From NCBI GenBank assembly GCA_009914755.4, contig CP086569.2, positions 28,448,001 through 28,512,000 of the forward strand: DNA of 64,000 bases. Reading direction: 5' to 3'. Below, in pieces: positions 1 through 64,000 of this stretch. The DNA is from the human T2T-CHM13v2.0 reference genome, Homo sapiens. The position numbers and the translations under genes are program-made. The notes below the pieces were generated by a model that had not been told where the DNA came from, made no database searches, and was given only the letters and a program-made list of their open reading frames with translations. Each line of letters starts with the position of its first letter. The first letter of the stretch is position 1.

Positions 1-3000
1 GTAATGGACAGGCCTGGAATAAAGTGGAATGCTACGGTCTCGAATGGAATAAAAATGTATGGAATGGAATGCAATGAAACGGAATCGAATGTCATAGAAT
101 GTAATGGAATGCAAAAAAATGGAATCCAAAATCATTGACTGGAAAGGCTGGGTGTCGAAAGGAATTGACTCCAATGGAATGGAATCGAATGGAATGGAAG
201 TGAATAGAATCGAACTAAATCGAATGGAATGGAATTGATAGGAACGGAATGGAAAGGAATGCAATGATTTGGCATGGAATGGAATCGAAGGGCATCGAAT
301 GGAATGGAATGGAATGTATTAGAATGTAATGAACTTTAGTGGAATGTACTCGAATGGATTCGACTGGAATGGAATGTTCTGGAAGTGAATGGACTCCAAT
401 GGAATGGATTCAAAAGGAATGGAATCGTACGGAATGGAATCTAATGGAATGGAATTAAATGGAAATGAATCAAATTGAATAGCACGGAATGAATTGAATG
501 GAATCGAATACAATGGAATCTAATGAAACGGAGAGGAAAGGAATGGAATGGAATGGAATGGGCTGGAATGGAAAGGAATCGAAACGAATGGAATGGAATC
601 GAACTGAAGAGACTGGAATGGAATGCACTGGAATGGAAGGGAGTGTAACGGAAGGTTCTCGAAAAAAATGGAATCGAATGGAATGGAATTGAATGGAACG
701 GAATAGAGTCGAATGGAATTGAATGGAATGGAATGGACTAGAGTGAAATGGAATCGAATCACAAGGAATGTACAGGAATAGAATGGTCTCGAATTGAATG
801 GAATCGTATGGAATGGCATCAAACGGAATGGAATGGACAGCCACGGAATGGAATGCACTCGAATGCAATGGAGTCGAAACTAATGGACTGGAATAGAATG
901 GACTCGACTGGTACGGAATCCAATGGAATGGAATCGAATGGAAGGGAATCGAACGGAATGGACTCGAAGGGAAAAGACTGCAATGGAAAGGTCTCGAATG
1001 GAATGGAAATTAATGGAATGGAATGGAATCGAATGAAAAGGAGTCAAAAGGAATGGAATCGAATGGCAAGAAATCGAATGTAATGGAATCGCAAGGAATT
1101 GATGTGAACGGAACGGAATGGAATGGAATCCAAAGGAATGGAATAGAATGGAATGGAATCGAATGGAAAGGACTCGAATGGAAATCACTCGAATAGAATG
1201 CAATTTAATAAAATAGGATCAAATGGAATGGAATGGAATGGAAAGGAATCGAAACGAAAGGAATGGAGACAGATGGAATGGAATGGAACAGAGAGCAATG
1301 GTATAGAATGGAATGGAATCATGTGGAATGGAATTGAATGGAATGGAATAATATGAAATGGAATGGAATGGAATGGAATGCCCTTGAATTAAATGGACTG
1401 GAATGGAATGTACTTAAACAGAGTGGAATGGAAAGTGTTGAGATAGAATGGAATGGACTCGTTTGGAATGGTCTAGTATGCAATGCAATCGACTGGCAGG
1501 GAATCAAAAGGAATGTAATCGAATGGATTGGACTGGAATGCAATGGACTCGAATAGATTGGAAACGGAATGCAAAGGAATGGAATGGAATAGTATGGAAT
1601 GGAATGGAAAGGAATGGAGTGGAATAGACTAGAGTGGAATGGAATGGACTCGAAAGCAATGGACTGGAATGGAACTTTCTTGAATGGACTGGAATCAAAC
1701 GGAATGGAATGCAATGCAATCAAATGGCATGGAATAAAATAGAATGAAAGAGAATCAAATGGAATTGAATCGAATGGAATCGAATGGATTGGAAAGGAAT
1801 AGAATGGAATGGAATGGAATTGACTCAAATGGAATGGACTAGAATGGAATGGATTCGAATGGAAGGCAAAGGAATGGAATCTATTGGAATGGACTGCAAT
1901 GGAATGGAATGGAAGGGATTGGAATGGACTCGAATGGAATGGACTGCCATAGAAAGGATTGGAATGGAATGAAAAAGAATTGAATGGAATAGAACAGAAT
2001 GGAATCAAATCGAATGAAATGGAATGGAATAGAAAGGAATGGAATGAAATGGAATGGAAAGGATTCGAATGGAATGCAATCGAATGGAATGGAATCGAAC
2101 GGAATGGAATAAAATGGAAGCAAACTGGCAAGAAATGGAATCGAAATGAATGGAGTGTTATGGAACGGACTCAAAAGGAATTGAATGTAATAGAATGGAG
2201 TGGAGTGGACTCGAATATAATGGACTGGAATGGAATGAAATCACATGGAATGGGAACGAATGGAATGGAATGGAAAGGAATGGAATCGAATGGAAAGGAA
2301 TCGAATGGAAGGGAATGAAATTGAATCAACAGGAATGGAAGGGAATAGAATAGACGGTAATGGAATGGACTCGAATAGAATGGACACGAATGCTCAAATT
2401 GAATGGACTCGAATGGAATGGAAACGAAAGGAATGTCATCGAATGGAATTGAATCGATTGGAATGAAATCGCATAGAATGGAGTGGAATCAAATGGAATT
2501 GAATCGAAAGGAAAGGAAGCGAATGGACTGAAATGAAATGGAATGGAATTGAATGGAAAGTAATGCAATGGAATAGAATGGAACGAAATTTCACGGAATG
2601 GAATCAAACTGAATGGAATCAAATCAATGGAATATAATCAAATGGAATGGAAAGGAATTGAATGGAGTAGATGGGATTGGATGGGATTGGAATGAAATGT
2701 ACTGGAAAGGACTCGAATTTTATGAAACGGAATGGAAAGAATTGGAACGGAATGGACTCGAATGGAATGGAATGTCATGGAATGGCATCAAATGGAATGG
2801 CATCAAATGGAATGGAATCGAATGCAATGGAATGCTATGGAATGGAACGGAATGCATTGGAATGGAATGTCCTCTAATGGAAAGAATTCGAGTGGAATGG
2901 ATTCGAATATAATGGAGTCGAATGAAATGGAATTGAAAGGAATGGGATCGAATACAATGGAATATACTGGAATGTAATGTAATGAACTCGAATGTAATTG

Positions 3001-3148
3001 ACTGGAATGGAATGTACATGAATGGAATGTAATCGAATGGAAAGTAATCCAATGGAATAGAATCTAATGCAATAAAATCTACTCAGATAGAGTAGAATGT
3101 AATGGAATGGAGTGCAGTGCAGTGGAATGGAATGGAATGGAATGCAAT

Positions 3149-3188
3149 GGAATGGAATGGAATGGAATGGAATGGAATGGAATGGAAT
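3149..3188 (+). repeat. Pure (GGAAT)8 microsatellite-like tract inside U0
   Basis: Direct count of perfect ggaat pentamers between 'gcaat' and 'gggat'. The homologous tract has 9 copies in U4 and 3 copies in U14. Confidence 0.8.
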
Positions 3189-3510
3189 GGGATGGAATGG
3201 TATGGAATGGATAGTAATGGACTGGAGTGAAATGGACTGGAAAGGAATGGACTCAAATTGAAAGGGCTCCAAAGGAATGGAGTCAAATGGAATGGTCTGG
3301 AATGGAGTGAACACGAATGTAATGCAATCCAATAGAATGGAATCGAATGGCATGGAATATAAAGAAATGGAATCGAAGAGAATGGAAACAAACGGAAAGG
3401 AATTGAATGGAATGGAATTGAATGGAATGGGAACGAATGGAGTGAAATTGTATGCAGTAGAAGAGAATAGAATGGAATGCAAGCGAAAGGAAAGGAATGG
3501 TTTGGAATGG

Positions 3511-3550
3511 AATGGAATTCATTGGAATGGAATGGAATTCATTGGAATGG
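3511..3550 (+). repeat. 20-bp tandem duplication 'aatggaattcattggaatgg' x2, which doubles the EcoRI site
   Basis: Two perfect adjacent copies. Single copy in 14 other units. Also present at 24717-24756, 35296-35335 and 38875-38914. Confidence 0.85.
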
Positions 3551-3563
3551 AAGGGAATGTAGT

Positions 3564-6500
3564 GTAATGGACAGGCCTGGAATAAAGTGGAATGCTACGG
3601 TCTCGAATGGAATAAAAATGTATGGAATGGAATGCAATGAAACGGAATCGAATGTCATAGAATGTAATGGAATGCAAAAAAATGGAATCCAAAATCATTG
3701 ACTGGAAAGGCTGGGTTTCGAAAGGAATTGACTCCAATGGAATGGAATCGAATGGAATGGAAGTGAATAGAATCGAACTAAATCGAATGGAATGGAATTG
3801 GTAAGAACGGAATGGAAAGGAATGAAATGATTTGGCATGGAATGGAATCGAATGGCATCGAATGGAATGGAATGGAATGCAATGCAATGGAATGTATTAG
3901 AATGTAATGAACTTTAATGGAATGTACTCGAATGGATTCGACTGGAATGGAATGTTCTGGAAGTGAATGCACTCCAATGGAATAGATTCAAAAGGAATGG
4001 AATCGTACGGAATGGAATCTAATGGAATGCAATTAAATGGAAATGAATCAAATTGAATAGCACGGAATTGAATTGAATGGAATCGAATGCAATGGAATCT
4101 AATAAAACGGAAAGGAAAGGAATGGAATGGAATGGAATGGGCTGGAATGGAAAGGAATCGAAACGAATGGAATGGACTCGAACTGAAGAGACTGGAATGG
4201 AATGCACTGGAATGGAAGGGAGTGTAATGGAAGGTTCTCGAAAAAAATGGAATCGAATGGAATGGAATTGAATGGAACGGAATAGAGTCGAATGGAATTG
4301 AATGGAATGGAATGGACTAGAGTGAAATGGAATCGAACCACAAGGAATGGACAGGAATAGAATGGTCTCGAATTGAATGGAATCGTATGGAATGGCATCA
4401 AACCGAATGGAATGGACAGCCACGGAATGGAATGCACTCGAATGCAATGGAGTCGAAACTAATGGACTGGAATAGAATGGACTCGACTGGTACGGACTCC
4501 AATGGAATGGAATCGAATGGAAGGGAATCGAACGGAATGGACTCGAAGGGAAAAGACTGCAATGGAAAGGTCTCGAATGGAATGGAAATTAATGGAATGG
4601 AATGGAATCGAATGAAATGGAGTCAAAAGGAATGGAATCGAATGGCAAGAAATCGAATGTAATGGAATCGCAAGGAATGGATGTGAACGGAACGGAATGG
4701 AATGGAATCCAAAGGAATGGAATAGAATGGAATGGAATCGAATGGAAAGGACTCGAATGGAAATCACTCGAATAGAATGCAATTTAATAAAATAGGATGA
4801 AATGTAATGGAATGGAATGGAAAGGAATCGAAACGAAAGGAATGGAGACAGATGGAATGGAATGGAACAGAGAGCAATGGTATAGAATGGAATGGAATCA
4901 TCTGAAATGGAATTGAATGGAATGGAATAATATGAAATGGAATGGAATGGAATGGAATGCCCTTGAATTAAATGGACTGGAATGGAATGGACTCGAACAG
5001 AGTGGAATGGAAAGTGTTGAGATAGAATGGAATGGACTCGTTTGGAATGGTCTAGTATGCAATGCAATCGACTGGCAGGGAATCAAAAGGAATGTAATCG
5101 AATGGATTGGACTGGAATGCAATGGACTCGAATAGATTGGAAACGGAATGCAAAGGAATGGAATGGAATAGTATGGAATGGAATGGAAAGTAATGGAGTG
5201 GAATAGACTAGAGTGGAATGGAATGGACTCGAAAGCAATGGACTGGAATGGAACTTTCTTGAATGGACTGGAATCAAACGGAATGGAATGCAATGCAATC
5301 AAATGGCATGGAATAACATAGAATGAAAGAGAATCAAATGGAATTGAATCGAATGGAATCGAATGGATTGGAAAGGAATAGAATGGAATGGAATGGAATT
5401 GACTCAAATGGAATGGACTAGAATGGAATGGATTCGAATGGAAGGCAAAGGAATGGAATCTATTGGAATGGACTGCAATGGAATGGAATGGAAGGGATTG
5501 GAATGGACTCGAATGGAATGGACTGCCATAGAAAGGATTGGAATGGAATGAAAAAGAATTGAATGGAATAGAACAGAATGGAATCAAATCGAATGAAATG
5601 GAATGGAATAGAAAGGAATGGAATGAAATGGATTGGAAAGGATTCGAATGGAATGCAATCGAATGGAATGGAATCGAACGGAATGGAATAAAATGGAAGC
5701 AAACTGGCAAGAAATGGAATCGAAATGAATGGAGTGTTATGGAACGGACTCAAAAGGAATTGAATGTAATAGAATGGAGTGGAGTGGACTCGAATATAAT
5801 GGACTGGAATGGAATGAAATCACATGGAATGGGAACGAATGGAATGGAATGGAAAGGAATGGAATCGAATGGAAAGGAATCGAATGGAAGGGAATGAAAT
5901 TGAATCAACAGGAATGGAAGGGAATAGAATAGACGGTAATGGAATGGACTCGAATAGAATGGACACGAATGCTCAAATTGAATGGACTCGAATGGAATGG
6001 AAACGAAAGGAATGTCATCGAATGGAATTGAATCGATTGGAATGAAATCGCATAGAATGGAGTGGAATCAAATGGAATTGAATCGAAAGGAAAGGAAGCG
6101 AATGGACTGAAATGAAATGGAATGGAATTGAATGGAAAGTAATGCAATGGAATAGAATGGAACGAAATTTCACGGAATGGAATCAAACTGAATGGAATCA
6201 AATCAATGGAATATAATCAAATGGAATGGAAAGGAATTGAATGGAGTAGATGGGATTGGATGGGATTGGAATGAAATGTACTGGAAAGGACTCGAATTTT
6301 ATGAAACGGAATGGAAAGAATTGGAAAGGAATGGACTCGAATGGAATGGAATGTCATGGAATGGCATCAAATGGAATGGCATCAAATGGAATGGAATCGA
6401 ATGCAATGGAATGCTATGGAATGGAACGGAATGCATTGGAATGGAATGTCCTCTAATGGAAAGGATTCGAGTGGAATGGAATCGAATATAATGGAGTCGA

Positions 6501-7117
6501 ATGAAATGGAATTGAAAGGAATGGGATCGAATACAATGGAATATACTGGAATGTAATGTAATGAACTCGAATGTAATTGACTGGAATGGAATGTACATGA
6601 ATGGAATGTAATCGAATGGAAAGTAATCCAATGGAATAGAATCTAATGCAATAAAATCTACTCAGATAGAGTAGAATGTATTGGAATGGAGTGCAGTGCA
6701 GTGGAATGGAATGGAATGCAATGGAATGGAATGGAATGGAATGGAATGGAATGGAATGGAATGGGATGGAATGGTATGGAATGGATAGTAATGGACTGGA
6801 GTGAAATGGACTGGAAAGGAATGGACTCAAATTGAAAGGGCTCGAAAGGAATGGAGTCAAATGGAATGGTCTGGAATGGAATGAACACGAATGTAATGCA
6901 ATCCAATAGAATGGAATCGAATGGCATGGAATATAAAGAAATGGAATCGAAGAGAATGGAAACAAACGGAATGGAATTGAATGGAATGGAATTGAATGGA
7001 ATGGGAACGAATGGAGTGAAATTGTATGCAGTAGAAGAGAATAGAATGGAATGCAAGCGAAAGGAAAGGAATGGATTGGAATGGAATGGAATTCATTGGA
7101 ATGGAAGGGAATGTAGT
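3564..7117 (+). repeat. HOR unit U1 (3554 bp). Front-end haplotype alpha (gggtttcg, ggtaagaacgg). Long 'gaatggcatcg...aatgcaatgcaatgg...tttaatgg' variant.
   Basis: Landmark at 3564. Variant strings at about 3712, 3795 and 3840-3900. Confidence 0.85.
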
Positions 7118-10100
7118 GTAATGGACAGGCCTGGAATAAAGTGGAATGCTACGGTCTCGAATGGAATAAAAATGTATGGAATGGAATGCAATGAAACGGA
7201 ATCGAATGTCATAGAATGTAATGGAATGCAAAAAAATGGAATCCAAAATCATTGACTGGAAAGGCTGGGTGTCGAAAGGAATTGACTCCAATGGAATGGA
7301 ATCGAATGGAATGGAAGTGAATAGAATCGAACTAAATCGAATGGAATGGAATTGATAGGAACGGAATGGAAAGGAATGCAATGATTTGGCATGGAATGGA
7401 ATCGAAGGGCATCGAATGGAATGGAATGGAATGTATTAGAATGTAATGAACTTTAGTGGAATGTACTCGAATGGATTCGACTGGAATGGAATGTTCTGGA
7501 AGTGAATGGACTCCAATGGAATGGATTCAAAAGGAATGGAATCGTACGGAATGGAATCTAATGGAATGGAATTAAATGGAAATGAATCAAATTGAATAGC
7601 ACGGAATGAATTGAATGGAATCGAATGCAATGGAATCTAATGAAACGGAAAGGAAAGGAATGGAATGGAATGGAATGGGCTGGAATGGAAAGGAATCGAA
7701 ACGAATGGAATGGAATCGAACTGAAGAGACTGGAATGGAATGCACTGGAATGGAAGGGAGTGTAATGGAAGGTTCTCGAAAAAAATGGAATCGAATGGAA
7801 TGGAATTGAATGGAACGGAATAGAGTCGAATGGAATTGAATGGAATGGAATGGACTAGAGTGAAATGGAATCGAATCACAAGGAATGGACAGGAATAGAA
7901 TGGTCTCGAATTGAATGGAATCGTATGGAATGGCATCAAACGGAATGGAATGGACAGCCACGGAATGGAATGCACTCGAATGCAATGGAGTCGAAACTAA
8001 TGGACTGGAATAGAATGCCCTCGACTGGTACGGACTCCAATGGAATGGAATCGAATGGAAGGGAATCGAACGGAATGGACTCGAAGGGAAAAGACTGCAA
8101 TGGAAATGTCTCGAATGGAATGGAAATTAATGGAATGGAATGGAATCGAATGAAATGGAGTCAAAAGGAATGGAATCGAATGGCAAGAAATCGAATGTAA
8201 TGGAATCGCAAGGAATTGATGTGAACGGAACGGAATGGAATGGAATCCAAAGGAATGGAATAGAATGTAATGGAATCGAATGGAAAGGACTCGAATGGAA
8301 ATCATTCGAATAGAATTCAATTTAATAAAATAGGATGAAATGTAATGGAATGGAATGGAAAGGAATCGAAACGAAAGGAATGGAGACAGATGGAATGGAA
8401 TGGAACAGAGAGCAATGGTATAGAATGGAATGGAATCATCTGGAATGGAATTGAATGGAATGGAATAATATGAAATGGAATCGAATGGAATGGAATGCCC
8501 TTGAATTAAATGGACTGGAATGGAATGTACTTAAACAGAGTGGAATGGAAAGTGTTGAGATAGAATGGAATGGACTCCTTTGGAATGGTCTAGTATGCAA
8601 TGCAATCGACTGGCAGGGAATCAAAAGGAATGTAATCGAATGGATTGGACTGGAATGCAATGGACTCGAATAGATTGGAAACGGAATGCAAAGGAATGGA
8701 ATGGAATAGTATGGAATGGAATGGAAAGGAATGGAGTGGAATAGACTAGAGTGGAATGGAATGGACTCGAAAGCTATGGACTGGAATGGAACTTTCTTGA
8801 ATGGACTGGAATCAAACGGAATGGAATGCAATGCAATCAAATGGCATGGAATAAAATAGAATGAAAGAGAATCAAATGGAATTGAATCGAATGGAATCGA
8901 ATGGATTGGAAAGGAATAGAATGGAATGGAATGGAATTGACTCAAATGGAATGGACTAGAATGGAATGGATTCGAATGGAAGGCAAAGGAATGGAATCTA
9001 TTGGAATGGACTGCAATGGAATGGAATGGAAGGGATTGGAATGGACTCGAATGGAATGGACTGCCATAGAAAGGATTGGAATGGAATGAAAAAGAATTGA
9101 ATGGAATAGAACAGAATGGAATCAAATCGAATGAAATGGAATGGAATAGAAAGGAATGGAATGAAATGGAATGGAAAGGATTCGAATGGAATGCAATCGA
9201 ATGGAATGGAATCGAACGGAATGGAATAAAATGGAAGCAAACTGGCAAGAAATGGAATCGAAATGAATGGAGTGTTATGGAACGGACTCAAAAGGAATTG
9301 AATGTAATAGAATGGAGTGGAGTGGACTCGAATATAATGGACTGGAATGGAATGAAATCACATGGAATGGGAACGAATGGAATGGAATGGAAAGGAATGG
9401 AATCGAATGGAAAGGAATCGAATGGAAGGGAATGAAATTGAATCAACAGGAATGGAAGGGAATAGAATAGACGGTAATGGAATGGACTCGAATAGAATGG
9501 ACACGAATGCTCAAATTGAATGGACTCGAATGGAATGGAAACGAAAGGAATGTCATCGAATGGAATTGAATCGATTGGAATGAAATCGCATAGAATGGAG
9601 TGGAATCAAATGGAATTGAATCGAAAGGAAAGGAAGCGAATGGACTGAAATGAAATGGAATGGAATTGAATGGAAAGTAATGCAATGGAATAGAATGGAA
9701 CGAAATTTCACGGAATGGAATCAAACTGAATGGAATCAAATCAATGGAATATAATCAAATGGAATGGAAAGGAATTGAATGGAGTAGATGGGATTGGATG
9801 GGATTGGAATGAAATGTACTGGAAAGGACTCGAATTTTATGAAACGGAATGGAAAGAATTGGAAAGGAATGGACTCGAATGGAATGGAATGTCATGGAAT
9901 GGCATCAAATGGAATGGCATCAAATGGAATGGAATCGAATGCAATGGAATGCTATGGAATGGAACGGAATGCATTGGAATGGAATGTCCTCTAATGGAAA
10001 GGATTCGAGTGGAATGGAATCGAATATAATGGAGTCGAATGAAATGGAATTGAAAGGAATGGGATCGAATACAATGGAATATACTGGAATGTAATGTAAT

Positions 10101-10650
10101 GAACTCGAATGTAATTGACTGGAATGGAATGTACATGAATGGAATGTAATCGAATGGAAAGTAATCCAATGGAATAGAATCTAATGCAATAAAATCGACT
10201 CAGATAGAGTAGAATGTAATGGAATGGAGTGCAGTGCAGTGGAATGGAATGGAATGCAATGGAATGGAATGGAATGGAATGGAATGGAATGGAATGGGAT
10301 TGAATGGTATGGAATGGATAGTAATGGACTGGAGTGAAATGGACTGGAAAGGAATGGACTCAAATTGAAAGGGCTCGAAAGGAATGGAGTCAAATGGAAT
10401 GGTCTGGAATGGAATGAACACGAATGTAATGCAATCCAATAGAATGGAATCGAATGGCATGGAATATAAAGAAATGGAATCGAAGAGAATGGAAACAAAC
10501 GGAATGGAATTGAATGGAATGGAATTGAATGGAATGGGAACGAATGGAGTGAAATTGTATGCAGTAGAAGAGAATAGAATGGAATGCAAGCGAAAGGAAA
10601 GGAATGGATTGGAATGGAATGGAATTCATTGGAATGGAAGGGAATGTAGT
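7118..10650 (+). repeat. HOR unit U2 (3533 bp). Haplotype beta, short variant.
   Basis: Landmark at 7118. 'gggtgtcg' at about 7268. 'cgaagggcatcg' at about 7400. Confidence 0.85.
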
Positions 10651-13600
10651 GTAATGGACAGGCCTGGAATAAAGTGGAATGCTACGGTCTCGAATGGAAT
10701 AAAAATGTATGGAATGGAATGCAATGAAACGGAATCGAATGTCATAGAATGTAATGGAATGCAAAAAAATGGAATCCAAAATCATTGACTGGAAAGGCTG
10801 GGTGTCGAAAGGAATTGACTCCAATGGAATGGAATCGAATGGAATGGAAGTGAATAGAATCGAACTAAATCGAATGGAATGGAATTGATAGGAACGGAAT
10901 GGAAAGGAATGCAATGATTTGGCATGGAATGGAATCGAAGGGCATCGAATGGAATGGAATGGAATGTATTAGAATGTAATGAACTTTAGTGGAATGTACT
11001 CGAATGGATTCGACTGGAATGGAATGTTCTGGAAGTGAATGGACTCCAATGGAATGGATTGAAAAGGAATGGAATCGTACGGAATGGAATCTAATGGAAT
11101 GGAATTAAATGGAAATGAATCAAATTGAATAGCACGGAATTGAATTGAATGGAATCGAATGCAATGGAATCTAATGAAACGGAAAGGAAAGGAATGTAAT
11201 GGAATGGAATGGGCTGGAATGGAAAGGAATCGAAACGAATGGAATGGAATCGAACTGAGGAGACTGGAATGGAATGCACTGGAATGGAAGGGAGTGTAAT
11301 GGAAGTTTCTCGAAAAAAATGGAATCGAATGGAATGGAATTGAATGGAACGGAATAGAGTCGAATGGAATTGAATGGAATGGAATGGACTAGAGTGAAGC
11401 GGAATCGAACCACAAGGAATGGACAGGAATAGAATGGTCTCGAATTGAATGGAATCGTATGGAATGGCATCAAACGGAATGGAATGGACAGCCACGGAAT
11501 GGAATGCACTCGAATGCAATGGAGTCGAAACTAATGGACTGGAATAGAATGGACTCGACTGGTACGGACTCCAATGGAATGGAATCGAATGGAAGGGAAT
11601 CGAACGGAATGGACTCGAAGGGAAAAGACTGCAATGGAAAGGTCTCGAATGGAATGGAAATTAATGGAATGGAATGGAATCGAATGAAATGGAGTCAAAA
11701 GGAATGGAATCGAATGGCAAGAAATCGAATGTAATGGAATCGCAAGGAATGGATGTGAACGGAACGGATAGGAATGGAATCCAAAGGAATGGAATAGAAT
11801 GGAATGGAATCGAATGGAAAGGACTCGAATGGAAATCACTCGAATAGAATGCAATTTAATAAAATAGGATGAAATGTAATGGAATGGAATGGAAAGGAAT
11901 CGAAACGAAAGGAATGGAGACAGATGGAATGGAATGGAACAGAGAGCAATGGTATAGAATGGAATGGAATCATCTGAAATGGAATTGAATGCAATGGAAT
12001 AATATGAAATGGAATGGAATGGAATGGAATGCCCTTGAATTAAATGGACTGGAATGGAATGGACTCGAACAGAGTGGAATGGAAAGTGTTGAGATAGAAT
12101 GGAATGGACTCGTTTGGAATGGTCTAGTATGCAATGCAATCGACTGGCAGGGAATCAAAAGCAATGTAATCGAATGGATTGGACTGGAATGCAATGGACT
12201 CGAATAGATTTGAAACGGAATGCAAAGGAATGGAATGGAATACTATGGAATGGAATGGAAAGGAATGGAGTGGAATAGACTAGAGTGGAATGGAATGGAC
12301 TCGAAAGCAATGGACTGGAAATGGAACTTTCTTGAATGGACTGGAATCAGAGAATCAAATGGAATTGAATCGAATGGAATCGAATGGATTGGAAAGGAAT
12401 AGAATGGAATGGAATGGAATTGACTCAAATGGAATGGACTAGAATGGAATGGATTCGAATGGAAGGCAAAGGAATGGAATCTATTGGAATGGACTGCAAT
12501 GGAATGGAATGGAAGGGATTGGAATGGACTCGAATGGAATGGACTGCCATAGAAAGGATTCGAATGGAATGAAAAAGAATTGAATGGAATAGAACAGAAT
12601 GGAATCAAATCGAATGAAATGGAGTGGAATAGAAAGGAATGGAATGAAATGGAATGGAAAGGATTCGAATGGAATGCAATCGAATGGAATGGAATCGAAC
12701 GGAATGGAATAAAATGGAAGCAAACTGGCAAGAAATGGAATCGAAATGAATGGAGTGTTATGGAACGGACTCAAAAGGAATTGAATGTAATAGAATGGAG
12801 TGGAGTGGACTCGAATATAATGGACTGGAATGGAATGAAATCACATGGAATGGGAACGAATGGAATGGAATGGAAAGGAATGGAATCGAATGGAAAGGAA
12901 TCGAATGGAAGGGAATGAAATTGAATCAACAGGAATGGAAGGGAATAGAATAGACGGTAATGGAATGGACTCGAATAGAATGGACACGAATGGTCAAATT
13001 GAATGGACTCGAATGAAATGGAAACGAAAGGAATGTCATCGAATGGAATTGAATCGATTGGAATGAAATCGCATAGAATGGAGTGGAATCAAATGGAATT
13101 GAATCGAAAGGAAAGGAAGCGAATGGACTGAAATGAAATGGAATGGAATTGAATGGAAAGTAATGCAATGGAATAGAATGGAACGAAATTTCACGGAATG
13201 GAATCAAACTGAATGGAATCAAATCAATGGAATATAATCAAATGGAATGGAAAGGAATTGAATGGAGTAGATGGGATTGGATGGGATTGGAATGAAATGT
13301 ACTGGAAAGGACTCGAATTTTATGAAACGGAATGGAAAGAATTGGAACGGAATGGACTCGAATGGAATGGAATGTCATGGAATGGCATCAAATGGAATGG
13401 CATCAAATGGAATGGAATCGAATGCAATGGAATGCTATGGAATGGAACGGAATGCATTGGAATGGAATGTCCTCTAATGGAAAGGATTCGAGTGGAATGG
13501 AATCGAATATAATGGAGTCGAATGAAATGGAATTGAAAGGAATGGGATCGAATACAATGGAATATACTGGAATGTAATGTAATGAACTCGAATGTAATTG

Positions 13601-14138
13601 ACTGGAATGGAATGTACATGAATGGAATGTAATCGAATGGAAAGTAATCCAATGGAATAGAATCTAATGCAATAAAATCTACTCAGATAGAGTAGAATGT
13701 AATGGAATGGAGTGCAGTGCAGTGGAATGGAATGGAATGGAATGCAATGGAATGGAATGGAATGGAATGGAATGGAATGGAATGGGATGGAATGGTATGG
13801 AATGGATAGTAATGGACTGGAGTGAAATGGACTGGAAAGGAATGGACTCAAATTGAAAGGGCTCGAAAGGAATGGAGTCAAATGGAATGGTCTGGAATGG
13901 AATGAACACGAATGTAATGCAATCCAATAGAATGGAATCGAATGGCATGGAATATAAAGAAATGGAATCGAAGAGAATGGAAACAAACGGAATGGAATTG
14001 AATGGAATGGAATTAAATGGAATGGGAACGAATGGAGTGAAATTGTATGCAGTAGAAGAGAATAGAATGGAATGCAAGCGAAAGGAAAGGAATGGATTGG
14101 AATGGAATGGAATTCATTGGAATGGAAGGGAATGTAGT
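10651..14138 (+). repeat. HOR unit U3 (3488 bp). Haplotype beta, short variant, carries the roughly 52-bp mid-unit deletion (subtype B).
   Basis: Landmark at 10651. Deletion junction 'ggaatcagagaatcaaatgg' at 12344-12362. Confidence 0.85.
12344..12362 (+). other. Subtype B deletion junction (about 52 bp missing relative to full-length units). Representative of six units.
   Basis: The full-length sequence 'ctggaatcaaacggaatggaatgcaatgcaatcaaatggcatggaataaaatagaatgaaagagaatcaaatgg' (for example 1690-1765) is replaced by 'ctggaatcagagaatcaaatgg'. The same junction occurs at 15846-15865, 26482-26501, 29995-30014, 40635-40654 and 44127-44146. Each carries a linked 1-bp insertion 'ctggaaatggaac'. 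Confidence 0.85.
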
Positions 14139-17100
14139 GTAATGGACAGGCCTGGAATAAAGTGGAATGCTACGGTCTCGAATGGAATAAAAATGTATGG
14201 AATGGAATGCAATGAAACGGAATCGAATGTCATAGAATGTAATGGAATGCAAAAAAATGGAATCCAAAATCATTGACTGGAAAGGCTGGGTGTCGAAAGG
14301 AATTGACTCCAATGGAATGGAATCGAATGGAATGGAAGTGAATAGAATCGAACTAAATCGAATGGAATGGAATTGATAGGAACGGAATGGAAAGGAATGA
14401 AATGATTTGGCATGGAATGGAATCGAATGGCATCGAATGGAATGGAATGGAATGCAATGCAATGGAATGTATTAGAATGTAATGAACTTTAATGGAATGT
14501 ACTCGAATGGATTCGACTGGAATGGAATGTTCTGGAAGTGAATGGACTCCAATGGAATGGATTGAAAAGGAATGGAATAGTACGGAATGGAATCTAATGG
14601 AATGGAATTAAATGGAAATGAATCAAATTGAATAGCACGGAATTGAATTGAATGGAATCGAATGCAATGGAATCTAATGAAAGGGAAAGGAAAGGAATGG
14701 AATGGAATGGAATGGGCTGGAATGGAAAGGAATCGAAACGAATGGAATGGAATCGAACTGAGGAGACTGGAATGGAATGCACTGGAATGGAAGGGAGTGT
14801 AATGGAAGTTTCTCGAAAAAAATGGAATCGAATGGAATGGAATTGAATGGAACGGAATAGAGTCGAATGGAATTGAATGGAATGGAATGGACTAGAGTGA
14901 AATGGAATCGAACCACAAGGAATGGACAGGAATAGAATGGTCTCGAATTGAATGGAATCGTATGGAATGGCATCAAACGGAATGGAATGGACAGCCACGG
15001 AATGGAATGCACTCGAATGCAATGGAGTCGAAACTAATGGACTGGAATAGAATGGACTCGACTGGTACGGACTCCAATGGAATGGAATCGAATGGAAGGG
15101 AATCGAACGGAATGGACTCGAAGGGAAAAGACTGCAATGGAAAGGTCTCGAATGGAATGGAAATTAATGGAATGGAATGGAATCGAATGAAATGGAGTCA
15201 AAAGGAATGGAATCGAATGGCAAGAAATCGAATGTAATGGAATCGCAAGGAATGGATGTGAACGGAACGGAATGGAATGGAATCCAAAGGAATGGAATAG
15301 AATGGAATGGAATCGAATGGAAAGGACTCGAATGGAAATCACTCGAATAGAATGCAATTTAATAAAATAGGATGAAATGTAATGGAATGGAATGGAAAGG
15401 AATCGAAACGAAAGGAATGGAGACAGATGGAATGGAATGGAACAGAGAGCAATGGTATAGAATGGAATGGAATCATCTGAAATGGAATTGAATGGAATGG
15501 AATAATATGAAATGGAATGGAATGGAATGGAATGCCCTTGAATTAAATGGACTGGAATGGAATGGACTCGAACAGAGTGGAATGGAAAGTGTTGAGATAG
15601 AATGGAATGGACTCGTTTGGAATGGTCTAGTATGCAATGCAATCGACTGGCAGGGAATCAAAAGGAATGTAATCGAATGGATTGGACTGGAATGCAATGG
15701 ACTCGAATAGATTGGAAACGGAATGCAAAGGAATGGAATGGAATAGTATGGAATGGAATGGAAAGGAATGGAGTGGAATAGACTAGAGTGGAATGGAATG
15801 GACTCGAAAGCAATGGACTGGAAATGGAACTTTCTTGAATGGACTGGAATCAGAGAATCAAATGGAATTGAATCGAATGGAATCGAATGGATTGGAAAGG
15901 AATAGAATGGAATGGAATGGAATTGACTCAAATGGAATGGACTAGAATGGAATGGATTCGAATGGAAGGCAAAGGAATGGAATCTATTGGAATGGACTGC
16001 AATGGAATGGAATGGAAGGGATTGGAATGGACTCGAATGGAATGGACTGCAATAGAAAGGATTCGAATGGCATGAAAAAGAATTGAATGGAATAGAACAG
16101 AATGGAATCAAATCGAATGAAATGGAATGGAATAGAAAGGAATGGAATGAAATGGAATGGAAAGGATTCGAATGGAATGCAATCGAATGGAATGGAATCG
16201 AACGGAATGGAATAAAATGGAAGCAAACTGGCAAGAAATGGAATCGAAATGAATGGAGTGTTATGGAACGGACTCAAAAGGAATTGAATGTAATAGAATG
16301 GAGTGTAGTGGACTCGAATATAATGGACTGGAATGGAATGAAATCACATGGAATGGGAACGAATGGAATGGAATGGAAAGGAATGGAATCGAATGGAAAG
16401 GAATCGAATGGAAGGGAATGAAATTGAATCAACAGGAATGGAAGGGAATAGAATAGACGGTAATGGAATGGACTCGAATAGAATGGACACGAATGCTCAA
16501 ATTGAATGGACTCGAATGGAATGGAAACGAAAGGAATGTCATCGAATGGAATTGAATCGATTGGAATGAAATGGCATAGAATGGAGTGGAATCAAATGGA
16601 ATTGAATCGAAAGGAAAGGAAGCGAATGGACTGAAATGAAATGGAATGGAATTGAATGGAAAGTAATGCAATGGAATAGAATGGAACGAAATTTCACGGA
16701 ATGGAATCAAACTGAATGGAATCAAATCAATGGAATCTAATCAAATGGAATGGAAAGGAATTGAATGGAGTAGATGGGATTGGATGGGATTGGAATGAAA
16801 TGTACTAGAAAGGACTCGAATTTTAAGAAACGGAATGGAAAGAATTGGAACGGAATGGACTCGAATGGAATGGAATGTCATGGAATGGCATCAAATGGAA
16901 TGGCATCAAATGGAATGGAATCGAATGCAATGGAATGCTATGGAATGGAACGGAATGCATTGGAATGGAATGTCCTCTAATGGAAAGGATTCGAGTGGAA
17001 TGGAATCGAATATAATGGAGTCGAATGAAATGGAATTGAAAGGAATGGGATCGAATACAATGGAATATACTGGAATGTAATGTAATGAACTCGAATGTAA

Positions 17101-17651
17101 TTGACTGGAATGGAATGTACATGAATGGAATGTAATCGAATGGAAAGTAATCCAATGGAATAGAATCTAATGCAATAAAATCTACTCAGATAGAGTAGAA
17201 TGTAATGGAATGGAGTGCAGTGCAGTGGAATGGAATGGAATGGAATGCAATGGAATGGAATGGAATGGAATGGAATGGAATGGAATGGAATGGAATGGGA
17301 TGGAATGGTATGGAATGGATAGTAATGGACTGGAGTGAAATGGACTGGAAAGGAATGGACTCAAATTGAAAGGGCTCGAAAGGAATGGAGTCAAATGGAA
17401 TGGTCTGGAATGGAATGAACACGAATGTAATGCAATCCAATAGAATGGAATCGAATGGCATGGAATATAAAGAAATGGAATCGAAGAGAATGGAAACAAA
17501 CGGAATGGAATTGAATGGAATGGAATTGAATGGAATGGGAACGAATGGAGTGAAATTGTATGCAGTAGAAGAGAATAGAATGGAATGCAAGCGAAAGGAA
17601 AGGAATGGATTGGAATGGAATGGAATTCATTGGAATGGAAGGGAATGTAGT
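14139..17651 (+). repeat. HOR unit U4 (3513 bp). Haplotype beta, long variant, subtype B deletion. Longest pure (GGAAT) tract, 9 copies.
   Basis: Landmark at 14139. Junction at 15846-15865. Pure tract at about 17252-17296. Confidence 0.85.
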
Positions 17652-20600
17652 GTAATGGACAGGCCTGGAATAAAATGGAATGCTACGGTCTCGAATGGAA
17701 TAAAAATGTATGGAATGGAATGCAATGAAACGGAATCGAATGTCATAGAATGTAATGGAATGCAAAAAAATGGACTCCAAAATCATTGACTGGAAAGGCT
17801 GGGTTTCGAAAGGAATTGACTCCAATGGAATGGAATCGAATGGAATGGAAGTGAATAGAATCGAACTAAATCGAATGGAATGGAATTGGTAGGAACGGAA
17901 TGGAAAGGAATGAAATGATTTGGCATGGAATGGAATCGAATGGCATCGAATGGAATGGAATGGAATGCAATGCAATGGAATGTATTAGAATGTAATGAAC
18001 TTTAATGGAATGTACTCGAATGGATTCGACTGGAATGGAATGTTCTGGAAGTGAATGCACTCCAATGGAATAGATTCAAAAGGAATGGAATCGTACGGAA
18101 TGGAATCTAATGGAATGGAATTAAATGGAAATGAATCAAATTGAATAGCACGGAATTGAATTGAATGGAATCGAATGCAATGGAATCTAATAAAACGGAA
18201 AGGAAAGGAAGGGAATGGAATGGAATGGGCTGGAATGGAAAGGAATCGAAACGAATGGAATAGAATCGAACTGAAGAGACTGGAATGGAATGCACTGGAA
18301 TGGAAGGGAGTGTAATGGAAGTTTCTCGACAAAAATGGAATCGAATGGAATGGAATTGAATGGAACGGAATAGAGTCGAATGGAATTGAATGGAATGGAA
18401 TGGACTAGAGTGAAATGGAATCGAACCACAAGGAATGGACAGGAATAGAATGGTCTCGAATTGAATGGAATCGTATGGAATGGCATCAAACGGAATGGAA
18501 TGGACAGCCACGGAATGGAATGCACTCGAATGCAATGGAGTCGAAACTAATGGACTGGAATAGAATGGACTCGACTGGTACGGACTCCAATGGAATGGAA
18601 TCGAATGGAAGGGAATCGAACGGAATGGACTCGAAGGGAAAAGACTGCAATGGAAAGGTCTCGAATGGAATGGAAATTAATGGAATGGAATGGAATCGAA
18701 TGAAATGGAGTCAAAAGGAATGGAATCGAATGGCAAGAAATCGAATGTAATGGAATCGCAAGGAATGGATGTGAACGGAACGGAATGGAATGGAATCCAA
18801 AGGAATGGAATAGAATGGAATGGAATCGAATGGAAAGGACTCGAATGGAAATCACTCGAATAGAATGCAATTTAATAAAATAGGATGAAATGTAATGGAA
18901 TGGAATGGAAAGGAATCGAAACGAAAGGAATGGAGACAGATGGAATGGAATGGAACAGAGAGCAATGGTATAGAATGGAATGGAATCATCTGAAATGGAA
19001 TTGAATGGAATGGAATAATATGAAATGGAATGGAATGGAATGGAATGCCCTTGAATTAAATGGACTGGAATGGAATGGACTCGAACAGAGTGGAATGGAA
19101 AGTGTTGAGATAGAATGGAATGGACTCGTTTGGAATGGTCTAGTATGCAATGCAATCGACTGGCAGGGAATCAAAAGGAATGTAATCGAATGGATTGGAC
19201 TGGAATGCAATGGACTCGAATAGATTGGAAACGGAATGCAAAGGAATGGAATGGAATAGTATGGAATGGAATGGAAAGGAATGGAGTGGAATAGACTAGA
19301 GTGGAATGGAATGGACTCGAAAGCAATGGACTGGAATGGAACTTTCTTGAATGGACTGGAATCAAACGGAATGGAATGCAATGCAATCAAATGGCATGGA
19401 ATAAAATAGAATGAAAGAGAATCAAATGGAATTGAATCGAATGGAATCGAATGGATTGGAAAGGAATAGAATGGAATGGAATGGAATTGACTCAAATGGA
19501 ATGGACTAGAATGGAATGGATTCGAATGGAAGGCAAAGGAATGGAATCTATTGGAATGGACTGCAATGGAATGGAATGGAAGGGATTGGAATGGACTCGA
19601 ATGGAATGGACTGCCATAGAAAGGATTGGAATGGAATGAAAAAGAATTGAATGGAATAGAACAGAATGGAATCAAATCGAATGAAATGGAATGGAATAGA
19701 AAGGAATGGAATGAAATGGAATGGAAAGGATTCGAATGGAATGCAATCGAATGGAATGGAATCGAACGAAATGGAATAAAATGGAAGCAAACTGGCAAGA
19801 AATGGAATCGAAATGAATGGAGTGTTATGGAACGGACTCAAAAGGAATTGAATGTAATAGAATGGAGTGGAGTGGACTCGAATATAATGGACTGGAATGG
19901 AATGAAATCACATGGAATGGGAACGAATGGAATGGAATGGAAAGGAATGGAATCGAATGGAAAGGAATCGAATGGAAGGGAATGAAATTGAATCAACAGG
20001 AATGGAAGGGAATAGAATAGACGGTAATGGAATGGACTCGAATAGAATGGACACGAATGCTCAAATTGAATGGACTCGAATGGAATGGAAACGAAAGGAA
20101 TGTCATCGAATGGAATTGAATCGATTGGAATGAAATGGCATAGAATGGAGTGGAATCAAATGGAATTGAATCGAAAGGAAAGGAAGCGAATGGACTGAAA
20201 TGAAATGGAATGGAATTGAATGGAAAGTAATGCAATGGAATAGAATGGAACGAAATTTCACGGAATGGAATCAAACTGAATGGAATCAAATCAATGGAAT
20301 CTAATCAAATGGAATGGAAAGGAATTGAATGGAGTAGATGGGATTGGATGGGATTGGAATGAAATGTACTAGAAAGGACTCGAATTTTAAGAAACAGAAT
20401 GGAAAGAATTGGAACGGAATGGACTCGAATGGAATGGAATGTCATGGAATGGCATCAAATGGAATGGCATCAAATGGAATGGAATCGAATGCAATGGAAT
20501 GCTATGGAATGGAACGGAATGCATTGGAATGGAATGTCCTCTAATGGAAAGGATTCGAGTGGAATGGAATCGAATATAATGGAGTCGAATGAAATGGAAT

Positions 20601-21210
20601 TGAAAGGAATGGGATCGAATACAATGGAATATACTGGAATGTAATGTAATGAACTCGAATGTAATTGACTGGAATGGAATGTACATGAATGGAATGTAAT
20701 CGAATGGAAAGTAATCCAATGGAATAGAATCTAATGCAATAAAATCTACTCAGATAGAGTAGAATGTAATGGAATGGAGTGCAGTGCAGTGGAATGGAAT
20801 GGAATGGAATGCAATGGAATGGAATGGAATGGAATGGAATGGAATGGAATGGAATGGGATGGAATGGTATGGAATGGATAGTAATGGACTGGAGTGAAAT
20901 GGACTGGAAAGGAATGGACTCAAATTGAAAGGGCTCGAAAGGAATGGAGTCAAATGGAATGGTCTGGAATGGAATGAACACGAATGTAATGCAATCCAAT
21001 AGAATGGAATCGAATGGCATGGAATATAAAGAAATGGAATCGAAGAGAATGGAAACAAACGGAATGGAATTGAATGGAATGGAATTGAATGGAATGGGAA
21101 CGAATGGAGTGAAATTGTATGCAGTAGAAGAGAATAGAATGGAATGCAAGTGAAAGGAAAGGAATGGATTGGAATGGAATGGAATTCATTGGAATGGAAG
21201 GGAATGTAGT
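17652..21210 (+). repeat. HOR unit U5 (3559 bp). Haplotype alpha, long variant, plus the D variant block ('ctaataaaacggaaaggaaaggaagggaatgg' and 'tcgacaaaaatgg').
   Basis: Landmark at 17652. D strings at about 18180-18215 and 18318-18335. Confidence 0.85.
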
Positions 21211-24200
21211 GTAATGGACAGGCCTGGAATAAAATGGAATGCTACGGTCTCGAATGGAATAAAAATGTATGGAATGGAATGCAATGAAACGGAATCGAAT
21301 GTCATAGAATGTAATGGAATGCAAAAAAATGGACTCCAAAATCATTGACTGGAAAGGCTGGGTTTCGAAAGGAATTGACTCCAATGGAATGGAATCGAAT
21401 GGAATGGAAGTGAATATAATCGAACTAAATCGAATGAAATGGAATTGGTAGGAACGGAATGGAAAGGAATGAAATGATTTGGCATGGAATGGAATCGAAT
21501 GGCATCGAATGGAATGGAATGGAATGCAATGCAATGGAATGTATTAGAATGTAATGAACTTTAATGGAATGTACTCGAATGGATTCGACTGGAATGGAAT
21601 GTTCTGGAAGTGAATGCACTCCAATGGAATAGATTCAAAAGGAATGGAATCGTACGGAATGGAATCTAATGGAATGGAATTAAATGGAAATGAATCAAAT
21701 TGAATAGCACGGAATTGAATTGAATGGAATCGAATGCAATGGAATCTAATAAAACGGAAAGGAAAGGAAGGGAATGGAATGGAATGGGCTGGAATGGAAA
21801 GGAATCGAAACGAATGGAATGGAATCGAACTGAAGAGACTGGAATGGAATGCACTGGAATGGAAGGGAGTGTAATGGAAGTTTCTCGACAAAAATGGAAT
21901 CGAATGGAATGGAATTGAATGGAACGGAATAGAGTCGAATGGAATTGAATGGAATGGAATGGACTAGAGTGAAATGGAATCGAACCACAAGGAATGGACA
22001 GGAATAGAATGGTCTCGAATTGAATGGAATCGTATGGAATGGCATCAAACGGAATGGAATGGACAGCCACGGAATGGAATGCACTCGAATGCAATGGAGT
22101 CGAAACTAATGGACTGGAATAGAATGGACTCGACTGGTACGGACTCCAATGGAATGGAATCGAATGGAAGGGAATCGAACGGAATGGACTCGAAGGGAAA
22201 AGACTGCAATGGAAAGGTCTCGAATGGAATGGAAATTAATGGAATGGAATGGAATCGAATGAAATGGAGTCAAAAGGAATGGAATCGAATGGCAAGAAAT
22301 CGAATGTAATGGAATCGCAAGGAATGGATGTGAACGGAACGGAATGGAATGGAATCCAAAGGAATGGAATAGAATGGAATGGAATCGAATGGAAAGGACT
22401 CGAATGGAAATCACTCGAATAGAATGCAATTTAATAAAATAGGATGAAATGTAATGGAATGGAATGGAAAGGAATCGAAACGAAAGGAATGGAGACAGAT
22501 GGAATGGAATGGAACAGAGAGCAATGGTATAGAATGGAATGGAATCATCTGAAATGGAATTGAATGGAATGGAATAATATGAAATGGAATGGAATGGAAT
22601 GGAATGCCCTTGAATTAAATGGACTGGAATGGAATGGACTCGAACAGAGTGGAATGGAAAGTGTTGAGATAGAATGGAATGGACTCGTTTGGAATGGTCT
22701 AGTATGCAATGCAATCGACTGGCAGGGAATCAAAAGGAATGTAATCGAATGGATTGGACTGGAATGCAATGGACTCGAATAGATTGGAAACGGAATGCAA
22801 AGGAATGGAATGGAATAGTATGGAATGGAATGGAAAGGAATGGAGTGGAATAGACTAGAGTGGAATGGAATGGACTCGAAAGCAATGGACTGGAATGGAA
22901 CTTTCTTGAATGGACTGGAATCAAACGGAATGGAATGCAATGCAATCAAATGGCATGGAATAAAATAGAATGAAAGAGAATCAAATGGAATTGAATCGAA
23001 TGGAATCGAATGGATTGGAAAGGAATAGAATGGAATGGAATGGAATTGACTCAAATGGAATGGACTAGAATGGAATGGATTCGAATGGAAGGCAAAGGAA
23101 TGGAATCTATTGGAATGGACTGCAATGGAATGGAATGGAAGGGATTGGAATGGACTCGAATGGAATGGACTGCCATAGAAAGGATTGGAATGGAATGAAA
23201 AAGAATTGAATGGAATAGAACAGAATGGAATCAAATCGAATGAAATGGAATGGAATAGAAAGGAATGGAATGAAATGGAATGGAAAGGATTCGAATGGAA
23301 TGCAATCGAATGGAATGGAATCGAACGGAATGGAATAAAATGGAAGCAAACTGGCAAGAAATGGAATCGAAATGAATGGAGTGTTATGGAACGGACTCCA
23401 AAGGAATTGAATGTAATAGAATGGAGTGGAGTGGACTCGAATATAATGGACTGGAATGGAATGAAATCACATGGAATGGGAACGAATGGAATGGAATGGA
23501 AAGGAATGGAATCGAATGGAAAGGAATCGAATGGAAGGGAATGAAATTGAATCAACAGGAATGGAAGGGAATAGAATAGACGGTAATGGAATGGACTCGA
23601 ATAGAATGGACACGAATGCTCAAATTGAATGGACTCGAATGGAATGGAAACGAAAGGAATGTCATCGAATGGAATTGAATCGATTGGAATGAAATCGCAT
23701 AGAATGGAGTGGAATCAAATGGAATTGAATCGCAAGGAAAGGAAGCGAATGGACTGAAATGAAATGGAATGGAATTGAATGGAAAGTAATGCAATGGAAT
23801 AGAATGGAACGAAATTTCACGGAATGGAATCAAACTGAATGGAATCAAATCAATGGAATATAATCAAATGGAATGGAAAGGAATTGAATGGAGTAGATGG
23901 GATTGGATGGGATTGGAATGAAATGTACTGGAAAGGACTCGAATTTCATGAAAAGGAATGGAATGAATTGGAACGGAATGGACTCGAATGGAATGGAATG
24001 TCATGGAATGGCATAAAATGGAATGGAATCGAATGCAATGGAATGCTATGGAGTGGAATGGAATGCATTGGAATGCAACGTCCTCTAATGGAATGGATTC
24101 GAGTGGAATTGAATCGAATATAATGCAGTCGAATGAAATGGAATTGAAAGGAATGGGATCGAATACAATGGAATATACTGGAATGTAATGTAATGAACTC

Positions 24201-24769
24201 GAATGTAATTGACTGGAATGGAATGTACATGAATGGAATGTAATCGAATGGAAAGTAATCCAATGGAATAGAATCTAATGCAATAAAATCGACTCAGATA
24301 GAGTAGAATGTAATGGAATGGAGTGCAGTGCAATGGAATGGAATGGAATGGAATGCAATGGAATGGAATGGAATGGAATGGAATGGAATGGAATGGGATG
24401 GAATGGTATGGAATGGATAGTAATGGACTGGAGTGAAATGGACTGGAAAGGAATGGACTCAAATTGAAAGGGCTCGAAAGGAATGGAGTCAAATGGAATG
24501 GTCTGGAATGGAATGAACACGAATGTAATGCAATCCAATAGAATGGAATCGAATGGCATGGAATATAAAGAAATGGAATCGAAGAGAATGGAAACAAACG
24601 GAATGGAATTGAATGGAATGGAATTGAATGGAATGGGAACGAATGGAGTGAAATTGTATGCAGTAGAAGAGAATAGAATGGAACGCAAGCGAAAGGAAAG
24701 GAATGGATTGGAATGGAATGGAATTCATTGGAATGGAATGGAATTCATTGGAATGGAAGGGAATGTAGT
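21211..24769 (+). repeat. HOR unit U6 (3559 bp). Haplotype alpha, long variant, D variant block, 20-bp tandem duplication at the unit end.
   Basis: Landmark at 21211. D strings at about 21745-21780 and 21885-21900. Duplication at 24717-24756. Confidence 0.85.
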
Positions 24770-27700
24770 GTAATGGACAGGCCTGGAATAAAGTGGAATG
24801 CTACGGTCTCGAATGGAATAAAAATGTATGGAATGGAATGCAATGAAACGGAATCGAATGTCATAGAATGTAATGGAATGCAAAAAAATGGAATCCAAAA
24901 TCATTGACTGGAAAGGCTGGGTTTCGAAAGGAATTGACTCCAATGGAATGGAATCGAATGGAATGGAAGTGAATAGAATCGAACTAAATCGAATGGAATG
25001 GAATTGGTAGGAACGGAATGGAAAGGAATGAAATGATTTGGGATGGAATGGAATCGAATGGCATCGAATGGAATGGAATGGAATGCAATGCAATGGAATG
25101 TATTAGAATGTAATGAACTTTAATGGAATGTACTCGAATGGATTCGACTGGAATGGAATGTTCTGGAAGTGAATGCACTCCAATGCAATGGATTCAAAAG
25201 GAATGGAATCGTACGGAATGGAATCTAATGGAATGGAATTAAATGGAAATGAATCAAATTGAATAGCACGGAATTGAATTGAATGGAATCGAATGCAATG
25301 GAATCTAATAAAACGGAAAGGAAAGGAATGGAATGGAATGGAATGGAATGGGCTGGAATGGAAAGGAATCGAAACGAATGGAATGGAATCGAACTGAAGA
25401 GACTGGAATGGAATGCACTGGAATGGAAGGGAGTGTAATGGAAGTTTCTCGAAAAAAATGGAATCGAATGGAATGGAATTGAATGGAACGGAATAGAGTC
25501 GAATGGAATTGAATGGAATGGAATGGACTAGAGTGAAATGGAATCGAACCACAAGGAATGGACAGGAATAGAATGGTCTCGAATTGAATGGAATCGTATG
25601 GAATGGCATCAAACGGAATGGAATGGACAGCCACGGAATGGAATGCACTCGAATGCAATGGAGTCGAAACTAATGGACTGGAATAGAATGGACTCGACTG
25701 GTACGGACTCCAATGGAATGGAATCGAATGGAAGGGAATCGAACGGAATGGACTCGAAGGGAAAAGACTGCAATGGAAAGGTCTCGAATGGAATGGAAAT
25801 TAATGGAATGGAATGGAATCGAATGAAATGGAGTCAAAAGGAATGGAATCGAATGGCAAGAAATCGAATGTAATGGAATCGCAAGGAATGGATGTGAACG
25901 GAACGGAATGGAATGGAATCCAAAGGAATGGAATAGAATGGAATGGAATCGAATGGAAAGGACTCGAATGGAAATCACTCGAATAGAATGCAATTTAATA
26001 AAATAGGATGAAATGTAATGGAATGGAATGGAAAGGAATCGAAACGAAAGGAATGGAGACAGATGGAATGGAATGGAACAGAGAGCAATGGTATAGAATG
26101 GAATGGAATCATCTGAAATGGAATTGAATGGAATGGAATAATATGAAATGGAATGGAATGGAATGGAATGCCCTTGAATTAAATGGACTGGAATGGAATG
26201 GACTCGAACAGAGTGGAATGGAAAGTGTTGAGATAGAATGGAATGGACTCGTTTGGAATGGTCTAGTATGCAATGCAATCGACTGGCAGGGAATCAAAAG
26301 GAATGTAATCGAATGGATTGGACTGGAATGCAATGGACTCGAATAGATTGGAAACGGAATGCAAAGGAATGGAATGGAATAGTATGGAATGGAATGGAAA
26401 GGAATGGAGTGGAATAGACTAGAGTGGAATGGAATGGACTCGAAAGCAATGGACTGGAAATGGAACTTTCTTGAATGGACTGGAATCAGAGAATCAAATG
26501 GAATTGAATCGAATGGAATCGAATGGATTGGAAAGGAATAGAATGGAATGGAATGGAATTGACTCAAATGGAATGGACTAGAATGGAATGGATTCGAATG
26601 GAAGGCAAAGGAATGGAATCTATTGGAATGGACTGCAATGGAATGGAATGGAAGGGATTGGAATGGACTCGAATGGAATGGACTGCAATAGAAAGGATTC
26701 GAATGGAATGAAAAAGAATTGAATGGAATAGAACAGAATGGAATCAAATCGAATGAAATGGAATGGAATAGAAAGGAATGGAATGAAATGGAATGGAAAG
26801 GATTCGAATGGAATGCAATCGAATGGAATGGAATCGAACGGAATGGAATAAAATGGAAGCAAACTGGCAAGAAATGGAATCGAAATGAATGGAGTGTTAT
26901 GGAACGGACTCAAAAGGAATTGAATGTAATAGAATGGAGTGGAGTGGACTCGAATATAATGGACTGGAATGGAATGAAATCACATGGAATGGGAACGAAT
27001 GGAATGGAATGGAAAGGAATGGAATCGAATGGAAAGGAATCGAATGGAAGGGAATGAAATTGAATCAACAGGAATGGAAGGGAATAGAATAGACGGTAAT
27101 GGAATGGACTCGAATAGAATGGACACGAATGCTCAAATTGAATGGACTCGAATGGAATGGAAACGAAAGGAATGTCATCGAATGGAATTGAATCGATTGG
27201 AATGAAATCGCATAGAATGGAGTGGAATCAAATGGAATTGAATCGCAAGGAAAGGAAGCGAATGGACTGAAATGAAATGGAATGGAATTGAATGGAAAGT
27301 AATGCAATGGAATAGAATGGAACGAAATTTCACGGAATGGAATCAAACTGAATGGAATCAAATCAATGGAATCTAATCAAATGGAATGGAAAGGAATTGA
27401 ATGGAGTAGATGGGATTGGATGGGATTGGAATGAAATGTACTAGAAAGGACTCGAATTTTATGAAACGGAATGGAAAGAATTGGAACGGAATGGACTCGA
27501 ATGGAATGGAATGTCATGGAATGGCATCAAATGGAATGGCATCAAATGGAATGGAATCGAATGCAATGGAATGCTATGGAATGGAACGGAATGCATTGGA
27601 ATGGAATGTCCTCTAATGGAAAGGATTCGAGTGGAATGGAATCGAATATAATGGAGTCGAATGAAATGGAATTGAAAGGAATGGGATCGAATACAATGGA

Positions 27701-28297
27701 ATATACTGGAATGTAATGTAATGAACTCGAATGTAATTGACTGGAATGGAATGTACATGAATGGAATGTAATCGAATGGAAAGTAATCCAGTGGAATAGA
27801 ATCTAATGCAATAAAATCTACTCAGATAGAGTAGAATGTAATGGAATGGAGTGCAGTGCAGTGGAATGGAATGGAATGGAATGCAATGGAATGGAATGGA
27901 ATGGAATGGAATGGAATGGAATGGAATGGAATGGGATGGAATGGTATGGAATGGATAGTAATGGACTGGAGTGAAATGGACTGGAAAGGAATGGACTCAA
28001 ATTGAAAGGGCTCGAAAGGAATGGAGTCAAATGGAATGGTCTGGAATGGAATGAACACGAATGTAATGCAATCCAATAGAATGGAATCGAATGGCATGGA
28101 ATATAAAGAAATGGAATCGAAGAGAATGGAAACAAACGGAATGGAATTGAATGGAATGGAATTGAATGGAATGGGAACGAATGGAGTGAAATTGTATGCA
28201 GTAGAAGAGAATAGAATGGAATGCAAGCGAAAGGAAAGGAATGGATTGGAATGGAATGGAATTCATTGGAATGGAAGGGAATGTAGTGTAATGGACA
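24770..28297 (+). repeat. HOR unit U7 (3528 bp). Haplotype alpha, long variant, subtype B deletion.
   Basis: Landmark at 24770. Junction at 26482-26501. Confidence 0.85.
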
Positions 28298-31200
28298 GGC
28301 CTGGAATAAAATGGAATGCTACGGTCTCGAATGGAATAAAAATGTATGGAATGGAATGCAATGAAACGGAATCGAATGTCATAGAATGTAATGGAATGCA
28401 AAAAAATGGACTCCAAAATCATTGACTGGAAAGGCTGGGTTTCGAAAGGAATTGACTCCAATGGAATGGAATCGAATGGAATGGAAGTGAATAGAATCGA
28501 ACTAAATCGAATGGAATGGAATTGGTAGGAACGGAATGGAAAGGAATGAAATGATTTGGCATGGAATGGAATCGAATGGCATCGAATGGAATGGAATGGA
28601 ATGCAATGCAATGGAATGTATTAGAATGTAATGAACTTTAATGGAATGTACTCGAATGGATTCGACTGGAATGGAATGTTCTGGAAGTGAATGCACTCCA
28701 ATGGAATAGACTCAAAAGGAATGGAATCGTACGGAATGGAATCTAATGGAATGGAATTAAATGGAAATGAATCAAATTGAATAGCACGGAATTGAATTGA
28801 ATGGAATCGAATGCAATGGAATCTAATAAAACGGAAAGGAAAGGAAGGGAATGGAATGGAATGGGCTGGAATGGAAAGGAATCGAAACGAATGGAATGGA
28901 ATCGAACTGAAGAGACTGGAATGGAATGCACTGGAATGGAAGGGAGTGTAATGGAAGTTTCTCGACAAAAATGGAATCGAATGGAATGGAATTGAATGGA
29001 ACGGAATAGAGTCGAATGGAATTGAATGGAATGGAATGGACTAGAGTGAAATGGAATCGAACCACAAGGAATGGACAGGAATAGAATGGTCTCGAATTGA
29101 ATGGAATCGTATGGAATGGCATCAAACGGAATGGAATGGACAGCCACGGAATGGAATGCACTCGAATGCAATGGAGTCGAAACTAATGGACTGGAATAGA
29201 ATGGACTCGACTGGTACGGACTCCAATGGAATGGAATCGAATGGAAGGGAATCGAACGGAATGGACTCGAAGGGAAAAGACTGCAATGGAAAGGTCTCGA
29301 ATGGAATGGAAATTAATGGAATGGAATGGAATCGAATGAAATGGAGTCAAAAGGAATGGAATCGAATGGCAAGAAATCGAATGTAATGGAATCGCAAGGA
29401 ATTGATGTGAACGGAACGGAATGGAATGGAATCCAAAGGAATGGAATAGAATGGAATGGAATCGAATGGAAAGGACTCGAATGGAAATCACTCGAATAGA
29501 ATGCAATTTAATAAAATAGGATGAAATGTAATGGAATGGAATGGAAAGGAATCGAAACGAAAGGAATGGAGACAGATGGAATGGAATAGAACAGAGAGCA
29601 ATGGTATAGAATGGAATGGAATCATCTGAAATGGAATTGAATGGAATGGAATAATATGAAATGGAATGGAATGGAATGGAATGCCCTTGAATTAAATGGA
29701 CTGGAATGGAATGGACTCGAACAGAGTGGAATGGAAAGTGTTGAGATAGAATGGAATGGACTCGTTTGGAATGGTCTAGTATGCAATGCAATCGACTGGC
29801 AGGGAATCAAAAGGAATGTAATCGAATGGATTGGACTGGAATGCAATGGACTCGAATAGATTGGAAACGGAATGCAAAGGAATGGAATGGAATAGTATGG
29901 AATGGAATGGAAAGGAATGGAGTGGAATAGACTAGAGTGGAATGGAATGGACTCGAAAGCAATGGACTGGAAATGGAACTTTCTTGAATGGACTGGAATC
30001 AGAGAATCAAATGGAATTGAATCGAATGGAATCGAATGGATTGGAAAGGAATAGAATGGAATGGAATGGAATTGACTCAAATGGAATGGACTAGAATGGA
30101 ATGGATTCGAATGGAAGGCAAAGGAATGGAATCTATTGGAATGGACTGTAATGGAATGGAATGGAAGGGATTGGAATGAACTCGAATGGAATGGACTGCA
30201 ATAGAAAGGATTTGAATGGAATGAAAAAGAATTGAATGGAATAGAACAGAATGGAATCAAATCGAATGAAATGGAATGGAATAGAAAGGAATGGAATGAA
30301 ATGGAATGGAAAGGGTTCGAATGGAATGCAATCGAATGGAATGGAATCGAACGGAATGGAATAAAATGGAAGCAAACTGGCAAGAAATGGAATCGAAATG
30401 AATGGAGTGTTATGGAACGGACTCAAAAGGAATTGAACGTAATAGAATGGAGTGGAGTGGACTCGAATATAATGGACTGGAATGGAATGAAATCACATGG
30501 AATGGGAACGAATGGAATGGAATGGAAAGGAATCGAATGGAAGGGAATGAAATTGAATCAACAGGAATGGAAGGAATAGAATAGACGGTAATGGAATGGA
30601 CTCGAATAGAATGGACACGAATGCTCAAATTGAATGGACTCGAATGGAATGGAAACGAAAGGAATGTCATCGAATGGAATTGAATCGATTGGAATGAAAT
30701 GGCATAGAATGGAGTGGAATCAAATGGAATTGAATCGAAAGGAAAGGAAGCGAATGGACTGAAATGAAATGGAATGGAATTGAATGGAAAATAATGCAAT
30801 GGAATAGAATGGAACGAAATTTCACGGAATGGAATCAAACTGAATGGAATCAAATCAATGGAATATAATCAAATGGAATGGAAAGGAATTGAATGGAGTA
30901 GATGGGATTGGATGGGATTGGAGTGAAATGTACTGGAAAGGACTCGAATTTTATGAAACGGAATGGAAAGAATTGGAACGGAATGGACTCGAATGGAATG
31001 AAATGTCATGGAATGGCATCAAATGGAATGGCATCAAATGGAAAGGAATCGAATGCAATGGAATGCTATGGAATGGTTCGGAATGCATTGGAATGGAATG
31101 TCCTCTAATGGAAAGGATTCGAGTGGAATGGAATCGAATATAATGGAGTCGAATGAAATGGAATTGAAAGGAATGGGATCGAATACAATGGAATATACTG

Positions 31201-31769
31201 GAATGTAATGTAATGAACTCGAATGTAATTGACTGGAATGGAATGTACATGAATGGAATGTAATCGAATGGAAAGTAATCCAATGGAATAGATTCTAATG
31301 CAATAAAATCTACTCAGATAGAGTAGAATGTAATGGAATGGAGTGCAGTGCAGTGGAATGGAATGGAATGGAATGCAATGGAATGGAATGGAATGGAATG
31401 GAATGGAATGGAATGGGATGGAATGGTATGGAATGGATAGTAATGGACTGGAGTGAAATGGACTGGAAAGGAATGGACTCAAATTGAAAGGGCTCGAAAG
31501 GAATGGAGTCAAATGGAATGGTCTGGAATGGAATGAACACGAATGTAATGCAATCCAATAGAATGGAATCGAATGGCATGGAATATAAAGAAATGGAATC
31601 GAAAAGAATGGAAACAAACGGAATGGAATTGAATGGAATGGAATTGAATGGAATGGGAACGAATGGAATGAAATTGTATGCAGTAGAAGAGAATAGAATG
31701 GAATGCAAGCGAAAGGAAAGGAATGGATTGGAATGGAATGGAATTCATTGGAATGGAAGGGAATGTAGT
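28298..31769 (+). repeat. HOR unit U8 (3472 bp). Haplotype alpha, long variant, D variant block, subtype B deletion, and an extra 20-bp deletion between 'ggaaagg' direct repeats.
   Basis: Landmark at 28298. Subtype B junction at 29995-30014. Second junction at about 30525-30535. Confidence 0.85.
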
Positions 31770-34700
31770 GTAATGGACAGGCCTGGAATAAAGTGGAATG
31801 CTACGGTCTCGAATGGAATAAAAATGTATGGAATGGAATGCAATGAAACGGAATCGAATGTCATAGAATGTAATGGAATGCAAAAAAATGGAATCCAAAA
31901 TCATTGACTGGAAAGGCTGGGTGTCGAAAGGAATTGACTCCAATGGAATGGAATCGAATGGAATGGAAGTGAATATAATCCAACTAAATCGAATGGAATG
32001 GAATTGATAGGAACGGAATGGAAAGGAATGAAATGATTTGGCATGGAATGGAATCGAATGGCATCGAATGGAATGGAATGGAATGCAATGCAATGGAATG
32101 TATTAGAATGTAATGAACTTTAATGGAATGTACTCGAATGGATTCGACTGGAATGGAATGTTCTGGAAGTGAATGGACTCCAATGGAATGGATTGAAAAG
32201 GAATGGAATCGTACGGAATGGAATCTAATGGAATGGAATTAAATGGAAATGAATCAAATTGAATAGCACGGAATTGAATTGAATGGAATCGAATGCAATG
32301 GAATCTAATGAAACGGAAAGGAAAGGAATGGAATGGAATGGAATGGGCTGGAATGGAAAGGAATCGAAACGAATGGAATGGAATCGAACTGAGGAGACTG
32401 GAATGGAATGCACTGGAATGGAAGGGAGTGTAATGGAAGGTTCTCGAAAAAAATGGAAACGAATGGAATGGAATTGAATGGAACGGAATAGAGTCGAATG
32501 GAATTGAATGGAATGGAATGGACTAGAGTGAAATGGAATCGAACCACAAGGAATGGACAGGAATAGAATGGTCTCGAATTGAATGGAATAGTATGGAATG
32601 GCATCAAACGGAATGGAATGGACAGACACGGAATGGAATACGCTCGAATGCAATGGAGTCGAACCTAATGGACTGGAATAGAATGGACTCGACTGGTACG
32701 GACTCCAATGGAATGGAATCGAATGGAAGGGAATCGAACGGAATGGACTCGAAGGGAAAAGACTGCAATGGAAAGGTCTCGAATGGAATGGAAATTAATG
32801 GAATGGAATGGAATCGAATGAAATGGAGTCAAAAGGAATGGAATCGAATGGCAAGAAATCGAATGTAATGGAATCGCAAGGAATTGATGTGAACGGAACG
32901 GAATGGAATGGAATCCAAAGGAATGGAATAGAATGGAATGGAATCGAATGGAAAGGACTCGAATGGAAATCACTCGAATAGAATGCAATTTAATAAAATA
33001 GGATGAAATGTAATGGAATGGAATGGAAAGGAATCGAAACGAAAGGAATGGAGATAGATGGAATGGAATGGAACAGAGAGCAATGGTATAGAATGGAATG
33101 GAATCATCTGGAATGGAATTGAATGGAAGGGAATAATATGAAATGGAATGGAATGGAATGGAATGGAATGCCCTTGAATTAAATGGACTGGAATGGAATG
33201 TACTTAAACAGAGTGGAATGGAAAGTGTTGAGATAGAATGGAATGGACGCCTTTGGAATGGTCTAGTATGCAATGCAATCGACTGGCAGGGAATCAAAAG
33301 GAATGTAATCGAATGGATTGGACTGGAATGCAATGGACTCGAATAGATTGGAAACGGAATGCAAAGGAATGGAATGGAATAGTATGGAATGGAATGGAAA
33401 GGAATGGAGTGGAATAGACTAGAGTGGAATGGAGTGGACTCGAAAGCAATGGACTGGAATGGAACTTTCTTGAATGGACTGGAATCAAACGGAATGGAAT
33501 GCAATGCAATCAAATGGCATGGAATAAAATAGAATGAAAGAGAATCAAATGGAATTGAATCGAATGGAATCGAATGGATTGGAAAGGAATAGAATGGAAT
33601 GGAATGGAATTGACTCAAATGGAATGGACTAGAATGGAATGGATTCGAATGGAAGGCAAAGGAATGGAATCTATTGGAATGGACTGCAATGGAATGGAAT
33701 GGAAGGGATTGGAATGGACTCGAATGGAATGGACTGCCATAGAAAGGATTCGAATGGAATGAAAAAGAATTGAATGGAATAGAACAGAATGGAATCAAAT
33801 CGAATGAAATGGAATGGAATAGAAAGGAATGGAATGAAATGGAATGGAAAGGATTCGAATGGAATGCAATCGAATGGAATGGAATCAAACGGAATGGAAT
33901 AAAATGGAAGCAAACTGGCAAGAAATGGAATCGAAATGAATGGAGTGTTATGGAACGGACTCAAAAGGAATTGAATGTAATAGAATGGAGTGGAGTGGAC
34001 TCGAATATAATGGACTGGAATGGAATGAAATCACATGGAATGGGAACGAATGGAATGGAATGGAAAGGAATGGAATCGAATGGAAAGGAATCGAATGGAA
34101 GGGAATGAAATTGAATCAACAGGAATGGAAGGGAATAGAATAGACGGTAATGGAATGGACTCGAATAGAATGGACACGAATGCTCAAATTGAATGGACTC
34201 GAATGGAATGGAAACGAAAGGAATGTCATCGAATGGAATTGAATCGATTGGAATGAAATCGCATAGAATGGAGTGGAATCAAATGGAATTGAATCGAAAG
34301 GAAAGGAAGCGAATGGACTGAAATGAAATGGAATGGAATTGAATGGAAAGTAATGCAATGGAATAGAATGGAACGAAATTTCACGGAATGGAATCAAACT
34401 GAATGGAATCAAATCAATGGAATATAATCAAATGGAATGGAAAGGAATTGAATGGAGTAGATGGGATTGGATGGGATTGGAATGAAATGTACTGGAAAGG
34501 ACTCGAATTTCATGAAAAGGAATGGAATGAATTGGAACGGAATGGACTCGAATGGAATGGAATGTCATGGAATGGCATCAAATGGAATGGAATCGAATGC
34601 AATGGAATGCTATGGAATGGAATGGAATACATTGGAATGGAACGTCCTCTAATGGAATGGATTCGAGTGGAATTGAATCGAATATAATGCAGTCGAATGA

Positions 34701-35348
34701 AATGGAATTGAAAGGAATGGGATCGAATACAATGGAATATACTGGAATGTAATGTAATGAACTCGAATGTAATTGACTGGAATGGAATGTACATGAATGG
34801 AATGTAATCGAATGGAAAGTAATCCAATGGAATAGAATCTAGTGCAATAAAATCGACTCAGATAGAGTAGAATGTAATGGAATGGAGTGCAGTGCAATGG
34901 AATGGAATGGAATGGAATGCAATGGAATGGAATGGAATGGAATGAAATGGAATGGAATGGAATGGAATGGAATGGGATGGAATGGTATGGAATGGATAGT
35001 AATGGACTGGAGTGAAATGGACTAGAAAGCAATGGACTCAAATTGAAAGGGCTCGAAAGGAATGGAGTCAAATGGAATGGTCTGGAATGGAATGAACACG
35101 AATGTAATGCAATCCAATACAATGGAATCGAATGGCATGGAATATAAAGAAATGGAATCGAAGAGAATGGAAACAAACGGAATGGAATTGAATGGAATGG
35201 AATTGAATGGAATGGGAACGAATGGAGTGAAATTGTATGCAGTAGAAGAGAATAGATTGGAATGCAAGCGAAAGGAAAGGAATGGTTTGGAATGGAATGG
35301 AATTCATTGGAATGGAATGGAATTCATTGGAATGGAAGGGAATGTAGT
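31770..35348 (+). repeat. HOR unit U9 (3579 bp). Haplotype beta, long variant, 20-bp tandem duplication. Twin of U10.
   Basis: Landmark at 31770. Private variants 'gacagacacgg', 'aatacgctcg' and 'cgaacctaatgg' are shared only with U10. Confidence 0.85.
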
Positions 35349-38300
35349 GTAATGGACAGGCCTGGAATAAAGTGGAATGCTACGGTCTCGAATGGAATAA
35401 AAATGTATGGAATGGAATGCAATGAAACGGAATCGAATGTCATAGAATGTAATGGAATGCAAAAAAATGGAATCCAAAATCATTGACTGGAAAGGCTGGG
35501 TGTCGAAAGGAATTGACTCCAATGGAATGGAATCGAATGGAATGGAAGTGAATATAATCCAACTAAATCGAATGGAATGGAATTGATAGGAACGGAATGG
35601 AAAGGAATGAAATGATTTGGCATGGAATGGAATCGAATGGCATCGAATGGAATGGAATGGAATGCAATGCAATGGAATGTATTAGAATGTAATGAACTTT
35701 AATGGAATGTACTCGAATGGATTCGACTGGAATGGAATGTTCTGGAAGTGAATGGACTCCAATGGAATGGATTGAAAAGGAATGGAATCGTACGGAATGG
35801 AATCTAATGGAATGGAATTAAATGGAAATGAATCAAATTGAATAGCACGGAATTGAATTGAATGGAATCGAATGCAATGGAATCTAATGAAACGGAAAGG
35901 AAAGGAATGGAATGGAATGGAATGGGCTGGAATGGAAAGGAATCGAAACGAATGGAATGGAATCGAACTGAGGAGACTGGAATGGAATGCACTGGAATGG
36001 AAGGGAGTGTAATGGAAGGTTCTCGAAAAAAATGGAAACGAATGGAATGGAATTGAATGGAACGGAATAGAGTCGAATGGAATTGAATGGAATGGAATGG
36101 ACTAGAGTGAAATGGAATCGAACCACAAGGAATGGACAGGAATAGAATGGTCTCGAATTGAATGGAATAGTATGGAATGGCATCAAACGGAATGGAATGG
36201 ACAGACACGGAATGGAATACGCTCGAATGCAATGGAGTCGAACCTAATGGACTGGAATAGAATGGACTCGACTGGTACGGACTCCAATGGAATGGAATCG
36301 AATGGAAGGGAATCGAACGGAATGGACTCGAAGGGAAAAGACTGCAATGGAAAGGTCTCGAATGGAATGGAAATTAATGGAATGGAATGGAATCGAATGA
36401 AATGGAGTCAAAAGGAATGGAATCGAATGGCAAGAAATCGAATGTAATGGAATCACAAGGAATTGATGTGAACGGAACGGAATGGAATGGAATCCAAAGA
36501 AATGGAATAGAATGGAATGGAATCGAATGGAAAGGACTCGAATGGAAATCACTCGAATAGAATGCAATTTAATAAAATAGGATGAAATGTAATGTAATGG
36601 AATGGAAAGGAATCGAAACGAAAGGAATGGAGATAGATGGAATGGAATGGAACAGAGAGCAATGGTATAGAATGGAATGGAATCATCTGGAATGGAATTG
36701 AATGGAAGGGAATAATATGAAATGGAATGGAATGGAATGGAATGGAATGCCCTTGAATTAAATGGACTGGAATGGAATGTACTTAAACAGAGTGGAATGG
36801 AAAGTGTTGAGATAGAATGGAATGGACGCCTTTGGAATGGTCTAGTATGCAATGCAATCGACTGGCAGGGAATCAAAAGGAATGTAATCGAATGGATTGG
36901 ACTGGAATGCAATGGACTCGAATAGATTGGAAACGGAATGCAAAGGAATGGAATGGAATAGTATGGAATGGAATGGAAAGGAATGGAGTGGAATAGACTA
37001 GAGTGGAATGGAGTGGACTCGAAAGCAATGGACTGGAATGGAACTTTCTTGAATGGACTGGAATCAAACGGAATGGAATGCAATGCAATCAAATGGCATG
37101 GAATAAAATAGAATGAAAGAGAATCAAATGGAATTGAATCGAATGGAATCGAATGGATTGGAAAGGAATAGAATGGAATGGAATGGAATTGACTCAAATG
37201 GAATGGACTAGAATGGAATGGATTCGAATGGAAGGCAAAGGAATGGAATCTATTGGAATGGACTGCAATGGAATGGAATGGAAGGGATTGGAATGGACTC
37301 GAATGGAATGGACTGCCATAGAAAGGATTCGAATGGAATGAAAAAGAATTGAATGGAATAGAACAGAATGGAATCAAATCGAATGAAATGGAATGGAATA
37401 GAAAGGAATGGAATGAAATGGAATGGAAAGGATTCGAATGGAATGCAATCGAATGGAATGGAATCAAACGGAATGGAATAAAATGGAAGCAAACTGGCAA
37501 GAAATGGAATCGAAATGAATGGAGTGTTATGGAACGGACTCAAAAGGAATTGAATGTAATAGAATGGAGTGGAGTGGACTCGAATATAATGGACTGGAAT
37601 GGAATGAAATCACATGGAATGGGAACGAATGGAATGGAATGGAAAGGAATGGAATCGAATGGAAAGGAATCGAATGGAAGGGAATGAAATTGAATCAACA
37701 GGAATGGAAGGGAATAGAATAGACGGTAATGGAATGGACTCGAATAGAATGGACACGAATGCTCAAATTGAATGGACTCGAATGGAATGGAAACGAAAGG
37801 AATGTCATCGAATGGAATTGAATCGATTGGAATGAAATCGCATAGAATGGAGTGGAATCAAATGGAATTGAATCGAAAGGAAAGGAAGCGAATGGACTGA
37901 AATGAAATGGAATGGAATTGAATGGAAAGTAATGCAATGGAATAGAATGGAACGAAATTTCACGGAATGGAATCAAACTGAATGGAATCAAATCAATGGA
38001 ATATAATCAAATGGAATGGAAAGGAATTGAATGGAGTAGATGGGATTGGATGGGATTGGAATGAAATGTACTGGAAAGGACTCGAATTTCATGAAAAGGA
38101 ATGGAATGAATTGGAACGGAATGGACTCGAATGGAATGGAATGTCATGGAATGGCATCAAATGGAATGGAATCGAATGCAATGGAATGCTATGGAATGGA
38201 ATGGAATACATTGGAATGGAACGTCCTCTAATGGAATGGATTCGAGTGGAATTGAATCGAATATAATGCAGTCGAATGAAATGGAATTGAAAGGAATGGG

Positions 38301-38927
38301 ATCGAATACAATGGAATATACTGGAATGTAATGTAATGAACTCGAATGTAATTGACTGGAATGGAATGTACATGAATGGAATGTAATCGAATGGAAAGTA
38401 ATCCAATGGAATAGAATCTAGTGCAATAAAATCGACTCAGATAGAGTAGAATGTAATGGAATGGAGTGCAGTGCAATGGAATGGAATGGAATGGAATGCA
38501 ATGGAATGGAATGGAATGGAATGAAATGGAATGGAATGGAATGGAATGGAATGGGATGGAATGGTATGGAATGGATAGTAATGGACTGGAGTGAAATGGA
38601 CTAGAAAGCAATGGACTCAAATTGAAAGGGCTCGAAAGGAATGGAGTCAAATGGAATGGTCTGGAATGGAATGAACACGAATGTAATGCAATCCAATACA
38701 ATGGAATCGAATGGCATGGAATATAAAGAAATGGAATCGAAGAGAATGGAAACAAACGGAATGGAATTGAATGGAATGGAATTGAATGGAATGGGAACGA
38801 ATGGAGTGAAATTGTATGCAGTAGAAGAGAATAGATTGGAATGCAAGCGAAAGGAAAGGAATGGTTTGGAATGGAATGGAATTCATTGGAATGGAATGGA
38901 ATTCATTGGAATGGAAGGGAATGTAGT
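35349..38927 (+). repeat. HOR unit U10 (3579 bp). Near-identical twin of U9.
   Basis: Landmark at 35349. Same length and same private variants as U9. The ORF-track proteins differ by only a few residues. Confidence 0.85.
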
Positions 38928-41900
38928 GTAATGGACAGGCCTGGAATAAAGTGGAATGCTACGGTCTCGAATGGAATAAAAATGTATGGAATGGAATGCA
39001 ATGAAACGGAATCGAATGTCATAGAATGTAATGGAATGCAAAAAAATGGAATCCAAAATCATTGACTGGAAAGGCTGGGTTTCGAAAGGAATTGACTCCA
39101 ATGGAATGGAATCGAATGGAATGGAAGTGAATAGAATCGAACTAAATCGAATGGAATGGAATTGGTAGGAACGGAATGGAAATGAATGAAATGATTTGGC
39201 ATGGAATGGAATCGAATGGCATCGAATGGAATGGAATGGAATGCAATGCAATGGAATGTATTAGAATGTAATGAACTTTAATGGAATGTACTCGAATGGA
39301 TTCGACTGGAATGGAATGTTCTGGAAGTGAATGCACTCCAATGGAATAGATTCAAAAGGAATAGAATCGTACGGAATGGAATCTAATGGAATGGAATTAA
39401 ATGGAAATGAATCAAATTGAATAGCACGGAATTGAATTGAATGGAATCGAATGCAATGGAATCCAATAAAACGGAAAGGAAAGGAAGGGAATGGAATGGA
39501 ATGGGCTGGAATGGAAAGGAATCGAAACGAATGGAATGGAATCGAACTGAAGAGACTGGAATGGAATGCACTGGAATGGAAGGGAGTGTAATGGAAGTTT
39601 CTCGACAAAAATGGAATCGAATGGAATGGAATTGAATGGAACGGAATAGAGTCGAATGGAATTGAATGGAATGGAATGGACTAGAGTGAAATGGAATCGA
39701 ACCACAAGGAATGGACAGGAATAGAATGGTCTCGAATTGAATGGAATCGTATGGAATGGCATCAAACGGAATGGAATGGACAGCCACGGAATGGAATGCA
39801 CTCGAATGCAATGGAGTCGAAACTAATGGACTGGAATAGAATGGACTCGACTGGTACGGACTCCAATGGAATGGAATCGAATGGAAGGGAATCGAACGGA
39901 ATGGACTCGAAGGGAAAAGACTGCAATGGAAAGGTCTCGAATGGAATGGAAATTAATGGAATGGAATGGAATCGAATGAAATGGAGTCAAAAGGAATGGA
40001 ATCGAATGGCAAGAAATCGAATGTAATGGAATCGCAAGGAATGGATGTGAACGGAACGGAATGGAATGGAATCCAAAGGAATGGAATAGAATGGAATGGA
40101 ATCGAATGGAAAGGACTCGAATGGAAATCACTCGAATAGAATGCAATTTAATAAAATAGGATGAAATGTAATGGAATGGAATGGAAAGGAATCGAAACGA
40201 AAGGAATGGAGACAGATGGAATGGAATGGAACAGAGAGCAATGGTATAGAATGGAATGGAATCATCTGAAATGGAATTGAATGGAATGGAATAATATGAA
40301 ATGGAATGGAATGGAATGGAATGCCCTTGAATTAAATGGACTGGAATGGAATGGACTCGAACAGAGTGGAATGGAAAGTGTTGAGATAGAATGGAATGGA
40401 CTCGTTTGGAATGGTCTAGTATGCAATGCAATCGACTGGCAGGGAATCAAAAGGAATGTAATCGAATGGATTGGACTGGAATGCAATGGACTCGAATAGA
40501 TTGGAAACGGAATGCAAAGGAATGGAATGGAATAGTATGGAATGGAATGGAAAGGAATGGAGTGGAATAGACTAGAGTGGAATGGAATGGACTCGAAAGC
40601 AATGGACTGGAAATGGAACTTTCTTGAATGGACTGGAATCAGAGAATCAAATGGAATTGAATCGAATGGAATCGAATGGATTGGAAAGGAATAGAATGGA
40701 ATGGAATGGAATTGATTCAAATGGAATGGACTAGAATGGAATGGATTCGAATGGAAGGCAAAGGAATGGAATCTATTGGAATGGACTGCAATGGAATGGA
40801 ATGGAAGGGATTGGAATGGACTCGAATGGAATGGACTGCCATAGAAAGGATTCGAATGGAATGAAAAAGAATTGAATGGAATAGAACAGAATGGAATCAA
40901 ATCGAATGAAATGGAATGGAATAGAAAGGAATGGAATGAAATGGAATGGAAAGGATTCGAATGGAATGCAATCGAATGGAATGGAATCGAACGGAATGGA
41001 ATAAAATGGAAGAAAACTGGCAAGAAATGGAATCGAAATGAATGGAGTGTTATGGAACGGACTCCAAAGGAATTGAATGTAATAGAATGGAGTGGAGTGG
41101 ACTCGAATATAATGGACTGGAATGGAATGAAATCACATGGAATGGGAACGAATGGAATGGAATGGAAAGGAATGGAATCGAATGGAAAGGAATCGAATGG
41201 AAGGGAATGAAATTGAATCAACAGGAATGGAAGGGAATAGAATAGACGGTAATGGAATGGACTCGAATAGAATGGACACGAATGCTCAAATTGAATGGAC
41301 TCGAATGGAATGGAAACGAAAGGAATGTCATCGAATGGAATTGAATCGATTGGAATGAAATCGCATAGAATGGAGTGGAATCAAATGGAATTGAATCGAA
41401 AGGAAAGGAAGCGAATGGACTGAAATGAAATGGAATGGAATTGAATGGAAAGTAATGCAATGGAATAGAATGGAACGAAATTTCACGGAATGGAATCAAA
41501 CTGAATGGAATCAAATCAATGGAATATAATCAAATGGAATGGAAAGGAATTGAATGGAGTAGATGGGATTGGATGGGATTGGAATGAAATGTACTGGAAA
41601 GGACTCGAATTTCATGAAACGGAATGGAAAGAATTGGAACGGAATGGACTCGAATGGAATGGAATGTCATGGAATGGCATCAAATGGAATGGCATCAAAT
41701 GGAATGGAATCGAATGCAATGGAATGCTATGGAATGGAACGGAATGCATTGGAATGGAATGTCCTCTAACGGAAAGGATTCGAGTGGAATGGAATCGAAT
41801 ATAATGGAGTCGAATGAAATGGAATTGAAAGGAATGGGATCGAATACAATAGAATATACTGGAATGTAATGTAATGAACTCGAATGTAATTGACTGGAAT

Positions 41901-42435
41901 GGAATGTACATGAATGGAATGTAATCGAATGGAAAGTAATCCAATGGAATAGAATCTAATGCAATAAAATCTACTCAGATAGAGTAGAATGTAATGGAAT
42001 GGAGTGCAGTGCAGTGGAATGGAATGGAATGGAATGCAATGGAATGGAATGGAATGGAATGGAATGGAATGGGATGGAATGGGATGGAATGGTATGGAAT
42101 GGATAGTAATGGACTGGAGTGAAATGGACTGGAAAGGAATAGACTCAAATTGAAAGGGCTCGAAAGGAATGGAGTCAAATGGAATGGTCTGGAATGGAAT
42201 GAACACGAATGTAATGCAATCCAATAGAATGGAATCGAATGGCATGGAATATAAAGAAATGGAATCGAAGAGAATGGAAACAAACGGAATGGAATTGAAT
42301 GGAATGGAATTGAATGGAATGGGAACGAATGGAGTGAAATTGTATGCAGTAGAAGAGAATAGAATGGAATGCAAGCGAAAGGAAAGGAATGGATTGGAAT
42401 GGAATGGAATTCATTGGAATGGAAGGGAATGTAGT
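38928..42435 (+). repeat. HOR unit U11 (3508 bp). Haplotype alpha, long variant, D variant block, subtype B deletion.
   Basis: Landmark at 38928. D strings at about 39465-39500 and 39600-39615. Junction at 40635-40654. Confidence 0.85.
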
Positions 42436-45400
42436 GTATTGGACAGGCCTGGAATAAAGTGGAATGCTACGGTCTCGAATGGAATAAAAATGTATGGAAT
42501 GGAATGCAATGAAACAGAATCGAATGTCATAGAATGTAATGGAATGCAAAAAAATGGAATCCAAAATCATTGACTGGAAAGGCTGGGTGTCGAAAGGAAT
42601 TGACTCCAATGGAATGGAATCGAATGGAATGGAAGTGAATAGAATCGAACTAAATCGAATGGAATGGAATTGATAGGAACGGAATGGAAAGGAATGCAAT
42701 GATTTGGCATGGAATGGAATCGAAGGGCATCGAATGGAATGGAATGGAATGTATTAGAATGTAATGAACTTTAGTGGAATGTACTCGAATGGATTCGACT
42801 GGAATGGAATGTTCTGGAAGTGAATGGACTCCAATGGAATGGATTCAAAAGGAATGGAATCATACGGAATGGAATCTAATGGAATGGAATTAAATGGAAA
42901 TGAATCAAATTGAATAGCACGGAATGAATTGAATGGAATCGAATGCAATGGAATCTAATGAAACGGAAAGGAAAGGAATGGAATGGAATGGAATGGGCTG
43001 GAATGGAAAGGAATCGAAACGAATGGAATGGAATCGAACTGAATAGACTGGAATGGAATGCACTGGAATGGAAGGGAGTGTAATGGAAGGTTTTCGAAAA
43101 AAATGGAATCGAATGGAATGGAATTGAATGGAACGGAATAGAGTCGAATGGAATTGAATGGAATGGAATGGACTAGAGTGAAATGGAATCGAATCACAAG
43201 GAATGGACAGGAATAGAATGGTCACGAATTGAATGGAATCGTATGGAATGGCATCAAACGGAATGGAATGGACAGCCACGGAATGGAATGCCCTCGAATG
43301 CAATGGAGTCGAAACTAATGGACTGGAATAGAATGGACTCGACTGGTACGGACTCCAATGGAATGGAATCGAATGGAAGGGAATCGAACGGAATGGACTC
43401 GAAGGGAAAAGACTGCCATGGAAATGTCTCGAATGGAATGGAAATTAATGGAATGGAATGGAATCGAATGAAATGGAGTCAAAAGGAATGGAATCGAATG
43501 GCAAGAAATCGAACGTAATGGAATCGCAAGGAATTGATGTGAACGGAACGGAATGGAATGGAATCCAAAGGAATGGAATAGAATGTAATGGAATCGAATG
43601 GAAAGGACTCGAATGGAAATCATTCGAATAGAATGCAATTTAATAAAATAGGATGAAATGTAATGGAATGGAATGGAAAGGAATCGAAACGAAAGGAATG
43701 GAGACAGATGGAATGGAATGGAACAGAGAGCAATGGTATAGAATGGAATGGAATCATCTGGAATGGAATTGAATGGAATGGAATAATATGAAATGGAATG
43801 GAATGGAATGGAATGCCCTTGAATTAAATGGACTGGAATGGAATGGACTCGAACAGAGTGGAATGGAAAGTGTTGAGATAGAATGGAATGGACTCGTTTG
43901 GAATGGTCTAGTATGCAATGCAATCGACTGGCAGGGAATCAAAAGGAATGTAATCGAATGGATTGGACTGGAATGCAATGGACTCGAATAGATTGGAAAC
44001 GGAATGCAAAGGAATGGAATGGAATAGTATGGAATGGAATGGAAAGGAATGGAGTGGAATAGACTAGAGTGGAATGGAATGGACTCTAAAGCAATGGACT
44101 GGAAATGGAACTTTCTTGAATGGACTGGAATCAGAGAATCAAATGGAATTGAATCGAATGGAATCGAATGGATTGGAAAGGAATAGAATGGAATGGAATG
44201 GAATTGACTCAAATGGAATGGACTAGAATGGAATGGATTCGAATGGAAGGCAAAGGAATGGAATCTATTGGAATGGACTGCAATGGAATGGAATGGAAGG
44301 GATTGGAATGGACTCGAATGGAATGGACTGCCATAGAAAGGATTCGAATGGAATGCAAAAGAATTGAATGGAATAGAACAGAATGGAATCAAAGCGAATG
44401 AAATGGAATGGAATAGAAAGGAATGGAATGAAATGGAATGGAAAGGATTCGAATGGAATGCAATCGAATGGAATGGAATCGAACGGAATGGAATAAAATG
44501 GAAGCAAACTAGCAAGAAATGGAATCGAAATGAATGGAGTGTTATGGAACGGACTCAAAAGGAATTGAATGTAATAGAATGGAGTGGAGTGGACTCGAAT
44601 ATAATGGACTGGAATGGAATGAAATCACATGGAATGGGAACGAATGGAATGGAATGGAAAGGAATGGAATCTAATGGAAAGGAATCGAATGGAAGGGAAT
44701 GAAATTGAATCAACAGGAATGGAAGGGAATAGAATAGACGGTAATGGAATGGACTCGAATAGAATGGACACGAATGCTCAAATTGAATGGACTCGAATGG
44801 AATGGAAACGAAAGGAATGTCATCGAATGGAATTGAATCGATTGGAATGAAATGGCATAGAATGGAGTGGAATCAAATGGAATTGAATCGAAAGGAAAGG
44901 AAGCGAATGGACTGAAATGAAATGGAATGGAATTGAATGGAAAGTAATGCAATGGAATAGAATGGAACGAAATTTCACGGAATGGAATCCAACTGAGTGG
45001 AATAAAATCAATGGAATATAATCAAATGGAATGGAAAGGAATTGAATGGAGTAGATGGGATTGGATGGGATTGGAATGAAATGTACTGGAAAGGACTCGA
45101 ATTTCATGAAAAGGAATGGAATGAATTGGAACGGAATGGACTCGAATGGAATGGAATGTCATGGAATGGCATCAAATGGAATGGAATCGAATGCAATGGA
45201 ATGCTATGGAATGGAATGGAATGCATTGGAATGGAACGTCCTCTAATGGAAAGGATTCGAGTGGAATTGAATCGAATATAATGCAGTCGAATGAAATGGA
45301 ATTGAAAGGAATGCGATCGAATACAATGGAATATACTGGAATGTAATGTAATGAAGTCGAATGTAATTGACTGGAATGGAATGTACATGAATGGAATGTA

Positions 45401-45902
45401 ATCGAATGGAAAGTAATCCAATGGAATAGAATCTAATGCAATAAAATCGACTCAGATAGAGTAGAATGTAATGGAATGGAGTGCAGTGCAATGGAATGGA
45501 ATGGAATGGAATGCAATGGAATGGAATGGAATGGAATGGAATGGAATGGGATGGAATGGTATGGAATGGATAGTAATGGACTGGAGTGAAATGGACTGGA
45601 AAGGAATGGACTCAAATTGAAAGGGCTCGAAAGGAATGGAGTCAAATGGAATGGTCTGGAATGGAATGAACACGAATGTAATGCAATCCAATAGAATGGA
45701 ATCGAATGGCATGGAATATAAAGAAATGGAATTGAAGAGAATGGAAACAAACGGAATGGAATTGAATGGAATGGAATTGAATGGAATGGGAACGAATGGA
45801 GTGAAATTGTATGCAGTAGAAGAGAATAGAATGGAATGCAAGCGAAAGGAAAGGAATGGATTGGAATGGAATGGAATTCATTGGAATGGAAGGGAATGTA
45901 GT
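42436..45902 (+). repeat. HOR unit U12 (3467 bp, the shortest). Haplotype beta, short variant, subtype B deletion. Landmark mutated to 'gtattggacaggcctgg'.
   Basis: Junction at 44127-44146. GGCC retained. Confidence 0.85.
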
Positions 45903-48900
45903 GTAATTGACAGGCCTGGAATAAAGTGGAATGCTACGGTCTCGAATGGAATACAAATGTATGGAATGGAATGCAATGAAACGGAATCGAATGTCATAGA
46001 ATGTAATGGAATGCAAAAAAATGGAATCCAAAATCATTGACTGGAAAGGATGGGTGTCGAAAGGAATTGACTCCAATGGAATGGAATCGAATGGAATGGA
46101 AGTGAATAGAATCGAACTAAATCGAATGGAATGGAATTGATAGGAACGGAATGGAAAGGAATGAAATGATTTGGCATGGAATGGAATCGAATGGCATCGA
46201 ATGGAATGGAATGGAATGCAATGCAATGGAATGTATTAGAATGTAATGAACTTTAATGGAATGTACTCGAATGGATTCGACTGGAATGGAATGTTCTGGA
46301 AGTGAATGGACTCCAATGGAATGGATTGAAAAGGAATGGAATCGTACGGAATGGAATCTAATGGAATGGAATTAAACGGAAATGAATCAAATTGAATAGC
46401 ACGGAATTGAATTGAATGGAATCGAATGCAATGGAATTTAATGAAACGGAAAGGAAAGGAATGGAATGGATTGGAATGGGCTGGAATGGAAAGGAATCGA
46501 AACGAATGGAATGGAATCGAACTGAGGAGACTGGAATGGAATGCACTGGAATGGAAGGGAGTGTAATGGAAGGTTCTCGAAAAAAATGGAAACGAATGGA
46601 ATGGAATTGAATGGAACGGAATAGAGTCGAATGGAATTGAATGGAATGGAATGGACTAGAGTGAAATGGAATCGAACCACAAAAAATGGACAGGAATAGA
46701 ATGGTCTCGAATTAAATGGAATAGTATGGAATGGCATCAAACGGAATGGAATGGACAGCCACGGAATGGAATACACTCGAATGCAATGGAGTCGAAACTA
46801 ATGGACTGGAATAGAATGGACTCGACTGGTACGGACTCCAATGGAATGGAATCGAATGGAAGGGAATCGAACGGAATGGACTCGAAGGGAAAAGACTGCA
46901 ATGGAAAGGTCTCGAATGGAATGGAAATTAATGGAATGGAATGGAATCGAATGAAATGGAGTCAAAAGGATTGGAATCGAATGGCAAGAAATCGAATGTA
47001 ATGGAATCGCAAGGAACGGATGTGAACGGAACGGAATGGAATGGAATCCAAAGGAATGGAATAGAATGGAATGGAATAGAATGGAAAGGACTCGAATGGA
47101 AATCAGTCGAATGGAATGAAATTTAATAAAATAAGATCAAATGTAATGGAATGGAATGGAAAGGAATCGAAACGAAAGGAATGGAGACATATGGAATGGA
47201 ATGGAACAGAGAGCAATGTTATAGAATGGAATGGAATCATCTGGAATGGAATTGAATGGAATGGAATAATATGAAATGGAATGGAATGGAATGGAATGCC
47301 CTTGAATTAAATGGACTGGAATGGAATGGACTCGAACAGAGTGGAATGGAAAGTGTTGAGATAGAATGGAACGGACTCCTTTGGAATGGTCTAGTATGCA
47401 ATGCAATCGACTGGCAGGGAATCAAAAGGAATGTAATCGAATGGATTGGACTGGAATGCAATGGACTCGAATAGATTGGAAACGGAATGCAAAGGAATGG
47501 AATGGAATAGTATGGAATGGAATGGAAAGGAATGGAGTGGAATAGACTAGAGTGGAATGGAATGGACTCGAAAGCAATGGACTGGAATGGAACTTTCTTG
47601 AATGGACTGGAATCAAACGGAATGGAATGCAATGCAATCAAATGGCATGGAATAAAATAGAATAAAAGAGAATCAAATGGAATTGAATCGAATGGAATCG
47701 AATGGATTGGAAAGGAATAGAATGGAATGGAATGGAATTGACTCAAATGGAATGGACTAGAATGGAATGGATTCGAATGGAAAGCAAAGGAATGGAATCT
47801 ATTGGAATGGACTGCAATGGAATGGAATGGAAGGGATTGGAATGGACTCGAATGGAATGGACTGCCATAGAAAGGATTCGAATGGAATGAAAAAGAATTG
47901 AATGGAATAGAACAGAATGGAATCAAATCGAATGAAATGGAATGGAATAGAAAGGAATGGAATGAAATGGAATGGAAAGGATTCGAATGGAATGCAATCG
48001 AATGGAATGGAATCGAACGGAATGGAATAAAATGGAAGAAAACTGGCAAGAAATGGAATCGAAATGAATGGAGTGTTATGGAACGGACTCAAAAGGAATT
48101 GAATGTAATAGAATGGAGTGGAGTGGACTCGAATATAATGGACTGGAATGGAATGAAATCACATGGAATGGGAACGAATGGAATGGAATGGAAAGGAATG
48201 GAATCGAATGGAAAGGAATCGAATGGAAGGGAATGAAATTGAATCAACAGGAATGGAAGGGAATAGAATAGACGGTAATGGAATGGACTCGAATAGAATG
48301 GACACGAATGCTCAAATTGAATGGACTCGAATGGAATGGAAACGAAAGGAATGTCATGGAATGGAATTGAATCGATTGGAATGAAATCGCATAGAATGGA
48401 GTGGAATCAAATGGAATTGAATCGAAAGAAAGGAAGCGAATGGACTGAAATGAAATGGAATGGAATTGAATGGAAAGTAATGCAATGGAATAGAATGGAA
48501 CGAAATTTCACGGAATGGAATCAAACTGAATGGAATCAAATCAATGGAATATAATCAAATGGAATGGAAAGGAATTGAATGGAGTAGATGGGATTGGATG
48601 GGATTGGAATGAAATGTACTGGAAAGGACTCGAATTTCATGAAACGGAATGGAATGAATTGGAACGGAATGGACTCGAATGGAATGGAATGTCATGGAAT
48701 GGCATCAAAAGGAATGGCATCAAATGGAATGGAATCGAATGCAATGGAATGCTATGGAATGGAATGGAATGCATTGGAATGGAATGTCCTCTAATGGAAT
48801 GGATTCGAGTGGAATGGAATCGAATATAATGGAGTCGAATGAAATGGAATTGAAAGGAATGGGATCGAATACAATGGAATATACTGGAATGTAATGTAAT

Positions 48901-49455
48901 GAACTCGAATGTAATTGACTGGAATGGAATGTACATGAATGGAATGTAATCGAATGGAAAGTAATCCAATGGAATAGAATCTAATGCAATAAAATCGACT
49001 CAGATAGAGTAGAATGTAATGGAATGGAGTGCAGTGCAATGGAATGGAATGGAATGGAATGCAATGGAATGGAATGGAATGGAATAGAATGGAATGGAAT
49101 GGGATGGAATGGTATGGAATGGATAGTAATGGACTGGAGTGAAATGGACTGGAAAGGAATGGACTCAAATTGAAAGGGCTCGAAAGGAATGGAGTCAAAT
49201 GGAATGGTCTGGAATGGAATGAACACGAATGTAATGCAATCCAATAGAATGGAATCGAATGGCATGGAATATAAAGAAATGGAATCGAAGAGAATGGAAA
49301 CAAACGGAATGGAATTGAATGGAATGGAAATGAATGGAATGGGAACGAATGGAGTGAAATTGTATGCAGTAGAAGAGAATAGAATGGAATGCAAGCGAAA
49401 GGAAAGGAATGGATTGGAATGGAATGGAATTCATTGGAATGCAAGGGAATGTAGT
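45903..49455 (+). repeat. HOR unit U13 (3553 bp). Beta-like ('gatgggtgtcg'), long variant. Landmark mutated to 'gtaattgacaggcctgg'.
   Basis: Landmark at 45903. No subtype B deletion. Confidence 0.85.
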
Positions 49456-52400
49456 GTAATGGACAGGCCTGGAATAAAGTGGAATGTTACGGTCTCGAAT
49501 GGAATAAAAATGTATGGAATGGAATGCAATGAAACGGAATCGAATGTCATAGAATGTAATGGAATGCAAAAAAATGGAATCCAAAATCATTGACTGGAAA
49601 GGCTGGGTGTCGAAAGGAATTGACTCCAATGGAATGGAATCGAATGGAATGGAAGTGAATAGAATCGAACTAAACCGAATGGAATGGAATTGATAGGAAC
49701 GGAATGGAAAGGAATGCAATGATTTGGCATGGAATGGAATCGAAGGGCATCGAATGGAATGCAATGGAATGTATTAGAATGTAATGAACTTTAGTGGAAT
49801 GTACTCGAATGGATTCGACTGGAATGGAATGTTCTGGAAGTGAATGGACTCCAGTGGAATGGATTCAAAAGGAATGGAATCGTACGGAATGGAATCTAAT
49901 GGAATGGAATTAAATGGAAATGAATCAAATTGAATAGCACGGAATGAATTGAATGGAATCGAATGCAATGGAATCTAATGAAACGGAAAGGAAAGGAATG
50001 GAATGGAATGGAATGGGCTGGAATGGAAAGGAATCGAAACGAATGGAATGGAATCGAACTGAAGAGACTGGAATGGAATGCACTGGAATGGAAGGGAGTG
50101 TAATGGAAGGTTCTTGAAAAAAATGGAATCGAATGGAATGGAATTGAATGGAACGGAATACAGTCGAATGGAATTGAATGGAATGGAATGGACTAGAGTG
50201 AAATGGAATCGAATCACAAGGAATGGACAGGAATAGAATGGTCTCGAATTGAATGGAATCGTATGGAATGGCATCAAACGGAATGGAATGGACAGCCACG
50301 GAATGGAATGCACTCGAATGCAATGGAGTCGAAACTAATGGACTGGAATAGAATGGACTCGACTGGTACGGACTCCAATGGAATGGAATCGAATGGAAGG
50401 GAATCGAACGGAATGGACTCGAAGGGAAAAGACTGCAATGGAAAGGTCTCGAATGGAATGGAAATTAAAGGAATGGAATGGAATCGAATGAAATGGAGTC
50501 AAAAGGAATGGAATCGAATGGCAAGAAATCAAATGTAATGGAATCGTAAGGAATTGATGTGAACCGAACGGAATGGAATGGAATCCAAAGGAATGGAATA
50601 GAATGTAATGGAATCGAATGGAAAGGACTCGAATGGAAATCATTCGAATAGAATGCAATTTAATAAAATAGGATGAAATGTAATGGAATGGAATGGAAAG
50701 GAATCGAAACGAAAGGAATGGAGACAGATGGAATGGAATGGAACAGAGAGCAATGCTATAGAAAGGAATGGAATCATCTGGAATGGAATTGAATGGAATG
50801 GAATAATATGAAATGGAATGGAATGGAATGGAATGCCCTTGAATTAAATGGACTGGAATGGAATGTACTTAAACAGAGTGGAATGGAAAGTGTTGAGATA
50901 GAATGGAATGGACTCCTTTGGAATGGTCTAGTATGCAATGCAATCGACTGACAGGGAATCAAAAGGAATTTAATCGAATGGATTGGACTGGAATGCAATG
51001 GACTCGAATAGATTGGAAACGGAATGCAAAGGAATGGAATGGAATAGTATGGAATGGAATGGAAAGGAATGGAGTGGAATAGACTAGAGTGGAATGGAAT
51101 GGACTCGAAAGCAATGGACTGGAATGGAACTTTCTTGAATGGACTGGAATCAAACGGAATGGAATGCAATGCAATCAAATGGCATGGAATAAAATAGAAT
51201 GAAAGAGAATCAAATGGAATGGAATCGAATGGAATCGAATGGATTGGAAAGGAATAGAATGGAATGGAATGGAATTGACTCAAATGGAATGGACTAGAAT
51301 GGAATGGATTCGAATGGAAGGCAAAGGAATGGAATCTATTGGAATGGACTGCAATGGAATGGAATGGAAGGGATTGGAATGGACTCGAATGGAATGGACT
51401 GCCATAGAAAGGATTCGAATGGCATGAAAAAGAATTGAATGGAATAGAACAGAATGGAATCAAATCGAATGAAATGGAATGGAATATAAAGGAATGGAAT
51501 GAAATGGAATGGAAAGGACTCGAATGGAATGCAATCGAATGGAATGGAATCGAACGGAATGGAATAAAATGGAAGCAAACTGGCAAGAAATGGAATCGAA
51601 ATGAATGGAGTGTTATGGATCGGACTCAAAATGAATTGAATGTAATAGAATGGAGTGGAGTGGACTCGAATATAATGGACTGGAATGGAATGAAATCACA
51701 TGGAATGGGAACGAATGGAATGGAATGGAAAGGAATGGAATCGAATGGAAAGGAATCGAATGGAAGGGAATGAAATTGAATCAACAGGAATGGAAGGGAA
51801 TACAATAGACGGTAATGGAATGGACTCGAATAGAATGGACACGAATGCTCAAATTGAATGGACTCGAATGGAATGGAAACGAAAGGAATGTCATCGAATG
51901 GAATGGAATCGATTGGAATGAAATCGCATAGAATGGAGTGGAATCAAATGGAATTGAATCGAAAGGAAAGGAAGCGAATGGACTGAAATGAAATGGAATG
52001 GAATTGAATGGAAAGTAATGCAATGGAATAGAATGGAACGAAATTTCACGGAATGGAATCAAACTGAATGGAATCAAATCAATGGAATATAATCAAATGG
52101 AATGGAAAGGAATTGAATGGAGTAGATGGGATTGGATGGGATTGGAATGAAATGTACTGGAAAGGACTCGAATTTCATGAAACGGAATGGAATGAATTGG
52201 AACGGAATGGACTCGAATGGAATGGAATGTCATGGAATGGCATCAAATGGAATGGAATCGAATGCAATGGAATGCTATGGAATGGAATGGAATGCATTGG
52301 AATGGAATGTCCTCTAACGGAATGGATTCGAGTGGAATGGAATCGAATATAATGGAGTCGAATGAAATGGAATTGAAAGGAATGGGATCGAATACAATGG

Positions 52401-52958
52401 AATATACTGGAATGTAATGTAATGAACTCGAATGTAATTGACTGGAATGGAATGTACATGAATGGAATGTAATCGAATGGAAAGTAATCCAATGGAATAG
52501 AATCTAATGCAATAAAATCGACTCAGATAGAGTAGAATGTAATGGAATGGAGTGCAGTGCAATGGAATGGAATGGAATGGAATGCAATGGAATGGAATGG
52601 AATGGGATGGAATGGTATGGAATGGATAGTAATGGACTGGAGTGAAATGGACTGGAAAGGAATCGACTCAAATTGAAAGGGCTCGAAAGGAATGGAGTCA
52701 AATGGAATGGTCTGGAATGGAATGAACACGAATGTAATGCAATCCAATAGAATGGAATCGAATGGCATGGAATATAAAGAAATGGAATCGAAGAGAATGG
52801 AAACAAACGGAATGGAATTGAATGGAATGGAAATGAATGGAATGGGAACGAATGGAGTGAAATTGTATGCAGTAGAAGAGAATAGAATGGAATGCAAGCG
52901 AAAGGAAAGGAATGGATTGGAATGGAATGGAATTCATTGGAATGGAAGGGAATGTAGT
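49456..52958 (+). repeat. HOR unit U14 (3503 bp). Haplotype beta, short variant. Pure (GGAAT) tract contracted to 3 copies.
   Basis: Landmark at 49456. Tract at about 52589-52603. Confidence 0.85.
52589..52603 (+). repeat. Contracted pure (GGAAT)3 tract inside U14
   Basis: Same flanks (gcaat ... gggatggaatggtatgg) as the 8-9-copy tracts in other units. Confidence 0.75.
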
Positions 52959-55900
52959 GTAATGGACAGGCCTGGAATAAAGTGGAATGCTACGGTCTCG
53001 AATGGAATAAAAATGTATGGAATGGAATGCAATGAAACGGAATCGAATGTCATAGAATGTAATGGAATGCAAAAAAATGGAATCCAAAATCACTGACTGG
53101 AAAGGCTGGGTTTCGAAAGGAATTGACTCCAATGGAATGGAATCGAATGGAATGGAAGTGAATACAATCGAATTAAATCGAATGGAATGGAATTGATAGG
53201 AATGGAATGGAAAGGAATGAAATGAATTGGCATGGAATGGAATCGAATGGCATCGAATGGAATGGAATGGAATGCAATGCAATGGAATGTATTAGAATGT
53301 AATGAACTTTAATGGAATGTACTCGAATGGATTCGACTGGAATGGAATGTTCTGGAAGTGAATGCACTCCAATGGAATGGATTCAAAAGGAATGGAATCG
53401 TACGGAATGGAATCTAATGGAATGGAATTAAATGGAAATGAATCAAATTGAATAGCACGGAATTGAATTGAATGGAATCGAATGCAATGGAATCTAATGA
53501 AACGGAAAGGAAAGGAATGGAATGGAATGGAATGGGCTGGAATGGAAAGGAATCGAAACGAATGGAATGGAATCGAACTGAAGAGACTGGAATGGAATGC
53601 ACTGGAATGGAAGGGAGTGTAATGGAAGGTTCTCGAAAAAAATGGAATCGAATGGAATGGAATTGAATGGAACGGAATAGAGTCGAATGGAATTGAATGG
53701 AATGGAATGGACTAGAGTGAAATGGAATCGAACCACAAGGAATGGACAGGAATAGAATGGTCTCGAATTGAATGGAATCTTATGGAATGGCATCAAACGG
53801 AATGGAATGGACAGCCACGGAATGGAATGCACTCGAATGCAATGGAGTCGAAACTAATGGACTGGAATAGAATGGACTCGACTGGTACGGACTCCAATGG
53901 AATGGAATCGAATGGAAGGGAATCGAACGGAATGGACTCGAAGGGAAAAGACTGCAATGGAAAGGTCTCGAATGGAATGGAAATTAATGGAATGGAATGG
54001 AATCGAATGAAATGGAGTCAAAAGGAATGGAATCGAATGGCAAGAAATCGAATGTAATGGAATCGCAAGGAATTGATGTGAACGGAACGGAATGGAATGG
54101 AATCCAAAGGAATGGAATAGAATGGAATGGAATCGAATGGAAAGGACTCGAATGGAAATCACTCGAATAGAATGCAATTTAATAAAATAGGATGAAATGT
54201 AATGGAATGGAATGGAAAGGAATCGAAACGAAAGGAATGGAGACAGATGGAATGGAATGGAACAGAGAGCAATGGTATAGAATGGAATGGAATCATCTGG
54301 AATGGAATTGAATGGAATGGAATAATATGAAATGGAATGGAATGGAATGGAATGCCCTTGAATTAAATGGACTGGAATGGAATGGACTCGAACAGAGTGG
54401 AATGGAAAGTGTTGAGATGGAATGGAATGGACTCGTTGGGAATGGTCTAGTATGCAATGCAATCGACTGGCAGGGAATCAAAAGGAATGTAATCGAATGG
54501 ATTGGACTGGAATGCAATGGACTCGAATAGATTGGAAACGGAATGCAAAGGAATGGAATGGAATAGTATGGAATGGAATGGAAAGGAATGGAGTGGAATA
54601 GACTAGAGTGGAATGGAATGGACTCGAAAGCAATGGACTGGAATGGAACTTTCTTGAATGGACTGGAATCAAACGGAATGGAATGCAATGCAATCAAATG
54701 GCATGGAATAAAATAGAATGAAAGAGAATCAAATGGAATTGAATCGAATGGAATCGAATGGATTGGAAAGGAATAGAATGGAATGGAATGGAATTGACTC
54801 AAATGGAATGGACTAGAATGGAATGGATTCGAATGGAAGGCAAAGGAATGGAATCTATTGGAATGGACTGCAATGGAATGGAATGGAAGGGATTGGAATG
54901 GACTCGAATGGAATGGACTGCAATAGAAAGGATTCGAATGGAATGAAAAAGAATTGAATGGAATAGAACAGAATGGAATCAAATCGAATGAAATGGAATG
55001 GAATAGAAAGGAATGGAATGAAATGGAATGGAAAGGATTCGAATGGAATGCAATCGAATGGAATGGAATCGAACGGAATGGAATAAAATGGAAGAAAACT
55101 GGCAAGAAATGGAATCGAAATGAATGGAGTGTTATGCAACGGACTCAAAAGGAATTGAATGTAATAGAATGGAGTGGAGTAGACTCGAATATAATGGACT
55201 GGAATGGAATGAAATCACATGGAATGGGAACGAATGGAATGGAATGGAAAGGAATGGAATCGAATGGAAAGGAATCGAATGGAAGGGAATGAAATTGAAT
55301 CAACAGGAATGGAAGGGAATAGAATAGACGGTAATGGAATGGACTCGAATAGAATGGACACGAATGCTCAAATTGAATGGACTCGAATGGAATGGAAACG
55401 AAAGGAATGTCATCGAATGGAATTGAATCTATTGGAATGAAATCGCATAGAATGGAGAGGAATCAAATGGAATTGAATCGAAAGGAAAGGAAGCGAATGG
55501 ACTGAAATGAAATGGAATGGAATTGAATTGAAAGTAAAGCAATGGAATAGAATGGAACGAAATTTCACGGAATGGAATCAAACTGAATGGAATCAAATCA
55601 ATGGAATATAATCAAATGGAATGGAAAGGAATTGAATGGAGTAGATGGGATTGGATGGGATTGGAATGAAATGAACTGGAAAGGACTCGAATTTCATGAA
55701 ACGGAATGGAATGAATTGGAACGGAATGGACTCGAATGGAATGGAATGTCATGGAATGGCATCAAATGGAATGGCATCAAATGGAATGGAATCGAATGCA
55801 ATGGAATGCTATGGAATGGAATGGAATGCATTGGAATGGAATGTCCTCTAATGGAATGGATTCGAGTGGAATGGAATCGAATATAATGGAGTCGAATGAA

Positions 55901-56517
55901 ATGGAATTGAAAGGAATGGGATCGAATACAATGGAATATTCTGGAATGTAATGTAATGAACTCGAATGTAATTGACTGGAATGGAATGTACATGAATGGA
56001 ATGTAATCGAATGGAAAGTAATCCAATGGAATAGAATCTAATGCAATAAAATCGACTCAGATAGAGTAGAATGTAATGGAATGGAGTGCAGTGCAATGGA
56101 TTGGAATGGAATGGAATGGAATGCAATGGAATGGAATGGAATGGAATGGAATGGAATGGAATGGGATGGAATGGTATGGAATGGATAGTAATGGACTGGA
56201 GTGAAATGGACTGGAAAGGAATGGACTCAAATTGAAAGGGCTCGAAAGGAATGGAGTCAAATGGAATGGTCTGGAATGGAATGAACACGAATGTAATGCA
56301 ATCCAATAGAATGGAATCGAATGGCATGGAATATAAAGAAATGGAATCGAAGAGAATGGAAACAAACGGAATGGAATTGAATGGAATGGAATTGAATGGA
56401 ATGGGAACGAATGGAGTGAAATTGTATGCAGTAGAAGAGAATAGAATGGAATGCAAGCGAAAGGAAAGGAATGGATTGGAATGGAATGGAATTCATTGGA
56501 ATGGAAGGGAATGTAGT
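52959..56517 (+). repeat. HOR unit U15 (3559 bp). Mixed front end ('gggtttcg' but 'gataggaatgg'), long variant.
   Basis: Landmark at 52959. Variant strings at about 53110 and 53195. Confidence 0.8.
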
Positions 56518-59500
56518 GTAATGGACAGGCCTGGAATAAAGTGGAATGCTACGGTCTCGAATGGAATAAAAATGTATGGAATGGAATGCAATGAAACGGA
56601 ATCGAATGTCATAGAATGTAATGGAATGCAAAAAAATGGAATCCAAAATCATTGACTGGAAAGGCTGGGTGTCGAAAGGAATTGACTCCAATGGAATGGA
56701 ATCGAATGGAATGGAAGTGAATAGAATCGAACTGAATCGAATGGAATGGAATTGATAGGAACGGAATGGAAAGGAATGCAATGATTTGGCATGGAATGGA
56801 ATCGAATGGCATCGAATGGAATGGAATGGAATGCAATGCAATGGAATGTATTAGAATGTAATGAACTTTAAAGGAATGTACTCGAATGGATTCGACTGGA
56901 ATGGAATGTTCTGGAAGTGAATGGACTCCAATGGAATGGATTGAAAAGGAATGGAATCGTACGGAATGGAATCTAATGGAATGGAATTAAATGGAAATGA
57001 ATCAAATTGAATAGCACGAAATTGAATTGAATGGAATCGAATGCAATGGAATCTAATGAAATGGAAAGGAATGGAATGGAATGGAATGGAATGGGCTGGA
57101 ATGGAAAGGAATCGAAACGAATGGAATGGAATCGAACTGAGGAGACTGGAATGGAATACACTTCAATGGAAGGGAATGTAATGGAAGGTTCTCGAAAAAA
57201 ATGGAAACGAATGGAATGGAATTGAATGGAACGGAATAGAGTCGAATGGAATTGAATGGAATGGAATGGACTAGAGTGAAATGGAATCGAACCACAAGGA
57301 ATGGACAGGAATAGAATGGTCTCGAATTGAACGGAATCGTATGGAATGGCATCAAACGGAATGGAATGGACAGCCACGGAATGGAATGCACTCGAATGCA
57401 ATGGAGTCGAAACTAATGGACTGGAATAGAATGGACTCGACTGGTACGGACTCCAATGGAATGGAATCGAATGGAAGGGAATCGAACGGAATGGACTCGA
57501 AGGGAAAAGACTGCAATGGAAAGGTCTCGAATGGAATGGAAATTAATGGAATGGAATGGAATCGAATGAAATGGAGTCAAAAGGAATGGAATCGAATGGC
57601 AAGAAATCGAATGTAATGGAATCGCAAGGAATTGATGTGAACGGAACGGAATGGAATGGAATCCAAAGGAATGGAATAGAATGGAATGGAATCGAATGGA
57701 AAGGACTCGAATGGAAATCACTCGAATAGAATGCAATTTAATAAAATAGGATGAAATGTAATGGAATGGAATGGAAAGGAATCGAAACGAAAGGAATGGA
57801 GACAGATGGAATGGAATGGAACAGAGAGCAATGGTATAGAATGGAATGGAATCATCTGGAATGGAATTGAATGGAATGGAATAATATGAAATGGAATGGA
57901 ATGGAATGGAATGCCCTTGAATTAAATGGACTGGAATGGAATGGACTCGAACAGAGTGGAATGGAAAGTGTTGAGATAGAATGGAATGGAATCGTTGGGA
58001 ATGGTCTAGTATGCAATGCAATCGACTGGCAGGGAATCAAAAGGAATGTAATCGAATGGATTGGACTGGAATGCAATGGACTCGAATAGATTGGAAACGG
58101 AATGCAAAGGAATGGAATGGAATAGTATGGAATGGAATGGAAAGGAATGGAGTGGAATAGACTAGAGTGGAATGGAATGGACTCGAAAGCAATGGACTGG
58201 AATGGAACTTTCTTGAATGGATTGGAATCAAACGGAATGGAATGCAATGCAATCAAATGGCATGGAATAAAATAGAATGAAAGAGAATCAAATGGAATGG
58301 AATCGAATGGAATCGAATGGATTGGAAAGGAATAGAATGGAATGGAATGGAATTGACTCAAATGGAATGGACTAGAATGGAATGGATTCGAATGGAAGGC
58401 AAAGGAATGGAATCTATTGGAATGGACTGCAATGGAATGGAATGGAAGGGATTGGAATGGACTCGAATGGAATGGACTGCAATAGAAAGGATTCGAATGG
58501 CATGAAAAAGAATTGAATGGAATAGAACAGAATGGAATCAAATCGAATGAAATGGAATGGAATAGAAAGGAATGGAATGAAATGGAATGGAAAGGATTCG
58601 AATGGAATGCAATCGAATGGAATGGAATCGAACGGAATGGAATAAAATGGAAGCAAACTGGCAAGAAATGGAATCGAAATGAATGGAGTGTTATGGATCG
58701 GACTCAAAATGAATTGAATGTAATAGAATGGAGTGGAGTGGACTCGAATATAATGGACTGGAATGGAATGAAATCACATGGAATGGGAACGAATGGAATG
58801 GAATGGAAAGGAATGGAATCGAATGGAAAGGAATCGAATGGAAGGGAATGAAATTGAATCAACAGGAATGGAAGGGAATAGAATAGACGGTAATGGAATG
58901 GACTCGAATAGAATGGACACGAATGCTCAAATTGAATGGACTCGAATGGAATGGAAACGAAAGGAATGTCATCGAATGGAATGGAATCGATTGGAATGAA
59001 ATCGCATAGAATGGAGTGGAATCAAATGGAATTGAATCGAAAGGAAAGGAAGCGAATGGACTGAAATGAAATGGAATGGAATTGAATGGAAAGTAATGCA
59101 ATGGAATAGAATGGAACGAAATTTCACGGAATGGAATCAAACTGAATGGAATCAAATCAATGGAATATAATCAAATGGAATGGAAAGGAATTGAATGGAG
59201 TAGATGGGATTGGATGGGATTGGAATGAAATGTACTGGAAAGGACTCGAATTTCATGAAACGGAATGGAATGAATTGGAACGGAATGGACTCGAATGGAA
59301 TGGAATGTCATGGAATGGCATCAAATGGAATGGCATCAAATGGAATGGAATCGAATGCAATGGATTGCTATGGAATGGAATGGAATGCATTGGAATGGAA
59401 TGTCCTCTAATGGAATGGATTCGAGTGGAATGGAATCGAATATAATGGAGTCGAATGAAATGGAATTGAAAGGAATGGGATCGAATACAATGGAATATAC

Positions 59501-60051
59501 TGGAATGTAATGTAATGAACTCGAATGTAATTGACTGGAATGGAATGTACATGAATGGAATGTAATCGAATGGAAAGTAATCCAATGGAATAGAATCTAA
59601 TGCAATAAAATCTACTCAGATAGAGTAGAATGTAATGGAATGGAGTGCAGTGCAATGGAATGGAATGGAATGGAATGCAATGGAGTGGAATGGAATGGGA
59701 TGGAATGGTATGGAATGGATAGTAATGGACTGGAGTGAAATGGACTGGAAAGGAATGGACTCAAATTGAAAGGGCTCGAAAGGAATGGAGTCAAATGGAA
59801 TGGTCTGGAATGGAATGAACACGAATGTAATGCAATCCAATAGAATGGAATCGAATGGCATGGAATATAAAGAAATGCAATCGAAGAGAATGGAAACAAA
59901 CGGAATGGAATTGAATGGAATGGAATTGAATGGAATGGGAACGAATGGAGTGAAATTGTATGCAGTAGAAGAGAATAGAATGGAATGCAAGCGAAAGGAA
60001 AGGAATGGATTGGAATGGAATGGAATTCATTGGAATGGAAGGGAATGTAGT
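56518..60051 (+). repeat. HOR unit U16 (3534 bp). Haplotype beta. Shares private variants with U17 ('cacttcaatggaagggaatgtaatgg', 'cacgaaattg', 'ggaaacgaatgg').
   Basis: Landmark at 56518. Variants at about 57017, 57155-57180 and 57200. Confidence 0.85.
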
Positions 60052-63000
60052 GTAATGGACAGGCCTGGAATAAAGTGGAATGCTACGGTCTCGAATGGAA
60101 TAAAAATATATGGAATGGAATGCAATGAAACGGAATCGAACGTCATAGAATGTAATGGAATGCAAAAAAATGGAATCCAAAATCATTGACTGGAAAGGCT
60201 GGGTGTCGAAAGGAATTGACTCCAATGGAATGGAATCGAATGGAATGGAAGTGAATAGAATCGAACTAAATCGAATGGAATGGAATTGATAGGAACGGAA
60301 TGGAAAGGAATGCAATGATTTGGCATGGAATGGAATCGAATGGCATCGAATGGAATGGAATGGAATGCAATGGAATGGAATGTATTAGAATGTAATGAAC
60401 TTTAATGGAATGTACTCGAATGGATTCGACTGGAATGGAATGTTCTGGAAGTGAATGGACTCCAATGGAATGGATTGAAAAGGAATGGAATCGTACGGAA
60501 TGGAATCTAATGGAATGGAATTAAATGGAAATGAATCAAATTGAATAGCACGAAATTGAATTGAATGGAATCGAATGCAATGGAATCTAATGAAATGGAA
60601 AGGAAAGGAATGGAATGGAATGGGCTGGAATGGAAAGGAATCGAAACGAATGGAATGGAATCGAACTGAGGAGACTGGAATGGAATACACTTCAATGGAA
60701 GGGAATGTAATGGAAGGTTCTCGAAAAAAATGGAAACGAATGGAATGGAATTGAATGGAACGGAATAGAGTCGAATGGAATTGAATGGAATGGAATGGAC
60801 TAGAGTGAAATGGAATCGAACCACAAGGAATGGACAGGAATAGAATGGTCTCGAATTGAACGGAATCGTATGGAATGGCATCAAACGGAATGGAATGGAC
60901 AGCCACGGAATGGAATGCACTCGAATGCAATGGAGTCGAAACTAATGGACTGGAATAGAATGGACTCGACTGGTACGGACTCCAATGGAATGGAATCGAA
61001 TGGAAGGGAATCGAACGGAATGGACTCGAAGGGAAAAGACTGCAATGGAAAGGTCTCGAATGGAATGGAAATTAATGGAATGGAATGGAATCGAATGAAA
61101 TGGAGTCAAAAGGAATGGAATCGAATGGCAAGAAATCGAATGTAATGGAATCGCAAGGAATTGATGTGAACGGAACGGAATGGAATGGAATCCAAAGAAA
61201 TGGAATAGAATGGAATGGAATCGAATGGAAAGGACTCGAATGGAAATCACTCGAATAGAATGCAATTTAATAAAATAGGATGAAATGTAATGGAATGGAA
61301 TGGAAAGGAATCGAAACGAAAGGAATGGAGACAGATGGAATGGAATGGAACAGAGAGCAATGGTATAGAATGGAATGGAATCATCTGGAATGGAATTGAA
61401 TGGAATGGAATAATATGAAATGGAATGGAATGGAATGGAATGCCCTTGAATTAAATGGACTGGAATGGAATGGACTCGAACAGAGTGGAATGGAAAGTGT
61501 TGAGATAGAATGGAATGGACTCGTTGGGAATGGTCTAGTATGCAATGCAATCGACTGGCAGGGAATCAAAAGGAATGTAATCGAATGGATTGGACTGGAA
61601 TGCAATGGACTCGAATAGATTGGAAACGGAATGCAAAGGAATGGAATGGAATAGTATGGAATGGAATGGAAAGGAATGGAGTGGAATAGACTAGAGTGGA
61701 ATGGAATGGACTCGAAAGCAATGGACTGGAATGGAACTTTCTTGAATGGACTGGAATCAAACGGAATGGAATGCAATGCAATCAAATGGCATGGAATAAA
61801 ATAGAATGAAAGAGAATCAAATGGAATGGAATCGAATGGAATCGAATGGATTGGAAAGGAATAGAATGGAATGGAATGGAATTGATTCAAATGGAATGGA
61901 CTAGATTGGAATGGATTCGAATGGAAGGCAAAGGAATGGAATCTATTGGAATGGACTGCAATGGAATGGAATGGAAGGGATTGGAATGGACTCGAATGGA
62001 ATGGACTGCAATAGAAAGGATTCGAATGGCATGAAAAAGAATTGAATGGAATAGAACAGAATAGAATCAAATCGAATGAAATGGAATGGAATAGAAAGGA
62101 ATGGAATGAAATGGAATGGAAAGGATTCGAATGGAATGCAATCGAATGGAATGGAATCGAACGGAATGGAATAAAATGGAAGCAAACTGGCAAGAAATGG
62201 AATCGAAATGAATGGAGTGTTATGGATCGGACTCAAAATGAATTGAATGTAATAGAATGGAGTGGAGTGGACTCGAATATAATGGACTGGAATGGAATGA
62301 AATCACATGGAATGGGAACGAATGGAATGGAATGGAAAGGAATGGAATCGAATGGAAAGGAATCGAATGGAAGGGAATGAAATTGAATCAACAGGAATGG
62401 AAGGGAATAGAATAGACGGTAATGGAATGGACTCGAATAGAATGGACACGAATGCTCAAATTGAATGGACTCGAATGGAATGGAAACGAAAGGAATGTCA
62501 TCGAATGGAATGGAATCGATTGGAATGAAATCGCATAGAATGGAGTGGAATCAAATGGAATTGAATCGAAAGGAAAGGAAGCGAATGGACTGAAATGAAA
62601 TGGAATGGAATTGAATGGAAAGTAATGCAATGGAATAGAGTGGAACGAAATTTCACGGAATGGAATCAAACTGAATGGAATCAAATCAATGGAATATAAT
62701 CAAATGGAATGGAAAGGAATTGAATGGAGTAGATGGGATTGGATGGGATTGGAATGAAATGTACTGGAAAGGACTCGAATTTCATGAAACGGAATGGAAT
62801 GAATTGGAACGGAATGGACTCGAATGGAATGGAATGTCATGGAATGGCATCAAAAGGAATGGCATCAAATGGAATGGAATCGAATGCAATGGAATGCTAT
62901 GGAATGGAATGGAATGCATTGGAATGGAATGTCCTCTAATGGAATGGATTCGAGTGGAATGGAATCGAATATAATGGAGTCGAATGAAATGGAATTGAAA

Positions 63001-63575
63001 GGAATGGGATCGAATACAATGGAATATACTGGAATGTAATGTAATGAACTCGAATGTAATTGACTGGAATGGAATGTACATGAATGGAATGTAGTCGAAT
63101 GGAAAGTAATCCAATGGAATAGAATCTAATGCAATAAAATCGACTCAGATAGAGTAGAATGTAATGGAATGGAGTGCAGTGCAATGGAATGGAATGGAAT
63201 GCAATGAAATGGAATGGAATGGGATGGAATGGTATGGAATGGATAGTAATGGACTGGAGTGAAATGGACTGGAAAGGAATGGACTCAAATTGAAAGGGCT
63301 CGAAAGGAATGGAGTCAAATGGAATGGTCTGGAATGGAATGAACACGAATGTAATGCAATCCAATAGAATGGAATCGAATGGCATGGAATATAAAGAAAT
63401 GCAATCGAAGAGAATGGAAACAAACGGAATGGAATTGAATGGAATGGAATTGAATGGAATGGGAACGAATGGAGTGAAATTGTATGCAGTAGAAGAGAAT
63501 AGAATGGAATGCAAGCGAAAGGAAAGGAATGGATTGGAATGGAATGGAATTCATTGGAATGGAAGGGAATGTAGT
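60052..63575 (+). repeat. HOR unit U17 (3524 bp). Haplotype beta. Close relative of U16.
   Basis: Landmark at 60052. Same private variants at about 60552, 60685-60710 and 60730. Confidence 0.85.
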
Positions 63576-64000
63576 GTAATGGACAGGCCTGGAATAAAGT
63601 GGAATGCTACGGTCTCGAATGGAATAAAAATATATGGAATGGAATGCAATGAAACGGAATCGAATGTCATAGAATGTAATGGAATGCAAAAAAATGGAAT
63701 CCAAAATCATTGACTGGAAAGGCTGGGTGTCGAAAGGAATTGACTCCAATGGAATGGAATCGAATGGAATGGAAGTGAATAGAATCGAACTAAATCGAAT
63801 GGAATGGAATTGATAGGAACGGAATGGAAAGGAATGCAATGATTTGGCATGGAATGGAATCGAATGGCATCGAATGGAATGGAATGGAATGCAATGGAAT
63901 GGAATGTATTAGAATGTAATGAACTTTAATGGAATGTACTCGAATGGATTCGACTGGAATGGAATGTTCTGGAAGTGAATGGACTCCAATGGAATGGATT
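63576..64000 (+). repeat. HOR unit U18, partial (first 425 bp only). U17-like.
   Basis: Landmark at 63576. 'ggaatgcaatggaatggaatgtattag' variant shared with U17. Confidence 0.8.

What the first reader, a model, noticed from the sequence alone, without database searches (positions are those of the whole stretch)
31770..38927. Two adjacent 3579-bp units are near-identical twins, consistent with a very recent unequal-exchange duplication
U9 and U10 have identical length. They share private variants that no other unit has: 'ggaatagtatggaatggcatc', 'gacagacacggaatggaatacgctcg', 'cgaacctaatgg', 'ggaaacgaatgg' and the 20-bp duplication. Their 418-aa artefactual ORFs differ at only 3 residues. I can find only about 6-8 nucleotide differences in total, roughly 0.2%. 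Ordinary neighbouring units differ by roughly 1-2%. The same pattern occurs more weakly in U16, U17 and U18, which share 'cacttcaatggaagggaatgtaatgg', and in U5 and U6.
Basis: seen in the sequence. Interest (0 to 1): 0.5.

Follow-up and report, generated by a model that had tools for sequence, protein, structure and literature searches.

The report
Recently duplicated Y-satellite (DYZ1) repeat unit
Two neighbouring 3,579-base copies of the human Y-chromosome satellite DYZ1 differ at only three bases, so one unit was copied next to itself recently; this is a clear but ordinary example of how such arrays are known to grow.

Summary
The window holds 18 full units, plus 425 bp, of a 3.47-3.58 kb repeat built from GGAAT. 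It matches every DYZ1/HSat3A6 feature I could test. The units at 31770-35348 and 35349-38927 are both 3,579 bp. The next closest of 153 unit pairs has 16 substitutions and 1 indel. Other neighbouring pairs differ by 0.54-1.85%.

The twins share 17 variants found in no other unit: 15 substitutions, a 5-bp insertion and a 15-bp insertion. None of these occurs in 33 external DYZ1-bearing contigs.

Period-3579 identity runs from 31727 to 39080. This places the exchange point in a 196-bp stretch of perfect identity (35306-35501).

All three differences are derived in the second copy and lie within 141 bp (P about 0.004). This suggests one later multi-site event rather than three separate mutations.

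The best reading is a one-unit tandem duplication by out-of-register exchange, roughly 10 to 3,000 generations old. Whole-unit gene conversion and assembly error cannot be excluded.

The weaker pair near the window's end is real.

This is a known process, so interest is low.

The parts
1..64000 (+). Uninterrupted head-to-tail array: 18 full units (3,467-3,579 bp) plus 425 bp of a repeat built from GGAAT. It has the features of human DYZ1/HSat3A6.
   Evidence: There is one GGCC (HaeIII) site per unit, GC is 38.8%, and there is 1 CpG per 34.3 bp. The papers read give 38% GC, 1 CpG per 35 bp and a unit of about 3.5-3.6 kb.
31770..35348 (+). It keeps the array-wide consensus base at all three sites where the twins differ.
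35349..38927 (+). It carries the three derived substitutions.
31727..39080 (+). Full span over which the sequence repeats with period exactly 3,579 bp (2.05 copies). Only 3 mismatches occur in 3,775 compared positions.
35306..35501 (+). Inferred exchange or junction interval. These 196 bp are where the end of U9 matches the end of the twin unit and the start of the twin unit matches the start of U12. A crossover here leaves no hybrid unit. The equivalent stretches are 31727-31922 and 38885-39080.
   Evidence: It is the 5th longest of 130 uninterrupted identity blocks in the one-unit-offset alignment (median block 28 bp).
36455..36595 (+). Cluster of the only three twin differences: 36455 G>A at a CpG, 36500 G>A, 36595 G>T. 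All three are derived in copy B and lie within 141 bp.
   Evidence: P of such clustering = 0.0044; no donor carrying them in the window or in the external copies.
33142..33146 (+). 5-bp (AATGG) insertion private to the twins. The copy in U11 is at 36721-36725.
34931..34945 (+). 15-bp insertion (AATGGAATGGAATGA) private to the twins. The copy in U11 is at 38510-38524.
35286..35305 (+). 20-bp internal duplication (TTGGAATGGAATGGAATTCA). The copy in U11 is at 38865-38884. It is not private: U1 and U7 also carry it.
32665..33921 (-). 418-aa stop-free reading frame. Its twin is at 36244-37500 and is 415/418 identical. It is a by-product of ATTCC repeats translating as (IPFHS)n, not a gene.
   Evidence: The only Pfam hits are low-complexity ones far below the curated cut-offs.
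56518..63575 (+). An older adjacent pair (my U17 and U18). They differ by 19 substitutions and 2 indels (0.54%) and share 8 pair-private variants.

Best explanation
The window is a stretch of the human Y-chromosome long-arm satellite DYZ1 (HSat3A6). One already divergent unit, called X here, sat between the present U9 and U12. It was copied once, head to tail, giving U10 and U11.

The most likely route is homologous repair or exchange between sister chromatids misaligned by one unit. This could be unequal sister-chromatid exchange or a related out-of-register repair event. The switch point lay in the 196-bp stretch of perfect identity that spans the unit boundary (35306-35501), so no hybrid unit was formed.

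Afterwards, or during the same event, one short multi-site change within 141 bp altered three bases in the second copy. This was most likely a short gene-conversion patch from a DYZ1 unit outside the window, or a patch of error-prone repair.

What is shown: near-identity, shared derived variants, clean boundaries, and clustering and polarity of the three differences. What is inferred: that copy number rose, the exchange mechanism, the age, and the origin of the three-base cluster.
For: - The twins differ by 3 substitutions and 0 indels over 3,579 bp. The closest other pair has at least 16 substitutions and 1 indel, and the median pair differs by 1.42%.
- The twins share 17 pair-private variants. 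The next pair has 8 and all others have at most 1.
- None of these variants occurs in 33 external DYZ1-bearing contigs.
- Period-3579 identity ends sharply at 31726/31727 and at 35501/35502. No twin-private variant appears in U9 or U12.
- The permitted crossover interval is an uninterrupted 196-bp identity block. It is the 5th longest of 130, where the median block is 28 bp. Homology-dependent exchange is expected to favour such a block.
- All three differences are derived in U11 and lie within 141 bp (P = 0.0044).
- Published context: Yq12 structure is described as consistent with unequal exchange, and sister-chromatid exchanges were seen in about 15% of Strand-seq libraries (10.1101/2022.12.01.518724). 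About one de novo whole-unit gain or loss per Y transmission was seen, in DYZ2. The Yq12 SNV rate is 3.86e-7 per bp per generation, and 29% of those SNVs look like interlocus conversion (PMC12240836). Grouped SNVs consistent with conversion were also reported (PMC13252187).
- With that rate, three differences imply about 1,086 generations (95% interval 224-3,173). One event implies about 362 generations (9-2,017).
Against: - A single haplotype cannot show that copy number changed. A conversion that overwrote a whole neighbouring unit would give the same sequence.
- If crossovers were uniform along the unit, only 5.5% (196 of 3,579 bp) would leave no hybrid unit. The clean boundaries therefore need either a preference for long identity blocks or some luck.
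- The de novo whole-unit events in the pedigree study were all in DYZ2, not DYZ1.
- No donor for the three-base cluster was found in the window or in the external copies. However, those sample only a tiny fraction of DYZ1 units.
- I had no read-level data to rule out an assembly error.
- The Y-chromosome origin rests on matching published features and on contaminant contigs. I did not align the window to a reference Y.
Confidence: 0.75

Rival explanations
1. Whole-unit gene conversion. The array already had two units in these slots. One was overwritten by its neighbour in a single long, out-of-register conversion tract, with no change in copy number.
For: Interlocus gene conversion is frequent in Yq12: 29% of de novo SNVs match non-orthologous sites (PMC12240836), and 17% of grouped events were classed as conversion (PMC13252187). 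The end product would be indistinguishable from a duplication in one haplotype.
Against: The tract would have to span at least about 3.3 kb, from twin-private marker 31981 to 35257-35305. It would also have to carry all length differences so that both units end at exactly 3,579 bp. The median conversion tract measured in Y palindromes is 542 bp (PMC13252187). No partially converted unit (a hybrid between X and another type) is seen on either side.
Confidence: 0.13
2. Assembly artefact. A single X-type unit was falsely duplicated, or two units were over-homogenised during consensus polishing.
For: Satellite arrays are the hardest regions to assemble. A recent population study reports tandem-repeat loops left unwalked and manual graph curation in heterochromatin (PMC13252187). 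I could not inspect any reads.
Against: The twin block is only 7.2 kb. It is flanked by units that differ from it by about 1.7-1.8% plus 6-8 indels, so ordinary 15-20 kb accurate long reads would span it unambiguously (inference). The two copies are not identical: three substitutions distinguish them. A simple false duplication would not create those.
Confidence: 0.06
3. No special event. The two units are ordinary neighbours that happen to have diverged little.
For: None beyond the gentle general trend for nearer units to be more alike. Mean distance, counting substitutions plus indel events, is 1.2% at lag 1 and 1.5% at lags 5-6.
Against: The twins differ at 3 sites against at least 16 for any other pair. 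They share 17 pair-private derived variants. They are the only two units with this exact length among 18.
Confidence: 0.01

Closest known systems
DYZ1 / HSat3A6 satellite arrays of human Yq12, evolving by unequal exchange (Rhie et al. 2023, 10.1101/2022.12.01.518724; Hallast et al. 2023, 10.1101/2022.12.01.518658)
   Same: The window has a unit of about 3.5-3.6 kb derived from a pentamer, one HaeIII site per unit, 38-39% GC and about 1 CpG per 35 bp. Units are mostly more than 98% alike. These papers already attribute array structure to unequal exchange and local expansion and contraction.
   Different: The papers describe duplications at the scale of blocks (up to 5 Mb) and identity gradients across arrays. 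Here a single-unit event is resolved to a 196-bp junction interval, with a count of post-event changes. That is a difference of scale, not of kind.
De novo whole-unit gains and losses of Yq12 satellite in a four-generation pedigree (Porubsky et al. 2025, PMC12240836)
   Same: Those are insertions or deletions of entire satellite units (2,416-4,839 bp), about one per Y transmission. They occur alongside a raised SNV rate with conversion-like clusters. The twin is what such an event looks like some generations later.
   Different: All five observed events affected DYZ2 units, whereas this one is in DYZ1. Here the event is inferred from one haplotype rather than seen between father and son.
Smith (1976) model of tandem-repeat evolution by unequal crossover. 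It is cited in PMC12240836; my summary of the model is from my own knowledge.
   Same: Out-of-register exchange duplicates a unit, which creates locally identical neighbours and homogenises arrays over time.
   Different: There is nothing different in principle. The window adds only an example, with a short secondary patch of three changes.

Membership tests
DYZ1 / HSat3A6 (human Yq12 satellite) | Built from diverged copies of the pentamer GGAAT/CATTC | tested here: met
   TRF consensus is (ATGGA)n-type across 59-63998. Rotations of GGAAT make up 33% of all 5-mers.
DYZ1 / HSat3A6 (human Yq12 satellite) | Nested higher-order unit of about 3.5-3.6 kb in head-to-tail arrays | tested here: met
   There are 18 units of 3,467-3,579 bp. 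The papers give about 3.5 kb and about 3.6 kb.
DYZ1 / HSat3A6 (human Yq12 satellite) | One HaeIII (GGCC) site per unit, giving fragments of about 3.56 kb | tested here: met
   There are exactly 19 GGCC sites in 64 kb, one per unit, giving fragments of 3,467-3,579 bp. Hallast et al. used this digest and found 3,569 bp to be the commonest fragment length. No unit here is exactly 3,569 bp.
DYZ1 / HSat3A6 (human Yq12 satellite) | Composition: about 38% GC and about 1 CpG per 35 bp | tested here: met
   GC is 38.8% and there is 1 CpG per 34.3 bp (compared).
DYZ1 / HSat3A6 (human Yq12 satellite) | Sequence match to a reference DYZ1 consensus, and location on Yq12 alternating with DYZ2 blocks | not testable with these tools
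   No human reference or DYZ1 consensus is available in the tools, and the window contains no DYZ2 or flanking sequence. Indirect support: U10 is 96-99% identical to contigs in human-gut metagenomes and to human-type contaminant contigs in bacterial assemblies.
Tandem duplication by unequal (out-of-register) exchange | Two adjacent head-to-tail copies of equal length that are far more alike than the background | tested here: met
   Both are 3,579 bp and differ by 3 substitutions and 0 indels. Every other pair has at least 16 substitutions.
Tandem duplication by unequal (out-of-register) exchange | The copies share derived variants absent from other units, showing common descent rather than slow change | tested here: met
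   There are 17 pair-private events. None occurs in the 33 external loci.
Tandem duplication by unequal (out-of-register) exchange | The junction lies in sequence shared by the misaligned partners | tested here: met
   The junction interval is a 196-bp block of perfect identity, the 5th longest of 130.
Tandem duplication by unequal (out-of-register) exchange | Copy number actually increased: a one-unit-shorter ancestral or reciprocal haplotype exists | not testable with these tools
   This needs other assembled Y haplotypes or a pedigree. An attempt to detect a multi-unit register shift inside the window gave no signal.

The most novel reading that the evidence does not exclude
The three substitutions confined to 141 bp of the second copy might be a scar of the duplication event itself. 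They could mark a stretch of error-prone repair synthesis, as expected from break-induced replication or synthesis-dependent strand annealing, laid down as the extra unit was made. On this reading they would not be a later conversion or independent mutations. If true, satellite twins like this one would record the repair pathway that expands human heterochromatin.
Probability: 0.1. Interest if true: 0.45.

Novelty: already known. Interest (0 to 1): 0.15.

Why it matters
The finding mostly serves as confirmation. It gives a base-resolution example of a one-unit gain in DYZ1, a process already inferred for Yq12 and directly observed for DYZ2 in pedigrees.

It has three practical uses:
1. The X-type unit carries 17 private variants, absent from the other 16 units here and from the 33 external DYZ1-bearing contigs examined. 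This makes it a specific marker for checking whether the twin is present or absent across Y lineages.
2. The pair offers a small clock, three changes or one event in 2 x 3,579 bp. This can be compared with the very high pedigree mutation rate for Yq12.
3. The clustering of the three differences is a concrete case of multi-site change in this satellite.

None of this changes current understanding.

Tried and rejected
1. Twin-type unit elsewhere. I searched for a twin-specific 52-mer in metagenome and prokaryote-genome collections and found nothing. A degenerate version of the same 52-mer found 27 + 6 DNA stretches (loci) bearing DNA 96-99% identical to U10, so the negative is meaningful but low-powered. 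Most hits are short-read contigs of about 3.6 kb, probably one collapsed unit. The viral collection gave nothing.

2. Exact-protein look-up. I looked up both 418-aa ORFs to find other assemblies carrying the X-type unit. Neither is on record.

3. Donor for the three-base cluster. No other copy in the window or in the external loci carries two of the alleles. Only the 36500 allele recurs, in U18. The conversion reading is therefore untested rather than supported.

4. Multi-unit register test. I asked whether removing one twin restores a three-unit periodicity, which would have favoured duplication over conversion. No lag stands out, and removing any unit changes little, so the test is inconclusive.

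5. Strand or context signature of the three changes. All three are G on the G-rich strand. With 78% of G/C sites being G on this strand, that carries no weight, and the sequence contexts are mixed. I dropped this line.

6. The 55-kb long-read contig BNJT01001888.1 (L005, L006, L014) might have shown how common twins are in another male. Its alignments carry 35-85 gap openings per unit. It is therefore too error-prone to measure 0.1% differences.

7. The ORFs are not genes. They are (IPFHS)n low-complexity translations with only sub-threshold Pfam hits.
Full report
**What the window is**

Tandem Repeats Finder reports a single pentamer-based array, (ATGGA)n-type, across 59-63998. A k-mer lag histogram shows a higher-order period of about 3.5 kb, with 3,579 and 3,559 the commonest lags. 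GC content and GC skew are flat across all 64 kb, so there is no interruption or inversion.

I anchored on the 40-mer at 31770 and allowed up to 3 mismatches. This gives 18 full units of 3,467-3,579 bp plus a 425-bp partial unit. I number units from 1.

The window has one GGCC (HaeIII) site per unit, 38.8% GC, one CpG per 34.3 bp, and 33% of 5-mers are rotations of GGAAT. These match the published description of human DYZ1/HSat3A6:
- a unit of about 3.5-3.6 kb derived from CATTC;
- 38% GC and one CpG per 35 bp;
- HaeIII digestion used to cut out units.

The sources are Hallast et al. (10.1101/2022.12.01.518658) and Rhie et al. (10.1101/2022.12.01.518724).

A degenerate 52-mer from the unit found 27 stretches in metagenome contigs, including human-gut samples, and 6 in contigs deposited as bacterial genomes. 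These are 96-99% identical to U10. This is the pattern expected of human DNA contamination. I could not align the window to a reference Y, so the chromosomal assignment rests on these feature matches.

**Checking the observation**

U10 and U11 are both 3,579 bp, and no other unit has that length. A direct comparison at an offset of 3,579 gives three mismatches and no indels:
- 32876 G vs 36455 A
- 32921 G vs 36500 A
- 33016 G vs 36595 T

Pairwise global alignment of all 153 unit pairs (an independent MAFFT alignment agrees) shows the twins as an extreme outlier:

| Comparison | Substitutions / indels | Substitution divergence |
|---|---|---|
| U10-U11 (twins) | 3 / 0 | 0.084% |
| U5-U8 (next closest) | 16 / 1 | 0.46% |
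| U17-U18 | 19 / 2 | 0.54% |
| U6-U7 | 26 / 3 | 0.73% |
| Median of all pairs | - | 1.42% |
| The 16 other adjacent pairs | - | 0.54-1.85% |

Divergence rises only gently with distance. Counting substitutions plus indel events, it goes from about 1.2% at lag 1 to about 1.5% at lags 5-6.

The twins share 35 alignment columns, representing 17 events, that no other unit has. These are 15 substitutions, a 5-bp insertion at 33142-33146 and a 15-bp insertion at 34931-34945.

'ggaatagtatggaatggcatc' recurs in U14. 'ggaaacgaatgg' recurs in U14, U17 and U18. The 20-bp duplication at 35286-35305 is shared with U1 and U7.

The two 418-aa minus-strand ORFs are 415/418 identical.

My U17/U18 share 8 pair-private variants, while every other pair has at most 1. 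The partial last unit is closest to U18. So an older duplication there is supported. That claim is not supported.

**Anatomy of the event**

Identity at period 3,579 runs from 31727 to 35501, matched to 35306-39080. That is 3,775 positions with 3 mismatches. It ends abruptly on both sides.

The 196 bp beyond one period arise because the last 43 bp of U9 equal the last 43 bp of the twin unit, and the first 153 bp of the twin unit equal the first 153 bp of U12. No twin-private variant leaks into U9 or U12.

Suppose the ancestor was U9-X-U12 and two copies paired one unit out of register. Then the switch must have fallen within this 196-bp interval (35306-35501 in present coordinates). Anywhere else, it would have produced a visible hybrid unit.

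In the offset alignment, this block is the 5th longest of 130 uninterrupted identity blocks, whose median length is 28 bp. Homology-dependent exchange is expected to favour long perfect matches. That expectation is an inference from general knowledge, and the rank is suggestive rather than decisive.

**The three differences**

At all three sites U10 carries the base found in every other unit, or in 16 of 17 at site 32921, while U11 carries the odd base. All three changes therefore happened in U11.

They lie within 141 bp of a 3,579-bp unit. The chance of three random sites being that close is 0.0044. One multi-site event is more likely than three independent mutations.

There are three candidate explanations:
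- a short gene-conversion patch from a DYZ1 unit outside the window;
- a patch of error-prone repair;
- a local consensus error.

No copy in the window or in the external loci carries two of the three alleles. The conversion idea therefore has no direct support here, though these sources sample very few DYZ1 units.

Pedigree studies report that 29% of de novo Yq12 SNVs match non-orthologous sites (PMC12240836). They also report that grouped SNVs consistent with conversion occur (PMC13252187). A conversion patch is therefore an established kind of event in this region.

**Age**

I used the pedigree-based Yq12 rate of 3.86e-7 per bp per generation (PMC12240836). Results are:

| Assumption | Point estimate | 95% interval |
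|---|---|---|
| Three independent differences | about 1,086 generations | 224-3,173 |
| One multi-site event | about 362 generations | 9-2,017 |

With a euchromatic Y rate of about 3e-8, a value taken from my own knowledge, the figures are about 13 times larger. The event is recent relative to the other units, and on the Yq12 rate it probably falls within the time span of living Y lineages. Whether it is polymorphic among them remains a prediction, not a result.

**Mechanism and rivals**

The best reading is a one-unit tandem duplication by out-of-register homologous exchange or repair between sister chromatids (confidence about 0.75 for duplication). The Y long arm does not undergo crossing-over with a homologue (own knowledge). 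The literature also reports frequent sister-chromatid exchange in Yq12 and about one whole-unit satellite gain or loss per transmission, though those events were in DYZ2.

The rivals are:
- **Whole-unit gene conversion (about 0.13).** This would need a tract of at least about 3.3 kb that also carried every length difference. The median tract in Y palindromes is 542 bp. One haplotype cannot exclude it.
- **Assembly artefact (about 0.06).** This is unlikely because the 7.2-kb block has clearly different flanks and its two copies are distinguishable. I had no reads to check.
- **Chance.** This is excluded.

I tried to separate duplication from conversion by asking whether deleting one twin restores a multi-unit periodicity. 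There was no signal.

**Context of the duplicated unit**

X was already an odd unit before it duplicated. It is 1.26-1.85% from every other unit. It sits inside a run of more similar units, U2, U5, U6, U8, U9 and U12, which are mostly 0.46-0.9% apart.

Its rarer variants are shared with different partners in different parts of the unit:
- with U14 at 32459-32640;
- with U1, U3 and U15 at 33201-33251;
- with U7 and U13 at 34518-34690;
- with U1 and U7 at 35286-35305.

This patchwork points to earlier exchanges among units.

**Novelty and verdict**

The process is already known: unequal exchange in DYZ1/DYZ2 arrays, whole-unit de novo events, and conversion-like SNV clusters are all described in the papers cited above. 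The finding is a good textbook example and a possible lineage marker, not a discovery. Interest is 0.15.

The most novel reading not excluded is that the three-base cluster is a scar of error-prone synthesis during the duplication itself (probability about 0.1).

Noticed in passing
window 56518-64000: U17 and U18 form an older adjacent pair. They differ by 19 substitutions and 2 indels and share 8 pair-private variants. The 425-bp partial unit that follows is closest to U18, with 1 difference. This may be a small local expansion of three or more units running off the window's end.
   Followed up: partly
window 3564-42435 (U2, U5, U6, U8, U9, U12): A family of mutually similar but mostly non-adjacent units (0.46-0.9% apart) is interleaved with more divergent units. 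By contrast, U13-U16 are each 1.5-2% from everything. No clean multi-unit period explains the pattern.
   Followed up: partly
window 31770-35348: The duplicated unit is a mosaic. Its rare variants are shared with U14 in the 5' part, with U1/U3/U15 in the middle, and with U7/U13 (and U1/U7) in the 3' part. This suggests earlier conversion or exchange among units.
   Followed up: partly
window 34900-34960 and the homologous place in every unit: This is a hotspot for length change. Nearly every unit has a different number of AATGG/AATGC pentamers here, with indels of 5-31 bp in the aligned block. This accounts for part of the 3,467-3,579 bp range in unit length.
   Followed up: no
L028-L033 (genome contigs) and L001-L027 (metagenome contigs): Sequence 96-99% identical to the window's repeat unit (DYZ1 by the features tested) sits in contigs deposited as bacterial genomes. 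Examples are Actinomadura cremea JCM 3308, several Streptomyces JCM strains, a Senimuribacter isolate and a Polyangiaceae MAG. It also sits in gut and other metagenomes. Many contigs are about 3.6 kb, which probably means one collapsed unit. This looks like human (male) DNA contamination.
   Followed up: partly
window, minus strand, e.g. 32665-33921, 34649-35176 and 31509-32093: There are long stop-free reading frames of up to 418 aa on the minus strand, because ATTCC repeats encode (IPFHS)n without stop codons. Gene callers applied to such DNA would predict spurious proteins.
   Followed up: yes
window 36500 and 61198: The G>A change GGAAT>GAAAT at the second twin-difference site is also present at the homologous site of U18. 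The cause is either recurrent mutation or exchange between distant units.
   Followed up: no
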